This document shows, in pieces, positions 1 through 64,000 of a stretch of DNA of 64,000 bases; position 1 is the first letter of the stretch, and every line of letters starts with the position of its first letter. The position numbers and the translations under genes are program-made. Under the pieces are notes generated by a model, which was not told where the DNA came from, searched no databases, and was given only the letters and a program-made list of their open reading frames with translations. Location of the stretch: contig CAWDSK010000003.1 in the NCBI GenBank assembly GCA_963804995.1, positions 1,696,203-1,760,202 of the forward strand. The letters run 5' to 3'. The DNA comes from an uncultured Acidobacteriota bacterium. Lineage in GTDB: Bacteria > Acidobacteriota > Terriglobia > UBA7540.

Positions 1-930
1 CGCTTCCGCAGCTTTATACAAATCGTAGGCGGGAATACTATGAAGCTGCTCAACCTGGTTTTCTGCGAGGCCCAGTCTTGATAGCACCAGCTTGGCGTTT
101 TGGGTGGCGGCGTCTTTGTCTTCCGCGCGCAGCATGGAGCCGCTCTCGATGATGGCGCGATGGAAGAGTCCTTTGGCCGCAGGCATGGCCATTAAGGTGT
201 TAAGCTTTCCACCGCCGCCGGAAACGCCGAAGAGCGTCACGTTCCCCGGGTCGCCGCCAAAATGCGTGATGTTATCACGCACCCACTCGAGCGCCAGGAC
301 CAGATCCAGTTGCCCCACATTGCCGACCGCATACTTCTCACTCAAGCCGCCGAGATACAGATAGCCAAAGGCGCTCAGACGATGGTTGATGCCCATCAGC
401 ACCACGTCCTCTTCACGGGGCAAGGCATCGCCATAAACCACGATCTGGCTCAACAGGTTGCTGTAGCCTCCCCCGTGAATATAGATCAGCACAGGACGCT
501 TGCCCTTGAGTCCCGGGGTCAGAACATTCAACACCAGGCAGTTTTCGCTGCTCTTCTCCTCGCCGAGTTCAGCCGGGTGTCTCAATCCCAGGAAGTAATT
601 ATCCATCTCCGGGTCACTGTACAATCTCCCCGATCCCTGCACCGAACGCGGGCCGTTCTGCGTCGCGTCGCGAATGCCCGCCCACGGAGCAGGCTTCGAA
701 GGCGGCAGAAAGCGCGCCGCCCCCTCCGTTGGGCCTCCGTAGGGAATGCCCCGGAAGACACGCACGCCTTGCCAGTCGACGCCGCGAACCTTTCCGTACT
801 GCGTTTCGGCAACCGGCGCCGTGCTCCCCCCACGCGCCGCCGCGCGCATTGCAAACGGACCTCCCACCAGTGCCGCAACCCCCGCGGAGAAAGAGTGTTT
901 CAACAAATCCCGCCGACTCAGGCGTTGCAT
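1..930 (-). CDS. Carboxylesterase type B (p-nitrobenzyl esterase-like), Tat signal; runs off the left edge
   Basis: Manual translation from ATG at 930: [11 protein letters not shown] (Tat), [30 protein letters not shown] oxyanion motif, [17 protein letters not shown] nucleophile elbow. RBS GGAGG upstream. Not in the ORF track because it has no stop within the window. Confidence 0.88.
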
Positions 931-952
931 TTCTACCTCCGATGTTTCAGTC

Positions 953-1082
953 GTAGGGGCGGTTCGCGAACCGCCTTTGGACTGCGGCCGCGAAGCTGCC
1001 GCTTTAACCCTTCGGTGTGAGCGACAATTTCTGAAAGAAGATGGAAAATTTCAAAAGCGGCAGCTTCGCGGCCGCAGTCCAA
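953..1082. repeat. GTAG-type REP plus REPIN-like inverted pair
   Basis: GTAGGGGCGGTTCGCGAACCGCC at 953-975. Perfect 29-bp inverted arms at 977-1005 and 1054-1082 (TTGGACTGCGGCCGCGAAGCTGCCGCTTT). Confidence 0.8.
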
Positions 1083-1092
1083 GGGAAACCAA

Positions 1093-2913
1093 TCAGCGCG
1101 ACAGCACCGCCAGGAGTGCCTGATAATTATCCACCAGGATGCCTTCGTAGCCGTGCGGCGCCCCATCCCACGACTTCCAATCGTAGGATTTACCGTTGGG
1201 GCCGAACCCCTGGAATCCTCCCTGTTCATATCCTTCGAGCAGGGGGAACAGCATGGCGTCGGCGTCGGCGCGCCGGCCCAATTGGTAGAGGGCCTGTAGG
1301 GTGAAATATTCGAAGGACCCCGTGGCGCCCCCGTTCTGGTAAACCTGCCATGGATCGTCCGCCGGTCCGAAGGAATCCTTGTGGGGAACGCGAATCAGGA
1401 CGCCCGGCAGTCCATAATTGAAAGTGGTATAGCCCACCTCTTTCATTTTGGCGAGCAGGCGATCCATGATGGCATTGGCCTTGTCAGGAGGCACCAAGCC
1501 GTAAACGATGGCGGCGCCGTTGACAAAGGTGAAGTAGTAATCGTGCAGCATGCCATCCGCGCTCTTCCAACCCGCCAGCACACCCGTGGCGGGGTTGTAG
1601 AAGGTGTCATAATAAACGGAGCGCATTTTTTCAGCACGGGCTGAATACAGTTGGGCGTCAGAGGGCTGGCCGGCTTGCCGCGCCAGCTCCGTCATCCCGA
1701 CCAAGGCATGGTAAGCCAGGGCATTGGAGTAGGCGTCCTGGTGGCCAAAATTGATAACATCCCACCAGTTGGCGGGGCGCACCGAACCATCCAGCGGCGA
1801 GGAGTCGTAATTGCCACTCAAAGGGTATTCCAGCAGCCCCTTCCCATCCCGGTCCATGGCGAGCATCTTCGTGGCCCACGCTTTCAATCCTGGGTAGTTC
1901 TTCTTCAGCCAGGTAGTATCTTTGCTGGCGCTAACGTAGTCCGAAGCGGCGACCACCAAGGAGGGATAAGAGTCCAGGAAATCGTACTTGTTATCCGCCT
2001 GGGATCCCGCCACGCCATACGCCTTCATCCCGCTGAGATAACGGTCCAGCGTCTGGTGGATCATGTCCAGCGCAGTCACGCCGGGCGCCAAGGGCGGCGT
2101 GCGCGCCGCTACGGAGGAGTACTCATACAGCGTGAAGGCGCACGGGTCGCTGGCCGCATGGTTGGCCAGCACGCGTAACCGGGGGCTGATTTGAAAGATA
2201 TTCAGCCAGTTGCGGCGGAAGCCGTCGAAACGGGCGTCGCTCGCGAGGGCCGGTGAGCCAGGATAGATCGTGACCACGTCCAGCTTATAGTCAATCTGTG
2301 GAGTCGAGGCGGAGGCAGCGGGAAAGGTCACTTTCACGTAATTGTTCTCTTTTAACCCCAATGCCTGGTGGCCACGGATGCACAGGGCATCGTAGCCCAG
2401 CGATAGCTTGGCGCCTGCGGCAGTCGAGATTCGAAAAGTTCCGAGGTCGGGTAGGTGGAGAACCGCCGGCAACCGCACGCTTCCGTCATCGTTGATAAGC
2501 CCCAGCAGCGTGGCGTGATTGATTCGGGAATTGAAGTTGAGTACCAGCGGGGGAGGCGCGATCCCTGCGGCGAAGCGCGAGCGCAGGTGAATTTGGCGCG
2601 TGGAAAAATCGAAGGTCCAAGCAGGCGGCGTGCCGGGCGGGGCGCCCTTGGGGCGATACTCGTAAGTCGTGCCCACTTGGCGCACTTCGTAGGTTGTCTC
2701 GGCGGGGCCGGGCGGTCGAAGCGGGTTCACGCTCAGCTTGTTCTTTCCCAGCGAGTCAACCGCCAGTGACACCAGAGCCGGCTGATCGGGCGCAAGCTCA
2801 ACCCGCATAAAAGCCGACTGGTACCGGAGCGCCCGGTCCGGAGGATCGGCCGCGACCCGTAACGGTACAAAGAGCACGATTAAGAACGGAATAATCCGCT
2901 TGGTCATATGCAT
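1093..2913 (-). CDS. Secreted putative glycoside hydrolase, (alpha/alpha)6-barrel type
   Basis: 606 aa with signal peptide. Motifs DRDGKGLLE, NWWD..FGHQDAYSNALAY, YYDTFYNPATG, YQNGG resemble six-hairpin glycosidases. Adjacent to a GH106-like gene. Confidence 0.6.
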   Translation of the reverse strand: MHMTKRIIPFLIVLFVPLRVAADPPDRALRYQSAFMRVELAPDQPALVSLAVDSLGKNKLSVNPLRPPGPAETTYEVRQVGTTYEYRPKGAPPGTPPAWTFDFSTRQIHLRSRFAAGIAPPPLVLNFNSRINHATLLGLINDDGSVRLPAVLHLPDLGTFRISTAAGAKLSLGYDALCIRGHQALGLKENNYVKVTFPAASASTPQIDYKLDVVTIYPGSPALASDARFDGFRRNWLNIFQISPRLRVLANHAASDPCAFTLYEYSSVAARTPPLAPGVTALDMIHQTLDRYLSGMKAYGVAGSQADNKYDFLDSYPSLVVAASDYVSASKDTTWLKKNYPGLKAWATKMLAMDRDGKGLLEYPLSGNYDSSPLDGSVRPANWWDVINFGHQDAYSNALAYHALVGMTELARQAGQPSDAQLYSARAEKMRSVYYDTFYNPATGVLAGWKSADGMLHDYYFTFVNGAAIVYGLVPPDKANAIMDRLLAKMKEVGYTTFNYGLPGVLIRVPHKDSFGPADDPWQVYQNGGATGSFEYFTLQALYQLGRRADADAMLFPLLEGYEQGGFQGFGPNGKSYDWKSWDGAPHGYEGILVDNYQALLAVLSR

Positions 2914-2986
2914 GTCTCCTCTAATTCGAATGCTTAGCCCTCTCCGCCGGGGAGAGGGCTATGAATCCAAATCAGTGTGCCTCGCA

Positions 2987-5900
2987 CTACAAGTCAGTCA
3001 CCCGCCGCACCGCCGTGCGCAAACGCACGGGACCGATCAGCCCGGACTCGACCAGCGGATCGTCCTTAGTGTAATGCTTCCAGGTGGCAAAAGTGACGCG
3101 CCCGCCCGGGGGTTTGGGCTTCCCTTCCGCATACCAATCCGGCAAGCGTCGAATCGCCAGATTCACATTGCCGGTGCCGCTCACCACCGCCGTGCCTGAC
3201 ACGCTCCCGTAATCGTTTTCGGGCGGAAGATGCTCATCGCCAATCAGACGGTTCGGCCACAGGCTGGTCACACGAATTTCCAAATCGTTGTCCCCAGGGC
3301 GGACCGCCTCCGTCACATCCACCCGGTACGGAGCCTTCCACAGAACCCCGAGATCCTTGCCATTCAGCTTGACTTCCGCCGCCACCTCCACCCATCCCAG
3401 GTCCAGGAACAGGCGCTTGCCGCCCGTGGTCGCATTCGCAGCAACCTTGAACCTTTTGGTGTAGGTCGCAGGGCCGGAGAAATACTTTACCCCGAAGTCG
3501 GAATGCTTGCGCAGAGAGAGCAACTCGGGAAGAGTGATTTCCGCCGGAGCGCCCAGGTTCGGAGGGAAGCTGACACGCCACGGCCCGGCGATCTCCATGG
3601 GGCGGCCCGCTCCCGTGATTTCAAGGGACGAACTCCGGCCCGCACTGTTGCGCAACGAGTAATGGCCATCCTGCCAGAAGAGCAGTCCCGCCCTTTCACC
3701 ACCCGCGGGCTCAAGGATTGGCGGCTCTGGCGGTGGGGGCAGGCCGGTGGCCGCCAGCTTCTGGATGCGGTCGTCGCCCAACACTTCAGGAAACAATTCC
3801 GGATCGCCCATGTCACCTTCAAAGTACGCGGCGCCGTCGCTTTGTTGAGCCTCGCCCAGGCCAGGATGAACGGTGGCGCCCGACTTCTGGCCCTCTCGAA
3901 GCAGCATGCCGTTCGCATAAATCGCGGGCGCACCCTCTTTGTAGACGAGCGCGAAATGCGTCCACCCTTCAATCGGGGTCAAGACCGTCAGAATGGGCAC
4001 AGGGTTGCCCACGGTCCGCTCATAGACTCCCACACCGTTGCGGCCCACGACCAATCCGCAGGCCGCGTGCCCTGCCCCGTAGACGGCCGCGCCCGCCGGC
4101 GGATAGAACACGAAACTGGATGGGGCGCCGCCCAGATACATGCCGGGCGCGATGGCCCCGGGAAGATCGATGTCCGTGTCCGGCTTCGCCCAGACGCTGA
4201 CGGTGAAATTGTTGGCTGTATCGCGGTGTAGCCCTTTACCCACCGCCGCGAGAGGCATAGTGCCCAGTACCACCGAGCCTTCCTTCGAAACGGAAACAAC
4301 ACGCTGCGCCGGCACCGGCGATCGGAACACCACAAAGATCGATCCCGAGGGATCAAGGCGCACCGGAATCCGCACCCGCCTCTCCACGGTGTCATAGATG
4401 CCGACCGGAATAATCTCACCCGTATCGGGCTTCCAGAGTTCCGGCTGCTTACCCGCCACTCGGAACGTGCAGACAAGATCCTCTGACCGCCGCCGCCGGT
4501 TCGCCAGGAAGTAAACGTCACTATCGCCCACGCGCCGGTGCAGGCAGTTGACGGGAGCATCGCCGGAGCGCGAGGTGATTTCGATATCGGGAGGGACGTT
4601 CAGCTTCGCGAGCACACTGGGCAGCGGCTCTCCCCAGAATACCCTTCCCTGGCCAAAGGTTCGCTCGGTCACGGTCGACCCATTTAAATCACCCCACACT
4701 TCGCCGGTCGTCTTACGCAATTCGGCATCGGCTGCCGGAAGGTCCGTCAGGCCCGGAGTGCGTTCCGGCTTGGGTCCAAGCACGCACATGCCTTGCTCTA
4801 CCAAATCGCGAATCTTGCCGAGCAGTCCCCGGGTCATGACCGTCTGGTCGGGGAGCACCAGGACCCGGTAGCTCATCCCGTCCGGCAGAACGATGCGGCC
4901 ATTCTGGATTTTGATACGATTGAGAATTGTTTCCGCGTCCACCGTATCCCAGTCATAGCCCGGTGGGGGCGTGGGCTTCAGCTCGCCGAGCGACGGCGCC
5001 GGCATGGGAGCGTTTTCACCCTGGAAATACAAAAGGTCCGCCACAAACAGTCCTTGCCGGAGCAGGTGCTGGCAGCGTGCCGCATATTCCAGCCAAGCCC
5101 TGCCCGGATTCCACCAAGTGTTGGTGCGGTCGAAATGAAATCCCCATTGCCCCATGGTCATGCCCGGCGCGGCGGTGGGATGGGGCTGGTGCGCGTAGCG
5201 ATGAAAGATGAATTCGTTCAGACCTTGCGCGTACATCCAATCTCCTTGCGCTTTCAGCCCGTAGGGAGACTCCTGCCATTTCGCAAAAATCGGATACCCG
5301 GTGTACGACTCCGCACCCACCACCGCCTTGCCATTTACGTGCGCGACGGAGGCGGCCAGCTTGACACTCCGATTGACAGCGCGATTGCTGCGCGTCCAAA
5401 ACTCGCCCATGGGCACATCCAGTCGCGCGCCCACCTGCATCTCGTCGAGCGGCCCGCCGGAGTAGGGTTCAGAGTAAGCCTTCATGCCGTGCTTCCGGCA
5501 CAGGTCGGCAAAGCAACCGTAGTAATTGTCGGCTATCAAATCGGAATAGGTCCGGCGGATATCCCAAAGGAAACGGTCGGACGCATCACCGCTCCCCACT
5601 ACGCGGCCGGTGAGCGCGGGCAGGTATTTCACGAGGTCGTAACCCCGACGCCGCTCGAATTCTTGCGGAAACTCCGGGGTCCACGTTTGCATGCCCACTT
5701 CGTAACTATCGATGACCGCTCCGGTGAGATGTTTTGCGGCCAGCGGGGCGAGGGTCGCGAAGAGCTCCCCGAAAAAATGCTCGAAGTGAAACTCCATGGC
5801 CGCGCGGCTGAACTTGTCGCATTCCAACCCTTGGCCGCCTTCGGGCGCAGGATGATTCTCAATTCCGATGGTGGTATGACCGAAGCGGAGAATGGTCCAA

Positions 5901-7051
5901 ATTCCTGCAGGCGCCTGCCAATTCAGGTGACCCTCGCGGTCCATGTGCTGCGTGATGTTGAGAACAGCGGCAGGATCAATGATCGAACCTTCAGGCGCCT
6001 GCCCCGTCGGCCGAAGCGGCACGGTACCCAATTGACCCGGCAGAGCTCGTGTGACCATGTCCGCCTTGTAGGGCCAATCAGTGATGCGCGAGGCCCCAAA
6101 TAGCTGTACCTGATTGACACGGCTCGCGCGCGGAAATGCCAGACGGAAGTATTTTGCTCGCACCGCCGGGAAAGTGGCAGCGGCGGGAACTTCGATCCCG
6201 TTCCGCCCGGCTGGCGTCCTCAGGTCGCAGACTTTGCGGAACTGAACGCCATCCTCAGACATCTCGAGTGCCACATCGAGCGCGCTGAGAGAAAAGGATC
6301 CTGAAACCGTGGCAGGAGGAACGTACAGCGCAATCGAGCGCGCCGTGAGGGCCTCGGCAAACTCCAACCAGAGATAAGCCGGCTGGTCGGAAGCGCTGGG
6401 GACGACATCCACCGCCCTCGACATGTCGCCATTGGTCAGAAGTCTTTCGTCAACGGGGCCGCTGCCCGTGGCAGCTCTGCGCAGCCGTGCCTGCAGGGGT
6501 TCGCTCTCCCCGTCGAGCGAAGGGTACGCCAGAACGAAGGCATCGCGATAATAGCCGCGTTTGGTGTACGGCTGCGGCAATGTGACGCTGACCGTCTGCC
6601 CGCCGGTCGCGAAGGTTTCACTCCACACAAGTTGCTGCATCGAGAGCTCAGGTGTAATCCAAGGCCCGCCACTCGATGACCATCCGGGGCAATTGTGCAT
6701 GGCGAATTCCAGCCCCAGCCGATCGGCTTCCTTGGCCGCGTGCTTGAGCAGGTCGAGGTGTTGGGGGCTCCCATATGCGACGGGCCCGCGCGGGATGCCT
6801 GTGCCAGCCTGGAAAATCTGGAACCCGCCGATGCCCACCTTCTGCATCGCCTCGAGATCGCGCGTGATGCCGTCGGCAGTAATGTTCCCATTCATCCAGT
6901 GCCACCAGGTTTTGGGACGGGCTGATGCGGGTGGCTGTCGGAAGGCCTGTTCCAGCGCCGATCCCCTTGAAATCTGTCCGCGAACTAAGCCACGAGTAAG
7001 CAAAGTTGCCGCGGTCCCTGCACAACTCTTGATAAAGGTCCGTCGTCTCAT
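2987..7051 (-). CDS. GH106-like alpha-L-rhamnosidase with LamG-like insertion, Tat signal
   Basis: MRRRTFIK Tat motif; [53 protein letters not shown]-terminal SGLIGPV. Segment [10 protein letters not shown]...WTHFALVY...IYANG is LamG-like. Confidence 0.85.
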
Positions 7052-7164
7052 GCAGGCTCCCACAATTTGAATCTCAGTGAATCCTCACCCCGGTGACGTT
7101 ACGAGATACAGCCTTCTGATGCAAGCTTGAATTGTTGGATTGGCGGGTGCTGTCCTAATTTAAA

Positions 7165-7216
7165 TGTAACGCTGCCATCTCGGCGGCTCAATGCCGGCTG
7201 GAAGCCAGCGCTACAT
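7165..7216. repeat. REP-like palindromic element
   Basis: TGTAACGCTGCC...GCCGGCTGGAAGCCAGCGCTACA imperfect palindrome in an intergenic region. Confidence 0.5.
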
Positions 7217-7395
7217 CTGAAATTAGGACAGCACCGATTGGCGTCGAGCTTGGTCGTGATAAGCTGGCGGGTAGAGCTATACTTGGACGAAGACTGTCCA
7301 ATTTGATAAAAGATCCCAGCCCGCATCCGAGGAATTTGCGCGTTCTCTTCTGGTATCGGATGCCTGGTTTGGGGAAAAGCGTGGGGAGGTTGACC

Positions 7396-8493
7396 GTGAA
7401 TTCAAATATGTCAATGGCAGATCGAGTATCGGCGCACTCTCGAATCGCCCAATCATGCGGCAAGCGCGAAAGCACAGGGTTTGATTCCCGAAGCTTATGC
7501 TTGCTTGTCATGCTCTTACTCCCGGCGATGCTGAGAGCTGAAGACCACCAGGTTGTTGCCAAGGAATACTACCGAACGTTTTCAGCAACCCATCCCGTGC
7601 TCTTGCGGATTAAGCCAGGCGATGTGGTGGCCACCAAGACGCTCGATTCCTCCGGGCATGATGAGCACGGCGAGGCTCGCAGCACGCGGGGAAATCCCTT
7701 GACGGGTCCTTTCTATGTAGAAGGCGCGGAAGTAGGCGACGCCCTGCGGGTGCATCTCCGGAAGCTTCAACTGAACCGGAATTGGGGATCCTCGTGTTAC
7801 CGTTTGGGCCTGGTTGCCGTGACGCCGGAGTTTATCGAAACCATGTCTCCCGACAACCTCTATCCGGATCGCGTGATTAAGGGATATTCGAACCTGGTGC
7901 GTTGGGATATCGACCTGGCGAATAAAATGGTGCGGCTACGCGACCCCGCGAGTGGACAGCAAAAGTTGGAGTTCGCGGCGCGCCCCATGTTGGGTTGCAT
8001 TGGTGTGGCGCCGGAGGGCGAATTCACGCCGACCTCAGGGCCGGCCGGTTCCTATGGCGGAAACATGGACTACAACGAGGTCCGCGAAGGCGCCACGGTT
8101 ATGCTGCCCGTCTCTCATCCCGGCGCGTTCTTTTACCTCGGCGATGGTCACGCGTTGCAAGGTGACGGTGAGCCCACCGGCAACGGAATCGAGACATCAC
8201 TCAACGTTGAATTCAGCGTGGACCTTGTCAAGAAAGCTCACTTGACCGGACCGCGCCTCGAAACGCCTGACTATCTGATCAGCGTGGGTGCGCAGCCGGA
8301 GTTCGAAAGCGACCTGAATCGTGGGCTGCAAGTTGCGACCACTGACATGGTTCATTGGTTGACCGAAGAATACAAAATGGATTCCTGGGTCGCGCAGGTG
8401 CTGATTGCGTTTCAAAGCAAGTATGACATCATCACCGTTGCGGGTTCCGTGGGTCTGAAGATTCCCAAGCGCTGCCTGCCCAATCACCCGTGA
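7396..8493 (+). CDS. Acetamidase/formamidase family protein, probably secreted
   Basis: NPLTGPFYVEGAEVGD, PMLGCIGVAP, YGGNMD, GDGHALQGDGE motifs. GTG start after GGAGG; exact start uncertain. Confidence 0.85.
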   Translation: MNSNMSMADRVSAHSRIAQSCGKRESTGFDSRSLCLLVMLLLPAMLRAEDHQVVAKEYYRTFSATHPVLLRIKPGDVVATKTLDSSGHDEHGEARSTRGNPLTGPFYVEGAEVGDALRVHLRKLQLNRNWGSSCYRLGLVAVTPEFIETMSPDNLYPDRVIKGYSNLVRWDIDLANKMVRLRDPASGQQKLEFAARPMLGCIGVAPEGEFTPTSGPAGSYGGNMDYNEVREGATVMLPVSHPGAFFYLGDGHALQGDGEPTGNGIETSLNVEFSVDLVKKAHLTGPRLETPDYLISVGAQPEFESDLNRGLQVATTDMVHWLTEEYKMDSWVAQVLIAFQSKYDIITVAGSVGLKIPKRCLPNHP

Positions 8494-8824
8494 GTCAGAT
8501 TGGCCGCGCCGTAAAATTCGCAGGGTTAGCCTGACATGGATTTTTGGGGGGTAATCACGGTTTTTGGTGGGACCTCGCGCGCTATGCCCCTCGGAAGGCA
8601 ACTTGTGGGACACGCGCCTTGACGCTCCTCGCGCGACAGGGTGTGACAAAATGTCGCAGCCAGCCGCCTCGGCTCTGTGGGGGAGGAGCGTCCTCCCCAA
8701 CCGCTTCGGGGAGCGTCTCCCCATATCCTACCTTGTCTGGCGTTATAGCCCCTTGTCATGGCCATTCACAAGCGCAGCCATCGTGAGACGATCCCGATTC
8801 TGTGCAGCCCCGGTTTCCTACCAG

Positions 8825-8860
8825 CCACTATCCACTAACCACTATCCACTATCCACTGAC
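8825..8860. repeat. Heptamer tandem repeat (CCACTAT/CCACTAA) just downstream of ADOP permease 1
   Basis: ccactat-ccactaa-ccactat-ccactat-ccactga. A similar tract lies at about 12260-12295 after permease 2. Confidence 0.7.
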
Positions 8861-11515
8861 TTACTCATACCGCAGCGCCACCATGGGATCGACCTTGGTC
8901 GCGCGGTGGGCGGGGAGGTAACACGCCAGCGCTGCGGTGACCAGGACGACGAGGGTCACGATCGTAATTGTCAGCGGGTCTTGTGCGGTTACGCCGAACA
9001 GCAGGCTGCGAATTACACCACCGGCCGCCAGCGCCGCTAAAACTCCTGCCGCCCATCCCACCACGACCGGCGACATCCCTTGTAGAAGAACCAGATTCCG
9101 CAGATGGGAGCCTTGCGCGCCAAGCGCCATGCGGATTCCCAATTCCTGTCGCCGCCGCGCCACCGAGTACCCCACCACGCCGTAGATTCCGAGCGCCGCG
9201 AGCAACAATGCGAAGATCGCAAAAAGGGATGCCAGCAGCATTTGAAAGCGGCGGACACCCACCGATTCCGACACGATCTCGGCCATCGGACGGAGGTGCA
9301 GGATTGGAACCCCTGAATCCACGCTCCGAATCGCGCTACGCACCGCCGTGCCCAGTGCCGCGGGCCCAATCGCCGCCCGAACCACCAGCGAGGCGTGCAA
9401 GCCCGACCAGGTTCGAGCTGCCGGCCCGGCTGGTTGATAGACCATCAACAGGGGAGGCTCGTCGAGGGCGACCGTACGGATGTCAGCAACGACACCGATT
9501 ACTTCAGTGAGAGGCCGGTGTTCTTCTCCCGGGTGGAATTGCTTGCCGAGGGGGTTTTCGCCCGGCCACACTTGCTTCGCGACGCTCTCGGAAATGACAG
9601 CAACGTGGCGGTCGCGATCGGCCGGCTCGATCAAGCGGCCCTGGCGCAAGGGAATACCCATCGACTGAAAATAATCGGAACTCACAAATCGATAATTCGC
9701 GATGGCATCCGGCAGGCCGTTGGTCGAGCGGCCGGGCACGGTGATGCCGTCCACCTGCTCTTGTCCTTCGAGCGGGAGTTTGCTGATCCAACCGGCGGAT
9801 TTCACGCCGGGGAGGGCGCGCACTTGCGCGAGCACGTTATCGAAGAACTCCTCTTTTTGCTCCAGCTTCGTATAGCTCTGCGGAGGCAAGCTGACGTCCA
9901 CGGCGAGCACGTGCTCCGTCGAGAATCCCTTATCGACACCGAGCAAGCGAACCATGCTCGTAGTGAGCAGGCCGGCCATGATCAGAAGCAGGGTGCCGAC
10001 GCCGACTTCAAAGCCGATCAGCGATTCCCGCAAGCGGCGCGCCGGGCGGCTCTCCGTAATGGTGACGGCGCCCGCTTTTAGGGCCTGTTGCGGCTCGGCA
10101 TGCGACACGCGCCACGCGGGCAGAGCGCCGAAAAGGATTCCGGTCAGCATGGAAACGAAGACCGTGAACCACAGCACGCGCGCATCCAAGTGCACTTCAT
10201 CAATTCGGGGCAGATTGGCGGGCGCCACGGCCACCAGCCACCGCAGCCCGAAATACGCGATGCCCACGCCGAGGACACCTCCCAGGATCGCGAGCAAGGC
10301 ACTTTCCGTCAGCAGTTGCCGCGCCAGGCGAGCACGCGAAGCTCCCAGCGCCGTCCGAATGCCCGCCTCCCGAACCCGGGCTGGAACGCGCACCAGCAGC
10401 AGGTTCGCCAGGTTCAGGCAAACGATCAGGAGCACTGCTCCCACGCCCCCGAGCAAGAGCAGAAGCCCGCGCCGTGCTGTCCCCACCACTTGGCTTTCGA
10501 GAGGAATGAGCTCGGCGCGAAGTCCTACCGTCTCTTTTGCGTCCTTCACAATCCGCGCCTGAATCACATTCAATTCGGCCAGGGCTTGCCGTGCGCTCGT
10601 CCCGGGCCTTAGCCGGGCGATGGCGGCGAAATCGAATTCTCCGATCTGATCAAATTCTTTCGGATCGAGTCCGAGCGGCTTGAAGTAATTCGTCCGCGGG
10701 GGAAAATCGGTAAGGAGGCCTAATTGCGCGCCTTTGGGAAATAGGAACGAAGCGGGCAGAATACCCACGACCTGGAAGGCCTTGCCGTCGAGGGTAATCG
10801 ACCGGCCCACGATCTCGGGATCGCCGTGGAAACGGCCGCGCCAAAACGAGTCGGTGAGAATCACCACGTGATCGTTGCCGGGGGTGTCTTCCTGCGGCAG
10901 AAACGTGCGGCCCAGTTCCGGCACTACGCCCAACACGTCAAAGAGATTCGCGGAAGCCCGGCCACCGGGAATCTGCTCCGCCTCGCCGTCGCGGGTCAGC
11001 GTCATGTCGAAGGGTTCGACAATCGCGACCGAGTCGAAGGAGTGGCAGTCGCGCTGCCAGACGCGGAAATTCGGCAGATTGGCGGGAAGCGTCGGGTATG
11101 TCCGGCTCAGCTCCGGGATGATTTCGCGCACCAGGTAAAGCTGCTGCGCCTCGCGATAGGCAAGCGGCCGCAGCAGGACGCTGTTCACCATCGAGAAAAT
11201 CGCGGTGTTAGCGCCGATGCCGAGGGCAAGAGTGATTACGGCGACAGCCGTGAACCCGGGATTTCGCTTGAGCTGGCGCAGGCCGTAACGCACGTCTTGT
11301 AGCAAAGTTTCAAGCCAGCGAAGGCCCCACATGTCGCGCGTGGTCTCTTTGACCAGGGTAACGTTGCCGAATTCGCGGACGGCTGAGGCTCTGGCTTGCT
11401 CGGGCGATTCGCCCTGTTCGGCATGTTCCTGTGCGGCCATGCGCAGATGAGCTTTAACTTCTTCGTCCAGCTCCCGTTCGTGCTGGCGGCGAAAAATCCA
11501 GTTCCAAAGATTCAT
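8861..11515 (-). CDS. ADOP-family (MacB/FtsX duplicated) ABC permease
   Basis: 884 aa; permease prefix domain (ELDEEVKAHL...REFGN), TLALGIGANTAIFS, two FtsX halves, C-terminal RATKVDPMVALRYE. Confidence 0.92.
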   Translation of the reverse strand: MNLWNWIFRRQHERELDEEVKAHLRMAAQEHAEQGESPEQARASAVREFGNVTLVKETTRDMWGLRWLETLLQDVRYGLRQLKRNPGFTAVAVITLALGIGANTAIFSMVNSVLLRPLAYREAQQLYLVREIIPELSRTYPTLPANLPNFRVWQRDCHSFDSVAIVEPFDMTLTRDGEAEQIPGGRASANLFDVLGVVPELGRTFLPQEDTPGNDHVVILTDSFWRGRFHGDPEIVGRSITLDGKAFQVVGILPASFLFPKGAQLGLLTDFPPRTNYFKPLGLDPKEFDQIGEFDFAAIARLRPGTSARQALAELNVIQARIVKDAKETVGLRAELIPLESQVVGTARRGLLLLLGGVGAVLLIVCLNLANLLLVRVPARVREAGIRTALGASRARLARQLLTESALLAILGGVLGVGIAYFGLRWLVAVAPANLPRIDEVHLDARVLWFTVFVSMLTGILFGALPAWRVSHAEPQQALKAGAVTITESRPARRLRESLIGFEVGVGTLLLIMAGLLTTSMVRLLGVDKGFSTEHVLAVDVSLPPQSYTKLEQKEEFFDNVLAQVRALPGVKSAGWISKLPLEGQEQVDGITVPGRSTNGLPDAIANYRFVSSDYFQSMGIPLRQGRLIEPADRDRHVAVISESVAKQVWPGENPLGKQFHPGEEHRPLTEVIGVVADIRTVALDEPPLLMVYQPAGPAARTWSGLHASLVVRAAIGPAALGTAVRSAIRSVDSGVPILHLRPMAEIVSESVGVRRFQMLLASLFAIFALLLAALGIYGVVGYSVARRRQELGIRMALGAQGSHLRNLVLLQGMSPVVVGWAAGVLAALAAGGVIRSLLFGVTAQDPLTITIVTLVVLVTAALACYLPAHRATKVDPMVALRYE

Positions 11516-11572
11516 GGCTAACCTTCATCCGGTGCAGGAATCATCATGCCCGCGATGCTCCAAATATAACTG
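11304..11572. repeat. 269-bp direct repeat, copy 1 (copy 2 at 14724-14992)
   Basis: Ungapped match at offset 3420 with 2 mismatches. Covers the permease 5' ends and upstream leader. Confidence 0.95.
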
Positions 11573-11576
11573 GCAC

Positions 11577-11683
11577 CTTGGAGTGCGGTAGCAGCAGCTA
11601 CCGCCTTGCCTTCTGTAGCCCATACGAGAATCGAACGAAATCGAGAGCAGGAAAGGCGGTAGCTGCTGCTACCGCACTCCAAG
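11577..11683. repeat. REPIN-like element
   Basis: Perfect 31-bp inverted arms at 11577-11607 and 11653-11683 (CTTGGAGTGCGGTAGCAGCAGCTACCGCCTT). Confidence 0.85.
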
Positions 11684-11847
11684 ACGCGGCGCAGGCCAAT
11701 AGCTGGCGAACACCCGCCTCAATTCCCACCCCTGCGAGTCTCGATGACAACTGGGGGAGGGTCTGCTTTTTGTAATAAAGTATCTGCGCAATCATACAAA
11801 TTGAAAAACGTCAGACCGCTGCCGTACAATGCTGTAGGGAGAACTCG

Positions 11848-12138
11848 ATGATGAATGTTGCACTGCCTCGCGACCTCGAGAAGCGCGTCAACGAAATTAT
11901 TGAGCGCGGTGATTTCGCCAGTTGAGATAAATTCTTCGAGGAAGCCGCCGAACTGCTTTTGCTCCTCCGGCACGGTGATGGAACGCCGGTTCCAGTGGAC
12001 GACCAATGGGAAAAGCGCGTGGAGGTTTTCATCGAGGAAGCCCAAGCCAGCGGAGAAGCCACTGAAATGACGGACCGCGACTGGGACGAGGTTGAGCATA
12101 CGGGGCTGAATCTCCTGCGGGCCAGGAAGAAGGCTTAA
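11848..12138 (+). pseudogene. ParD-like (RHH) antitoxin with in-frame TGA; no intact toxin downstream
   Basis: Manual translation MMNVALPRDLEKRVNEIIERGDFAS*DKFFEEAAELL...EAQASGEATEMTDRDWDEV...; TGA at 11923-11925. Promoter-like TTGAAA-N18-TACAAT at 11801-11830 and an RBS are present. Confidence 0.65.
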
Positions 12139-12295
12139 CCTGTCCAAGACTATGCCTCGAGTCTTGGCACCTGCATCGCCCCGCTAACCCCACCCGCAAA
12201 TAGCTCTTCGGCACCGAGAATTAGGAATGGCAAACAGCAAATGGGCAGCTTGCTGCTCGCCACTAACAACTATCCACTAGCCACTAACCACTGCT

Positions 12296-14935
12296 TTACT
12301 CGTACCGCAGCGCCACCATGGGATCGACCTTGGTCGCCCGGCGGGCGGGGATGTAACAGGCCAGGAGTGCGAGGCCCAATAATCCCAACGGCACCACCGC
12401 GAAGGTCGCTGGGTCGGTCGGTTGAACTTGGAAAAGCAGGCTGCTCATGAAATGCACCAGTGCCAAGGCTGCAACGCCCCCAATCGCCAGCCCGATGCCC
12501 GCCCGGAGGAGTCCCTGCGCCATCACTGACCGCAACACGTCGCCCTGCTGAGCCCCTAAGGCCATTAGTATGCCGAACTCGTGGGACCGCTGCGCCACCG
12601 AGTAGGCCATCACCCCATAGATCCCCACTCCCGCCAGAACCAGCGCCAGCGCGGCAAAGACAGCGAGCAGCGTCATCAGGAACTGCCTGGGTGCAGCCGG
12701 CTCTCCGGCGATTTGATCGAGGGGGCGAACATCTGCGATGGGGACCGCCTAATCGAGCGCCATAACCTCGTGGCGAATAGCTTGCGCTATGGCCAGGGGC
12801 TCTCCCGCGGTGCGCACCACGAAAAGTCGCGGATCAAGCAGCCAAGGGTATTGCCTGTATGGGATGTAAAGTTCCGGCTCAAACCCCACGTCCGGGCCCT
12901 CCGTCCGAACGTTCCCGGCGACGCCCACCACCGTAAGCCACGGCAGCTTGGGATCCGTTCCGGTTTTCAGACGCTTCCCGAGAGGATTCTGCCCCGGCCA
13001 ATACTGGCGCACGAGTTCCTCATTCACAATCACCACCCGCTGCGAGTCTTGAATATCGGCTTCGCTGAAGGCCCGTCCCTGCCGCAGAGGGATGCCCATC
13101 GTCCGGAAGTAGTTGGGGGCGACTATCAGGTAGTTGGCATCCGGCATATCTTCCGGGCGGGGGTTGGGGTTCTCCTCGATGACGAAACCCATGCCAGCCT
13201 GGTTTTCGATCGGCAGGCCGCTCGCAACGCTGGCGCACACGACCCCTGGCAAAGCCTCCACGCGCCCCAGGAGTTGTTCAAAGAACCTCGCCTTGCTGCG
13301 CTGCTCCTGGTACTGAGGCCCGCGCAATGGAATGCGCAAGGTCAGCACATTATGTGGGTTAAAGCCCAAGTTGAAATGCGTAATCCGCACGAGGGTCTTG
13401 ATCATCAACCCCGCGCCGATGACCAGCACGAACGCCAGGGCGAATTCCGCCGTGACCAGGAACCCGCGTAGGCGATGGCCGCGCCCACTCTCGGTGGAGC
13501 CTCGGCTGCTCCCCTTGAGCGAAGCGGTCAAGTCCGGCCGGGACATTCCCAAGGCCGGAGCCAGCCCGAAAAGAAATCCCGTGGCGATCGTGAGCAGCAA
13601 GGCAAAGCCAAGCACGCCACTATTGAGCGTGGCGGCGTCCAGGCCAGGCGCGACCAGGAATAGGGCCGAGGGAGACAGCGTCACGAGAGCCTTGGTCCCG
13701 CCGGACGCGATCAAAACCCCCAACCCTCCGCCGCAGAGGGCGACCAAAACACTCTCCGTAAGAAGCTGACGAAGCATCCGCGAGGAACTGGCGCCCAAGG
13801 CCGAACGCACGGCGATTTCTCTCTCGTGGCTTGCCGCGCGCGCCAGCAATAGGTTGGCGAGATTGACGCAGGCGATCAGCAGCACGAAGGCCACCGCCGC
13901 GACCAGCACCAGCAACACCGGTCTGGCACCACCCACAATCTGGTCGTGCATGCCGACAACGGCGACTCTCCAACCTTTGTTCTCCGGATACTGGCGCTCG
14001 ATGCGGCTGGCAATGGTATCCATCTCCACTTGCGCCTGCTTCAATGTGACGCCCGGCTTGAGTCGCGCCAGCGCCAGGAAGGCGTGCTCGGTACGCCCTC
14101 GGGGCCGCATATCCAGCCCAGGCACCCACACCTGGCCATGCACATTGAAGAAAGTGGTGTAGGCATCGGTAAAGTCTGGCGGCATGATTCCCACCACGGT
14201 GTGGCTGTGCCCATCAAGAGAAATCTGGCGGCCAATCACTTTGGGGTCGCCGCCGTAGTATCGCTGCCATAAACCATAACTGATGATGGCCACAGTAGGG
14301 CTGGACGGTTCATCATCGGCAGGGACGAATCCCCGGCCGCGCATGGGCGGAACGCCCAACAGCGTGAAGAGATTGGCAGTGACGTGTTCGCCGTCAATCT
14401 CCATGGGCTCGCCGACGCCGGTCAAATTGAAGGAAGTGGGGTCAACCGCCGCCATGTCGCTGAAAACCGTATTCTGCTGCCGCCAGTCGGCGAAGTTCGC
14501 CGCGGAAACAATATTCGTGGTCCAGCCGCGCGGGAGGTTCTGTTCCCAAACAAACACCAAGCGATCGGCTCCCCTGTAAGGAAGTGGGCGGAACAATACG
14601 GCGCTCACGACGCTGAAAATCGCCGTGTTCGCGCCGATGCCGAGTGCGAGCGTTAGTACGGCCACAGCAGTGAAACCGGGATTCTTGCGCAACTGGCGCG
14701 CGCCGTAGCGGAGGTCTTGTACGAAAGTTTCAAGCCAGCGAAGGCCCCACATGTCGCGCGTGGTCTCTTTGACTAGGGTAACGTTGCCGAATTCGCGGAC
14801 GGCTGAGGCTCTGGCTTGCTCGGGTGATTCGCCCTGTTCGGCATGTTCCTGTGCGGCCATGCGCAGATGAGCTTTAACTTCTTCGTCCAGCTCCCGTTCG
14901 TGCTGGCGGCGAAAAATCCAGTTCCAAAGATTCAT
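12296..14935 (-). pseudogene. ADOP-family ABC permease interrupted by an in-frame TAG
   Basis: ORFs 12749-14935 and 12296-12676 are in the same frame. Read-through gives VMALD*AVPIADVRPLDQIAGEPAAPRQFLMTLL...RATKVDPMVALRYE. Confidence 0.85.
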
Positions 14936-14992
14936 GGCTAACCTTCATCCGGTGCAGGAATCATCATGCCCGCGATGCTCCAAATATAACTG
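14724..14992. repeat. 269-bp direct repeat, copy 2
   Basis: Matches 11304-11572 with 2 mismatches. Confidence 0.95.
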
Positions 14993-15004
14993 TGCCGAAG
15001 GCAC

Positions 15005-15115
15005 CTTGGAGTGCGGTAGCAGCAGCTACCGCCTTGCCTCCATACCTATTTGCCGCTTGAATCACCTATTTGCGGCATGAAGCGAAGGCGGTAGCTGCTG
15101 CTACCGCACTCCAAG
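15005..15115. repeat. REPIN-like element
   Basis: 31-bp arms at 15005-15035 and 15085-15115 are identical to those at 11577-11683; the spacer differs. Confidence 0.85.
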
Positions 15116-15199
15116 ACGCGGCGCGTTCGCATTCTGATGTTTTGGGCCGAGCGCCGCCCCGGCGCCAGAAGCCGGCTCTGGGGCGCAGGGCGCTCGGCC

Positions 15200-15565
15200 C
15201 TACGCTCCTTCGTCGGGGGCGGGTTTCATGATCCCCGCGATGGCGTTGACAATCTGCTCCCAGCGGGATTGCTCAGAGACCAACTGCCTCTTGCCCGCCG
15301 GGGTCAGGCGATAGAACTTGGCGCGCTGGTTGCTCTCCGTCTGCTTCCATTGCAACGTCACCCATCGCTGCCTCTCCAGGCGATGCAGCGCCGGGTAAAG
15401 CGAGCCAGTCTCAACTTTCAGGACTTCGCCGGAGCGTCCCCCAATCGACTGGCTGATCCCGTAGCCGTGCTGCGGCCCCCACTGCAAGGTTTGGAGGATC
15501 AGCATGTCCAGCGTGCCTTGCAGCAACTCAATACGATTCTGATAACGTTCCCTTTTGGGTTTCAT
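15200..15565 (-). CDS. PadR-family transcriptional regulator (Acidobacterial type)
   Basis: LLQGTLDMLIL, HGYGI, GSLYPALHRLE, RAKFYRLTPAG. Confidence 0.93.
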   Translation of the reverse strand: MKPKRERYQNRIELLQGTLDMLILQTLQWGPQHGYGISQSIGGRSGEVLKVETGSLYPALHRLERQRWVTLQWKQTESNQRAKFYRLTPAGKRQLVSEQSRWEQIVNAIAGIMKPAPDEGA

Positions 15566-15567
15566 GA

Positions 15568-15603
15568 TGTAGGGAATCTACACCCCAGGAAGTAGGTTGT
15601 CAA
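15568..15603 (-). promoter_or_regulatory. Sigma70-like promoter of padR with overlapping palindrome (candidate PadR operator)
   Basis: Minus strand TTGACA-N17-TAGATT. TGTAG-N5-CTACA palindrome at 15568-15582 overlaps the -10; no RBS before the ATG, so nearly leaderless. Confidence 0.65.
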
Positions 15604-15911
15604 CACCCTCGGCGGGGAATTTGATGGGATCAGGTTCGGGAGTCACCTGAGCGCAACGAATGACCCCCTCACCCGTCCCGCCCCGGCTGATGAAAACGCC
15701 GGCGGCGGTCCACCCTCTCCCCCAAAGGGGCGAGGGCTAGGAGTCTTCAGTTGTCAGAACCCTACGCCACTGTTGGGAAGAGAGTTATGAAGTCAAATCA
15801 GCACCGTCGCGCAGCACGGCCGGTTTTGCGTTTTGCGCTTTGCGTTTTGACTTTCTTTTACGAGTCGGCTGCACCTCGTTGTAAAGGTCTGCCGCCTTCA
15901 ACTACGAACGC

Positions 15912-17171
15912 TCAAGGCAGGCCCACCCAGGCGCGGAAATTGCCGGAGAACATGCGCGTGACGTCGCGGTCAATCATCTGCCGCGTCACACCGTAGCCTT
16001 CCGCGAGCAGGCGGGAATAGGATTTGTAAACCGCGCGGGAAATGGCACGGCGGGCGTGCGCCCACTTGTAGGGCAACTGCTCCAGCACCCGCGCGTCAGA
16101 GTGCTGCGGAATGAACGTCGAGCCCAACAGTTCCAGGCGCTCGGTGGTAATCTCTTCCACGATCGACGGCGTATTCATGAACCACCAGCACCCGAACGGC
16201 ATCAGGTTGCTGAATTTCCGTGCCGCCACGCACAGGGCATGCTGATTCTCTCGCGACAGCATGGTCACGAGGAACCGCACGCGGGGGTTCTCCTGGCAGA
16301 TCCGCTCAACCGCTCCGGTATCGGCGTACCCCAAGCTGTCGCCGGCGTCGCGCAATTCGGGGTTCGCTCCCCGAGCCACGCCGATCATCATGGCGAAAGG
16401 CAGGTTGTGTTCGAGGCAGGTGGGAAAGACCACCTCACGCATTAAGCGGGCGCGCGGAGAGTCCTCCGGGTAGGTGAAACTGAAGGGCAGCGAGACCGCG
16501 GCATAAACAGGGCGCAGGCGGGCAATCCAAAGGTCAAGGAAGCGGCGAGCCTCAGCGTTGCTGTGCGGCGACAAGCGGGAACTGGTCTTAAAACCCTGGT
16601 CGGCAATCAGAGCGCAAGTCGACTTCCAATCGTTGAGGAGAGGATCCAGCCGCAGGGCGCGATGGAATTTTGCCGGACACGATTCCTGCCGTTCCCACAG
16701 CTTCTTTTCCTGGGCGTTAAAAGGATCATTGGTCATCACCAGTTCCGAAACGCCGGCGAGGTCCAGGATGTGCTCGACGTGGCTGTCGATGTTGACCGAT
16801 GCGAAGTAGCGACGCGCATCTTTAAGGTTCGGCTGAGAGGGATCAAGCCCCAACCTTTTCATGACCGTCACCACGCCCCCCGTCGCTTCAGAAATCGGAG
16901 TGTTCTTTACGAAGAGGGTATCCCAGATGAGGTCCGCCTGCTGAGGTTTCGAGAGCGCCCAGAAATCGCGCGGGGCGACCAGCGCCGAGCGGAAGAGTTC
17001 TGCCACCAGGTAATGATACGTAAGGAGCCCATCGATTCCCCAAAGGCACAACCCACCGAAACTGGGGGGATAAAGGTGCGTGTGGATGTCGATCACCTTG
17101 GTCCGCTCGACCGCCTCCTCAACATTCCGCTGCAGGTCTGCAGGATTTGAAATTTCGCCAGCTTGGGCCAT
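15912..17171 (-). CDS. uxaC: Uronate (glucuronate) isomerase, amidohydrolase superfamily
   Basis: DIHTHL, LLTYHYLVAE, MTNDPF, FGCWWF, QHSDARVLEQL. Confidence 0.8.
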   Translation of the reverse strand: MAQAGEISNPADLQRNVEEAVERTKVIDIHTHLYPPSFGGLCLWGIDGLLTYHYLVAELFRSALVAPRDFWALSKPQQADLIWDTLFVKNTPISEATGGVVTVMKRLGLDPSQPNLKDARRYFASVNIDSHVEHILDLAGVSELVMTNDPFNAQEKKLWERQESCPAKFHRALRLDPLLNDWKSTCALIADQGFKTSSRLSPHSNAEARRFLDLWIARLRPVYAAVSLPFSFTYPEDSPRARLMREVVFPTCLEHNLPFAMMIGVARGANPELRDAGDSLGYADTGAVERICQENPRVRFLVTMLSRENQHALCVAARKFSNLMPFGCWWFMNTPSIVEEITTERLELLGSTFIPQHSDARVLEQLPYKWAHARRAISRAVYKSYSRLLAEGYGVTRQMIDRDVTRMFSGNFRAWVGLP

Positions 17172-17269
17172 GGGGTATCTCCCTCAGGATTGACGATCGT
17201 TTCGAGCAGCGCCACGTAATCCCCTGCTGGTCCGCAGCGCGACTCGATGGAAGCAGGGGGATTTGGGAC

Positions 17270-17362
<93 letters not shown>

Positions 17363-17460
17363 GCTCTTTTGGTTCAACAGCTTAGCACGACTCACCCCGC
17401 TTGTCGAGCTTTCCGCTAACAGTTACGCTAACAATTTGGGATAAATCGTCCTGACTTTCC

Positions 17461-17870
17461 TTACCCAGCCCCCAGGAGCCGAGAAGCTACATTTGCAGCC
17501 TCGCGTTCCCCTTCCCTGTCGGACTCGATATACCAATCCGCGGTCGTTTGCCAGCGTGAGTGACCCAATCTGTTCTGGATGACCTTGATCGGCACACCAG
17601 CCCGGTAGAGCATGGTTCCCGACCAGTGCCGCAGTTGATGCCAAGTGAGGTGTATCCCAGTCTTCGCCGCGGCTTTCTGTAACCCGCAGCGAAGGGCGTT
17701 CTGCTCGGTCATGGGCCGGTCCGGGTGTTTGGGATGAGCAAACACCAAGTCGTTTTCTGTGCTGTTAGGAGACAGCGACTTGAGTTGCTTGAGCCTGGAG
17801 ATCTCCGCCTCGGTCAGGTAGAGAGGTTTCTTGCTGCGATGGCCTTTGGTCAGGTGCTCTTCCCCGGCGC
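17461..17870 (-). pseudogene. Tyrosine integrase C-terminal fragment
   Basis: HQLRH, LGHS, TADWY catalytic motifs. The frame extends upstream (EEHLTKGHRSKKPLYL) to about 17870, where it meets yeiH-like sequence. Adjacent to the tRNA. Confidence 0.8.
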
Positions 17871-18721
17871 TGCTGGCCGGACTGATCTACGGCCTGTCGT
17901 TCGCACATCCCTATCATCTCGATTCCAAAAGGCTCTCCGCGTTTCTATTGCAAGCCTCGGTCGTGGCGTTGGGTTTTGGAATGAATCTGCATGAGGTGGT
18001 GCGGGCGGGCCGGAGCGGATTCATGTACACCGCAATCAGTATCAGCTTTGCCATGCTCCTCGGTCTCGGCATCGGGTATTTGTTCAAGGTTCACCGCACG
18101 TTGTCGTTCCTGATCTGTGCGGGCACCGCCATATGTGGCGGCAGCGCGATTGCCGCCGTGGGACCCTTCTTGAACGCGGGGGAAGAGGAGATGGCGGTAT
18201 CGCTCGGAACCGTGTTTGTGCTGAATTCGGTTGCCCTGTTTCTCTTCCCCGTCATCGGGTACGCTCTTCACCTCACGCAGTCGCAATTCGGATTATGGTC
18301 CGCACTCGCCATCCACGACACCAGTTCCGTGGTGGGCGCAACCGCAAAATACGGGGCCCAGGCGTTGATGATCGGGACTACAATCAAGCTGGCCAGAGCG
18401 CTGTGGATCGTTCCTTTGGCGTTTATGGTGGCAATCTTGAGAAAGAGCAAGACCCGCGTCAGGTGGCCCTGGTTTATCCTGCTTTTCTGTCTTGCTGCGG
18501 TTGCCAGCACCTTTCTGCCTTGGTTCGGCCCGCTGTACCCCCGGCTTAGCGCGCTGGGAAAAACGGGATTGACGGTTACGCTCTATCTGATTGGCACAGG
18601 GATTTCAAAATCAACGCTGAAACAAGTTGGCGTGCGCCCCCTCGTGCAGGGGATTCTGCTTTGGGCGATTGTGGCGATGGCTTCTCTTACCCTCATCCGC
18701 TTCGGGCTCGTCTCAATCTGA
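17860..18721 (+). pseudogene. YeiH / putative sulfate exporter family protein, 5'-truncated
   Basis: LLQASVVALGFG, GTAICGGSAIAA, AIHDTSSVVGA, KLARALWI. No credible start codon or RBS; the N-terminus is replaced by integrase sequence. Confidence 0.7.
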
Positions 18722-18763
18722 TCGGCTCCCAGAGGAAGCAGCCTGCCCCCTTGATCAGAGCCT

Positions 18764-18958
18764 TCAACCGCCACCCGAAGGGGCACAGGCGCCGCCGGCA
18801 GACTTGCTTGTGGTGCCGCCGGTGGCAAATGCCGAGAACTTCTGTTCGACCCGCTTCCATCCGCAATTGGGGCACTCAGGCAGGTCCTGGTTGCGGGTCA
18901 ACACGAGTTTTTCGAAGACATGTCCGCAGTGGGAACATGCGTATTCAAATATGGGCAT
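18764..18958 (-). CDS. FmdB-family zinc-ribbon protein
   Basis: MPIFEYACSHCGHVFE...CPNCG. Confidence 0.85.
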   Translation of the reverse strand: MPIFEYACSHCGHVFEKLVLTRNQDLPECPNCGWKRVEQKFSAFATGGTTSKSAGGACAPSGGG

Positions 18959-19049
18959 AGGCCTCTCCCTAAAGGAAGTGACTAGAGTAGCAACCAGAGA
19001 CAAGTGACGGGCAATCCTTTCTGCTTGTCACTCGTCACGTGTCACAGTC

Positions 19050-19238
19050 CTACGGCTTCACGCCGATCTTCCGCAGGAAGGTCATCATCGGGCACCAGTT
19101 CGTAAAGGCCGACTGGAGCAGATTGAGTCCCACGAAAGCTGTAAAGAGATACCATTTCGGGCTTACCCAGTAACCCAAGGCCAGGGAAGCCAGAACAAAC
19201 GATCCTGCAACCATCCGTAACCATCGATTCAAATCCAT
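19050..19238 (-). CDS. DUF2892 (YgaP-like) membrane protein
   Basis: LRMVAG...FVGLNLLQSAFTNWCPM. Confidence 0.88.
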   Translation of the reverse strand: MDLNRWLRMVAGSFVLASLALGYWVSPKWYLFTAFVGLNLLQSAFTNWCPMMTFLRKIGVKP

Positions 19239-19290
19239 GATGTTTCCTCCTCAGTGTTATGTGAAAGCGGGCAACCGTTGCTATCGCCGA

Positions 19291-22200
19291 TCACGGCGCC
19301 ACACTTTCGCCGGCAGATTTTTTCTCTTCGTTCCGCGCGTTCAGGTAAAAGAGCACCGGCACCGCCATGCGCGAAAGGAATGTCGATGCCACCTCGCCCG
19401 CCATCAAAGAAATCGCGAGCCCCTGAAAGATCGGATCAAAAAGGATGACGAAAGCCCCGGCCACCACCGCTGCTGCCGTTAACAGCATGGGCCGGAAGCG
19501 GATGGCGCCGGCGTCCACCACGGCTTCCGCGAGCGCCATCCCTTGCTTGCGGCGTAGTTCGATGAAGTCCACCAGGATGATGGAATTACGCACAATGATT
19601 CCTGCCCCGGCAATGAAGCCGATGATGGTGGTCGCCGTCAGAAACGCGCCCATCAAGGCGTGCGCAGGAATGATTCCGATAAGTGTGAGCGGGATCGGCG
19701 CCATGATCACCAGTGGGATTCGGAAGGATTGGAACCACGCCACCACGATGACGTAGATCAGTACGAGGACGACGGCGAATGCAAATCCCAGGTCGCGGAA
19801 GACTTCGTAGGTGATTTGCCACTCCCCGTCCCACTTCATGCTTACCTGGTCGGTGAGGAACGGCAGGTGCGTGGCGTAGCGCTCAACGGAGTAACCGCCG
19901 GGGCCGTGGATCTTGTCGAGCGACTTGGAGAGGCTGAGAATCGCATACACCGGACTTTCCTCTTTCCCTGCCACGTCGCCCGTCACGTACACGACGCGCT
20001 TCAAATTCTTGTGATAGATGGAGGTTTCGATCGAGCCGGTCTCAACATGGGTCAACTCGCCGAGCGGCACGAGAGCGCCGGTGGTAGACGCCACACGAAT
20101 TTCACCGAGGCCGGTCGGGCTGCTGCGGTCCGCCCGGGGAACTTCCAGCACGATGTCGACGTCTTCTTTCTCTTTGGGCTGATGCGCCAGGCCAACCACC
20201 GCGCCGCTTACGGCCAGGCGCAGCGTTTGCGCTATCTGGTCAGCGGAGACGCCCGCCAGCGCCGCCTTCTCTTTATCCAGCACAAAGCGGTATTGCGGCT
20301 GGGGTGCCTCCACGGTCCAATCCACGTCCACTACGCCGGGAGTCTTCTTGAATTCGTCGCGAATCTGCCTCGCAATATCAATCTGCTGGGTGTATTCAGG
20401 GCCATAAACTTCCGCCACCAGGGTCTGATACACCGGTGGGCCGGGGGGAATTTCCGCCACTTTCAGTTTGGCCCCGTATTTCTCCCCAATGGGCACAATG
20501 GCGTCGCGCACCCGCTTGGAGATATCGTGGCTTTGCGCGGAACGCTCTTCCTTGGGGAGCAGGTTCACCTGAATGTCCGCCTCGTTTGCTCCTTGCCGCA
20601 AGAAATAGTGACGCACCAGCCCGTTGAAGTTATAAGGACTGGCCGTGCCCGCATACACCTGGTAATTGACCACCTCCGGCTCCTGGGCCACGCGGCGCGC
20701 CACCTCACGCGCCACGCGCGTTGTCTGCTCGAGCGTTGTCCCCTCCGGCATGTCGATGATCACCTGGAACTCGCTCTTGTTGTCGAAGGGAAGCATCTTG
20801 ACGCGCACAATCTTGAGAAGCGGAAGTGTGAACACGGACAGAAGCAGGAGCACTACTCCCACCAGGAACATGGTACGCTTGCGCGCATCGATGAGCAGCG
20901 GCATCATCAGCCGCCGGTAGAAACGGGTCGTCCAGCCTTCCTGCCCCTCTTCGCTTTCCCCGTGACCGGCTTTTGCGTTCGCGAGCATGCGCAGCGCCGC
21001 CCAGGGAGAAATGATGAAGGCGATGAAAAGCGAGAACAACATGGCGAGTGACGCACCGATGGGAATGGGCCGCATGTAGGGTCCCATCAGTCCGCCGACA
21101 AACGCCATGGGCAGGATGGCGGCGATGACGGTCCAGGTGGCGAGGGTGGTGGGATTGCCAACTTCATCCACCGCCTCCACCGCGACGTCCGCCAGGGGAC
21201 GCCCTTTATTTTCCGGGAGGTGGAAGTGCCGGGTGATGTTCTCCACCACCACAATGGCGTCGTCCACCAAGATGCCAATGGAGAAGATCAGCGCGAAAAG
21301 GGTGACGCGGTTCAGCGTGTAGCCATAGATGAAATAGATGAACAAGGTCAGTGCCAGGGTGACTGGCACGGCAGCGAGCACCACCATCGAAGACCGCCAT
21401 CCGAGTGCCAGGGCAATCAGCAGGGTTACGGACAGGGTGGCGAGCAGAAGGTGCTTCAATAATTCGTTGGATTTTTCCTGGGCTGTCGCGCCGTAATTCC
21501 GCGTGATCGTCACTTCGACACCAGATGGAATCAAAGTCCCTTTCAGACTTTGCACTTTTTCGATGGCGCGCTCGGCAACTACCACAGCGTTCTTACCCTT
21601 GCGCTTGGAAACGGTGAGCGTGACGGCTGGCGACTCTCCCAGGGAGCCGGCTGATTTCACCTTGGCTCCAGCGCCTGTGCCGAAGAGGACGTAGTTGGCG
21701 GGCTCCTCTGGGCCATCACGAATCTCGGCCACATCGCGCAGATAGACCGGGCGGCCGGAGGATGCACCCACCACCACGCCCCCCACGTCGTCGGCGTTGC
21801 GGAGGAAGTCGCCGGTCTCGACGTCGTACTCCTCATTGGCCGCCGCAAACTCACCGACCTGAAGGCGCTGGTTGGCTCGGCCGATCGTACCCATGAGCGC
21901 GGCGGGAGCAACGCCATAACCAGCCATCCGGCTGGGATTGAGCAGCACGCGAATCTGCCGCCGTTCGCCGCCGATCACCTTTGTTTCCGAGACATCATCA
22001 ATGCTCTTGATCTCGCGATCCACTTCGCTGGCCACGCGGCGCAGCGTGTAGCTGTCGTAGCGGTTGCTCCAGAAAGTGAGCGCCAGAATGGGAACGTCAT
22101 CGATGGAGCGGGGCTTGATGATCGGCTTCGAGGCGCCGGGCGGAATCTGGTCGAAGTGTGAATAGAGTTTGTTGTAGAGCTTGATGATGGAGTCTTCTTC

Positions 22201-22524
22201 TTTTTCGCCCACCTTGAACCGCACGATGGCCATGCTGAGCCCCGGCCGCGTGGTGGAGTAGACGTACTCGACGCCGGGGATCTCCCAAATGAGCTTTTCC
22301 ATCGGCGTGGTGACGCGCTGCTCAACTTCCTGCGCGGAGGAGCCGGGCATCTCCACGAAAACGTCCATCATGGGAACGACGATTTGTGGCTCTTCCTCGC
22401 GGGGCGTCTGAAGCACGGCAAACGCTCCCAGCAAGATCGAAAACACCATGATGAGCGGGGTGAGCTTGGAGTTGATGAAGTAGTGGGCGATGCGCCCGGC
22501 GAAGCCGAGCTGGCGCGCGCTCAT
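19291..22524 (-). CDS. RND efflux permease (AcrB/CusA family)
   Basis: 1077 aa; [30 protein letters not shown]. Confidence 0.93.
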
Positions 22525-23672
22525 AGTCCCTCCAGGCGCGCGCCGTCACGCAGGCGATCGATCTGGGAAACGGCAACCTTCTCCCCCGCGGCGAGGCCGG
22601 AGAGAATCTCCACCTGGTTCCCAAAAGTCTTTCCTGTTTTCACCAGCCGGTATTCAACTTTGCCATCCGCGCCCACGACGAAAATTCCCTGCAACTCGCC
22701 GTGGTCTACCACCGCCGAACTGGGCACCGCCAAGCCTTTTGTTTCCCCAATGGGGAAGCTTGCCTGCCCGTATTCGCCGGAGCGGCAATTGCAATCGGGG
22801 GGAAGATCGATCTTCACCAGGAACGTGTGGCTGCTCACCTCCGCGACCGGGACGACCTCGGCAACGCGCCCTTCGAATTGGCCATGCTCGGTCGAGACGG
22901 AGACGTTGTCGCCGGCTTTAGCATAGGGGACATACTCCTCCGGAAGGCTTGCTTCCAGACGATATCGTGCTGTGTCCTCCACCGTCAGCACCGGCGTGCC
23001 GGGCATCACCACTGTCCCCGCATCTACCGATTTCGCGGTCACGATTCCGTCGAGGGGTGAAACGATGCGCGAGTAGCTGAGGTAGGTCTGCGCGGAATCC
23101 CGTTGCGAGCGGGCCTGCTGCTGGCGAGCCTTAATCTGCTGCGTTCTTGCTTCCATGGAGCGTTCGTTGGCGAGTGCCGACTGGTAGCGTGCCTCTGCTC
23201 CATCGAATTCCTGGCGGCTCAATGAGTTCTTGGCGAGCAAAGCCTTGTAGCGGTTAAGAGTTGCTTCCGCAAACTGCCGGTCGGCGGTGGCGGCCTTGAG
23301 GGCCTGATCGACTTCCGCCCCTCCCTGGATCGCTTCATTCACGCCCGCCTCCGCCCCTTGTACCTGCGCCTGTGGCCCGCGGTCGTCGAGCACGGCGAGA
23401 AGTTGGCCGCGCTTTACGCGATCGCCGGCTTGCACGCGGACCTCGCGGACGGTGCCGGCCAATTGCGCTGCCAGGATCGCGGTCGAGGCGGAACGGATTG
23501 CGCCGACTGCCTGGTATAGCTGAGGGGCGGACTCTAGATGCACGATTTCTGTCTGCACTCCGCTGACCACCGGTCCAGGCTCTGCCAGAGGTTTTTCATT
23601 GGAACTACAAGCGGCAAGAGACCCCGCTGCGGTGGTGATGATAAGTACGGAAAGGATTCTCTTTCGATGCAT
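22521..23672 (-). CDS. RND periplasmic adaptor (MFP), lipoprotein
   Basis: Lipobox [18 protein letters not shown] lipoyl motif; IVSPLDGIV. Confidence 0.9.
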
Positions 23673-23707
23673 AAGTATTTCGTCCTTTGTAGACTGTGGC
23701 TGACGCC

Positions 23708-25081
23708 CTATTGGGTGACGGCGGGTGAATCGGGCGCCAGCTCGCCCGTAGCCAATTCCAACGCTGCATAGCTGATTCGATAATCGAACAAGGCGTTCAA
23801 GTAGTTCTTTTGGGCGCTGGTGCGCGCGGCTTCCACTCGCAATAAATCCGTGATGGTTGCCAAGCCCGCTTCATAGCGATTCTGGATGATGCGCAGGCTT
23901 TCCTCGGCCTCCGACTGCGCCTGGCGTGAGACTTCCACGCGCTGCTGCGCGGTGGTCAGATTCTGGAAGGCCTCGCGCACCTGAAGTTTGACGGCGGCAG
24001 CCATTTGCGCCGACTGGGCTTGCGCCTGGCTTTGGCGGTAGTGGGCTGCCGCCAGGCGAGCCCGATTCGCTCCGCCATCGAAAATATTGAAGTTGAGGTT
24101 GACGCCCGCCGTCCAGTTATTGCCTCCTCGCGTGAGAAACGTCTGGTTATCCTCTTCCCACGAACTAAACACGTTCACCTTGGGCAGGAACTCGGCTCGG
24201 GCCATGCGTGAGCCGATGGTGGCGTGCTCAACTCCCAGGTCGGCTTCGCGAAGGTCCGGCCGGCTTTTCAGTGCATGCTGTTGGCGCTCGGCAAGTACGC
24301 CGGCTTCAAAGATTGATTCCTTGAGTCCTGATTCAATAGTGGTTGCGGCGTCCTCCGGTAACCCCATGGCCACATTGAGCGCGGCATGGGCAAGGTCGAC
24401 GGCATTATTCGCTTGCAGCAAATCCTCCTGGGCCTGAGCCAGTTGCACCTGCGCGCTCAGGAGGTCGGAAGGAACCGCTTGGCCTTCTTCCTGCCGTGCC
24501 TGGGCCCGATGGAGGTCCGATTGCGCGGTCTTGACTGCCGCTTCCGCCACGCGTGCGTTCTCCCGGGCCAGTAGTTCGTCCGTGTAGGCTTTCACGACGC
24601 CGAAAATCACTTCCTGTCGCGTGCGCTGGCCCGTTTCACCGGCACCCTGCGCACTCAGTTTTGCGTCCTTGATTCGGCGGCCGATCTGGCCGGCATCGTA
24701 CAAGGGCAGCGCCGCGGTGAATTGAGTGCGGAAATTGTTAAGGGGCGGGGGGGTGTTGAGAAAGCCCAGGTCAAAATTCGTGGCCGTGAATTGCCGTTGG
24801 GTCAGCAATGCCCCAAAAACGTAAACGGGATTATTGCCGCGCGTGAATCCTTCGGAAAAATCCACACGCGGCAATCGCGCCGCCCTGGCTTCGGCAATCC
24901 CCTCATGGACGGCCTGAGCGTAGGCAACCGCAGCTTGCACCGTGGGGTTCTTCTCCAGCGCCATGCGGACGGCCTCTGGGAGCGTCAGGTTCTGTGGCGT
25001 CGGTGGAGGTGACTGGGCGCTGGCCAGCAGGGAAGAGCAAATGATTGCCATGACCGTTCGAGCTAAATTCGTCCGTGCCAT
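23708..25081 (-). CDS. TolC-family outer membrane protein
   Basis: LTLPEAVRMALEKNP, RYEAGLATITDLL, LELATG. Confidence 0.9.
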   Translation of the reverse strand: MARTNLARTVMAIICSSLLASAQSPPPTPQNLTLPEAVRMALEKNPTVQAAVAYAQAVHEGIAEARAARLPRVDFSEGFTRGNNPVYVFGALLTQRQFTATNFDLGFLNTPPPLNNFRTQFTAALPLYDAGQIGRRIKDAKLSAQGAGETGQRTRQEVIFGVVKAYTDELLARENARVAEAAVKTAQSDLHRAQARQEEGQAVPSDLLSAQVQLAQAQEDLLQANNAVDLAHAALNVAMGLPEDAATTIESGLKESIFEAGVLAERQQHALKSRPDLREADLGVEHATIGSRMARAEFLPKVNVFSSWEEDNQTFLTRGGNNWTAGVNLNFNIFDGGANRARLAAAHYRQSQAQAQSAQMAAAVKLQVREAFQNLTTAQQRVEVSRQAQSEAEESLRIIQNRYEAGLATITDLLRVEAARTSAQKNYLNALFDYRISYAALELATGELAPDSPAVTQ

Positions 25082-25527
25082 CAGGCTGCCTCAATATGGT
25101 TTTCCGGGCTTTCTTCCGGGAGGATTTCAAACGTGGTTTCGAGTTTGGCAGTCTTTGCAATCATGGCGCCGACCGCGCAGTACTTGGTTTCCGATAGGTG
25201 AATGGCAGCCTTTACCGCCTCCGGATCGATGTGGCCGCGGAGTTTGTGCTTGATTTCTACGCGGGTGAAATAGGCGGGCGGTTCGGGGTTTTGGTCCGCG
25301 CGCAACTCGATTTCGTAACCGGTCACCGTCTGCCGTTTCTTCCGCAGAATGCCAATCACGTCGAAGGCTGTGCAGCCTTCCAATGCCAGAAGCGCGAGCT
25401 CGATCGGTTTGGGGGCGCTGTGGCCGTCCGCGTCGTCCATGACGAGCGCGTGGCCCGTGCCCGATTGCGCCACAAACTGGCGGCCGGCGCCTTCGACGGT
25501 AGTTAGACGTAATTTTCCTTCAATCAT
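25081..25527 (-). CDS. OsmC/YhfA-family protein
   Basis: PIELALLALEGCTAFDV ... SETKYCAV (two conserved Cys). Confidence 0.88.
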   Translation of the reverse strand: MIEGKLRLTTVEGAGRQFVAQSGTGHALVMDDADGHSAPKPIELALLALEGCTAFDVIGILRKKRQTVTGYEIELRADQNPEPPAYFTRVEIKHKLRGHIDPEAVKAAIHLSETKYCAVGAMIAKTAKLETTFEILPEESPENHIEAA

Positions 25528-26341
25528 GGGTCACCTCAAGATTCAGAATGCTCTGCTCGCAGCCATCCGTTGCGAGGGCTGGAAGCCAGTCCTCTTGCGG
25601 CAAGGCGAGCAGGGTTTCAAACTCCTTCATAGCTTGCTCATAGATCTCTATCGCGTCGTGGGCATCGCGGCTGGAGATCTGCCAATAATCCCAACCCGCG
25701 GCCAGACGTGAGCAATCCGGACTAACCGTGAAATATCGGTCGATGATGGCCGGCTGGTATTGGGCAAAGCACTCTTCGAAGCGTGCGAACAACTGGGCAT
25801 CCATCAAGAATCGCCCGGCAAGTTGGGCCTCGAGCGACCGGGCGGCCTCCGCGACGGTGCTACGCGAGAGAACCATTTGCACGATGGCGCGGAGCAGGTT
25901 AATACTCTCCGAAAACCGGCCATCATTAACCCGGAGGCTGTCCTCCACATGTTCGACTTTCCACCCCGATGCTCGGAGGGAGGCGGAGACTTCCCGGGCA
26001 AAAATCTCGGTGTCCACTGTCGCGAAAGCACGGCGGATGCACCGCTCGACCTGCTCCCCGAGTTGGCCCGCCCAGTCACGCAGACTCTCAATCTCCGCCA
26101 GCCCGTAAGCGTCTCTCTGGATCAGGTAAACCGCGCGCGTGCGGGCGAGATGGGGAATGAAGGGTTTGACCGACCGAAAATCCTCAGGGTCACATGCGAC
26201 ATGACATTGTGTCCGGTCCGCGGCCTCGCGCACCACGGCGTAGTAGCCTTCTTCAACTCTTTCTATGCGCGTGGTTGGGGAAGAATCGACGGCATCGAGC
26301 AGCCGCAACCAGATTTCTTGAACTCGCGAGTTCACTTGCAT
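25520..26341 (-). CDS. Hypothetical protein, probable first gene of the osmC-tolC-RND operon
   Basis: ATG at 26341 after GAGGT RBS; overlaps osmC start by 8 nt. The longer 456-aa track call extends antisense into the sigma gene. Confidence 0.65.
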   Translation of the reverse strand: MQVNSRVQEIWLRLLDAVDSSPTTRIERVEEGYYAVVREAADRTQCHVACDPEDFRSVKPFIPHLARTRAVYLIQRDAYGLAEIESLRDWAGQLGEQVERCIRRAFATVDTEIFAREVSASLRASGWKVEHVEDSLRVNDGRFSESINLLRAIVQMVLSRSTVAEAARSLEAQLAGRFLMDAQLFARFEECFAQYQPAIIDRYFTVSPDCSRLAAGWDYWQISSRDAHDAIEIYEQAMKEFETLLALPQEDWLPALATDGCEQSILNLEVTHD

Positions 26342-26608
26342 TTCGCTTACCTCATACCCATAAATGCAATTTGCAGGGAGAGGTGACAGAAAAATTTGGG
26401 GAGCATGTAGGGGGGGCGCGTCAAACTGCCTGCGGAAGAAATGGGGTGCAGTCACCGTGCAGCGGAGTCGCCGGACCAGCATTGATTTCATTGGAGTTAT
26501 GACGATGGTAGAGCAAGGTGTTGGCGACGGAATCGCATTCCCAGTCTGGAAGTGCGATACTACGAATAGCTCGTGATTTCCGTGAGTTTCCTTGGGGGAA
26601 TGGACTAG

Positions 26609-27221
26609 GTGAATACTCAAATCGAAGAAGCACTCAAGAGTTTGCAATCCGGGAATCGCCAGGATGCGGAGCGTGCGCTCGAAACCCTGCAAGGGGTCGT
26701 TTACGGATTTGGAATGAAGGTTTGTGGAAGCCACGAGGATGCTCAAGATACAGCCCAGGAAACACTGATCCGCCTGGCGCGACAGCTCAGAGAGTTTCCT
26801 GACGCGCGGGCTTTGTCGGTGTGGCTTTACAAGGTGGCCAAAACCCAGTGCTTGATGAGCCGCCGAAAAAGCAAGTTCGCGCCTGCACAAATGCTCTCGC
26901 TGGATGACTTGATGCCCAAGGAATCCGACCTATCACCTGCAGGTACAAAATTATGGCAGATAACGCCGGAAGAGATTGTCCTAAGACCAGGAATTGCGGG
27001 GCAGGCTGGAAGACGCCATCTTGGCCCTCCCCAAGCATTACCGTCTGGTCTTGATCCTTCGCGATATGGAACAACTTGATACCCGGGAAGTTGCGGAAGT
27101 GATGGGCATTTCGGAAGAAACGACGAAGAAGCGCCTTCAACGGGCGCGCGTCTTCGTTCGCAATGCGCTGGCGGGTTATGCCCGGCATCTGAGTGAAAGG
27201 AAGAGTAAAAGCCATGCCTGA
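26609..27221 (+). pseudogene. ECF sigma factor split by a +1 frameshift near 26987
   Basis: Region 2 (EDAQDTAQET, LSVWLYKVAKT) in 26609-27079; region 4 (LPKHYRLVLILRDMEQLDTREVAEVMG, RLQRAR) in 26994-27221. Removing one C in AGACCAG joins them. Confidence 0.8.
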
Positions 27222-27447
27222 CCGGCGTTGCAAGCACATCTTCGCCATGCTCTCAGACTACCTGAACGCCGAACTTCCGGTGAAGAAATGCCGTGAGCTG
27301 GAGCGCCACCTGAAAGGCTGCGAGCCCTGCATCGCCTACCTCGAAAGCCTGAAAAACACGGTAGAGGCGTGCCGCCGATATCAAGTGCGCAAGGTCCCTG
27401 CTCCCTCAAAGAAAGTGCGGGAAGCTCTGTTGTTAGCTCTTCGGTGA
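27214..27447 (+). CDS. zf-HC2 anti-sigma factor
   Basis: CKHIFAMLSDYL...ERHLKGCEPC (HxxxCxxC); overlaps the sigma stop. Confidence 0.88.
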   Translation: MPDRRCKHIFAMLSDYLNAELPVKKCRELERHLKGCEPCIAYLESLKNTVEACRRYQVRKVPAPSKKVREALLLALR

Positions 27448-27681
27448 ACAGCATCATTCGGAGCCTCGAGACCTTTAATTGACGGCGGCGATGATTCCCC
27501 GTACAGCCTCTATGTCAAATCTGGCTCAGAACGAATGACAGCCTGATCATCGGGGGCAAAAGCTGCCATGTGAACGCCGGGTGGGAGGAGCGATATAGTT
27601 TGAACGGCGACACGGGAAATGACGGATTATATGAAGGGCGGTCCCATGGCAGGCGTTTGACCTGGCGGAGAGGGAGATCTG

Positions 27682-27861
27682 ATGACAACTTATTCGCATT
27701 CGCCGGACCCTGAAGGAGAAAAGCCACCCTCGTTCGGGATTGGAAAGTTCCTGTTTGTAGTCGTCTTGGCAGTCATTCTTTTTCTCCTTCTCCAAAGCAT
27801 GGTGCATCACCGCTTCTTTAGAGGCGGCCGGGTCAACCGGAAGGGCACCATCGTCCAATAG
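27682..27861 (+). CDS. Small single-TM protein (59 aa)
   Basis: RBS GGGAG; MTTYSHSPDPEGEKPPSFGIGKFLFVVVLAVILFLLLQSMVHHRFFRGGRVNRKGTIVQ. Below the ORF-track cutoff. Confidence 0.55.
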   Translation: MTTYSHSPDPEGEKPPSFGIGKFLFVVVLAVILFLLLQSMVHHRFFRGGRVNRKGTIVQ

Positions 27862-28197
27862 CAGGCACTGAAAAAGTCTTGGTCCCCGCTGCGAATGATG
27901 CCAAGCTACGTGTTCGTTGGCGTGAAGGTCTTTTGCGAACGGCTCACCCCTCATTCCCGCGCAGATGTGGCCCAAAAGTTTGCGAAGGCGAGCGCGTGAA
28001 TCCCACACTCCTTCTTAGCGGAAACCCCAGGAAATCCGAGTACGACGCCCCTTGCCCGTCTTGCGCGCAGATCCCTCTTCGCTCTTGGGCTAGTTTTGCC
28101 CGGGATTTGATGCTACCAACGAAACGGTATGGCTGGGCGTACTTCGAAGGATTGGCTCCCGCTTGCAAATGACGCTGGGAGCATTCATACTCCCACC

Positions 28198-28401
28198 ATG
28201 AGCCTCAAGAGTGCGGCACTCCTGGCATTGATTGGGACAATCCTGCTAACGATTTTGGTATTGGCACATTTCATTTTCACCGTATTGGGGGTCATGCGTG
28301 ATGTGATTCCAGCGATGGCCTTGCTGACGGCGCTGATTCATCTGTTCGCGAGCCTCAGTGTGTTGGTGTTCTTTTATGTCTTCTACCGAAAGCAATCCTG
28401 A
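28198..28401 (+). CDS. Small two-TM membrane protein
   Basis: MSLKSAALLALIGTILL..., two hydrophobic helices, basic C-terminal tail. Confidence 0.55.
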   Translation: MSLKSAALLALIGTILLTILVLAHFIFTVLGVMRDVIPAMALLTALIHLFASLSVLVFFYVFYRKQS

Positions 28402-28442
28402 TACTCGAAGAGTGCCATAGGAGGGGGCAAGGGTCTGGCACA

Positions 28443-29304
28443 TCAGCGCTGGCGATCCGTGAGTAGGGCGTTGCGGTTTTCTCGCGTCTCGTAGATCTTG
28501 CCGTCTGCGGTGAGCAGGAGACTGCGGTTGCCGGTCTCTTCGAACTCCAGCGGACGCGCGCTGATCGTATACGAGGCCACGCGTTCCTCCTTGAACACCG
28601 GACGGAATTCGAAGCGATAGCCATTATTGACGCATGACGCCTGCCCACACATCAATGCGGCGTCGATCCTGCCCGAAGACGCCTTCTTGCCTGCTTCCAA
28701 CGGCGGAGCCAGTGCGGAGAGCGTAGCCGGGTAACTCGCGTCCTTCAACGTCGTCGCATACAATTCCATCGCGGCGGAGTATTTGCGCAGCGTGTCCACG
28801 GCTTTGTTTTCGCGCCGCACAATAGGTGGAACATACCAGTTCGGCAAGGTAACGCCCACAACAAGTAACAAGCATGCATAGTAGAGAGTGCTGCGGAGCA
28901 GCGGAGCGCCAAGGGCGATTCTTCCCGAATAAGCGCGTCGGACATAAATCAGTTGCGCGATCTGGATTAGCAGCAGCGCTATAAGGAAGACTAGCATCGC
29001 TACATCGGAACGATGCGCGCGGCGCATGATTCTCAATGTAGTCAATATCGTCGGTACCAGCGCACAAGCAATGACCACGCAGGCAAGCGCCCATCCCCAG
29101 GCCTGCCCTTCGGCTACTGCAAGCCAGCACAAAGACGGCGTACGGAATCGCCAATAGAACCCCATACACGATAAACCCGATTTCGCAGGTGTAGGCAATG
29201 GCAGAAACGGTTACGGCGAGCGCCGCCAACGCGGCCACGCGGGCCTTGCGCTGGTCGAACACTGCAACTTCTGGCGGACTGCCAATGGTGACGGGATCAG
29301 CCAT
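28443..29304 (-). pseudogene. Membrane protein with pilin-like C-terminal domain, apparent frameshift near 29105
   Basis: N-terminal TM part (MADPVT...SSRR) and C-terminal part (QAWGWAL...YPATLSAL...GYRFEF...YTISARP...GNRS) are in different frames, joined by removing one G. Confidence 0.5.
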
Positions 29305-29488
29305 GCTTGTGCTCCAATCTGCACGGGACAAATTGAGCCGCTAAAGCAACTATGCCCTTGGTGCATGCAGCGACGAGAGAGCAATCCCAGGGTTGGGCGT
29401 TCTCCGGGCCGTAACCTACTTTAATCCAAAGGTGGCGCGCCGACTATGGCACTCAACCCAGTCCCCGGGCAACAACTATACTGGTCAG

Positions 29489-30301
29489 ATGAGCGCAGAT
29501 CCGCGTCATGAGACGATTGTCCGGACTTGGGCCTGGCACCTCGTTCGGTTTGCATTGTCGGCAATGCTGCTCTGCCAGGCACAAGGCTATGCACAATCAG
29601 GACCGCAGCCGCCATGCGGAAAGGAACCTGTTCCGCCCTATCCTGGTCTGGATAACTCGGCCGTCGTGAAGTTGTGGAGCACGTCTGATTTCGGCCGCGA
29701 CTGGAGACCGCCCGCGTGCACCGGTTGGGCTCAGGTGGGCTTTACAACGTTGGTTACCGCAGTCGCGCGATTTCGGCACACCTCGGGAGCTGGGGGCTTG
29801 CTTCGCCACATCGGGGCAATTTCAGAACTCGCTGGCATGCGCTATTGGTCGACCATCGACAAACAGTGGCAAACACTAATTGTGGATGCCTACGCTCTCG
29901 CCGGCTCGCAGACCGGTCAACGCCGCGGAAACTTTTCACCCGATGAGATGAAGAAAGGCACGGTATTTTACTATGAACAGGTCGATAACCGTTCTGGCAA
30001 AGAGATCTACCGAATGCACATTGCTGAGGCTTCGGCGGACCGGCTCGTTATCGATGTCGAGAATGTCAGCACGATTCGCTATCTCTTCGTGCCCCTCTTC
30101 CACCCGGGAGAGATGCAGTCGATCTACTTTCTGGATCGCGAATCGGAAAATGTCTGGCGATTTTACAGCATCGTGCGCACAGGAAAGAACGCGAACCGGC
30201 TGGTGACGAGAAATGAGTCTTCCGCGGTCAACCGGGCTGTTGCGTTCTATCGCTACCTGGTCGGAATTCCCACCGACCAGGAGCCGCCAGCGGCGCGATA
30301 A
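29489..30301 (+). CDS. Secreted hypothetical protein
   Basis: Signal-peptide-like N-terminus and a long coherent ORF; no family assigned with confidence. Confidence 0.6.
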   Translation: MSADPRHETIVRTWAWHLVRFALSAMLLCQAQGYAQSGPQPPCGKEPVPPYPGLDNSAVVKLWSTSDFGRDWRPPACTGWAQVGFTTLVTAVARFRHTSGAGGLLRHIGAISELAGMRYWSTIDKQWQTLIVDAYALAGSQTGQRRGNFSPDEMKKGTVFYYEQVDNRSGKEIYRMHIAEASADRLVIDVENVSTIRYLFVPLFHPGEMQSIYFLDRESENVWRFYSIVRTGKNANRLVTRNESSAVNRAVAFYRYLVGIPTDQEPPAAR

Positions 30302-30974
30302 AAGCAGGAGTTTGCAGCTCTCGCAGCTTTGCTCAAGATAGCCTTCATTGACGACCCCGTTGAGGTCACCCACGGAGTGATGCTCATTCTCAACTGCCAA
30401 GGTCCTGGGCCGCTGATCGGTGGGCAGACTTTTCTTCAGGGTGAACTTGGCGTATTCGCTTCCAGTCCGCGGGCCTACCAGCAGAGCGCCATGCACTGCT
30501 TTCTTTTGCAGGACAAGATTCAAAGCCAGTTGCCGGGTTCCGCGCGGTTGAGGTGTACCCAGAAGTGCCTTCGCCCTGCCAAGAGCAACCCTGAACATGA
30601 GCCTTCCACCCTCATGGACGAGTCTGTCTACAACGCTGAGAGCCAGGTTCGACAGACGATTCATCTTCGACCTCGATTGGGGATGAGGTGTGGAAATCTG
30701 CGCTGCTTGAGAAGCCGGCTTGAATACCAAATAAGCGACAATTTGCGCCTTTTCGCTCACCCCTCGTTAGTGCTCCCTCCTCTCCCAAGGCGGCAACATC
30801 AGCCGAGCGCACGATGGCCACTGAGGTGCTTTAAATGGTGCTGTGAGTGTAAAGCACCAGCATTAGTATCCTGCCGCGCAAACATCCTTCGCCATATGAG
30901 CAAGCTCGGAGAGAGAGTCCCTTTCCAAGGGCGCAATACGCAGACTTCCCTAACAAGAGACTGAAGGCGCGACC

Positions 30975-31607
30975 ATGGTAGGACAATTAGGCAAACGGGT
31001 CTTGTTAATAGACGACGATCCTCTTATCCGAAAGCTCATCTCGGGATACTTGGTGGCTGCGGGGTATGTCGTTCGAACGGCGGTTGACGGTCTGGATGCA
31101 CTCGGAAAACTCCGCGCTGGACTCCCGGACTTAATTATTTCCGACCTTAACATGCCCCGCATGTCAGGGTTTAAGTTTCTTGACATAGTGCGCAAACGTT
31201 TCCCGCAAATACCCGTCATTGTCATCAGTGCCATCGCCGCTGATGGAATGCCAAAAGAAGTGACCGCCGACGCTTATTACCACAAGAATGGATTCGGATT
31301 TGAGCCGCTCCTGCAAACCATCTCGGACCTGACCAGAAAACCTCCTCTGCGAATTGCCCGCCCACACATTGACAACAACCCAGTCCAGGCAAGATGGGAT
31401 GGGGACGGGCACTACATCATCGGTTGCGACGACTGCTTGCGCGCATTCAGTGTTCCCCGGGCCCCTAACGTAGGGCGAGATGAAAAGTGGACTGTCCATG
31501 GCTCTATTTCCCCGAATCCTTTGTTTGCTCTTGTATATCATCCCAAGATCAACTCGTTTGTCTACCGAACCGAGAAACAGGTACCCTATCGAAGCTGGAC
31601 CGGGTGA
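30975..31607 (+). CDS. Response regulator receiver protein with C-terminal CxxC segment
   Basis: VLLIDDD, PDLIISDLNMP, PVIVISA, YYHK. The C-terminus may be scrambled. Confidence 0.8.
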   Translation: MVGQLGKRVLLIDDDPLIRKLISGYLVAAGYVVRTAVDGLDALGKLRAGLPDLIISDLNMPRMSGFKFLDIVRKRFPQIPVIVISAIAADGMPKEVTADAYYHKNGFGFEPLLQTISDLTRKPPLRIARPHIDNNPVQARWDGDGHYIIGCDDCLRAFSVPRAPNVGRDEKWTVHGSISPNPLFALVYHPKINSFVYRTEKQVPYRSWTG

Positions 31608-31821
31608 CCTCGATCCTGCCCAGGCAGGGGCCGACGCGGTCGTTGCGGGGGTTGGGGCCACTGATTCGCGGATCAGCGGTCGCCCGCTTCTCTGCCATGT
31701 GTTTTCTTTCAGCTTCACCGAGGCCAGGGAGGAACTGTGTGCTAATTGTGTGCAGGATACTCGCTACCAATAATCTCGTTCCATTGAACTTCTCTGAAGA
31801 CCTTGTTAGCCTTCGTTGTCC

Positions 31822-32650
31822 ATGTCTACCCCACTACTTTCCGCCTTGGGCAGCATCCGATCTTGGTTTCGGACTCGCGCCAGTTTGCAATTGGAAAACC
31901 TTGCACTCCGACATCAGTTGATGGTTCTGAAGAGGGCCCAGCGTGAGCGATCTCGTCTGGGCGCTGCCGACCGATGGCTGTGGGTTTGGCTCTCTCGCTT
32001 CTGGTCGATCTGGCGCTCAGCGTTGGTCCTCGTCAAGCCCGAAACTGTAGTTGCCTGGCATCGCCGGGGATTCCACAGGTATTGGAGATGGAAAAGTGGG
32101 CGCAGTACACCAGGGAGACCCCAATTGTCTCCGGAGGTTCGTGAGCTGATTCGGAACATGAGCAGAGCTAATCCTCTCTGGGGAGCACCGCGCATTCAGG
32201 GCGAGCTGCTCAAACTCGGAATCGAGATGTCCCAGGCCACCGTCGCGAAGTACATGGCTTGTCAGCGAAAACCGCCCTCCCAAACCTGGCGTACCTTCCT
32301 GAATAACCATGCGAGGCAGCTGGTCTCGACGGACTTCTTCGTGGTGCCGGCCGTCACCTTTCGAGTTCTCTATGTCTTGATCGTCTTGGCGCACGAGAGA
32401 CGGCGCCTTCTCCATTTCAACGTTACTGCGCATCCCACCTCGGAATGGACGGCCCGACAAATGGCCGAAGCCCTCCCGTGGGACACGGCCGCCCGCTACC
32501 TGCTGCATGACCGCGATGCGATCTACGGAGATTCCTTTCGGCAAAGACTCTCCTGTATCACGCCCCGTTCAGCCTCCGGAGCTTGGTGCCGTAGCCGAAC
32601 TTCTTGAAGTCGGTGGACTCCATCACCGGTACGAGCGGCGGGCGGCGTGA
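31822..32650 (+). mobile_element. IS transposase (integrase core domain) with internal deletion
   Basis: LENLALRHQL, ANPLWGAPRIQGEL, DFFVV, LLHDRDAIYG, then a jump to the C-terminal EVGGLHHRYERRAA* in another frame. The segment carrying the catalytic Glu is missing. Confidence 0.85.
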
Positions 32651-33066
32651 GGGCTTGTTCTCGGACGGAAAAGGAGTCTCTCCCCACCTGGAGTCAATCC
32701 CGTTCCGCGAGGACTCTGCACAGGTAAGAACAGGAGTGTCCCCGACTCCGCTCCACCATCCAATGTGGAGCGCGCGTCCATACAGCAGGTCTCTCGCTCC
32801 TTCGACGCTCGCGTGAATAATCCGCTCTTTGTGGCCGATTGAGTTTTTGGCAAAGACAAGGGTCACGGTGTTGCCTGGCAGCCCACTATGGATATCTAGC
32901 CACTGAGGGAGGCTCAGGGCCGATACTTATCCGCGATGCGACCCGAAGGCGACAATATCGACCTGACGACACTATGTCGATGTGAACTTGACGCGCGAGG
33001 GCGGCAGGCGTATGGTTTTCGCGCCGGAAGGTGAAATCGAACGTGTGGATTTATGGAGAGGTGAGT

Positions 33067-33708
33067 ATGCGCCGCGCACGTGAACCGTTGAGGGTTTGTG
33101 CCGGTAAGTCAGGATCGACACGGGGCACGCTGGCACTGCTGATTTTTATATTCTTCGTCTTCCTGAATTCATCATATTCGCAACTGCCTATTTCCACTGG
33201 AGCTCCCTATGTGGGACAGAAGGCGCCCAGCTTCACGTTGCCTGACCAGCATGGCAAGCCGGTTTCACTGGCGGACCTCTTGAAGCCGGCCGCTGGGGAA
33301 ACGAAGTCAGGGGGGCTAGTACTAATTTTCTACCGTGGTTACTGGTGACCTTACTGTGTCTCCGAGTTACGGAGCTTCCAAGGCCAATTGAGCGAGTTCG
33401 GCAAGCGCGGCATTCGCGTGGTGGCGGTCAGTGTTGACCCCGTCGAGGTCAGCCGCAGGCTCGGTGAGAAAGCGGGCTTAACCTTCCCGCTCCTCTCGGA
33501 CGCCGAGGAGAAGGTCATTCGTCCATACGATCTCTTACACATCCGGGGCGGTCCGCAAGGGGTGGACATTGCGCGGCCCGCCGAATTCCTGATTGACCCC
33601 GCCGGCACCGTGCGCTGGGTAAACCTGACGGACGATATCCGCGTGCGCGCCCGCGGCGACGAGGTCCTTAGAGCAGCAGACAGACTGGGATGGGGTGCGC
33701 GCCCATAG
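33067..33708 (+). CDS. AhpC/TSA peroxiredoxin-like selenoprotein (UxxC)
   Basis: ORFs 33031-33348 and 33388-33708 are in frame; FYRGYW-TGA-PYC, APSFTLPD, VVAVSVD, FPLLSD, RPAEFLIDPAG. A hairpin follows the TGA immediately. Confidence 0.85.
33349..33383 (+). promoter_or_regulatory. Candidate bacterial SECIS element
   Basis: CCTT...CTCCG-AGTTA-CGGAG...AAGG stem-loop directly 3' of the TGA, with G-U in the apical loop. Confidence 0.6.
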
Positions 33709-33788
33709 TTGTTCCGGTAGCGGCGGACATCCCGCCGGTATTCCTTGCAACCATCGGCCTCTGATACTTTCCTTGAAGGGGTAAGGCC

Positions 33789-34538
33789 ATGCATAGACCA
33801 TTAACCATCGAGCAGGTTCAACAACTCAAAACCTTCGATACTTGCGTCATTGCTGACGCCATCGAAAGTTTCGGCGTACGCTTGCGCAACGAAGGGTTCG
33901 CGACCGCGGGCTTTCGCTGTCTCTTCAAAAGTCTCCCTTCCATGGTGGGTTACGCGGCCACTTGCAAAGTTCGCTCGGCAGGCCCGCCGATCGTGGGCAG
34001 CCGGTACGTGGAACGTACTGACTGGTGGAAGCATATTTGCGAAATTCCGGCTCCGCGCGTGTTGGTCCTACAAGACCTGGATGACCCACCCGGCACCGGA
34101 GCATATCTCGGCAAGGTTCACGCCAACGTTTTGATGGCCATGGGCTGCGTGGGGGCTGTAACCAACGGGGCCGCGCGCGAGTTGTCTGAAATCGAAGCAA
34201 GCGGCTTTCAGGTTTTCGCGGGACGTTTTGCCCTCTCGCGAGCTTATGTGCACATCATCGAATTCGGTACACCGGTGGAAGTGGGCGGACTGACGATTCA
34301 GGCCGGCGATTTGATTCACGGCGACCGGCATGGCATCCTGACCATTCCGCAAACACTGGCGGCGAAACTGCCTGCCGTGGCGTGCGTGATCCAGGAAAAG
34401 AAACAGCAGTTGATCGATTTGTCCAGGAAACCCGGAATCACCCGCGAGGAACTCTGCTGGGGGCTCAAGGATTTACTCGACTTTAACCCGGATTCCATTT
34501 GCATTGGAGCAAATCAAGGGATGACGAGTTCAGCTTAG
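33789..34538 (+). CDS. RraA-family / HMG aldolase-like protein
   Basis: DTCVIADA, VGYAAT, GAVTNGAARE, GDLIHGDRHG. Confidence 0.82.
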   Translation: MHRPLTIEQVQQLKTFDTCVIADAIESFGVRLRNEGFATAGFRCLFKSLPSMVGYAATCKVRSAGPPIVGSRYVERTDWWKHICEIPAPRVLVLQDLDDPPGTGAYLGKVHANVLMAMGCVGAVTNGAARELSEIEASGFQVFAGRFALSRAYVHIIEFGTPVEVGGLTIQAGDLIHGDRHGILTIPQTLAAKLPAVACVIQEKKQQLIDLSRKPGITREELCWGLKDLLDFNPDSICIGANQGMTSSA

Positions 34539-35497
34539 CTCATGCAGGATGTGCATTCCGCCAAATCATCCGTGATCTGAGAAATCCTGTCGTAACCAAC
34601 GCGTGCACTAAATGAAAACCGAAGAAGCACGTCATTGAGTTTCTCCGGCAGGTAAGGATAAATCTTGCGCAGGTTCATGACCCGGTACGGAAAGAAAACT
34701 GATGCATCGTCATGGGATAGCTCCCCGGAAAGTTCCGGTCGAGTTCCGAGGGCGTCGCGGAAGGTCATGAATCCTTTGGCGACGACACAGTGCAGAACGT
34801 TGCCCACGCTCCAGATGTCGAAGTCCGCGAAGCCCTGGTCGAGGTCGAAGTCGATCCACTTGTAGGAACCCGTTTCGCGCTCGACAAGCAGATGATCATT
34901 CCGAATGTCCCCGTGGCACAGCCCTGCTTCGTGCAGTCGCCCGAGAGCTGCGATATTGTCCAGCACTTTTACCAGGATCGTCGGAAGCAGGGTGCGACAA
35001 TATTCTTCGTGTCGAACCTGAACCGAGTGGAGGTAGGTCAACAGATCGATGCCGGGAATCCAATCGATAACTCGCACGGGGTTTCCAGATGCATCGCAGG
35101 CGGTGCGGCCCTGCATAAAGCGCGGGTCTCCGCGCACCAGCTCGAGGACCTTGCCCTCCTTCTCCGCGCTACGGAAACAGAGCACCTCCCTGGGGCCAAC
35201 CGAAACTTTGAACGACTCCTGGATGACCAACTTCAGGACATGCGTCTTTCCGGTGTTAAGGTCCAGCGCACGCTTTACCCAGAACTTGGGCTGATCATCT
35301 AATCCAAATCGTCCCTCGTGCTCATTGCCGCGGATCAGGAAGAGATTGCCCGCAAGATCAATAATGTGGTCCCGCTCGATCGACATGTAGTTGCTGGTAT
35401 CGTACCAAATCACCGGCGGACCTGGAATGGGTTGCATCCCGAAGCGCCGTAGCCGCTCTTGGATCCAGACTTCTGTAAATTGTGTTGAGTGGCTCAT
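34535..35497 (-). CDS. Atypical protein-kinase-like protein
   Basis: VLKL (beta3 Lys), HGDIRNDH catalytic loop, IDFD (DFG-like), DIWSVG. Confidence 0.75.
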   Translation of the reverse strand: MSHSTQFTEVWIQERLRRFGMQPIPGPPVIWYDTSNYMSIERDHIIDLAGNLFLIRGNEHEGRFGLDDQPKFWVKRALDLNTGKTHVLKLVIQESFKVSVGPREVLCFRSAEKEGKVLELVRGDPRFMQGRTACDASGNPVRVIDWIPGIDLLTYLHSVQVRHEEYCRTLLPTILVKVLDNIAALGRLHEAGLCHGDIRNDHLLVERETGSYKWIDFDLDQGFADFDIWSVGNVLHCVVAKGFMTFRDALGTRPELSGELSHDDASVFFPYRVMNLRKIYPYLPEKLNDVLLRFSFSARVGYDRISQITDDLAECTSCMS

Positions 35498-35554
35498 GGA
35501 AATAGCAGCTTGGCTGTCGAATCGTCATGCCGTACCCAGCATGCCGGATCCATA

Positions 35555-38113
35555 TCAGGGCGGGGAGGTTGGGTTGACTGACGGCTCCGGATCGCCAGCG
35601 TTAAAGGAATAATTGCCCGCCAGGAACTCCCGAGTGTACCACTTCATGGCATCAAGGCTGTTCATGTACATATCAAGCTGAGAGCTGCACGCCATCAGGC
35701 GGCCGAGGATGTCAAGATTCGTTTCGGTGTCCTCAGCGGGCGCCCTCTTGAACCACGCGTTCACCAGGTCTCCCCGGCGATCCACCACAAAGCCATAGTG
35801 AAGCAGGCAAGCTTCCAGGAAGCAGGCGCGCAGGCTTCGTCGCTGGCGGGTCGATCCTCCTCCCGTGAAGCGGAAAGAAATATAGTTATAGGAAGGGGTG
35901 TCAGAGAGGCAGGCATCCACCAGTGAAAAATGATAAGCGAGTCGTGAGTTCAGATTCATGTATTCGTCTGCGACCAGCAGATAGCTGCGCTCGCCCAGGG
36001 CCCGAATCTCGCTGGTTTGGGAGGAAAGTGAGCCCGTAATCACGGAGGCAAAGTCACTGAAGCTCGCGGGCATTTGGCGAGTCCAACTGACCGCCGGGTG
36101 GGTAATTCCTTTCCAGAGGGCCTGGAAGGGTCGGGACACGATCTCGGAGGGTTCTATTTCATCCCCCACACTCTCGGGCGCCAATCCACCGCCCAAGTCC
36201 AGGACGAATAGATTCACCGGGACTGTCGCCAGGAGCTTCCTGGAACGGTGCGAGTGGTGCTCCAACTCCTGGTCTTGGAGCGCGAACATGGCTTCAACCG
36301 CTTTCTCGTGGCAGAACCTGAGTACGTCGTGGGCGGATTTGCAGCCTCCGGGCCGGAAGTTGAAGGCGCTGGGATCCAGCAAATTAAGGGTGAGCAACCC
36401 TCGGCTAATCACATCCTCGGTTCTCGCCCGATACCGTTCGGCCAGGCTGATGAGTTCTGTGGGTGGCGGCCAGAGGAGGCCGCTGTAAACGCCGGGTTGA
36501 ACGGCATCAAGGCTTATGGCCTCTCCCGTCTTGATGCGATCGAAAATGCCGGGCATCTGCAATACCGATGGAACCTTAAACTCGCGCAGGAGCGTGGCGG
36601 CATGCCCGGTGATATTTCCGCGCTCGGCCACAAGTCCGGCGATGTGAGGAAGCACCTCGACGATTTCCGGCGACGTGCGTCGAATAATGACAATGGCCCC
36701 CTCAGGAGTCTTCCGCAGGGACTGGCGGTCTTCGGCCAAGTAAGCCTGCCCCGAGACCTGTCCGGGATACACGGTAAGGCCCCCGGAGACAAGTGCCACA
36801 CCGCGGGCCCTGGATTTCGATCTTATCCGCTCCACCAGTGCCAAGGGACGGGACTGGAGGACCCAGATCTTTCCGCCTTCATCCAACGCCCATTCCACAT
36901 CTTGGGGGCTTCCGAAGTGCTCCTCAACACGGGCGCCCAACTCCGCCAGGGCCTGCAGGTGCTCGATTTTAAGACTGGGCAGAGCGCCTTGGGCCACGTC
37001 CAGCGGCTGGTGCGAAACACCTCCGTCCTTTCCAAGAACAATAACCTTTTCCTTCGGGGAGATATTTGACTCGATAAGATGATAGGGACGTTTCCGGGAG
37101 AGGACGAACAGGTCGGGCGTCATTTGGCCGCCGGCGATGTTGAGTCCCAAGCCCCACGTGGAAGTCACCCAGCAAACGTCGCGTTTCCGGTCCCGTGGGT
37201 CGCGGGTGTAGAGAATACCGGAGACTCGCGCTTTGATGACCGGCAGGAACAGCACGGCCATGGGACTTTCCACTTCCGGCAACCCCGTCGAAAGGCGGTA
37301 GGAAAGGGCCTGCTCGCTGAAGCGTCCGGCTACAACGCGCTTATAAGCGTCCACCGCCTGTTCGGGAGGTACGTTAATCAAGCTCAGGAATTGGCCTGCG
37401 AAGGTTCTTAAACCGCCTTCGCCGACCGCGCTCGAGCGCACGGCCAAGCCCACCTCGCCTTTTCCCAGTAATCGGGCGCGCTCAGTGATGGCCACTTCGA
37501 CGGCTCTGGGAACGGATGCCGCCATGACCATTTCGGTCAACCGATTGGAGATCGTCTGCAACCCTTCGAGGTCAGCCAGGTCGCTGTCGCGGAGCGCGTC
37601 GCGGATCGAGGACCATAAGGGAATGCCACAGAACTGGCGATAGGCTTCGGTGGTCAGGACAAATCCATCCGGAACTGGCAGCCCCAGCCGATTTTTGATT
37701 TCTCCCAGCGCCGCGGCTTTCCCCCCCACCTCCATGACGGCGCTGGACCCGACCTCGGACAGCGACGCGGCCAACCGGGGGATGACCTGTTCCTGCTGGG
37801 TGGCAATGTAGGTCTCGACGGCCTGCCGCTGCTCGTCAAGGACTCGGGTCAAGGCTGGCTCCATCTTGCCCGTGAGCGTCGAAAGTTCCCCAACGATGCC
37901 TTGCGCTTTTTGGAAGATGGCAACGACGCGCTCGCCCGCCACTTCCCGGCGCGGGGAGATGAATTGCAGATCCTCCTGCAAACTCGCCATCTGCTCCAAG
38001 CATTCGTTGTTGAGGGAAAGGAGCTTGCGAAAGGTTGTGTACTTCTGCCTCAGCCTGACTTCAGCGGAGGCTGCCGCGCGGTTTGTATCCTTTTTTCGCC
38101 GCCACCAGAACAT
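35555..38113 (-). CDS. PEP/pyruvate-binding (PEP synthase-like) protein with phospho-His swivel domain
   Basis: VGGKAAALGE, VPDGF, AVRSSA, FAGQF, QDVEWA, LQSRP; TGHAA phospho-His motif; non-canonical C-terminal domain. Confidence 0.82.
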   Translation of the reverse strand: MFWWRRKKDTNRAAASAEVRLRQKYTTFRKLLSLNNECLEQMASLQEDLQFISPRREVAGERVVAIFQKAQGIVGELSTLTGKMEPALTRVLDEQRQAVETYIATQQEQVIPRLAASLSEVGSSAVMEVGGKAAALGEIKNRLGLPVPDGFVLTTEAYRQFCGIPLWSSIRDALRDSDLADLEGLQTISNRLTEMVMAASVPRAVEVAITERARLLGKGEVGLAVRSSAVGEGGLRTFAGQFLSLINVPPEQAVDAYKRVVAGRFSEQALSYRLSTGLPEVESPMAVLFLPVIKARVSGILYTRDPRDRKRDVCWVTSTWGLGLNIAGGQMTPDLFVLSRKRPYHLIESNISPKEKVIVLGKDGGVSHQPLDVAQGALPSLKIEHLQALAELGARVEEHFGSPQDVEWALDEGGKIWVLQSRPLALVERIRSKSRARGVALVSGGLTVYPGQVSGQAYLAEDRQSLRKTPEGAIVIIRRTSPEIVEVLPHIAGLVAERGNITGHAATLLREFKVPSVLQMPGIFDRIKTGEAISLDAVQPGVYSGLLWPPPTELISLAERYRARTEDVISRGLLTLNLLDPSAFNFRPGGCKSAHDVLRFCHEKAVEAMFALQDQELEHHSHRSRKLLATVPVNLFVLDLGGGLAPESVGDEIEPSEIVSRPFQALWKGITHPAVSWTRQMPASFSDFASVITGSLSSQTSEIRALGERSYLLVADEYMNLNSRLAYHFSLVDACLSDTPSYNYISFRFTGGGSTRQRRSLRACFLEACLLHYGFVVDRRGDLVNAWFKRAPAEDTETNLDILGRLMACSSQLDMYMNSLDAMKWYTREFLAGNYSFNAGDPEPSVNPTSPP

Positions 38114-38171
38114 AAAGGCCTGCCGTTCGGGCGATTCAGGGCACCCAGGTCCCCACACTCATTCCAGCCCT

Positions 38172-38960
38172 TCAGTGGCCCGCCACTTTCCGCTTGAAGA
38201 TACGGGAGGCGATGAAGTCGATGCCAAACCCCGCCCCCATGGCAATGATGACAGAGATGATTCCGTAGAGTGAGGCGCGCTCTCTGGCCAGCCTGGCAAC
38301 CAAAGCCGGAAAGCCGACTTCCACAACACCCAGATCAATATCCGACTTGTTAGCGACCTCGCCGTTTCGACATTCGAGCACGCTCACTTGGTATTTTCCC
38401 GGCGACGCCGTTTTGGGCATTTCGAAGTCCAAGCTGTAAGGAAGCCCGGCTTGAGCCAGCGTCCCAGTTTGGACACTGGCCGAGTTGATCCGGTAATTTC
38501 CCTGGTGGACTTTATAGGCCAGGAAGTCATCAGCGATGGGGTCTCGGTCCTGCGCCTTGGTTTCGACCTGCATGTGCTTTTTGAGAGAGGCCAGGTCGAG
38601 TTGGTACTGTTCGATGGCTGCGGAATTGAGGCAGATGTTGACGGGCTCGGAGCTGAAGATCAACAGCAATGAGGGGGCGGCAGAGATAGTGACTTTCCCC
38701 GTGTTCACCCAGATCGGTCCCACTCGGCCGACCTTGTTGAAGACTTCGGCGGCAGATGGACCGCGCACCACCACGACGATCTTGCTGCCTGCGCCCGCCA
38801 TCCCAGCCACGTGCATTTTGGCGCCGCCATAAAACGTCCCCAATTCCACGGTCGGGGGAGTGAGTTTCACTTTGACTGGCTCAAGCGCTGCAGCGCCTCG
38901 GGCGATCAGCGAGAGGACCAGGAATTGGAGGATGAGGACCAATAAGTTTCGGTGTCCCAT
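38172..38960 (-). CDS. TIGR02186-like membrane-anchored protein (TauE partner)
   Basis: Signal peptide, VVVVRGP, RVGPIWVN, C-terminal TM YGIISVIIAMGAG; directly follows tauE. Confidence 0.75.
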   Translation of the reverse strand: MGHRNLLVLILQFLVLSLIARGAAALEPVKVKLTPPTVELGTFYGGAKMHVAGMAGAGSKIVVVVRGPSAAEVFNKVGRVGPIWVNTGKVTISAAPSLLLIFSSEPVNICLNSAAIEQYQLDLASLKKHMQVETKAQDRDPIADDFLAYKVHQGNYRINSASVQTGTLAQAGLPYSLDFEMPKTASPGKYQVSVLECRNGEVANKSDIDLGVVEVGFPALVARLARERASLYGIISVIIAMGAGFGIDFIASRIFKRKVAGH

Positions 38961-38962
38961 GA

Positions 38963-39877
38963 TTAGTGCCCCCTGGCCGGAGTGATTTGCAGGCTGGGGG
39001 TCATCAGCAGGCCCACCGCCATCTTGATCATGACCACCAACACAATCGAAGCAAGCAGGATTTTCAGTTGGTCGCCTCGCAACCGGCGGCCAACCCGAGT
39101 CCCGATCTGCGCTCCGATCGTGGACCCAGCCGCCAGGAGGAGCGCCAGCATCAGGTCCACGGTATGGTTGGTGGTCGCCTGCAAGAACGTCACCCCGGCG
39201 GAGGTAAAGAGAATCTGGAAGAGGTCAGTTCCAACCGCTTTGTGCATGGGCATGCGCAACAGATAAACCATCATGGGAACCATGATGAACCCACCGCCCA
39301 CCCCCATGATCGCGGCCAGGATTCCCACGATCCCACAGAGCACGAAGGGGACGAAAACGGAATGACGAATTTGGGAGCGGGGGAAGTTAATCTGGAACGG
39401 CAGGCGGCTGAGTAGACCTTGCTCGGCTGAAGCGCGATGCGATTTCGGGACCAGCGCCCCTCGCCGGAGGTTTTGAAGGCTCTCGAAGAACATGTAGCTG
39501 CCGATCGCGCCCAGCACGATCACGTAGGTCACCGTAATGACGAAGTCGGCGCTGCCCAGGGCGCGGAGGACCTTGATGATCCGCACGCCCACCGCTGCCC
39601 CTGCCAAGCCGCCCAGAAGCAACACGAAACCCAACTTAACGTCCACATTCCCCAAACGGAAATGGGCGGCCGCCCCCGAAGACGATCCCGCCACAATCTG
39701 GCAGGAGTCCGAGGCGGCAGCCACGGTGGGCGGAATACCAATCATCATCAGGATGGGAGTGAGCAGGAACCCTCCACTGACTCCAAACATGCCGGAAAGG
39801 AAACCGACCAGGGCCCCCACTCCCACCAGAATCGGGAGGGGGATGCTCATGCCTGCCACGGGGAGAAGTATCCACAT
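38963..39877 (-). CDS. TauE/SafE (TSUP) sulfite exporter family protein
   Basis: GFLSGMFGVSGGFLLTP, MGVGGGF, AVGTDLFQI. Confidence 0.9.
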   Translation of the reverse strand: MWILLPVAGMSIPLPILVGVGALVGFLSGMFGVSGGFLLTPILMMIGIPPTVAAASDSCQIVAGSSSGAAAHFRLGNVDVKLGFVLLLGGLAGAAVGVRIIKVLRALGSADFVITVTYVIVLGAIGSYMFFESLQNLRRGALVPKSHRASAEQGLLSRLPFQINFPRSQIRHSVFVPFVLCGIVGILAAIMGVGGGFIMVPMMVYLLRMPMHKAVGTDLFQILFTSAGVTFLQATTNHTVDLMLALLLAAGSTIGAQIGTRVGRRLRGDQLKILLASIVLVVMIKMAVGLLMTPSLQITPARGH

Positions 39878-39899
39878 TATGGCCTCACAACCGTTCGAG

Positions 39900-40880
39900 C
39901 TACAGGTGGCCTGGAAGGGGGCCACTGCGAGGTAGAGTCGAGACCGGGCGCGAGACTGCCGGAGGGCTGATGACTTCGGCGGGATGAAGCAGGTTGGAGG
40001 GCGTTAAGACTAAGCCGAATACCATTTTTATGGTCACGCCGACCACGAGGGAAGCCAGCACAATCATCAACTGCTCGCCTCGCAGATGCCGGCTCAAGCG
40101 AGCGCCCACTTGCGCTCCCACCGCCGAGCCGGCCGCCATAGCCAGGGCTAGAACAAAATCCACCGTCTGATTCGTCGTGGCCTGCATGTAGGTCACGCCG
40201 ATGCATAAGAAGAGAATCTGAAAGAGGTCGGTGCCGACCGCAACGTGGGTGGGCATTCCGAGCAGATAAACCATCATCGGCAACATCACGAAACCCCCTC
40301 CCACCCCCATGATCGACGCGAGGACGCCGACCAGGAACGCCAACATCGGAGGGATGAGGATCGAGTGACGGACACCCGAACGGGGAAATTCCATTTGCCA
40401 CGGCAGCCGGGATAACACGCTTTGGCGGCTTCGGGGTTTCGCTGATCGGCGTACCATGGTCCCGCGACGCATGGTCCGTAAGCTCTGCACGAGCATATAC
40501 GCCCCGAGACCGCCGAGCACCACGACGTAGGTCAGGGTGATCAAGAGATCGGCTTCACCCAGGCTGCGCAGGATTTTAATGGCCCGGACGCCCACTGCCG
40601 CACCCAACCAGCCACCCGTCAGCAGCAGGGCTCCAATCTTCACGTCGACATTCCCCAGGCGAAAATGCGCCGCGACCCCGGAGGAAGAGGTGGCGACCAT
40701 CTGGCAGGAACCAGACGCCGCCGCAACCGTGGGGGGAACTCCGATCATCATCAAGGCGGGGGTAATCAGGAACCCTCCGCCTACGCCCACCAGCCCCGAA
40801 AGCACTCCTACGGAAGTACCGATGCCGAGCACATAGAGCAGACTGAGGCTGATGCCAGCAACCGGCAGGAAGATAGACAC
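39900..40880 (-). CDS. TauE/SafE (TSUP) family protein, tandem paralog
   Basis: GLVGVGGGFLITP, MGVGGGF, AVGTDLFQI; GTG start after GGAGG. Confidence 0.9.
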   Translation of the reverse strand: MSIFLPVAGISLSLLYVLGIGTSVGVLSGLVGVGGGFLITPALMMIGVPPTVAAASGSCQMVATSSSGVAAHFRLGNVDVKIGALLLTGGWLGAAVGVRAIKILRSLGEADLLITLTYVVVLGGLGAYMLVQSLRTMRRGTMVRRSAKPRSRQSVLSRLPWQMEFPRSGVRHSILIPPMLAFLVGVLASIMGVGGGFVMLPMMVYLLGMPTHVAVGTDLFQILFLCIGVTYMQATTNQTVDFVLALAMAAGSAVGAQVGARLSRHLRGEQLMIVLASLVVGVTIKMVFGLVLTPSNLLHPAEVISPPAVSRPVSTLPRSGPLPGHL

Positions 40881-41221
40881 TCTGCAGCTCCCTCCCTTAC
40901 AACTCCGGACGCGTTAGCCCCCGTTCGGCGCGGGGTCCTTGATCGAATTCGCGGATTCTACACCTCTGCATTGCTGTCGGATAACTGAAAACGTCCCACT
41001 TCCAGGCATAGCGGGTACGGCGGGTCTTCTGCGAAGGATCGAAGTTGCAATCGTAAAGGACACTTGGGTTCTTATCTCGCATTCGTGCAGGGCTCACTGA
41101 AGCCACTCATGTGCTGCCTCGCCGCCTCCCGCGCGAGTGGGGAACGGCGAAGCCTGAGTACTAACGCTAGCTGGCCACCTTCGTCAGGAAGGGGAGGTAT
41201 GCCTGGTGCCGCATCCGGGGA

Positions 41222-42034
41222 TCACACGCGGGTGGCCGGGATCAGTTCGTCCAGGTTCAATCCCGTCACACCCGAAACGGCCATGGCCACCCGCCTCACC
41301 TCACCCAATTCACCGGTTTCCGTCACCTTGCCTCGGAGGAAAACCTGCCCGCCTCTCGCGTTTGCCTCCACTTCGAGATGTGACGTACTGGGATTCATCG
41401 CCAGAGCAGCGCGCACGCGGCTGGCGACGGCCAGGTCGTTCAACCCGGCCCGGCACTCCGCAGACAGCTCGAAACACCGCCGCGTTCGAGTGAGGGCGTT
41501 AATGACCTCACACGCTTCCTCGATGTCCATATGTTCCAGGTTAAGCACGAGATCATAGAGAGCGGGATCTTCCCAGTCGACACCATAGAGAAATTGCGTC
41601 CACTTTTTCCTGCCCTCGTCCATTTTCTTGATGTAGTCGAGCGCTTCATTGCCGGTGAGCTTTAGCCTCTCTTGGACCATCGCCAGCCGCATTTCGATGG
41701 GAGCAATGATCCTGATCCTCAGGACCGCGGCTGCCCCCTTCAACATCAAATGCCCCGCATTCCCGTGATAGACCACGTTTCCATCCTTTACCTCCTCGGC
41801 CAGGGCGGCTTGAAATAACGTCAGATATTGGTACCGCTTATGCTGGAAGCGTTCCAAGAACCCCGGGGGATTGAGCAAGGCGGCGAGGAGTTCCTCGTGA
41901 GAAACCCCACTTGCTGCGGCGCGCTCGACGATAGTTTCTCGTCCGATGCAGCGATAACCCAGCTTGGCAGCCAGGCACTCCGCAAGTGTCTTTCCCCCAC
42001 TGAAGGAACCGCGCGAGATCGTAATCACGGACAT
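41222..42034 (-). CDS. Cytidylate-kinase-like protein with C-terminal BON-like domain
   Basis: ITISRGSFSGGKTLA P-loop-like, YDLVLN, RVRAAL...GQVFLRGKV...VSGVTGL. Confidence 0.8.
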   Translation of the reverse strand: MSVITISRGSFSGGKTLAECLAAKLGYRCIGRETIVERAAASGVSHEELLAALLNPPGFLERFQHKRYQYLTLFQAALAEEVKDGNVVYHGNAGHLMLKGAAAVLRIRIIAPIEMRLAMVQERLKLTGNEALDYIKKMDEGRKKWTQFLYGVDWEDPALYDLVLNLEHMDIEEACEVINALTRTRRCFELSAECRAGLNDLAVASRVRAALAMNPSTSHLEVEANARGGQVFLRGKVTETGELGEVRRVAMAVSGVTGLNLDELIPATRV

Positions 42035-42055
42035 ACGTCCTCCGTTCGGGCAGCA

Positions 42056-42084
42056 AAATTAACCGCATCGTAGCACAATGTCAA
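42056..42084 (-). promoter_or_regulatory. Sigma70-like promoter for the CMK-like gene
   Basis: Minus strand TTGACA-N17-TAATTT, followed by GGAGG RBS. Confidence 0.55.
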
Positions 42085-42179
42085 ATCGTTCTCTGTTACG
42101 GGCACGAACGCTTGCTGTGCAGAGCCTAACTCCTAGCGCCGGGAGGAGCGCTCCCTTGCTCTACACAAACCCGCCGCTG

Positions 42180-42647
42180 CTAGGCGAGCCCCAAACCGAC
42201 CACCTGCACGACCGCCCGCAGCCTCTCCATCGCCTCCACGTAACGCTTGAAGAAAATCTGGGAGATTTTCCTTTCGATGGCGTAGCCGGCCACGGGGTTT
42301 TTATCCAGGATAACGCGCAGGACCCGGCTCTCCACCTTGAGCACATCCGAATCTTCGACGCACTCGGCGTTCAACAGGTACCGCTCCCCTTGCGCCAGGG
42401 AGGAGACCCCGAAGACGCCTCCTTCGGGGATGTTGTCCACGAGCAAGCTGAGGCCTCCCGGGGTGGGTCTCCTCAGTTCCACCTTCCCTTTCAGGAGTAC
42501 AAACAGGTGGCTTGCCGGAAGCCCCGCGGAGTATACTTTTTCGCCTTTCTTGAGCCCCACGACCCCGGATGCGTTGCTGAGCTTTTCCACTTCCTCCGGG
42601 GTCAGGAGCGCGAACAGGTCCTGGCGTTGCAGCTTTTCTGTGACCAT
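42180..42647 (-). CDS. Stand-alone cyclic-nucleotide-binding domain protein
   Basis: LFALLTPEE, GEKVYSAG, LFVLLKGKVEL, GVFGVSSL; no HTH. Confidence 0.8.
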   Translation of the reverse strand: MVTEKLQRQDLFALLTPEEVEKLSNASGVVGLKKGEKVYSAGLPASHLFVLLKGKVELRRPTPGGLSLLVDNIPEGGVFGVSSLAQGERYLLNAECVEDSDVLKVESRVLRVILDKNPVAGYAIERKISQIFFKRYVEAMERLRAVVQVVGLGLA

Positions 42648-42877
42648 AGCAGTTCCTCCTATGCCAGCATTTCTCCCGATGGCAACCAAGCGGAAAACCA
42701 CAATGTTCTGCGCGCCGGAAACTCAATCCGGAATTTCCCTTTTCATCTTCCGCACGACCGGTAACCTACACCCGACCGCTTCTGTATGCAAGGTCCAGTC
42801 GATATCCCTACTCATCATGGTAAGATTGTGGGGCATTCGCCCGGATGCAATCGGAAGTGTGGGGGGCAACAGTTTTG

Positions 42878-44572
42878 ATGCAAGCAGGGAAAGTCTATTT
42901 AGTAGGCGCCGGACCGGGTCATCCCGAACTGCTGACCGTGAAAGCCGCTAAGCTTCTGAAGGTGGCTGACGTCATCGTATATGATCGCCTCATTCAGGAG
43001 GAAGTTCTCGCCCTTGCCAAGGTTTCGGCAGAGCGCATCTATATGGGTAAGCCCGTGGGGAAGCACGATTCGCGCCAGGCGGAAATCGACGAACTGCTGG
43101 TTCGCAAGGCGCGCGAAGGGAAGGTGGTGGTTCGGCTCAAAGGCGGGGATCCCTTCCTGTTTGGGCGAGGGGGAGAAGAGGCGGAGTTCCTCGCCGACCA
43201 CGATGTTCCCTTCGAGGTGATTCCGGGAGTCTCTTCGGCCCTGGCGGCGCCTCTTAGTGCCGGCATTGCCGTGACGCACCGCGACGCCGCTTCCTCGGTG
43301 GCGATTGTCACCGGCCACGAAGCCACCAAAGACACCAGTCGGGTGAACTGGGAGGCCTTGGGCAAACTGGATACCCTGGTTTTCCTGATGGGCGTGCATA
43401 ACGTAGGGCGAATCTCCCAGGAGCTCATGGCGCACGGTCGCGACCCCGCGACGCCCGCCGCGATGATCCAGATGGCCTTTTGGCCGGAAGAGAAAGTTGT
43501 TACTGGGACCCTGGGCAGCATCGCGGCGGAGGTTGAGCGAGCGGGAATCGGACCTCCCGCGACGCTGGTGGTGGGAGAGGTTGTCCGTCTGCGAGAAAAA
43601 CTGAAAGGCTCCCAACGCGACCTCCATCCCTCGGAGGCAAGCCCGCCCGTGGGCTCAGGGCCAATGCCCGATCAGCTCCTCAGGATGGCGATGGCGGGGT
43701 TGGGCAGCCAGGTGCTGGGATTCGCACTTTCGCTGGCGCTGTTTGACCACTTGGAGGAAGGGCAATCGGCCGCAGCCCTGGCGCGCCGATTTGATCTGCA
43801 TGCAAGTGCTATGGCGGAGATCCTCGATAGCCTGGCGGCGCTGGGTTTGCTTGAGTGCACCGCCGAAGGTTATCGAAACCTGGAACTGGCGTCGCTCTAT
43901 TTGCGCAGCGATGCACCCCAGAGTTTGAAGCCCGTGCTGCTCCATCAACTGGCTCAGTTCAGCCGCTGGGAAGCGATTGCCGCTTACGCCCGCAGCGGTC
44001 AACCAGGCCAGGTGCCGTCCGATCAAGAAGCTTCCGACTTCGATTGCTGTGAATGTCTGGCTGGCTTTTCTGCTCCCGCGGTCGTGAACAGACTCGATTT
44101 GGCTGAAAAGAGCCCCGTGCTCCTGCTAGGTTGGGGAGGAGAAACTTACCGCGCAGCTCTCGCCCGGCGCTGGCCTGATCTTGCTTTGGAAATTAGGAAT
44201 CCGGTCTTGACCTCTGACTCGCTGCCCGCGCCTCAGCCCAATACCTATGGAGCTGTTGTGCTGTCGGGCCTGATCGCCCGGTCGGCCTGCGAGGAAGAGC
44301 GAGCTCTGGAGGTGTCGGCCGCGGCCCTCGAAGACGACGGCGTGTTGATCCTGCACGATACCTTCCTGCCCACCGGCGCTCTGCCTCCGGAAGTAGTGCT
44401 GGGGGCGTTGGGACGCCACCTCACTTGCCGGCCCAGCGGGAACTGGTCTATTGAGCGGTTGCGCGCCGCGCTCGAAGCCCTCGGGCTCCGCGACGTGCGC
44501 GCGGAGTATCTCCCCGCTGGTACGGTGATCGTGACGGCACGCAAAGGCCGCAACGTGCCTCTCAAGTTCTAA
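42878..44572 (+). CDS. cobA: Uroporphyrinogen-III C-methyltransferase fused to an O-methyltransferase-like domain
   Basis: VYLVGAGPG, YDRL, RLKGGDPFLFGRGGEE, PGVSS. The C-terminal ~300 aa has an OMT dimerisation-like helix bundle and a degenerate Rossmann fold. Confidence 0.82.
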   Translation: MQAGKVYLVGAGPGHPELLTVKAAKLLKVADVIVYDRLIQEEVLALAKVSAERIYMGKPVGKHDSRQAEIDELLVRKAREGKVVVRLKGGDPFLFGRGGEEAEFLADHDVPFEVIPGVSSALAAPLSAGIAVTHRDAASSVAIVTGHEATKDTSRVNWEALGKLDTLVFLMGVHNVGRISQELMAHGRDPATPAAMIQMAFWPEEKVVTGTLGSIAAEVERAGIGPPATLVVGEVVRLREKLKGSQRDLHPSEASPPVGSGPMPDQLLRMAMAGLGSQVLGFALSLALFDHLEEGQSAAALARRFDLHASAMAEILDSLAALGLLECTAEGYRNLELASLYLRSDAPQSLKPVLLHQLAQFSRWEAIAAYARSGQPGQVPSDQEASDFDCCECLAGFSAPAVVNRLDLAEKSPVLLLGWGGETYRAALARRWPDLALEIRNPVLTSDSLPAPQPNTYGAVVLSGLIARSACEEERALEVSAAALEDDGVLILHDTFLPTGALPPEVVLGALGRHLTCRPSGNWSIERLRAALEALGLRDVRAEYLPAGTVIVTARKGRNVPLKF

Positions 44573-44610
44573 CACAGAGTGCACGGAGTATCTCAGTGAC
44601 CTCTGTGTTA
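44570..44610. repeat. Inverted repeat / REP-like hairpin after cobA
   Basis: TAACACAGAG...CTCTGTGTTA. Confidence 0.5.
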
Positions 44611-44769
44611 AAGCTCTTCTGGACGCAGAGAAATGTTTGCCAAAAAAACAAGAATTCACGGTATGGCATTGCGGAATGCTGGCTACGCGTCCGCCATTGC
44701 ACGTGCGCGGTGATGAGCTGGCGCGCCTTCAGGTTATGACTCAGCCAAATTGTCGGACTCCCAAAAAAA

Positions 44770-44835
44770 TGTTCGGACATTAAGTTTCAAGGCAGATAAA
44801 AAACTCTTGTGTTGAAAATTAACGAGACTAACATT
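44770..44835 (+). promoter_or_regulatory. Conserved 66-bp promoter/operator module, copy A (upstream of dsrD-like gene)
   Basis: 56/66 identical to 57826-57891; TGTTCGGACA near-palindrome; TTGTGT-N16-TAACAT. Confidence 0.8.
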
Positions 44836-44874
44836 CTCCCTGGTTACAAGTTTGGATCGAGATGGAGAAAGAGC

Positions 44875-45123
44875 ATGGGCGAAATCGCGATTGAAACTTT
44901 GGCGGAAGAAATGTATCAAATGATCGCCGAGTGTGACGGGAAAAGGAATCTGAAGGCCGGCGATCTGACCAAGGGCGTGATGGCCAAGCATAGCGAAGGA
45001 ACTTGCGACAAAGAGGATTGCAAGAAGGCTATCCGCCTGCTCATTGATTCCGGCCGTTGCGTCTACAGCTACCTGGGGGGGTCTTACATCCAATTACCTC
45101 CGAAGCCGGACGCCGCCGCTTGA
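44875..45123 (+). CDS. dsrD: Divergent DsrD-like small winged-helix protein
   Basis: 82 aa; KKAIRLLIDSGRCVYSYLGGSY parallels the DsrD KK.L..LV....L.YWSSGST pattern; lies directly upstream of dsrN. Confidence 0.6.
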   Translation: MGEIAIETLAEEMYQMIAECDGKRNLKAGDLTKGVMAKHSEGTCDKEDCKKAIRLLIDSGRCVYSYLGGSYIQLPPKPDAAA

Positions 45124-45126
45124 TGC

Positions 45127-46563
45127 TTGTCCGGGTGGCCTGTGGCCAACGTGAATGCACTTAGCACAATGCCGCGCCTTGTCGTTGCGGGACTGAGCGG
45201 CGGGGCAGGTAAGACGCTTGTCTCTTTGGGACTTCTCCTGTCTGCCCAGCGCCGCGGGGTGAGGGTCGGGGCATTCAAAAAAGGTCCCGATTACATCGAC
45301 GCTGCCTGGTTGTCCTGGGCTGCCGGTAGCCCTGCCCACAATCTTGACACTTTCCTGATGGGGTATGACGGTGTCACTACCTCCTTCACATTGAATTCCC
45401 TCCCGGGTGGGCTGAATGTTATCGAAGGCAACCGTGGCCTCTACGATGGTTTTGACGCCCGGGGCACACACAGTACGGCCGAATTGGCCAAGGCGCTGGG
45501 AGCGCCCGTGGTGCTGGTGCTGGACTCGACCAAGGTCACTCGCACCGCCGCGGCCATGGTCCTGGGCTGTCAGCGGCTGGACCCCAGTGTCAACCTCGCC
45601 GGGGTGATTCTCAATCAAGTGTGCGGGCCACGGCACGAAAAGTTGTTGCGCGAGGCTATCGAAGTTGCCTGCGGAATCCCGGTGCTCGGTGCCCTCCCCA
45701 GAGTTCCCGCCACCTGCTTGCTTCCGGAACGCCATCTGGGTTTGGTGGTGCCGGAGGATTACCCGGGCCGGGAAGCTTTGCGCCGAACCCTGGAGGAACT
45801 GGTTGAGGGCCGGTTGGATTTCGAGAAGCTCTGGAGTCTCGCCTGCCAGGCTCCCCACCTTGACCCTCCCGCTCGGCCCCGCCCCTGCTTACCCGATGGG
45901 GGAGGGTTGAAGATCGGGTATCTTCGCGACTCCGCTTTCACCTTTTACTACCCGGAGAATCTGGATGCGCTCGGCGCTGCCGGCGCACAACTGGTTCCTA
46001 TCTCGGCACTCTTGGCGACCTCGCTGCCGGAAGATCTTGACGCGCTGTACATGGGCGGTGGTTTTCCGGAAACGCACGGAGAAGTCCTGGCGGCCAACCG
46101 GACTTTTCTCGAATCGGTTCGGTGTGCCGCGGAGCGAGGACTGCCCATTTATGCGGAATGCGGTGGCCTGATGCTCCTGGCCCGGGCGATCCTCTGGCAA
46201 GGACGGCGTCACCCGATGGCGGGAGTGCTCCCCATTGAAGTGCAGGTCTGCGCAAAACCTCAGGGCCACGGCTATACCGAACTCGCGGTGGACGCTGAAA
46301 ATGCTTTCTTCCCCTTGGGATCGATCCTCAGGGGCCACGAATTTCACTATTCGGCGATTCTGCCGCCTACCGTCTTCCCCAGCACCGCCTGCGAGGTGCG
46401 GCGCGGCGTGGGCTGCGGCGGCGGCCGTGACGGGATAGTGATCGGGAACCTTTGGGCCAGCTACACGCACTTACATGCGCTGGCCACTCCCGAGTGGGCG
46501 GCGGGATTAATCCAAGCCGCGCGACGCCATACGCTCCGCGGAGTGGGTGCGCATCACTCGTAA
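45127..46563 (+). CDS. dsrN: Cobyrinate a,c-diamide synthase-like siroheme amidase
   Basis: GGAGKT, FKKGPDYID, IEGNRGLYDG, ERHLGL, GGGFPE, YAECGG, GHEFHYS; dsr context. Start uncertain (45127-45169). Confidence 0.82.
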   Translation: MSGWPVANVNALSTMPRLVVAGLSGGAGKTLVSLGLLLSAQRRGVRVGAFKKGPDYIDAAWLSWAAGSPAHNLDTFLMGYDGVTTSFTLNSLPGGLNVIEGNRGLYDGFDARGTHSTAELAKALGAPVVLVLDSTKVTRTAAAMVLGCQRLDPSVNLAGVILNQVCGPRHEKLLREAIEVACGIPVLGALPRVPATCLLPERHLGLVVPEDYPGREALRRTLEELVEGRLDFEKLWSLACQAPHLDPPARPRPCLPDGGGLKIGYLRDSAFTFYYPENLDALGAAGAQLVPISALLATSLPEDLDALYMGGGFPETHGEVLAANRTFLESVRCAAERGLPIYAECGGLMLLARAILWQGRRHPMAGVLPIEVQVCAKPQGHGYTELAVDAENAFFPLGSILRGHEFHYSAILPPTVFPSTACEVRRGVGCGGGRDGIVIGNLWASYTHLHALATPEWAAGLIQAARRHTLRGVGAHHS

Positions 46564-46685
46564 ATGACGAACGCCTGGCCGCGCCAGTTCATGGGATTGC
46601 AATCTTTTTGAAGCGCATGATAATTGCCCTTGTTGATGCCCGAGCTTATGACGAAGAAAAAATACAGTTCTTATGGGAGGTATGA

Positions 46686-47963
46686 ATGAGCAACCTGATT
46701 TTTCCTCACGGAAGTAAAGAACTCAAACCCCTTCTCCTGGAAGGCGCAATGCTGGAGGAAGAAAGCAAGAAGGCGCAAGGCCTGAAAAAGGTCCCGATGA
46801 CCACTCGGGAAACAAGTGATCTCATCATGATGGGAATCGGAGCGTTCACGCCCCTGGATGGATTTATGGGCAAGGACGACTGGCAAGGCTGCTGTGACAC
46901 TTACAGCCTGCCCAGCCAGAAAGGTCTCTTCTGGCCCATACCCATCACCCTCTCGGCTGACCAGAACCTGGCTGATTTGATTGCGATCGGCGAGGAGGTG
47001 GCGCTCTGGGACGCGGAAACCGAGTCGATCATGGGCACCCTGAAAGTCACGGAGAAGTACACCATCGACAAAGACCATGAGTGCCAGCAGGTTTTCCGCA
47101 CGAAGGACGCGGCTCACCCGGGGGTTCAGAAAGTGATGGAGCAGGGACCGGTGAATCTGGCGGGCCCCGTGAAAGTCCTTTCGGAATCCTATTATCCGGA
47201 GATGTTCAAGGGCATTTACCAGCGGCCCGCCGAAGCCCGCAAGCTGTTTGCGGAGCGGGGTTGGAACACCGTAGCCGCTCTACAACTTCGCAACCCCATG
47301 CACGGCTCCCACGCCTACCTGGCCTGGGTCGCGATTGAGGTTTGCGATGGCGTCTATATTCACCAGCTTGTCGGCAAACTCAAACCCGGTGACATCCCGG
47401 CGGAAGTGCGGGTCAAGGCCATCGATGCCTTGGTCAACAAGTATTTTCGCAGGGATCGGGTGATTCAGGGCGGCTACCCCATGGAGATGCGCTACGCGGG
47501 GCCGCGCGAAGCTCTTCTGCACGCCGTGTTCCGCCAGAATTATGGTTGCACGCACTTGATTGTGGGTCGCGACCACGCCGGCGTGGGCGATTACTACGGA
47601 CCCTTCGATGCCCAGAAGATCTTCCATGAGATTCCTGCCGACGCCCTGCTCTTGCGGCCTTTGTGCATGGATTGGACCTTCTATTGCTACGAATGCGGGA
47701 GTATGGCGTCAATGAAGACCTGTCCGCACGAAAGCAAGGCCGTGATTGATGAAAATGGCAACTATAAGGGCGGAGCACGGCTGCTGCTTTCGGGAACTTT
47801 GCTCCGCAAATTGATGAGCGAGGGGAAACCGGTTCCGGCGGAATTCTCCAAGCCTGAGGTGATCGCAGTTCTGAAGGAGTACTACGACGGCCTCGAGGAG
47901 AAAGTGGAAGTGAAGTTGCACCGCGCCGCCACCGGGGAAAGCAAACCAGACAAAGCGGCGTGA
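46686..47963 (+). CDS. sat: Sulfate adenylyltransferase
   Basis: [47 protein letters not shown]. Confidence 0.96.
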
Positions 47964-48051
47964 TCCGGCGGTCGGTTCTGGGGTCGGCGAATTTTAGGGG
48001 GGATGGTTCTAGGTCCCTAGGTTTCGCCTACCGGAACTGGGAGCTGAGGTA

Positions 48052-49035
48052 ATGAACCATGGGGTCCCTTCGGGACCCCGACGGGATGTCTTAATGATGA
48101 TAACCATCTTTGTTTACTGTTGCCTTTATCTGGCGGCGTTGGTTTTCATCGTCGCCTGCGCGGTGCGGGCGGTTTACTACGCCCGCTTGCCGCTTCACTT
48201 GCGATGGGAACTTTACCCTGTGCCGCACGAGGAAGGCGAACGAGCAAAACACGGGGGATCCTATTTCGAGGTTACCAACTGGTGGGAAAAGCCAATTTCT
48301 TTCAACCTGCTGGGCGAATTGAGGGTGATGGTCCCGGAGATGCTTTTTCAAAAAGCTCTCTGGGAGTTTAACCGGAGCCTTTGGTTCCTCTCGTTCCCAT
48401 TTCATTCCGGTCTTTACCTGCTCATCGGCTCGACGGGTCTTCTGGGCATTCGCGCCTTACTCACCCTATGGGCCCCGCGCTTGATGTCGGGAGAATCCGG
48501 AATAGTCCTTCACTACGCGTGCGCCGTGGGTTGGCTGGTTGGGGCCGCGCTGGCCACAGGGGGAGCTCTCAGTCTGCTGGTTCGCCGCCTTATCGACGAA
48601 GATCTGAAACCGTATACGACGGCCGGAGATCTTTTTAACCTGCTCTTCTTCATCGTAACCCTGGGGTGCCTGGTCACGGGTTACCTGCTCCGGCCGGCGG
48701 GTTCACCGCCCGCGCTGGCGTTCGCGTCGGGCGTCCTTGCTTTTGACACGGCGCTGCGTTTTCCGCCCCTCCTGACCTTGGGACTGCTCTTGAGCGCCCT
48801 GTTAACCGCCTACATTCCGATGACCCACATGTCCCACTTCATTGCAAAGTATTTTACCTACCACGCCGTGCGCTGGGACGATCGCCCTAACTTGAAAGGC
48901 AGCGACTTGGCGAAGAGGGTAGCCGAGTATCTGACCTACCGGCCGCGGTGGACGGCTCCGCATGTGGGCGCGGACGGCGTCAAAACCTGGGCCGAAATCG
49001 CCTCCGCCAATCCCGCGCAGGGGGTCAAGAAATGA
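48052..49035 (+). CDS. dsrM: DsrM-like (NarI family) membrane b-type cytochrome
   Basis: LRWELYPVPHE, PFHSGLY, PMTHMSHF heme-ligand His residues; multiple TMs; coupled to dsrK. Confidence 0.8.
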   Translation: MNHGVPSGPRRDVLMMITIFVYCCLYLAALVFIVACAVRAVYYARLPLHLRWELYPVPHEEGERAKHGGSYFEVTNWWEKPISFNLLGELRVMVPEMLFQKALWEFNRSLWFLSFPFHSGLYLLIGSTGLLGIRALLTLWAPRLMSGESGIVLHYACAVGWLVGAALATGGALSLLVRRLIDEDLKPYTTAGDLFNLLFFIVTLGCLVTGYLLRPAGSPPALAFASGVLAFDTALRFPPLLTLGLLLSALLTAYIPMTHMSHFIAKYFTYHAVRWDDRPNLKGSDLAKRVAEYLTYRPRWTAPHVGADGVKTWAEIASANPAQGVKK

Positions 49036-50642
49036 AGAAAGAAAAAGTCCGCCTCTCCGACATGTCGCGGCTGGAGAAAAAACCACTGATCCATCTGGAA
49101 AACGCCGACTTGATGCCCTTGCCGCCGCCTCTTGACGACCCTTCCCAGGACCATAAGTGGACGCCGCTTTCCACGCAGGCGGAGGAGAGGTATGAATGCG
49201 GGCTGGATGACACCTGTGCGGTGAGTATTCCACAGCCCAAAACCCCCGAGGAAGAGCAGGAACTGGTCAGGAAATTCATCTCCGGGTTGGAAAAGCTATT
49301 CACCAAGGAGAACAACTGGACTTTCCTTCAGCCGCTCCTGCTTACCATGGAGCACTGCGCCAAATGCCAGACGTGTTCCGAGGCATGTCACATTTTTGAG
49401 GCTAGTGGACGGAACGAAATCTATCGCCCCACTTATCGTTCTGAAATCGTCCGCCGTCTCTATTTCAAGTACGTCAAGCACGGCGGCTTGGTATCCGCCT
49501 GGCAACATGGCGATGTCAAGCTGAACTGGCCGCTGGTGGCGAGGCTCATCGAACTTTCCTACCGTTGCAACTTATGCCGGCGCTGCGCGCAGACCTGCCC
49601 CATCGGTGCGGACAATGGGCTGGTGGCTCATGAGCTGCGCAAACTGTTCAGCCAGGAAATGGGCATCGCCGCCAAGGAAATTCATGACAACGGCTCGATG
49701 CTCCAGCTCAAGGTCGGCTCCTCCACGGGCATGAATGCGGAAGCCGTCAAAGACAACATCGCGTTCATCGACGAAGATATCAGCGAGAAGACCGGGGTGG
49801 AAGTAAAGACTCCCTGGGATGTCGAGGGCGCGGACATCCTTCTGATCCACAACGCCGGCGAAATTCTGGCTTGGCCGGAGAACCCCGGCGCCTTCGCCCT
49901 CGTCCTCAACGCTGCCGGGATTTCCTGGACCATGTCTTCGGAACTGGCGGGCTATGATTCCATCAACTATGGGCTCTGGTATGACGACGCCCAGTTTGCG
50001 CGCGTGGCGCTGAAGCACGCGGAGGCCGCCCGGAAACTCAAAGTCAAGAAAATCGTTCTGGGTGAGTGTGGTCATGCCCACAAGGCCCTTTCCGTGATTG
50101 CCGACCGCATTCTGGGTGGGGACTTGAATATTCCCAGGGAGAGTTCCATGACTCTCCTCCGGGAAATCGTGATGAGCGGGCGCTTGAAGTTCGATCCCAG
50201 CCGTAATGACTTTCCCGTGACGCTCCATGACCCTTGTAACGTGGTGCGGCTCATGGGCGTGGTGGAACCGCAACGCGAAGTCGTCCGAAAACTTTGCCCT
50301 CGGTTCAGAGAAATGGAACCCCACGGCGTGGATAATTACTGCTGCGGGGGAGGGAGCGGCTTCGCCATCATGAGCGGCAACAACTTTCCCGACTGGCGCT
50401 TCCATGTGTCGGGACGCAAAAAGCTGGAACAGATTCTCAACGCCTTCCAGGACTGCCTGGACCCCTCTATTCCCAAGTATATCTGCGCTCCTTGCAGCAA
50501 TTGCAAAGGACAGTTCCGCGATATGCTGGCTTATTATGACCTTTGGAAACAAAACTCGATTCTCTATGGGGGACTGGTCGAGTTGATTGTTAACGCCATG
50601 ACAGACGTGAAGCCCGGTTTCATCGAATGGGAGTGGCGGTGA
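49032..50642 (+). CDS. dsrK: DsrK-like Fe-S / CCG-domain protein
   Basis: CAKCQTCSEAC, CNLCRRCAQTC, GECGH, HDPCN, YCCGGGSG, CSNC. Confidence 0.85.
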   Translation: MKKEKVRLSDMSRLEKKPLIHLENADLMPLPPPLDDPSQDHKWTPLSTQAEERYECGLDDTCAVSIPQPKTPEEEQELVRKFISGLEKLFTKENNWTFLQPLLLTMEHCAKCQTCSEACHIFEASGRNEIYRPTYRSEIVRRLYFKYVKHGGLVSAWQHGDVKLNWPLVARLIELSYRCNLCRRCAQTCPIGADNGLVAHELRKLFSQEMGIAAKEIHDNGSMLQLKVGSSTGMNAEAVKDNIAFIDEDISEKTGVEVKTPWDVEGADILLIHNAGEILAWPENPGAFALVLNAAGISWTMSSELAGYDSINYGLWYDDAQFARVALKHAEAARKLKVKKIVLGECGHAHKALSVIADRILGGDLNIPRESSMTLLREIVMSGRLKFDPSRNDFPVTLHDPCNVVRLMGVVEPQREVVRKLCPRFREMEPHGVDNYCCGGGSGFAIMSGNNFPDWRFHVSGRKKLEQILNAFQDCLDPSIPKYICAPCSNCKGQFRDMLAYYDLWKQNSILYGGLVELIVNAMTDVKPGFIEWEWR

Positions 50643-51192
50643 AGGGTCGGCGGGCCGCCTGCGGGCCCTACGACGCGGGGTAAGGAGGTCGGACGCAGCA
50701 TCGCTCGCCTGCTCTATTTATGTAGCCCCGCCACCTTTCGCAAAGAAGTGGGACGTCCCACTTGATACCCTACCGGGCCCCTAGCGGCCGTAGTCCCACC
50801 AATTTTCGCAACTTCATGCGTTTTTTTCCTGTGACATTTGACTTGCGGCACCGCCGCGCTATGCTGTCTGCCTGGCCGATTTGAAACAGGTTCCCAGACG
50901 CAGGGTTTCGATCTCCCGGCCAAGGTTCGTTGAGCATTCTTGAAAGAGGCTGACACGCGGAACGGCCAATCCGGGGCAGTCTCGAAAGTCGTCATTGCCA
51001 CCAGATCAATTTCGCTGTGGCGCGCGATGGCGCCATTGCTTTTGATTCCTCTCTACCCGCGTGTCTCTTTTTTTACAAAGTGCCAGCATACCCGATGTGT
51101 TAAGGTTAGCCGTGAAGACTGAGGGGGAGCAACAAAAAAGCCGCCCCTGAGGTCTGAGTCAACTCCTGGACTTTGATTAAGGAGTGGCAGAC

Positions 51193-51651
51193 ATGGAGAC
51201 ACTCGAAAGTGTGATCGCAGAACATCCGTTTCTTAAGGGTTTGGAACCGCGCTACCTCGAATTTCTCGTGGGATGCGCATCCAACGTGCGCTTTGAACCT
51301 GGCCAATTTGTTTTCCTGGAGGGAGGGGAAGCCAACCAGTGCTATCTCATCCGACAGGGCAAGGTGACCCTGGAGATCGACGCTCCTCCACGCGGCACCA
51401 TCATAATCCAGACCCTTGGCCAGGGAGACGTCCTGGGTTGGTCGCAGATCTTTCCTCCTTATCGTTGGAAATTTTCCGCCAGGGCAGTCGAACTCACTCG
51501 GGCCATTGCCCTGGATGGTAAATGCCTTCGCGAAAAATCCGAGGAAGATCACGACCTTGGCTACGAGCTTCTGAAGCGGTTTGCGCGGGTGATCCAGGAA
51601 CGCCTCCAGGCAACGAGGCTGCAACTGATCAACCTCTACACGGTCGGATAA
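51193..51651 (+). CDS. Stand-alone cyclic-nucleotide-binding domain protein
   Basis: HPFLKGL, FLEGGEAN, YLIRQGKV, GDVLGWS; no HTH. Confidence 0.85.
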   Translation: METLESVIAEHPFLKGLEPRYLEFLVGCASNVRFEPGQFVFLEGGEANQCYLIRQGKVTLEIDAPPRGTIIIQTLGQGDVLGWSQIFPPYRWKFSARAVELTRAIALDGKCLREKSEEDHDLGYELLKRFARVIQERLQATRLQLINLYTVG

Positions 51652-51827
51652 TCGACCGAAAAACTACGAAGCCCTCCAAGTTTCTCACTCAGAACCATGG
51701 CAAAAGGGCGGGGAGGAGAGCTTTGTGTTTCCAGGGGGGCCCACCGTCGATTGCTACCACGGTGGGAGGGAGTCATTCCCTTCCATGGGGTACGAGGCGA
51801 ATCGAACTGAAGGACAGCGCCCCCTGA

Positions 51828-52217
51828 TTACACATGCCCGCCAGCGAGGCTGAAGAGCAAGACGGCGAGGACGATGAGAGTGATGACCACGTACAGGCGG
51901 TCGTGCTCCAACACAAAGGCGATGGCGGAGAAGGCCACGCGGGCTACGGGAGTGGCAATTAAGATCAGCAAGCCGAGTTGAATGATATTGCGACCGTGAA
52001 ACGAAGCGGAACCCCTGATAATCCCTGGAACGCTGCGCAACTCGAAGGGTTCTCCCACGAACCTTGCATATTGAGGCATCGCGCGGCCGTGGCGGAAGAG
52101 GAAGATGCTCCCTCCCAGTGCGACCACCGCCGCGGCCAGCAAGACACCGACGCGCAGCAGGATGGCAACGATATTTTCCACCCGTTGATCGGTCCAGGTG
52201 ACTGACGGCTGGTTCAT
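51828..52217 (-). CDS. DUF1634 membrane protein
   Basis: LLRVGV, QLGLLILIATPVARV; follows tauE. Confidence 0.82.
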   Translation of the reverse strand: MNQPSVTWTDQRVENIVAILLRVGVLLAAAVVALGGSIFLFRHGRAMPQYARFVGEPFELRSVPGIIRGSASFHGRNIIQLGLLILIATPVARVAFSAIAFVLEHDRLYVVITLIVLAVLLFSLAGGHV

Positions 52218-52218
52218 C

Positions 52219-53055
52219 TTAAAGCCTCCCTGTCATGCCGTGATAGATCATTTCGAAAGCCAGCACGGCGACCACAATGCCGAAAACCACCCGTAGCGAG
52301 GCGGTGCGGGTCCTGGCTAAAACTCGCGCCCCCAGCAACGCGCCCAGCGAAACGCCCAGCATAACGGGCATCGTAAGACCGGGATCGATGTACCCGCGCT
52401 GGAGATAGACCCCTGCGCTGGCGGCGGCCGTGACCCCGATCATGAAGTTGCTGGTGGTGGTGGAAACCTTGAAGGGGATGCGCATCGCCTGGTCCATGGC
52501 GATTACCTTGAGCGCTCCCGAGCCAATACCGAGGAGTCCGGAGAGCCCCCCCGCCACAAACATCAAGCTGAATCCGGCGGGGATGCCGCGCACGTGATAG
52601 CTCTGGATACCCTGGGTGGTGGGATAGGTGGAGCTCATCTTCAGCAGCTCCCCCAAACGGTTTGGGGGACCGTCGGAGCTCATCTTGGGCGCCGGGCGAG
52701 TCGAAGCATAGGCGGAGAAAAGGAGGACGATTCCGAAAATGATACTTATTGTGGAGGTCGGGAGCCGGGTGGCGACGGAAGCTCCCACCACCGCACCCAC
52801 CGTCGTGGCGATTTCCAAAAACATCCCGATGCGGATGTTGGTAAAACCTTCCTTGACATAGGCGGCTGCCGCCCCCGAAGAAGTGGCAATAACCGAAACC
52901 AGGGAGGCGCCGATAGCATAACGGATATCAACTCCAAATAACATCGTGAGAAGTGGCGTAATGACAATGCCGCCCCCAAGTCCGGTCAACGCTCCGAGAA
53001 AGCCGGCCGCTAACGATCCCAACCCGATCAAGAGGGTGTGTTCGAGGATGTTCAT
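52219..53055 (-). CDS. TauE/SafE family protein
   Basis: GALTGLGGG, GLLGIGSG, STTTSNFMIGVTAA. Confidence 0.9.
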   Translation of the reverse strand: MNILEHTLLIGLGSLAAGFLGALTGLGGGIVITPLLTMLFGVDIRYAIGASLVSVIATSSGAAAAYVKEGFTNIRIGMFLEIATTVGAVVGASVATRLPTSTISIIFGIVLLFSAYASTRPAPKMSSDGPPNRLGELLKMSSTYPTTQGIQSYHVRGIPAGFSLMFVAGGLSGLLGIGSGALKVIAMDQAMRIPFKVSTTTSNFMIGVTAAASAGVYLQRGYIDPGLTMPVMLGVSLGALLGARVLARTRTASLRVVFGIVVAVLAFEMIYHGMTGRL

Positions 53056-53076
53056 TCAGTCGATTAACCCGCCATC

Positions 53077-53778
53077 CTATATCCTGGGCGGGACCTTTCC
53101 AGTCCTCAAAATCGCGCTGAGTTCATCCCGTATGGCAACTTGAATCGGGAAAGCCTGCACTTTCGCCACGACAGCGTCGATAGGGTAGGAAAATGACTTT
53201 AGCTCAATTTTGCCGTCTTCCCAAACTGCATAACAAGCCTCGGGCCGTCCATTTTTCGGCTGCCCGAGACTGCCCGGATTGACCACCACGCGGGAGCCGA
53301 TGGAACGCACGAAGGGAAGGTGAGTATGACCGACAAGAATCACATCGGCGTTCACGCTATTGAGCTCGGTAAGCCAACGGGGGGATCCAGCATCGCAATA
53401 ACCATAAAGGGGGTCCGAGGGAACCGCATGGCAAAGATAAAAGCGCGTGTCCCAGCAACGCCTTTCTGCATTCCAAGGCAGATCGCGAAGGAAATGTTTG
53501 TATCCGAAGCCCAACACCGTGTCGGTGAACCCTCGCGTCACCTCCGCCATTTCTCGGAATCGGTCCGAGCAGCGTGGATCCTGATTGAACCCGATCGCGT
53601 AATCATGATTCCCGCAAACGAAAACGGCCGCCTTCGACCTGACAAAGTCAATCACCGCCGCCGGTTCGGGACCGTAATTCACCAAGTCCCCCAAAACCCA
53701 CAATTCATCGTAGGTCTCTTCGATTGACGACAGGGCATCGTAGTTACCGTGAATGTCGGAAACGATCAGAATCCTCAT
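53077..53778 (-). CDS. Metallophosphoesterase (YfcE/calcineurin-like)
   Basis: SDIHGN, GDLVNYG, GNHD, GHTH, NPGSLGQP. Confidence 0.9.
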   Translation of the reverse strand: MRILIVSDIHGNYDALSSIEETYDELWVLGDLVNYGPEPAAVIDFVRSKAAVFVCGNHDYAIGFNQDPRCSDRFREMAEVTRGFTDTVLGFGYKHFLRDLPWNAERRCWDTRFYLCHAVPSDPLYGYCDAGSPRWLTELNSVNADVILVGHTHLPFVRSIGSRVVVNPGSLGQPKNGRPEACYAVWEDGKIELKSFSYPIDAVVAKVQAFPIQVAIRDELSAILRTGKVPPRI

Positions 53779-53916
53779 GCTCCCCATCCGCGAAGGGACA
53801 ACACGATCTCCTCAAAAACCAGCACATGCCGAAATTGGATTCTATTCTGTGGTAACCCCGAAGTACGGAGCGCAACCTGCTATTGGTTTGCTCGGGGCTG
53901 TCTGGCAGTGTGCTTC

Positions 53917-55020
53917 CTACCTTTTCACTCGCGCCTGCAACTGGGCCTTTGCCTCCTGAGCCTTTCCCCGTCGTGCTGATTGCAAACAAGTACGGACTCG
54001 TTCCGCCTGGTCCTGCGCCGCCCGGGCGCGCGCCACCTGCCCAACTTGTTCGAAGCCGGTTCCAGCCTCCTTAAAGCAGATTTGTGCGCTTCGCAAGTAC
54101 TTCTGGGGATTGGGGTCATCGAGCGCCAGGCGGAGAAATGTGCTGCCCCGGTTAAACTGAGTCACCGCGTAATCGCAAGGGAAACTCACCCGGCTACGAA
54201 AGCGGAGAGCGCGGTCAAAATGGCGAAGGGCACGACGCAAGTTTTTGCCCGTCTCCGTGGAGTCTATGGAGGGAATGGAGACGTAGGCGTTGCCCAGGTT
54301 GTTGTGCAACGCAGCGTTCTGAGGCGGGAACCGCGATGGGGTGAAAACCTGAAGAGCCTGCCGGTAGCAAAGGATGGCTTTCCGGACGTTGACAGCCCTG
54401 TCGCCGGAAGACAACTCCCGGTAGGCGGTACCCAGGTTCTCCTGCGTCGCCGCGTAGCGCACAGGATCCCTCTCCTTGGTCCTTATTTGCAGGGCTTTCT
54501 GATAGTGCGACACTGCCTCTTCCCACTTGCTGGGCGACGTTTCCTCCGACAATTCGCAGTAGGAATTTCCAAGGTTGAACTCCTCTCGCGCCCAAGCTTC
54601 CATGTCCCCAACACCAAGGTAGGTTCGCGCCGCATCTTTGAAACAGCTTATGGCCGCCTGCAAGCGCACGGCGAGCGATTCCTGGCTGGAGATCAGCCAG
54701 GTGTTCCCCATCGCGCTGAGGATTTGCGCACGCTCCTTGGGCTGTTCAGATGGGCTCACGAGCGTGAGTGCAGAGCGCAAATAAGTCAGCGCAATCTCCG
54801 CAGACGTTTGCAAGTGAAGACGACAGCCCCCACTGCAACAGACTCCCAGTTGGAAATGAATCGCGTAATTGTTTGGCTCTGCTGCAACTGCCTCCACCAA
54901 AGTCGCAATACATGCTTCGCACTGATGCTCCTGGCATTGCCTACTGGCTCTCAGAAGCCGGGAGTTTTGGCCAACCGGCGTGGGAGGCATCAGAGCCCAT
55001 AGGTCATTCTCCCTTTGCAT
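53917..55020 (-). CDS. TPR-repeat protein
   Basis: Repeats NLGNSY / NLGTAY / NNLGNAY with A..YQKAL. Confidence 0.8.
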   Translation of the reverse strand: MQRENDLWALMPPTPVGQNSRLLRASRQCQEHQCEACIATLVEAVAAEPNNYAIHFQLGVCCSGGCRLHLQTSAEIALTYLRSALTLVSPSEQPKERAQILSAMGNTWLISSQESLAVRLQAAISCFKDAARTYLGVGDMEAWAREEFNLGNSYCELSEETSPSKWEEAVSHYQKALQIRTKERDPVRYAATQENLGTAYRELSSGDRAVNVRKAILCYRQALQVFTPSRFPPQNAALHNNLGNAYVSIPSIDSTETGKNLRRALRHFDRALRFRSRVSFPCDYAVTQFNRGSTFLRLALDDPNPQKYLRSAQICFKEAGTGFEQVGQVARARAAQDQAERVRTCLQSARRGKAQEAKAQLQARVKR

Positions 55021-55250
55021 GGGTTTTCACTCCGTCCCTATCCCTTTGTTTGGATCACCATATCCAGAACGCAGTTTTCAGCTCTCGCTGTCATCTCTTC
55101 CCTTCAGGCATTGGGAAGACCGCCGCCACGAGCCAAGGACTTATCAATCTTCGATCCCATCTTACGTTCATGAAGTCTCGTGCGGGAACATTATACGACC
55201 TGGTCTTTCTCCTACAAGACACGGACTTCCCGTTGCACCCGCGGGACAGA

Positions 55251-57194
55251 CTAGAAATTAGCGAAGAGGCTGCTCTGTACCCGAAATTGGGTTGCAGTTC
55301 CCCGCGGAAGAGGAACATAGAAATGACGAGCTGGATCATTGGGACTGATCTCATCTTGTATATACAGGATGTTTTGCCATTGTAGAAACCTCGCCAGACC
55401 AACGTCAAACCGGAAGGAATGGGTCCGGATGTTGACGCCTGAATTCGTGCCCATTTGGGTGTCTGCGAATGCAGAAACCATGGAATTGGCGTCTTTGACG
55501 CCGTAAAAGTAGAGGAATCTCACATCTCCGGCTTTGGTGATTTGGCCAGCATTGAAAGTCACCATCCAAGCGTTTCGCAGAAAGCTTGTGCCGAAGTTTC
55601 GGCTGGCTTGCAAGTCAAGGAATATGGGGAATTCCTCACCGTGAACCCTCAGGCCTTCCTTGGTCACACGGTAAGCCAAATGGCCGATCTGAAAATGGCC
55701 TGCGGTGTAAATTCCCCCGCCCGGAAGGGTCGTGGCGGTCCCAGTTCCGGTCAGCGGGCCTGCTACAGTGACCCCCAGTTCATTATTGACGATTATGGGA
55801 TAACCGGCGTTGGTTTCCCCAAGAGCGATTTGGTTGGCGTTCCGATATAGTAAGAAATTGCTAAACAGATACTGGGACCATCCAGGTTTGATCCTTCCTA
55901 TCACGAACACCCCTTCGTCAAAGAGGTCTGCCGATCGGACGTTCTCGCCCGGTTTGTATCCAGCCTGAAGGTAAATACAGGCGACCGGGGGATTTGCAGC
56001 CGCACATTGCCTGGCCGTGGGCAACACCTGAATGTTGGGGTTCGTAAGAACATACTGGCCAGCCCTGAAATCAATTCGGGTTATGCCGAGGGAGTTGTCT
56101 CCCGGTGAGGTTCCGACGGATTCTTGGGAGCCGTTGAACCTCACGTTATTACTCCACATGAAGCGAGTGAAATCCTGAAAGACCTCCGGCATCTTCCCTA
56201 CCTGAAAGTTCAGGTTCGAGTTCGGGTGATAGTCTAACCATGCTTCGCTCAAGAAGATGGGCCCTTTGACCGCGCCCCCCCCAAAGTCCGTGCTGTCCGT
56301 CAATGGATTCTCAAAATTCCCCGAGCCAAGTTGAAAATGAACATCTAGTTGCGGATCGATCCCTTTGTCAAAGTTCAGCCGAGCCCGGTAACGGCCCCGC
56401 ATGTCCTGCTGAGTGCCAGCTACAGCATTTGCTGACCGGAAAATCCCATCGGCTCGCACGCGAAAATCTCCACTAAACCTGAAACCCCCAATACCCTTGG
56501 AGATTCCTTCCACCTGCTTGCTGAGGCTTTCTAATCTTGTGGTGTAGGGTTGGGTCTGGTCCGGCGGCGTCTGAGCGGAGCTCTGCGGCGACGAGCGGGG
56601 GGGATTCGCGCCGGCGGCTGGAGCAAGACTGGCCATGGCCGCCGGCTTGTCCGGCTGGAAATTCGCCAGACCGGGCTGGTGCGGGACATCAAGAACTCCG
56701 GGGGCGGCCCCTGGCGGATTTGCGACCGTCTCTGTCGTCCGCACCACAGCCAGCTCCACGTGGGGAGCCGCAGTCTGGGCGTGAGGGGGGGCCACGCTGG
56801 GTTCAGTTGAAACCTCTATTGACCGGTTTAGTGATTTCTTCAACTCATCCAGTGCGACGATGAGCTTGGCGATCTGTTCTTGTTGGAGACCCAGCAACTT
56901 TTCCTGATGCGCGAGTTGTTCCCGTAGTGAAATAATGTCGTCGGCCCTGGCCTCATTCCGTGGAGCCGGCCGGGATGGTTTGGCGCCCAATGAATTCCCA
57001 CGCTTGGGACCAAGCCGCGAACATTTCTTTTTCGCGAGTTCTGAACTCGGAGTTCGCGCCTCGGTCGTGCTGCTGAGGTTAGGATTCGGAGCATTGTCTG
57101 GGGCACAATATAAACACAGACTGCCTGCCAGGACGATGGCGCAGACCAAGCATAAAGACAAACTTATTGGATTCGAACACCGTGATGTTTTCAT
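55251..57194 (-). CDS. Putative porin with N-terminal coiled coil
   Basis: Signal peptide, coiled coil, FSGDFRVR, RYRARL beta-barrel start, C-terminal Phe. Confidence 0.7.
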   Translation of the reverse strand: MKTSRCSNPISLSLCLVCAIVLAGSLCLYCAPDNAPNPNLSSTTEARTPSSELAKKKCSRLGPKRGNSLGAKPSRPAPRNEARADDIISLREQLAHQEKLLGLQQEQIAKLIVALDELKKSLNRSIEVSTEPSVAPPHAQTAAPHVELAVVRTTETVANPPGAAPGVLDVPHQPGLANFQPDKPAAMASLAPAAGANPPRSSPQSSAQTPPDQTQPYTTRLESLSKQVEGISKGIGGFRFSGDFRVRADGIFRSANAVAGTQQDMRGRYRARLNFDKGIDPQLDVHFQLGSGNFENPLTDSTDFGGGAVKGPIFLSEAWLDYHPNSNLNFQVGKMPEVFQDFTRFMWSNNVRFNGSQESVGTSPGDNSLGITRIDFRAGQYVLTNPNIQVLPTARQCAAANPPVACIYLQAGYKPGENVRSADLFDEGVFVIGRIKPGWSQYLFSNFLLYRNANQIALGETNAGYPIIVNNELGVTVAGPLTGTGTATTLPGGGIYTAGHFQIGHLAYRVTKEGLRVHGEEFPIFLDLQASRNFGTSFLRNAWMVTFNAGQITKAGDVRFLYFYGVKDANSMVSAFADTQMGTNSGVNIRTHSFRFDVGLARFLQWQNILYIQDEISPNDPARHFYVPLPRGTATQFRVQSSLFANF

Positions 57195-57825
57195 GTGAAT
57201 TCTCTCTTCAACAATTAACAGCCTGGCTACCTGCCGTTGGCCTGCCGGATGACTTCGCCCGGCCTCGCGGCACTTCGGCTTAGAGTTAGAAGTGTTTCTT
57301 CGGCACAGTTCCCGCTGCGCCTCGTATTTCACTTGGTGCGAGAGAAATCCGATTTTGCAGCGACACGCGAATACCTGCCCCTTCGAGAAGGGGGAGCATA
57401 TTCGTTCATTAAGCTAGTCCGTTGATCTGACGAAAGGGCATTGATTGTCGGCGGCAGGTCACGCATTTTCGACCGATAAATTAAGGGAGTAACTGGAGGC
57501 ACTCTTCCACTGGCACATCCGACGCGGGTGAAAGGCTTCCTTTGGACGCGGCCCGTCGGCGGACCTTTTTCGCCACACCCTGAGACGTTCCGAAACCTTA
57601 ACAAGTATATTAAGCTCTGTTTCTGTATCATTCCTCTGCATATTAGTATGCATCCGCAGCCGATCTCGCAAACCTTCACTTGCAAGAGGCCCTCGCACGA
57701 CGGGGAAAACTATCGCGCCTTGCGGACCGCTCGTCAAGCGGCATTGCGAGGGTTGACAGGAATAATCCAGAATGGTTCGGACATTTAGAGCCGGGCCCCG
57801 ACAAAACTGCCAAACGTCAATATTT

Positions 57826-57891
57826 TGTTCGGACATTAAGGATCAAGGCAGGCAAAAACATCTTGCGTTGACGATTAACGAGATTAACATT
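57826..57891 (+). promoter_or_regulatory. Conserved 66-bp promoter/operator module, copy B (upstream of marR-aprBA)
   Basis: 56/66 identical to 44770-44835; TTGCGT-N16-TAACAT; an extra GGTTCGGACA at 57774-57783. Confidence 0.8.
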
Positions 57892-57936
57892 TGACCCAGT
57901 TAAGCAGTTGGAGCAAGGAGGCTGCTCGGCCAGTGT

Positions 57937-58581
57937 ATGGAAAGCAACAGTGATACCGCGCTCCACGAAGAGGTCACTCCCCAGTTGAACAACGAGTTTC
58001 TGAGTAGTGCACGCGTCTTTGCATGGTCGGTTCGCGAGGTCATTGAGCGGACTGTACTGCGGGAAGTGGCGGGCAAGAATTTCACCTTTTCCCAACTAAA
58101 GCTTCTCTACCTCGTAGCCCATACGGACACCCTCAACATTAGCGACGCAGCGACCTTTCTGGGCGTCAGCCCCGCGGCCGCCAGCAAGACCGTGGACAAG
58201 CTGGTGCGACGCCGGCTGCTGCGTCGCGCCGAAACACAGCAAGACCGGCGCACCAGCCACCTCTCCTTAACCGAAACCAGCCGCAAGCTAATGGACGCTT
58301 ACATCGCTGCCCGGGATGAGAGGGCACGGGCTGTTTTTTCCCAGTTTTCCGCCGACGAATTGCGGCGCACCTCCGAAGTCCTAGACCGCTTGGCGGGGGC
58401 CATCACCAGCAGTGGTGCCGATCCGAACGCGGTATGCATGCAATGCGAGATTTACTTTCGCGATGTATGCCGCTTTCAGAAATACGGTCAGCGGAATTGT
58501 TTTTACCAGCATCATCAGAAGGAAGAGCAAGACCGTGCCAGCACGTGCACGGATGTTGTTAGTGAGCAAAAGGGGGACTAA
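57937..58581 (+). CDS. MarR-family regulator with C-terminal Cx2Cx7Cx9C motif
   Basis: TFSQLKLL, ISDAATFLGVSPAAASKTVDKL, DRR..LSLT wHTH; CMQC..C..C tail; stop overlaps the aprB ATG (TAATG). Confidence 0.88.
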   Translation: MESNSDTALHEEVTPQLNNEFLSSARVFAWSVREVIERTVLREVAGKNFTFSQLKLLYLVAHTDTLNISDAATFLGVSPAAASKTVDKLVRRRLLRRAETQQDRRTSHLSLTETSRKLMDAYIAARDERARAVFSQFSADELRRTSEVLDRLAGAITSSGADPNAVCMQCEIYFRDVCRFQKYGQRNCFYQHHQKEEQDRASTCTDVVSEQKGD

Positions 58582-59021
58582 TGCCGAGTTACGTCAATCC
58601 TGAAAAATGCGATGGCTGCAAGGCCCTGGATAAAACCGCCTGCCAGTACATTTGTCCCAATGACCTGATGGTCTTGGATAAAGACAAGATGAAGGCCTAC
58701 AACCGCGATGTATCGATGTGTTGGGAGTGTTACAACTGCGTCAAGATCTGCCCCACACAGGCTGTTGAAATACGCGGTTATGCCGATTTCGTCCCGCTGG
58801 GGGCTTCCGCTACGCCCATGCGCTCCACGGATTCTATCCTGTGGACGGTGAAGTTTCGTAACGGAACAATCAAACGCTTCAAATTCCCGATCCGCACCAC
58901 TGCCGAAGGTACCGCAGTACCGGACGGCGGCTTTGAGACTAAGGGAGGCTTAGACGCGCCTGATTTATTCACCGAACCGGCGTCGTTGGGTCTGCCCGAA
59001 GTTTTTACCCTGAGACGATAG
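58581..59021 (+). CDS. aprB: Adenylylsulfate reductase beta subunit
   Basis: MPSYVNPEKCDGC, CWECYNCVKICP, RGYADF, KRFKFPIRTT. Confidence 0.97.
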   Translation: MPSYVNPEKCDGCKALDKTACQYICPNDLMVLDKDKMKAYNRDVSMCWECYNCVKICPTQAVEIRGYADFVPLGASATPMRSTDSILWTVKFRNGTIKRFKFPIRTTAEGTAVPDGGFETKGGLDAPDLFTEPASLGLPEVFTLRR

Positions 59022-59037
59022 GAAGGGGAGGAAACCG

Positions 59038-60966
59038 ATGGCCAATTTTGAAACCGTGACAGTAGAAACCGACTTGCTCATTCTAGGCGGCGGCATGGCC
59101 GCCTGCGGAGCGGCGGTGGAAGCTGCCTTTTGGGCCAAGCAGCACGGCTTGAAGGTAGCGCTGGTTGATAAAGCCGCGGTAGACCGATCCGGCGCCGTGG
59201 CGATGGGGCTGTCCGCGATTAACCAGTACGTGGGTCTAAGGGATGGCGCCAATACCGTGAAGGACTATGTAGATTACGTGCGCAGTGATCTGATGGGCAT
59301 CACCCGGGAAGATTTGGTGGCCAACATCGCCCGGCACGTGGACTCCACCGTCCACTTGTTTGAGAAGTGGGGCCTGCCGATCTGGAAGGATGAGAAAGGC
59401 GCCTACGTTCATGAGGGCCGGTGGCAGCTCATGATCAACGGCGAATCCTACAAGGTTGTCGTGGCGGAAGCTGCCAAGAACGCCTTGCTGCAAAGCGGTG
59501 TTGGCCAGATCTTTGAGCGCGTATTCATCGTCGGGCCGCTCATGGATGGCGAGCGCTGTGCTGGGGCGGTGGGGTTCTCGGTCCGCGAGGACAAGTTCTA
59601 CGTGTTCAAAGCCAAGGCTACGTTGGTAGCCATGGGCGGCGCCGTGCACGTCTTCAAACCCCGGAGTTCCGGCGAAGGCATGGGCCGCGCCTGGTACCCA
59701 CCCTGGAACTCGGGCTCCTCGGCCTACTTCACCCTTCGGGCCGGGGCGGAGATGACATGCCAGGAAGTGCGCTTCATTCCGGTCCGTTTCAAGGACGCGT
59801 ACGGTCCGGTGGGTGCTTGGTTCCTGCTCTTCAAATCCCGGGCCACGAACTCTCAGGGGGGCGACTATATGGTGGAGCGCCGGCCGGAGCTGGCCAAGTG
59901 GGGGCCCTATGGCCGCGTCAAGCCCGTTCCCGCCAATCTGCGCAACTACCTCGGCATGCTGGATATTATGGACGGCAAGGGGCCGATCAGTATGCGGACC
60001 GAGGAGGCCCTCCAGAAAATCGCCGACGCCTACAAGGACGATCCTAAAGCCTACAAGAAAAAGATGAAGGATCTCGAATCCGAGGCCTGGGAAGACTTCT
60101 TGGACATGACGATCTCACAAGCAATCCTCTGGGCTTCCACCAACGTTCAGCCCGAGGAGCGAAGTTCGGAGATCGCCGCGGCGGAGCCTTACTTCATCGG
60201 CTCTCACTCCGGAGCGTCCGGCGCCTGGGTGAGTGGTCCGGAAGACTTGCAAACTGATGAAACCCGCACGGACTATTTCTGGGGTTACGCGAACATGTCC
60301 ACCGTGAAGGGCCTGTTTTGTGCCGGTGACGCCTCCGGTGCTTCCAGCCATAAGTTCTCCTCGGGTTCCCACGCCGAGGGGCGCATCGCTGCCAAAGCCG
60401 CCGTCAAGTTCGTGGTGGAAAACAACACCATGCCGGGGGTCGATGCGGCAATGTTGGAAAGCCTGAAAGCTGAAATCCTTCAACCTCTGGATCTTTACGA
60501 AGAGCAGAAGAACGCCACCACCGATCCGGAGATCAACCCGAACTACATCAAGCCCCGCATGTTCATGTTCCGGCTCCAGAAGATCATGGACGAGTACGCG
60601 GGTGGTATCACGGCCCAATTCATCACCAATGGCCCCATGTTGACCAGGGCTTTGGAGTTGTTGGGCATGCTTCGTGAGGACTCCCATAAGCTGGCAGCTT
60701 CGAACTTACATGAACTGATGCGCTGCTGGGAGAACACTCACCGCATGTGGCAGGCGGAAGCGCATGTCCGCACCATGTTGTTCCGTGAGGAGACGCGCTG
60801 GCCCGGGTACTACTTCCGCGCCGACAAGCCTGCGCTCAACGAAGAGAAGTGGCACGTCTTTGCCAATTGCCGGTTCGATCCCCAGAAGGACGCGTGGGAG
60901 ACGCGAACCCGGCCCATGAAGCACGTTTTCCCGCAGCCTCAAGAGCACGAAATGTTGGGCGGTTAG
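59038..60966 (+). CDS. aprA: Adenylylsulfate reductase alpha subunit
   Basis: RSGAVAMGLSAIN, WQLMINGESYK, RFKDAYGPVGAW, HKFSSGSHAEG, REETRWPG. Confidence 0.97.
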   Translation: MANFETVTVETDLLILGGGMAACGAAVEAAFWAKQHGLKVALVDKAAVDRSGAVAMGLSAINQYVGLRDGANTVKDYVDYVRSDLMGITREDLVANIARHVDSTVHLFEKWGLPIWKDEKGAYVHEGRWQLMINGESYKVVVAEAAKNALLQSGVGQIFERVFIVGPLMDGERCAGAVGFSVREDKFYVFKAKATLVAMGGAVHVFKPRSSGEGMGRAWYPPWNSGSSAYFTLRAGAEMTCQEVRFIPVRFKDAYGPVGAWFLLFKSRATNSQGGDYMVERRPELAKWGPYGRVKPVPANLRNYLGMLDIMDGKGPISMRTEEALQKIADAYKDDPKAYKKKMKDLESEAWEDFLDMTISQAILWASTNVQPEERSSEIAAAEPYFIGSHSGASGAWVSGPEDLQTDETRTDYFWGYANMSTVKGLFCAGDASGASSHKFSSGSHAEGRIAAKAAVKFVVENNTMPGVDAAMLESLKAEILQPLDLYEEQKNATTDPEINPNYIKPRMFMFRLQKIMDEYAGGITAQFITNGPMLTRALELLGMLREDSHKLAASNLHELMRCWENTHRMWQAEAHVRTMLFREETRWPGYYFRADKPALNEEKWHVFANCRFDPQKDAWETRTRPMKHVFPQPQEHEMLGG

Positions 60967-60980
60967 GGCCGCGCATTTCG

Positions 60981-61020
60981 AGGGGGGAGATTCCCTTAGA
61001 ACTGTGGGATTCTCCCCCCT
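60981..61020 (+). other. Strong stem-loop between aprA and downstream genes
   Basis: AGGGGGGAGATTCCC-N10-GGGATTCTCCCCCCT, 15-bp stem with one mismatch; no U-tract. Confidence 0.6.
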
Positions 61021-61035
61021 CACCGGTTGAATGTT

Positions 61036-61314
61036 ATGAAACAGGAATGTCCATATTGCCAGGATACGCTGGTTCGTTGGGCCAATCCCCAGGGGAGCAG
61101 TTGGGGCGGAGAATTCCAGTACGTCTGCTTCAACGATGAATGCCCCTATTTCGTGCGGGGTTGGGCTTGGATGCGCGACCACTATGCGGCTTCAGCATCG
61201 TATCGATATCGATTTGACCCTTTGACCGGCGAGAGCGGTCCGCTTCCCGTCTGGTCAAATGATGCACTGAGATCCAGTATCCTGGCGGAAGAAGTGAAGG
61301 CTCCTTATGCCTGA
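61036..61314 (+). CDS. Small Cys-rich (zinc-finger-like) hypothetical protein
   Basis: CPYC...[11 protein letters not shown]; overlaps the next gene. Confidence 0.7.
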
Positions 61315-62146
61315 CCCGGTCGTGACTGCGGAAGGGATCCTCAAAGACCAAGCACGGATGACGTTAGATGATCAGTTCACATTCCATTGCGGCCTCAAAC
61401 TGGATTGCTTCACCGAGTGTTGCCGTGATGTTTCCATCGTGCTGACGCCGTATGACATCCTGCGGGTCAAAAGAGCCCTGCGAGTCGACTCCACGGAATT
61501 CCTGGAAAAGCACACGCTCCCCATATTCGGTGCGCAGCAGAAGTTCCCTTTGACCATCCTGAGGATGGACCCTGAAACCAAGAAGTGCCCTTTCGTCACC
61601 GAACAGGGTTGCCAGGTGTACGCGGATCGTCCCTGGGCATGCCGCATGTACCCGTTGGGCGTAGCCAAACCCAAGAATCCGACGCCCGCCGATCAGCCAT
61701 TCTATTTCGTGCTGCATGAGGAGCTATGCCATGGGCACGGCCTAGGACAGACGCACTCGGTGCGCGATTGGATCGCGGAGCAGGGAATTGAAGAATACGA
61801 AATGATGGGGGCATCCTTCCAGGAACTCGTCCTCCACGATTTTTGGAATCACGACGCCCCTCTCACGCCTCAGCAAGCCGAGATGTTCTACATGGCCTGC
61901 TACGATCTGGACCGCTTCCGACGCTTTGTTTTTGAATCGCGATTCCTGGAACTGTTTGAGATTGACGAAGCCAGAGTGGAGGCACTAGGCAGCGATGACG
62001 AGGAACTGCTGGAGTTTGGCTTGCTATGGCTTCGCTTCAGTTTGTTTGGCGAGAAGACCATGAAGATTCGCAAAGAGGTCGTGGAGGCTAGACAGCAGGC
62101 CTCCAGCCAAGGCTCGACGACGCTTGCACCCGGGAGTGCAGTGTGA
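61307..62146 (+). CDS. YkgJ/FliB-family cysteine-cluster protein
   Basis: [22 protein letters not shown]...[16 protein letters not shown]. Confidence 0.85.
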
Positions 62147-63429
62147 CGGACTTATCGGGGCTTCCATCCAACTTGCGCGGCACACCGATCCTGGTGATCG
62201 GAGGAGGCATCGCCGGTCTGACCACCGCCATTGAGGCGGCCGAGGCTGGCTGCCAAGTGATCCTGGTGGAGAAAACTCCGCACTTGGGTGGAAGAGTAGC
62301 GCGGGCGCACCAATACTTCCCAAAACTTTGTCCTCCGTCCTGCGGATTGGAGATCAATTTTCGCCGCCTGCGGGAAAATCCGCAGGTTAGCGTATTGACG
62401 TTGGCGGAAGTGGAAGGGATCAGCGGATCGCCGGGAGACTACGAAGTCACTGTGCGTCTGACCCCGCGCTTTGTGACTGAGGCGTGCACACTTTGTGGGG
62501 CTTGTGCAGAAGCCTGTCCGGGGGAGAGACGCGACGATTTCAATTACGGCCTTTCTAAGACGAAGGCCGCTTATTTGCCGCACGCCACGGCTTACCCGGC
62601 GCGCTACGTCATTGACCGGGCTGCCTGCTCTGACGGTTGCCAATCCTGCAAGAAAGCCTGTTTCTATGGCGCCATTGACCTTGACCAAAGAGTGGAAAAG
62701 AAAACCTTCCGGGTCGCTGCCGTGGTGGCGGCTACTGGCTGGGCGCCCTACGACGCCACAAAACTCGAGAACCTGGGTTCCGGCAAATTCCCCAACGTGG
62801 TGACGAACGTCATCTTGGAGCGCATGGCAGCGGTGGATGGTCCCACCGGGGGACGCATTCTTCGCCCCTCAGACAGCAAGGCGCCCGAGACCGTGGCTTT
62901 CGTTCAGTGTGCAGGGTCTCGCGATGAGAACCATCTTCCCTACTGCTCTGCCGTGTGCTGTGCCGCCTCGATCAAACAGGTTACCTATATTCGCAATCTC
63001 TATCCTCAAGCGCTGGCCACGATTTTCTATATCGATGTCCGAGCCCTGGGCCGACTTGAGGAGTTCTACGCGACGGTCGCGGCGGATGAGAAGGTCCGTT
63101 TCGTGAAGGGGAAGGTTGCGAAAGTGGAAGAGGCACCGGAGACTCACGATCTGCTTGTGACGGCGGAAGACGTGCTCAAGGGGAAGAAGCAGACGCAACG
63201 GTTTGACCTGGTCGTCTTGGCTACTGGTATCGTTCCGCAGACGGATGGGCTGCCCGAAGAATTCAAGTTGGATGAATTCCGCTTTCTCAGTGCCGCAGAA
63301 GGCAACGCGGGGCTTTATGGCGCCGGCTGCGCACATCGGCCGGAAGAAGTCTCCGCCACCGTGCAGGATGCTACCGGAGCGGCGCTCAAAGCTCTCCAAT
63401 GTGTAGTTAGAAGTACGGCTCATGGATAA
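62143..63429 (+). CDS. qmoA: QmoA (HdrA-like flavoprotein)
   Basis: IGGGIAG, YFPKLCPPSCG, QCAGSRD, YCSAVCC; downstream of aprBA. Confidence 0.9.
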   Translation: MTDLSGLPSNLRGTPILVIGGGIAGLTTAIEAAEAGCQVILVEKTPHLGGRVARAHQYFPKLCPPSCGLEINFRRLRENPQVSVLTLAEVEGISGSPGDYEVTVRLTPRFVTEACTLCGACAEACPGERRDDFNYGLSKTKAAYLPHATAYPARYVIDRAACSDGCQSCKKACFYGAIDLDQRVEKKTFRVAAVVAATGWAPYDATKLENLGSGKFPNVVTNVILERMAAVDGPTGGRILRPSDSKAPETVAFVQCAGSRDENHLPYCSAVCCAASIKQVTYIRNLYPQALATIFYIDVRALGRLEEFYATVAADEKVRFVKGKVAKVEEAPETHDLLVTAEDVLKGKKQTQRFDLVVLATGIVPQTDGLPEEFKLDEFRFLSAAEGNAGLYGAGCAHRPEEVSATVQDATGAALKALQCVVRSTAHG

Positions 63430-64000
63430 GAAACTCGGAATTTACATTTGCGGAGGATGTGGAATTGGCGAGGTGGTGGATACCCCGCAAATCGCCAAAG
63501 CAGTGGGCAATACGGCGAGAGGGGCCGTGTGCCGTGTTCACCCGTATCTTTGTGGCAGCGAAGGGGTTAGCTTGATTCGGCAGGACTTGGCCGCCGGAGC
63601 CGTAACCCTCCCGGTAATCGCCGCTTGCTCCCCCCGCATGAAAACGGACATTTTTGCGCTGGGCGATGGCATTGTCCCGGAACGAGTTAACCTTCGCGAG
63701 CTGGTTGCCTGGTGTCACAAGCCCCACGACGAAGACACGCAGATGCTCGCCGAAGATTACCTGCGCATGGGGATCGTCAAGGCGCAGAAGACGGAGCCCC
63801 TGGAACCTTTGGCGGAGGTTATCTCCCGCACGCTCCTGGTGGTGGGCGGTGGCATCACGGGGATTACCGCGGCCCTCGAGGCGGCGGAGGCTGGATACGA
63901 GGTAGTGCTGGTGGAAAAGCAGGCTCGCCTCGGGGGTTTCGTCTCGACCCTCAAGAAACGTTTCCCCACCGCGCCTCCGTACACCGAGCTGATGAACGAC
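63422..64000 (+). CDS. qmoB: QmoB (HdrA-like), N-terminal part; runs off the right edge
   Basis: Manual translation MDKKLGIYICGGCGIG...IAACSPR...ERVNLRE...LVVGGGITG; overlaps the qmoA stop. Confidence 0.88.
   Translation, partial: MDKKLGIYICGGCGIGEVVDTPQIAKAVGNTARGAVCRVHPYLCGSEGVSLIRQDLAAGAVTLPVIAACSPRMKTDIFALGDGIVPERVNLRELVAWCHKPHDEDTQMLAEDYLRMGIVKAQKTEPLEPLAEVISRTLLVVGGGITGITAALEAAEAGYEVVLVEKQARLGGFVSTLKKRFPTAPPYTELMND

Follow-up and report, generated by a model that had tools for sequence, protein, structure and literature searches.

The two transcription units for sulfate respiration in the window, by which we mean the whole 64,000-nucleotide stretch analyzed from the genome (G000) of an uncultured Acidobacteriota bacterium, share a conserved predicted promoter with paired operator-like sites, one copy of which lies next to a gene for a MarR-family protein with four cysteines. 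We propose, with a probability of roughly 0.6, that this protein acts on the paired sites of both promoters and may be the switch by which sulfate respiration is shut down in the presence of oxygen. The downstream genes were found as given in the initial annotation, with a dsrD-like gene, dsrN, sat and dsrM/K-like genes in the first unit and marR, aprB, aprA and qmoAB in the second:

44875..45123, + strand: dsrD-like gene, first of unit 1 (homologue directly after dsrB in 9/23 loci)
45127..50642, + strand: dsrN (cobB-like), sat and dsrM-/dsrK-like paralogues (NCBIfam, Pfam)
57937..58581, + strand: MarR-family regulator, C167-x2-C170-x7-C178-x9-C188 (Pfam MarR, invariant Cys, operator co-occurrence)
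58581..64000, + strand: aprB, aprA, small Cys-rich ORF (61036-61311), CxxCxxCC gene, qmoA and qmoB, the last cut by the contig end

The dsrD-like ORF had no match to Pfam DsrD or to solved structures in the PDB; of 23 loci with a homologue, 9 have it behind dsrB and 13 have it before dsrN. The annotated DsrD of the relative MAG CO124 resembles this ORF by eye. In relatives, the run after qmoB continues with qmoC-dsrAB-x-dsrL-dsrC-dsrT-dsrMKJOP, and the segment from qmoC to dsrP is absent from the G000 assembly.

The two promoter copies, at 44770-44835 and 57826-57891, are identical at 56 of 66 positions in a gap-free alignment, a previously noted pair that was reproduced by both alignment and a genome-wide scan, and their likeness stretches over 92 nt at 76%. 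The module is present in 2 copies in the genome: the next best match in an ungapped scan of 7.55 Mb was 36/66, and the nhmmer search recovered the two copies with E-values of 1.3e-18 and 2.4e-17 and a third match at 8.6. Further partial copies reported at 44751 and 57774 were both present. There was no Rfam match in 44000-60000, and the module is distinct from the Rex box, as claimed earlier; no box of the form TTGTGAA-N4-TTCACAA, which was the one given in the initial annotation, was found in the window with up to 3 mismatches allowed, and no Rex domain was matched in G000, which is 92% complete.

To describe conservation, we used a set of 15 copies found by gene orthology, including those of G000, which represent marR and dsrD promoters in 7 genomes from two genera, and a set of 36 copies that also includes metagenome sequences, for which some positions were fixed by the query. 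The module precedes dsrD and marR-aprB in all 6 relatives for which both regions were read. The initial annotation had raised a dispersed repeat and a lack of conservation at orthologous promoters as points against a regulon; the module was found at 15/15 marR and dsrD promoters located by orthology, only 2 copies occur in 7.55 Mb, and 35 of 40 metagenome pattern matches were located at marR (23), dsrD (9) or a dsrD-type position after cysG (3). It had also suggested that matches upstream of dsrAB, dsrC or dsrL would lend support, and no module copy was identified there. Relatives have these genes behind marR-apr-qmo, on the same strand and with short gaps, which fits one long operon, and the missing copies are therefore no argument against a regulon.

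The module is predicted to be a sigma-70 promoter with the following elements:

44807..44812, + strand: predicted -35 TTGTGT (TTG in 15/15 orthology-found copies)
57863..57868, + strand: predicted -35 TTGCGT (conserved TTG in copy alignments)
44830..44835, + strand: predicted -10 AACATT, 17-bp spacer, predicted start near 44842 (A at position 2, T at position 6)
57886..57891, + strand: predicted -10 AACATT, predicted start near 57898 (conserved A and T positions)
44798..44803, + strand: A-tract, predicted -44..-39 (A in 92-100% of copies at -44..-40, three positions query-fixed)
57854..57858, + strand: A-tract of the marR-apr promoter (copy alignment)

The promoter had been read as TTG[T/C]GT-N16-TAACAT. 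Its -35 part stands, since TTG is present in 15/15 orthology-found and 36/36 of all copies, where it is query-fixed for the metagenome ones. TAACAT was exact in only 7/15 orthology-found copies, and the conserved hexamer lies one base further on, as an xAxxxT at 17-bp spacing in 15/15 orthology-found copies and 36/36 overall; the -10 is probably AACATT. Its first T is missing in the genus of the window and in a single sister genus. Before marR-apr in Bryobacteraceae, the -10 is a full TAxxxT and the upstream box described below is mostly missing. The A-tract occupies what we take to be an UP-element-like position. A consensus scanner that required 9 of 12 positions called no plus-strand promoter in either region. 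The RNA runs matched a small share of the words, solely as contigs of relatives; over the marR promoter there was no cover before 57905 and, among the contigs listed, the first starts at 57920, a weak hint that maps no start. Cover of the dsrD promoter, also by relatives' contigs only, was patchy, with one contig that continues into a longer, unlike leader, and maps no start either.

Across the -10 and the predicted start lies the conserved unit that we refer to as the predicted operator, which consists of two TTAAC-N3-GTTAA palindromes placed 16 bp apart:

44819..44831, + strand: predicted operator 1, TTAAC-GAG-ACTAA (TTAAY-N3-RYTAA in 13/15 and 32/36 copies)
44835..44847, + strand: predicted operator 2, TCTCC-CTG-GTTAC, degenerate left half (right half GTTA in 14/15 copies)
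57875..57887, + strand: predicted operator 1, TTAAC-GAG-ATTAA (copy alignment, matrix)
57891..57903, + strand: predicted operator 2, TTGAC-CCA-GTTAA (tandem ranking in genome)

The GTTGA-N3-TTAAC near-palindrome proposed earlier is merely the junction between half-sites, and was exact in 4/15 orthology-found copies, compared with 13/15 for TTAAY-N3-RYTAA one register downstream. Scores for a partner site peaked at +/-16 bp, with a mean of +2.6 against -3.0 to -10.4 at other offsets.

The gene downstream of the second copy encodes a protein with matches to PF12802/PF01047 above the cut-off and to winged-helix MarR folds. Its cysteines form a C-x2-C-x7-C-x9-C tail at residues 167-188 of 214, and all four are invariant in the subfamily comparisons. 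The subfamily comprised 150 clusters at 50% identity (E up to 1e-30), and the motif was present in 109 of the 123 cluster representatives of at least 180 amino acids. The tail was modeled by AlphaFold with a pLDDT below 50, Atlas searches with it gave scores of 0.82 or less, and comparison revealed no likeness of the protein to the Fnr-like protein of the genome.

A matrix built from the module sites only, with a cut-off of 8.1 (99th percentile over 1112 upstream windows from G000), identified a tandem before 23 of 32 MarR homologues without the module, at 30-75% identity; these positives are not independent, several being near-identical, and about 16 were left after de-duplication. With the same matrix, there was no tandem before 9 ordinary MarR genes or before 6 aprB genes without an adjacent MarR. 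The tandem-bearing homologues were located at apr, hydrogenase, Hdr and 2-oxoacid oxidoreductase operons. At 8 further new loci, 4 had a tandem, including all 3 that were linked to apr; a strong tandem was missing at 9/32 and 4/8 homologue promoters, among them the apr-linked ones in G040 and G058. In G001, G002 and G120, a second tandem (scores 23.5, 24.8 and 19.2) lies kilobases upstream of the hydrogenase-linked paralogue, before HdrA-like and hydrogenase genes, a layout of own gene plus putative target as in the window. In the whole of G000, 4 tandem matches exceeded the cut-off, the two module sites being the highest. A matrix derived from 8 non-apr promoters, the input sites of which had been chosen with the first, module-based matrix, ranked the window tandems 1st (marR-apr) and 3rd (dsrD) of 7.55 million positions. 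The co-occurrence of protein and site points to the four-Cys MarR as the likely cognate repressor of the tandem sites.

Further upstream, both promoters contain boxes at fixed or recurrent positions:

44773..44789, + strand: upstream box I of the dsrD promoter, predicted -69..-53, TCGGACATTAAG.. (exact in 12/15; fixed distance to -35)
57829..57845, + strand: upstream box I of the marR-apr promoter (copy alignment, matrix)
44741..44757, + strand: weak upstream 17-bp box, predicted -101..-85, TCAGCCAAATTGTCGGA (score 8.3 with a matrix from a different promoter; position reused in several dsrD copies)
57777..57793, + strand: upstream box III, predicted -121..-105, 52 bp before box I (second GGACAT-type box nearby in 8/15 and 15/36 copies)

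The near-palindrome TGTTCGGACA named in the initial annotation was exact in 7/15 orthology-found copies versus 12/15 for TCGGACATTAAG, and the conserved element is instead the left half of a 17-mer of the GGACA-W3-TGTCC type. No cognate regulator was found for it. The box was not enriched before genes (relative to shuffles), tRNAs or rRNA, which speaks against a Fis-like global regulon; small stand-alone Fis-like ORFs are present in G000, for example at C6:1922493, and these, like enhancer-binding proteins, are candidates for the second factor. None of the 23 HTH_8 matches in G000 was in a RegA-sized frame. The response regulator at 30975 has no recognized DNA-binding domain, and no usable site consensus for PrrA was obtained from PMC4263372. 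DsrD was rejected as a binder of the box, its DNA binding having been reported as non-specific (PMC8794893). A box match before hypC (C3:952582 in G000) resembled a regulon member, but was rejected because it lies inside coding sequence and has the same letters within an ORF in G005 and G017, and five single TCGGACAYTAA matches outside the dsr loci that were read seemed to be coding or unrelated, the one in G018 (L210) aside.

Expression data are available for CO124, in which gene 1372 is the MarR orthologue adjoining aprB. Its RPKM values were 0/1.2/0/0 under oxic and 21.7/33.9/22.7/22.4 under anoxic conditions (log2FC -7.10), and 18 of the 19 genes that follow it change in the same direction with padj < 0.01, such that there is next to no expression of the MarR orthologue and of apr-qmo-dsr in oxygen (PMC10564751). 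The upstream gene cysG also falls under oxygen, with a log2FC of -4.1 (PMC10564751). For CO124, the near absence of the marR transcript in oxygen and the drop in cysG could be explained by an anaerobic activator, without oxygen sensing by the MarR protein.

Under the reading that we favor, a duplication of the promoter is likely to have put one control on both halves of the sulfate-respiration pathway. The MarR protein, encoded by the first gene of the apr operon, would bind the two adjacent palindromes across the -10 and the start, probably as two or three dimers with a 16-bp period (-39..-27 half-site, -23..-11, -7..+6), and keep RNA polymerase from acting until the Cys tail undergoes a redox change and the DNA is freed, resulting in repression as well as autoregulation. 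More tentatively, the tail may hold an Fe-S cluster or a redox-sensitive metal, such that the oxidized or cluster-free protein would repress and the cluster-loaded or reduced form let go; the Fe-S-rich, oxygen-sensitive enzymes would then be produced only in suitable conditions. In the genus of the window and the same sister genus, a second input is likely to come from an activator recruited by the upstream boxes, which are helically phased (-69, often -101 or -121). Of the two-input regulon suggested initially, the shared promoter, the upstream site and the repressor-type site are retained, the last now tied to the adjacent MarR by co-occurrence, and the palindromes and the -10 had been mis-parsed. 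A bolder version, which we regard as speculative, would make the subfamily an inverse FNR that represses in air and releases in anoxia through a C-terminal four-Cys Fe-S sensor, and a master switch of the whole of sulfate respiration in facultative Acidobacteriota, with paralogues acting likewise on hydrogenase, Hdr and 2-oxoacid oxidoreductase operons. However, 16 of the 21 dsrD- or aprA-bearing genomes of the class had no match to the MarR protein, which is therefore not the general switch.

The strongest competitor, though we consider it unlikely, is that the MarR protein does bind but senses zinc or another metal, sulfide/persulfide or a pathway metabolite as a feedback brake, with the oxic/anoxic switch provided by the upstream-box activator or the Fnr-like protein of the genome. 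The four cysteines are compatible with zinc as well as Fe-S, the operator half-site equals that of the zinc sensors AdcR/ZitR, and the marR transcript in CO124 climbs together with its targets. Moreover, a conserved Crp/Fnr-family gene with an N-terminal C-x2-C-x8-C, present in G000 and in 36 of 132 family genomes, has the same kind of upstream box in its own promoter. Against this, the module copies contain no conserved CRP/FNR-type box, and the Bryobacteraceae promoters mostly lack the upstream box, yet CO124, a member of that family, switches about 100-fold. Where neighbors of the subfamily were identified, they encode anaerobic Fe-S enzymes (Apr, NiFe hydrogenase and Hyp, Hdr/Fe-hydrogenase, 2-oxoacid:ferredoxin oxidoreductase) rather than metal transporters.

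It is improbable that the palindromes are sites of an unlinked global anaerobic regulator and that marR genes carry them merely as operon leaders. Every identified context is an anaerobic operon and some marR promoters lack the site, as such a regulator would allow, but the site tracks the MarR protein down to 30% identity, is missing from the aprB promoters without an adjacent MarR (0/6), and exceeds the cut-off only 4 times in G000, with the module sites on top, which does not resemble a global regulon. Slightly less probable still is that the likeness is a mere trace of duplication and the conserved letters are RNA polymerase contacts without a shared regulator. The dsrD-promoter copy is confined to two genera, dsrD being mostly operon-internal elsewhere, and a tandem is present at only 3 of 23 dsrD-homologue loci; G005 contains a third copy that moved with a duplicated marR; and the G000 copies are unusually similar to each other (85%, versus 62-83% in six relatives). 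However, conservation reaches 90% or more in 41 of 78 columns (19 positions being query-fixed in the metagenome part) among copies that diverge by 15-38%, the conserved blocks extend to spacer positions and to +2..+5, which RNA polymerase does not read, and the same palindromes occur in promoters otherwise without likeness. Duplication probably accounts for the origin of the module, not its maintenance. As for a structured RNA, a dispersed repeat or a sigma-54 enhancer/promoter, we give these very little credence: the upstream box has the CA-W3-TG core of NtrC/Fis-type enhancers, and G000 has its 23 HTH_8 matches, but GG-N10-GC was found at no common position (at most 5/36 copies), and the copy number of two and the lack of an Rfam match argue against the others.

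A paper that names no regulator reports that some Acidobacteriota alternate between sulfate and oxygen respiration (PMC10564751). For this switch there is now a candidate protein with a sensor motif open to testing, as well as its predicted operator of 13 bp and two promoters as targets. All of these could be used in a laboratory host, with no need to culture the organism, and the operator is a possible sequence marker for uncultured sulfate reducers that likely close the pathway in air.

The gene set and order, the dsrD-dsrN pair and the dsrM2K2 paralogues are shared with the clusters of peatland Acidobacteria (PMC6018796) and of CO124 (PMC10564751). The main texts of these papers give no promoter or regulator of the cluster: the former has no occurrence of "promoter" and a single one of "regulator" (suyR), and the latter none of "MarR" or "regulat". 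No prior description of the module or its putative regulon was found in the literature searched, in line with the initial suggestion that it is probably undescribed in this lineage. In Desulfovibrio, the redox-responsive repressor Rex acts on sat, qmo and, as predicted, apr and dsr genes, with effects under 2-fold (PMC4045070). A redox-responsive repressor of sulfate-reduction genes is common to both systems, being predicted in ours, but the protein family and the site are different here, where neither the Rex domain nor its box was matched. ChlR, a cyanobacterial MarR-type oxygen sensor with a [4Fe-4S] cluster, shares the MarR fold, conserved cysteines and linkage to low-oxygen genes, but is an activator with proposed N-terminal Cys-X4-6-Cys-Pro ligands (PMC4500134), whereas the cysteines are C-terminal in the window MarR. 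Since the predicted window sites cover the -10 and the start, repression is implied, a logic opposite to that of ChlR. AdcR and ZitR, the MarR-family zinc repressors of streptococci and lactococci, bind pairs of TTAACYRGTTAA over the -35/-10 (PMC6372160), and have in common with our system the MarR fold, the TTAAC/GTTAA half-sites and paired palindromes over the core promoter, but their spacer is N2 rather than N3, and the predicted sites here are three with a 16-bp period. The window MarR scored 35.3 bits against the AdcR family HMM, far below the cut-off of 175, and differs from these repressors in its four-Cys C-terminal tail and its putative targets in anaerobic respiration.

Copies 1 and 2 of the 66-bp promoter-like module were realigned without gaps at 56/66 identity, as the initial annotation had proposed. 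The runner-up ungapped match in G000, the 7.55-Mb genome that holds the window, was 36/66, so the module is not a repeat found at many unrelated loci. The nhmmer E-values in G000 were 1.3e-18 and 2.4e-17 for the two copies and 8.6 for the next match. The copies and other features of the window are listed here.

8815-15124: tandem duplication, spacing about 3.4 kb (300 nt at 97%), with paired REP-like hairpins (11577-11683 and 15005-15115)
31816-32607: transposase-like fragment (weak IS3/IS481 matches)
42180-42701 (-) and 51184-51651 (+): stand-alone cNMP-binding-domain genes lacking a DNA-binding domain; relatives have several paralogues near their dsr loci, one of them transcribed divergently from the dsrD promoter
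44569-44632: short imperfect inverted repeat 3' of cysG, with 20 BLAST matches in G000 and many look-alikes among RNA contigs; REP-like, and perhaps a terminator insulating the dsrD promoter
44770-44835: copy 1, followed by a dsrD-like ORF (44875), cobB/dsrN, sat and dsrM/K-like genes
57826-57891: copy 2, followed by the gene for a four-Cys MarR regulator (57937-58581), aprB, aprA, two small Cys-rich genes, qmoA and qmoB
61036-61311 and 61307-62146: small Cys-rich ORF and CxxCxxCC gene of the aprA-qmoA interval, kept in most relatives
64000: end of the window and of contig C3, cutting qmoB

The stretch from qmoC to dsrP (qmoC, dsrAB, dsrC, dsrT, dsrMKJOP) was absent from the G000 assembly, which is 92% complete. 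In relatives it continues on the same strand, interrupted by short gaps or small genes, and copy 2 therefore probably drives about 20 kb.

A full aprA gene was present in 12 of the 101 genomes searched. A scan of relatives, suggested earlier, identified the module at the orthologous dsrD and marR-aprB promoters of six genomes, G005, G017 and G018 from the same genus and G112, G113 and G118 from a sister genus, and G005 contained an additional copy upstream of a second marR gene. This second gene, whose module copy has degenerate operators, follows a dsrK-like/ferredoxin/membrane cluster that replaces dsrM2K2 (L034:10048-15770). In G017 (L033), an insertion of about 7 kb with transposon-like genes, as judged by eye, was located between tauE and a TPR gene, within the stretch that separates the two promoters. 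No module copy was detected in the parts examined of G040, G058, G088, G072, G035, G055, G049 and G032, nor upstream of eight Bryobacterales-type marR genes. Three MarR-less genomes, G035, G049 and G055 (L048, L045, L044), shared another motif, TGTCCTGTC..AG(T/A)..CG(G/A)ACT, 15 to 45 bases upstream of aprB.

Scanning metagenome contigs with a 19-base pattern yielded 40 loci, of which 23 were upstream of marR, 9 upstream of dsrD, and 3 downstream of cysG and close to a contig end in a dsrD-type position; the other 5 were unrelated. Two of the unrelated matches (L112, L133) were identical around the pattern and diverged just beyond it, possibly representing the end of a mobile element. Removal of the 5 unrelated and the near-duplicate sequences from 50 copies left a set of 36, in which 41 of 78 columns were at least 90% conserved (19 positions being fixed by the query in the metagenome part). 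Paired copies within a genome were 62% to 85% identical. A dsrD homolog directly followed dsrB in 9/23 loci, and the tandem operator preceded a dsrD homolog in only 3/23, all from the two module-bearing genera. The dsrD-side copy thus probably arose by duplication as dsrD-dsrN-sat became a separate unit.

Promoter anatomy was examined in 15 copies, those of G000 and its relatives, located via gene orthology and numbered from the predicted starts at 44842 and 57898. The element TCGGACATTAAG at -69 to -58 was exact in 12/15 copies, whereas the palindrome originally put forward as the upstream element, TGTTCGGACA, was exact in just 7/15. An A-tract spans -44 to -40. Of the proposed -35/-10 pair, the TTG at -35 was retained in all 15 copies. 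The TAACAT register with N16 fared less well: TAxxxT at 16 bp occurred in 11/15 copies, as against 15/15 and 36/36 for xAxxxT at 17 bp, and the -10 element is thus probably AACATT, without the first T. A consensus promoter scanner called neither promoter, which is compatible with a weak promoter and does not support one. In two studies, the RNA contigs of relatives gave no coverage before 57905; the earliest piece listed began at 57920 and had no loose end; being contigs with a small word share and no DNA control, they give only a weak hint of the start site. We are nearly certain that the module is a real promoter.

The palindrome TTAAY-N3-RYTAA at -23 to -11 was present in 13/15 copies. In a second palindrome 16 bp downstream (-7 to +6), the right half GTTA was retained in 14/15 and the left half in 5/15, and a third right half (TTRA) lies 16 bp upstream of the first. 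The GTTGA-N3-TTAAC palindrome described before was exact in 4/15 copies and corresponds to the junction between these TTAAC-N3-GTTAA-type sites.

MarR was the only DNA-binding regulator found conserved across these loci. No Rex protein was found in G000, in agreement with the lack of a Rex-box match noted earlier. A symmetric 13-bp matrix, trained on module sites alone, was used to score 200 bases upstream of 32 module-free MarR homologs (30% to 75% identity). For single sites, 23/32 promoters scored above their dinucleotide shuffles (p up to 0.05), and the partner-site score peaked at 16 bp. Tandem scores of at least 8.1, the 99th percentile of background (1112 windows; maximum 11.6), were obtained for 23/32 homologs vs 0/9 ordinary MarR genes, and for 0/6 aprB genes without an adjacent MarR. 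The positives are related to one another, with 16 left after de-duplication; G040 and G058, both apr-linked, are among the promoters below the cut-off. Of eight additional loci, counted without a ninth that repeated an earlier one, 4 were positive, including all three that were apr-linked. Neighbors of the positives were aprBA, NiFe hydrogenase and hyp genes, an Hdr/Fe-hydrogenase cluster, or ferredoxin and 2-oxoacid oxidoreductase genes; several tandem-negative loci had unrelated or unidentified neighbors. With a reverse matrix from 8 non-apr promoters, the window sites came 1st and 3rd among 7.55 million positions, a ranking not fully independent because the 8 sites were chosen with the first matrix. 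We put the probability that MarR binds the palindromes at about 0.8.

In G001, G002 and G120, a second tandem kilobases upstream precedes HdrA-like and hydrogenase genes, which repeats the layout of own gene plus target beyond sulfate respiration. In a Bryobacterales genome, the region upstream of sat had two moderate tandem scores (10.5, 11.7; L097:3063-3180), which may reflect separate sat control.

The MarR gene was patchily distributed, in 19/133 family genomes, 9/401 phylum genomes and 5/21 genomes with dsrD or aprA selected from across the class. Residues to about 150 form an ordinary MarR fold, followed by a tail whose motif, C167-x2-C170-x7-C178-x9-C188, was invariant in 25/25 close and 13/13 diverse homologs. 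Among 50%-identity representatives, 150 matched at E up to 1e-30, and the four-Cys motif was present in 109 of the 123 with at least 180 residues. The four Cys were the sole invariant columns in an alignment of 111 sequences chosen for a full tail. The tail had no solved-structure or Atlas-cluster match and was modeled below pLDDT 50.

The -10 element lies at the junction of the two palindromes in apr-linked promoters and, by eye, abuts the first palindrome in most others, which would imply repression. MarR would most likely repress by covering the -10 element and the start. The DNA-bound form should be oxidized or cluster-free, since anoxia is when the identified targets, Fe-S enzymes sensitive to oxygen, are needed. 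That MarR senses redox, O2 or cluster state is an evenly balanced proposal.

Supplementary files 4 and 6 of PMC10564751, searched by term, show that the MarR-led operon is oxygen-switched in a relative, CO124. Gene 1372, annotated as MarR, with identical Cys spacing and directly upstream of aprB, had RPKM values of 0, 1.2, 0, 0 (oxic) vs 21.7, 33.9, 22.7, 22.4 (anoxic; log2FC -7.10, padj 4.6e-11). The 19 genes that follow, from aprB to beyond dsrP, included 18 that changed in the same direction (padj <0.01). Log2FC was -6.87 for dsrD on a separate contig and -4.1 for the upstream cysG. The main text mentions neither MarR nor regulation. MarR is a candidate for this switch, but an anaerobic activator would also give the pattern, and both the near-zero oxic marR transcript and the cysG drop are expected from it.

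The upstream box is where an activator might act. A matrix built from the promoter of another gene, a conserved member of the Crp/Fnr family (C6:2153839 in G000), placed its best or second-best site at -69 in 14/15 module copies and picked others near -101 and -121. The two sets of sites share the 17-bp palindromic consensus TCGGACA-W3-TGTCCGA. Its right half has diverged in the module, and its odd-centered CA-W3-TG core we take to resemble NtrC/Fis/RegA-type sites. The hydrogenase-operon promoters of G001 and G002 have, by eye, a good match to this palindrome directly next to the -35. Given a -10 this weak and boxes in helical phase (32 and 52 bp), an activator is the natural reading, and we give about even odds that the box recruits one. 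No sigma-54 promoter was found with the module, and in G000 there was no genome-wide enrichment of the box, no site upstream of rRNA genes, and no RegA-sized protein. A match upstream of hypC proved to be coding and was rejected as a regulon member. Immediately after the dsr cluster, G005 (L036, 65724-65823 of the joined stretch) and G018 (L039) have an operon resembling 2-oxoacid:ferredoxin oxidoreductase genes, preceded by two or three GGACA-W3-TGTCC-like boxes. The Crp/Fnr-family gene (C6:2153839-2154582; L205:7839-8582) encodes an N-terminal C-x2-C-x8-C, was matched in 37/133 family genomes, and keeps TTGTGAC-N4-GTCACAA, a GGACA-W3-type box and a TTGAT half-site in its promoter; its product is a candidate O2 sensor of the lineage.

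The sulfate-reduction gene cluster has been described before (PMC6018796), and no published account of the promoter, operator or MarR subfamily was found in a search with subscription journals and regulon databases outside its scope. Rex controls sat and qmo in Desulfovibrio (PMC4045070), which does not apply to G000. The MarR metalloregulators AdcR/ZitR have an identical half-site, paired over the -35 and -10, but with a 2-bp spacer instead of N3 (PMC6372160). ChlR is an activator that binds as the [4Fe-4S] form (PMC4500134), the opposite of the logic proposed here, in which MarR would bind when oxidized or cluster-free. We rate the repression layout as ordinary and the sensor tail and regulon as undescribed.

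Follow-up and report, generated by a model that had tools for sequence, protein, structure and literature searches.

How is an operon for sulfate respiration kept silent in air and opened when oxygen is lost? Peat and wetland soils harbour abundant Acidobacteriota with the Dsr pathway. The question is raised here by a stretch of 64,000 nucleotides (the window) from an uncultured member of this phylum, near the end of which the gene for a MarR-family regulator with a tail of four cysteines runs into aprB, and which a preliminary description had read as an oxygen or redox switch for sulfate respiration. MAG CO124 is reported to switch between sulfate and oxygen respiration (PMC10564751); a word search for a regulator of this switch in the main text of that paper and of three related ones found none, and the word MarR is absent from the main text of PMC10564751, PMC6018796, PMC10591310 and PMC8528874. 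Our literature search returned no description of the regulator, a mention being possible in subscription journals, bioRxiv supplements or figures, which lay mostly outside its scope. A four-cysteine-tailed MarR protein with a predicted operator, heading a sulfate-respiration operon in part of the Acidobacteriota, apparently has not been described. In what follows we argue that the protein makes a good candidate for a redox gate of local reach and that it does not act as a global switch. The features discussed are collected in Table 1.

Table 1. Features of the window that bear on the regulator and its predicted targets
Feature	Position	Strand	Evidence
MarR-family regulator, 214 aa, C-terminal CxxC-x7-C-x9-C tail	57937..58581	+	ORF translation, Pfam, homologs, AlphaFold2
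Four-Cys motif, codons 167-188, predicted metal or Fe-S site	58435..58500	+	sequence, conservation, purifying selection
aprB ribosome site in MarR 3' end and TAATG stop-start overlap	58572..58583	+	sequence
aprB, APS reductase beta subunit	58581..59021	+	TIGR02060 197.9 bits, over cut-off
aprA, APS reductase alpha subunit	59038..60966	+	TIGR02061 over cut-off
Two small Cys-rich accessory ORFs (Ogr/Delta-like zinc finger; CxxCxxCC)	61027..62146	+	Pfam; syntenic in relatives
qmoA and start of qmoB	62143..64000	+	profiles; contig ends here
Candidate operator, 29-bp palindrome: two 13-bp units TTRAC-N3-RTYAA, 3 nt apart	57875..57903	.	motif search
Predicted core promoter: -35-like TTGCGT 57863-57868, -10-like TAACAT 57885-57890	57863..57890	+	conserved positions in orthologous promoters
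Second upstream element ending TCGGACATTAAG	57813..57840	.	window's clade only; likely another factor's site
Copy A of the promoter, ahead of dsrD-dsrN-sat-dsrM2K2, with upstream element, core promoter and two operator units, one good and one decayed	44773..44847	+	repeat, model scan
DsrD-like gene, first behind promoter copy A	44875..45123	+	homologs follow dsrAB in relatives; no Pfam match

A MarR protein with a conserved cysteine tail

On its profile matches the regulator is a true member of the MarR family. Both winged-helix profiles score over their cut-offs (PF12802 41.8 bits against 27, PF01047 37 bits against 24.6), and the Pfam matches at E<=0.001 are MarR-type, none of them Rrf2. The structure prediction that had been proposed as a check returned a confident MarR fold, tail included (AlphaFold2, mean pLDDT 92, tail 90-93, from an alignment of rows selected for the cysteine motif), with predicted N- and C-terminal dimerisation helices; the top Foldseek and VIA matches of this model are all MarR proteins with ordinary MarR cores. 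The genome holds one copy of the gene. Its closest named relatives are Acidobacteriota MAGs, and the best match of any row of a 128-row alignment to any named NCBIfam family had an E of about 1e-13.

Beyond the winged helix the sequence reads exactly as the preliminary description had it, C167-M-Q-C170-x7-C178-x9-C188-F-Y-Q-H192-H193. The cysteine spacing is exact in 119 of 121 sequences (the query and the best 120 of 475 homologs), the exceptions being one fragment and one C167V substitution. In a more distant set, made up of the query and 50%-cluster representatives among the best 150 listed, which were not picked for the motif and from which 27 short rows were set aside, the four columns hold cysteine in 120, 121, 122 and 120 of the 124 full-length rows; the four cysteines are kept across a regulator family reaching below 30% identity. 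The D-x-R wing motif (D103, R104, R105) is retained in 117-119 of the same rows. Codon changes relative to five orthologs are mostly silent in the tail (30 synonymous, 5 non-synonymous) and mostly replacing in the final 19 codons (7 synonymous, 27 non-synonymous), and, judged by these changes, the motif is under purifying selection. The histidine pair had been counted as part of the motif; it is no family feature (H193 occurs in 19 of 124 rows), and, not being conserved in distant members, it was set aside as a pair of ligands.

Database comparisons say little of what the tail is. It has no Pfam match in the query, none of the PDB sequence matches listed for the query extends past residue 165, and a search of the Atlas gave no usable match. 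Profile searches with the tail yielded only faint zinc-finger matches at noise level, to the GATA finger in 9 of 40 members (best E 0.0027) and to PDB entries at E 4.5 and 9. A model of the tail by itself folded poorly (pLDDT 65), and its best structural match had Z 3.6, none being at least 5. These results do not imply a novel fold. A stand-alone tail domain was considered and rejected: there were 15 short matches, and the nine inspected look like N-terminally cut members on short contigs.

The regulator as the likely first cistron of the apr-qmo operon

The last base of the TAA stop of the regulator gene (58579-58581) is also the first of the aprB ATG, confirming the overlap noted earlier; an overlap of one base recurs at 9 of 11 loci in genomes and at 57 of 79 in metagenomes. 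What it establishes is adjacency; the translational coupling that had been read from it does not follow, since aprB has a purine-rich ribosome site of its own (58572-58576) and the overlap is kept in only this part of the metagenome loci. Synteny with the apr genes proved firm: close homologs lie directly before aprB in 11/11 genome loci and in 72/79 metagenome loci, the latter drawn from the best 80 of 138 stretches without dereplication, and of the seven exceptions five end within 110 nt while two are real or unclear. Among the 121 genomes of the organism's own family the regulator family is found in 18 and aprA in 21; the two genes are adjacent in all 9 genomes that have both, and 12 of the 21 aprA genomes are without the regulator. 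Since the loci are kin, not independent, such counts are descriptive only.

As had been proposed, the regulator is likely to be the first cistron of an apr-qmo operon, and the transcription unit likely extends to dsrAB. In the seven relatives with enough flanking sequence the order beyond qmoA is qmoBC-dsrA. We did not find dsrA in the organism's own 92%-complete genome, but the contig ends inside qmoB, and we read the absence as a gap in the assembly, not a loss. Contigs assembled from peat RNA of relatives (about 88-90% alike) bridge the junction between the MarR gene and aprB in three of four runs of one study, the first listed piece starting at 57914; contigs of this kind cannot show a single transcript or its start, and for junction-spanning transcription they are only a hint.

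A candidate operator over the predicted promoter

In MarR biology, a palindrome over the -10 of a regulator's own operon indicates autorepression. That MarR proteins usually repress through palindromes over their own promoter had been noted at the outset. A candidate, tracking the gene in the loci compared, lies over the predicted -10 element, which falls inside it. Unseeded motif sampling of 81 dereplicated upstream regions recovered it with an information content of 21-24.5, against 8.7-9.3 in shuffled sequence; in 61 apr-linked promoters the mirror (dyad) symmetry of the 29-bp element peaks at its centre, and its pattern matches once in the window and in none of 100 shuffles. With a held-out model, built from 34 promoters of which none belongs to the window's clade, the window site comes first in the 7.55-Mb genome, at 23.2 bits against 16.2 for the next. 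Of 15 held-out apr-linked promoters, 9 score at least 12 bits; two of the remaining 6 belong to divergent members with a changed recognition helix and have no site, and four score 6-10. A tandem site precedes 6 of 18 members not linked to apr (p<=0.01), and a single 13-bp unit 11 of 24 (p<=0.05). Where aprB has no regulator beside it the operator is missing, the 15 upstream regions of this kind all scoring 8.7 or less; in 4 of these aprB follows dsrN, so that the true promoter probably lies further up, outside the scanned region, and one further region was too short to scan. Throughout, orthologous promoters share ancestry.

A scan for the sigma-70 consensus did not call the regulator promoter. 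In the window's clade the element ending TCGGACATTAAG precedes the -35 by a constant distance in each promoter copy; it occurs also at 57776-57785 and 44773-44784 and forms part of a 25-bp imperfect palindrome in relatives, and the Bryobacteraceae carry a different dyad, TCAGA...TCTGA, at a similar place. The element is probably the site of another factor, possibly of an anoxia activator. We also considered TGTTCGGACA as the MarR operator and rejected it: it is confined to the clade and lies upstream of the -35, and Bryobacteraceae orthologs without it keep the 29-bp palindrome.

Expression in the presence and absence of oxygen

Co-induction with its operon is expected of any first cistron and is no proof of control. 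In the supplements of PMC10564751, gene 1372 of CO124, annotated only as MarR family, carries CMQC-x7-C-x9-C and lies between aprB (1371) and a cobA-type gene (1373). Its RPKM values are 0, 1.2, 0 and 0 against 21.7, 33.9, 22.7 and 22.4, where we take the first four columns to be oxic, as PMC10564751 calls these genes inactive in air; the gene is nearly silent in air (log2FC -7.1, padj 4.6e-11), like aprB (-6.2) and dsrA (-5.5). The two Cys-rich ORFs between aprA and qmoA are induced by anoxia as well (-4.8 and -7.2), as is dsrD (-6.9). Since that experiment had sulfate in the medium throughout, induction cannot be put down to sulfate alone. In the tables of PMC6018796 for incubations with and without sulfate, the SbA3 regulator (SBA3_840016) does not appear.

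The second promoter copy and the reach of control

The regulator had been placed directly behind the second copy of a duplicated promoter, and the duplication before the regulator gene and dsrD is real: 44770-44861 and 57826-57917 are 76% identical over 92 nt. What had been claimed beyond this, control of both modules, is weakly supported: the copy of the site before dsrD and sat is weak and limited to the clade. Copy A has one good operator unit (44819-44831) and a decayed one of which the outer half is kept (44835-44847); its site scores 8.2 bits, rank 324 in the genome (shuffle p 0.027). It recurs at the same place in four genomes, all of the window's clade, and the three dsrD promoters scanned outside this clade (L007, L108 and L136) are without it. 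The DsrD-like gene behind copy A matches, by eye, the gene labelled dsrD in the supplement of PMC10564751. As dsrD is induced in CO124 and those three promoters have no site, another anoxia signal exists. A weak site before sat (46608, 9.1-9.5 bits) was set aside, not being kept in L003, L070 or L140.

A genome-wide regulon was likewise rejected: matches above 9, 11, 13 and 15 bits number 97, 35, 9 and 1, against about 128, 50, 18 and 7 in two block shuffles. The genome has ctaD over its cut-off, and within the 4 kb before ctaD, hdr/mvh and korA scores do not rise above background (33rd-87th percentile). The idea of a master switch is not borne out, no site having been found near the cytochrome oxidase, Hdr/Mvh or Kor genes and no regulator in more than half of the aprA genomes of the family.

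Distribution and distant relatives

The regulator occurs in 5 of 14 dsrA genomes of a class sample. A phylum sample contains 39 genomes whose dsrA passes the cut-off; full-length matches to the regulator are present in 3 of these, in one case before aprB. Loci were fetched for 26 members not linked to apr, 18 of which flank hdrABC-type, NiFe-hydrogenase/hyp or korDAB genes; of the other eight, 6 have unrelated neighbours and hence no anaerobic enzyme beside them, one lies near dsrM2K2 and one is without annotation. In a 39-row tree the 21 apr-linked rows form one branch (support 99/99) and 4 kor-linked rows fall on another. Taken together, neighbours and tree give the family the look of regulators that are each dedicated to an operon for anaerobic Fe-S enzymes.

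In one locus the apr-linked regulator is preceded, 6 kb upstream, by a second copy that has a promoter copy of its own (L002:4081-4683) and sits behind a cluster of membrane redox genes, and a cut-off second copy occurs at the same distance in another (L097:47-421), which suggests a recent duplication of promoter and regulator. In two divergent apr-linked members (L195:2654-3256 and L196:569-1258) the recognition helix is changed and the tail is a five-Cys variant; both are without the standard site and have in common a different short upstream motif. In four loci without the MarR gene a short sigma-70-family gene with regions 2 and 4, Pfam-checked in three of the four, precedes dsrN-aprBA (L163:16376-16996, L189:820-1626, L191:823-1629, L193:2312-3058) and is possibly an alternative regulator there. 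A plasmid search with one mid-distance member gave no match.

Comparison with known regulators

With generic MarR repressors (Rv1404, 2nyx; YusO, 1s3j; FabT, 6jbx) the protein shares the winged-helix fold, the DRR wing motif and a palindrome over its own predicted promoter, Rv1404 superposing on the model with Z 13.7 and rmsd 2.4 over 145 aligned residues; identity to these proteins is about 20%, and no PDB sequence match listed reaches the four-Cys tail of the query. AdcR and ZitR are likewise metal-dependent MarR repressors, zinc-responsive, with one or two TTAAC...GTTAA palindromes over the promoter (PMC6372160). Their TTAACYRGTTAA operator has a 2-nt spacer, whereas the unit here has 3 nt; their zinc sites lie in the core, not in a four-Cys tail, and their target operon is zit/adc; and against their family NF038251 the query scores 35.3 bits, below the cut-off of 175.

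RsrR of Streptomyces venezuelae has an O2-stable Fe-S cluster and binds DNA tightly when oxidised and weakly when reduced (PMC5015018), which is the logic needed here, but it is an Rrf2 protein with mixed Cys/His/Glu ligands and a broad regulon. ArnR of Corynebacterium glutamicum, a winged-helix repressor with a C-terminal Fe-S site, keeps narKGHJI off in air; its cysteines 179, 193 and 223 are widely spaced in a separate sensory domain, and it senses NO and serves nitrate respiration (PMC12343034). In place of the three spaced cysteines in a separate domain seen in ArnR- and SufR-like proteins, the regulator has four within 22 residues. Rex of Desulfovibrio is a redox-responsive repressor of the sulfate-reduction genes qmo and sat, but belongs to another family, senses NADH/NAD+ and has effects under 2-fold on a broad regulon (PMC4045070). 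SoxR and sHdrR of Hyphomicrobium denitrificans are Cys-dependent repressors of dissimilatory sulfur genes; they differ in acting on sulfur oxidation through a two-Cys sulfur bridge on an ArsR fold (PMC10451225), and the regulator has the MarR profile and predicted fold with a four-Cys tail in place of the ArsR-SmtB fold with its bridge.

Proposed mechanism and competing explanations

We propose a local autorepressor of aprBA-qmoABC-dsrAB, released when its predicted Cys4 centre is reduced under anoxia. The protein would bind the 29-bp palindrome over the predicted -10, two dimers covering the two 13-bp units, and so keep the operon off in air; reduction of the metal centre, most likely an O2-tolerant Fe-S cluster, would then lead to release from DNA, and co-transcription with the operon would load the cell with repressor during anoxia, allowing a fast shut-off when O2 returns. 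Silence of the operon in air means that the protein must bind DNA in its oxic form. A cluster that lets go of DNA when O2 destroys it would act in the wrong direction; the right one is obtained both with a repressor that works in air and is released by a signal of anoxia, ArnR being an example (PMC12343034), and with an O2-stable centre whose oxidised form binds, as RsrR has (PMC5015018). The parts of this proposal differ in strength. That the regulator binds the palindrome is quite probable, and that it represses the operon is likely; for a redox or O2-linked signal the balance tips only slightly in favour. An Fe-S redox centre is preferred on account of the four invariant cysteines and of neighbours that are almost all low-potential Fe-S enzymes, and for Fe-S as the predicted cofactor we would put the chances at even, zinc being possible but distinctly less probable and a protein without any cofactor less probable again. 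Cysteine spacing alone cannot tell zinc from Fe-S (PMC11138216), and zinc being compatible with the sequence, the combined proposal is tentative, its chances falling a little short of even.

The main rival would make the MarR protein a feedback limiter: a separate activator, acting under anoxia at the upstream element, would switch both modules on, and the MarR protein would only cap operon output according to Fe-S, metal or sulfide status. What copies A and B have best kept in common is indeed the TCGGACATTAAG element with the core promoter rather than the complete operator; anoxia induces dsrD in CO124, yet the three dsrD promoters scanned outside the clade have no operator; the ribosome site of the regulator, 15 nt from the ATG, suggests weak translation; and a sigma-factor gene stands before dsrN-aprB in loci without the regulator. 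We still judge a limiter unlikely, as the upstream element is found in one clade only, the operator follows the regulator across clades and operons, and no activator gene was identified. The repressor role could, alternatively, be kept with cysteines that bind zinc or form disulfides; the tail would then lack an Fe-S cluster and act as a zinc finger of structural kind or as a thiol switch. The spacing CxxC-x7-C-x8/9-C fits a zinc site, zinc fingers were the only matches to the tail, and the operator unit resembles TTAAC-N2-GTTAA of the zinc-sensing MarR proteins AdcR and ZitR (PMC6372160). Those proteins, however, bind zinc mainly through Glu and His residues of the core (PMC6372160), the query scores far below their cut-off, the zinc-finger matches are at noise level and the neighbouring genes encode Fe-S enzymes, not zinc uptake, which leaves this alternative about as unlikely as a limiter.

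Sensing of sulfite, sulfide or sulfane sulfur by the tail, in the manner of SoxR and sHdrR, with derepression once sulfur flux starts, is in our view improbable. The apr-linked branch does head a sulfur-respiration operon, Hdr-linked members handle disulfides, SoxR provides a precedent (PMC10451225), and induction of apr and dsr genes is reported to depend on sulfate in SbA2 (PMC6018796), which may or may not carry the regulator. But the same four cysteines flank Kor and hydrogenase-maturation genes, which makes the sulfane-sulfur sensing that the preliminary description had allowed for less likely; SoxR-type sensors use two cysteines on an ArsR fold; and sulfate was present in the oxic phase while the CO124 operon was off (PMC10564751). 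Least probable is a global O2 switch over both sulfate-reduction modules and the aerobic chain: the weak copy A site is kept in four genomes and ctaD is present, but there is one strong site genome-wide, with others no more frequent than in shuffles, and the regions before ctaD, hdr/mvh and korA are at background.

If the autorepressor proposal is true, the regulator would explain part of the switching between oxygen and sulfate respiration in these bacteria, and its gene with the site could mark redox-gated sulfate reducers in genomes. The proposal names a protein, a 29-bp target and four residues for mutation and predicts in which direction control acts, all of which can be put to the test in a laboratory host, with no need to culture the organism. 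Should the tail hold an Fe-S cluster, the MarR fold would carry a sensor module of a new kind. A bolder version is, for the present, doubtful: the protein would found a MarR subfamily with a new Cys4 Fe-S module, DNA-bound when oxidised and silencing both apr-qmo-dsrAB and dsrD-sat in air, as a dedicated oxygen or redox gate of dissimilatory sulfate reduction in facultative Acidobacteriota, with paralogs gating Hdr, hydrogenase and Kor operons through one shared unit, TTAAC-N3-GTTAA.

Other features of the sulfur island

Several further genes recur around these loci. A uroporphyrinogen-III C-methyltransferase fused to an O-methyltransferase dimerisation domain (42845-44572) has counterparts directly 5' of the MarR gene in most Bryobacteraceae loci, and a gene with cytidylate-kinase-like and BON domains (41222-42034) is found again beside apr/dsr clusters with or without the MarR gene. 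A Porin_5-like gene divergent from the apr operon (55251-57332) is kept in the window's clade, with an alginate-export-type gene at a similar place in L195, and offers a possible outer-membrane uptake route. A CGGC-domain gene (PF08821) is divergent from aprB in two MarR-less genomes (L168:10136-10528, L186:860-1213). The sulfur island of the window also holds two stand-alone cNMP-binding-domain proteins with no HTH match (42180-42701 and 51184-51651) and three TauE/SafE genes (38963-40880 and 52219-53055). Far upstream lie three long GC-rich inverted repeats with arms of 32-42 nt (974-1085, 11577-11683 and 15005-15115), REP-like elements of which two sit in a 3.4-kb duplicated unit.
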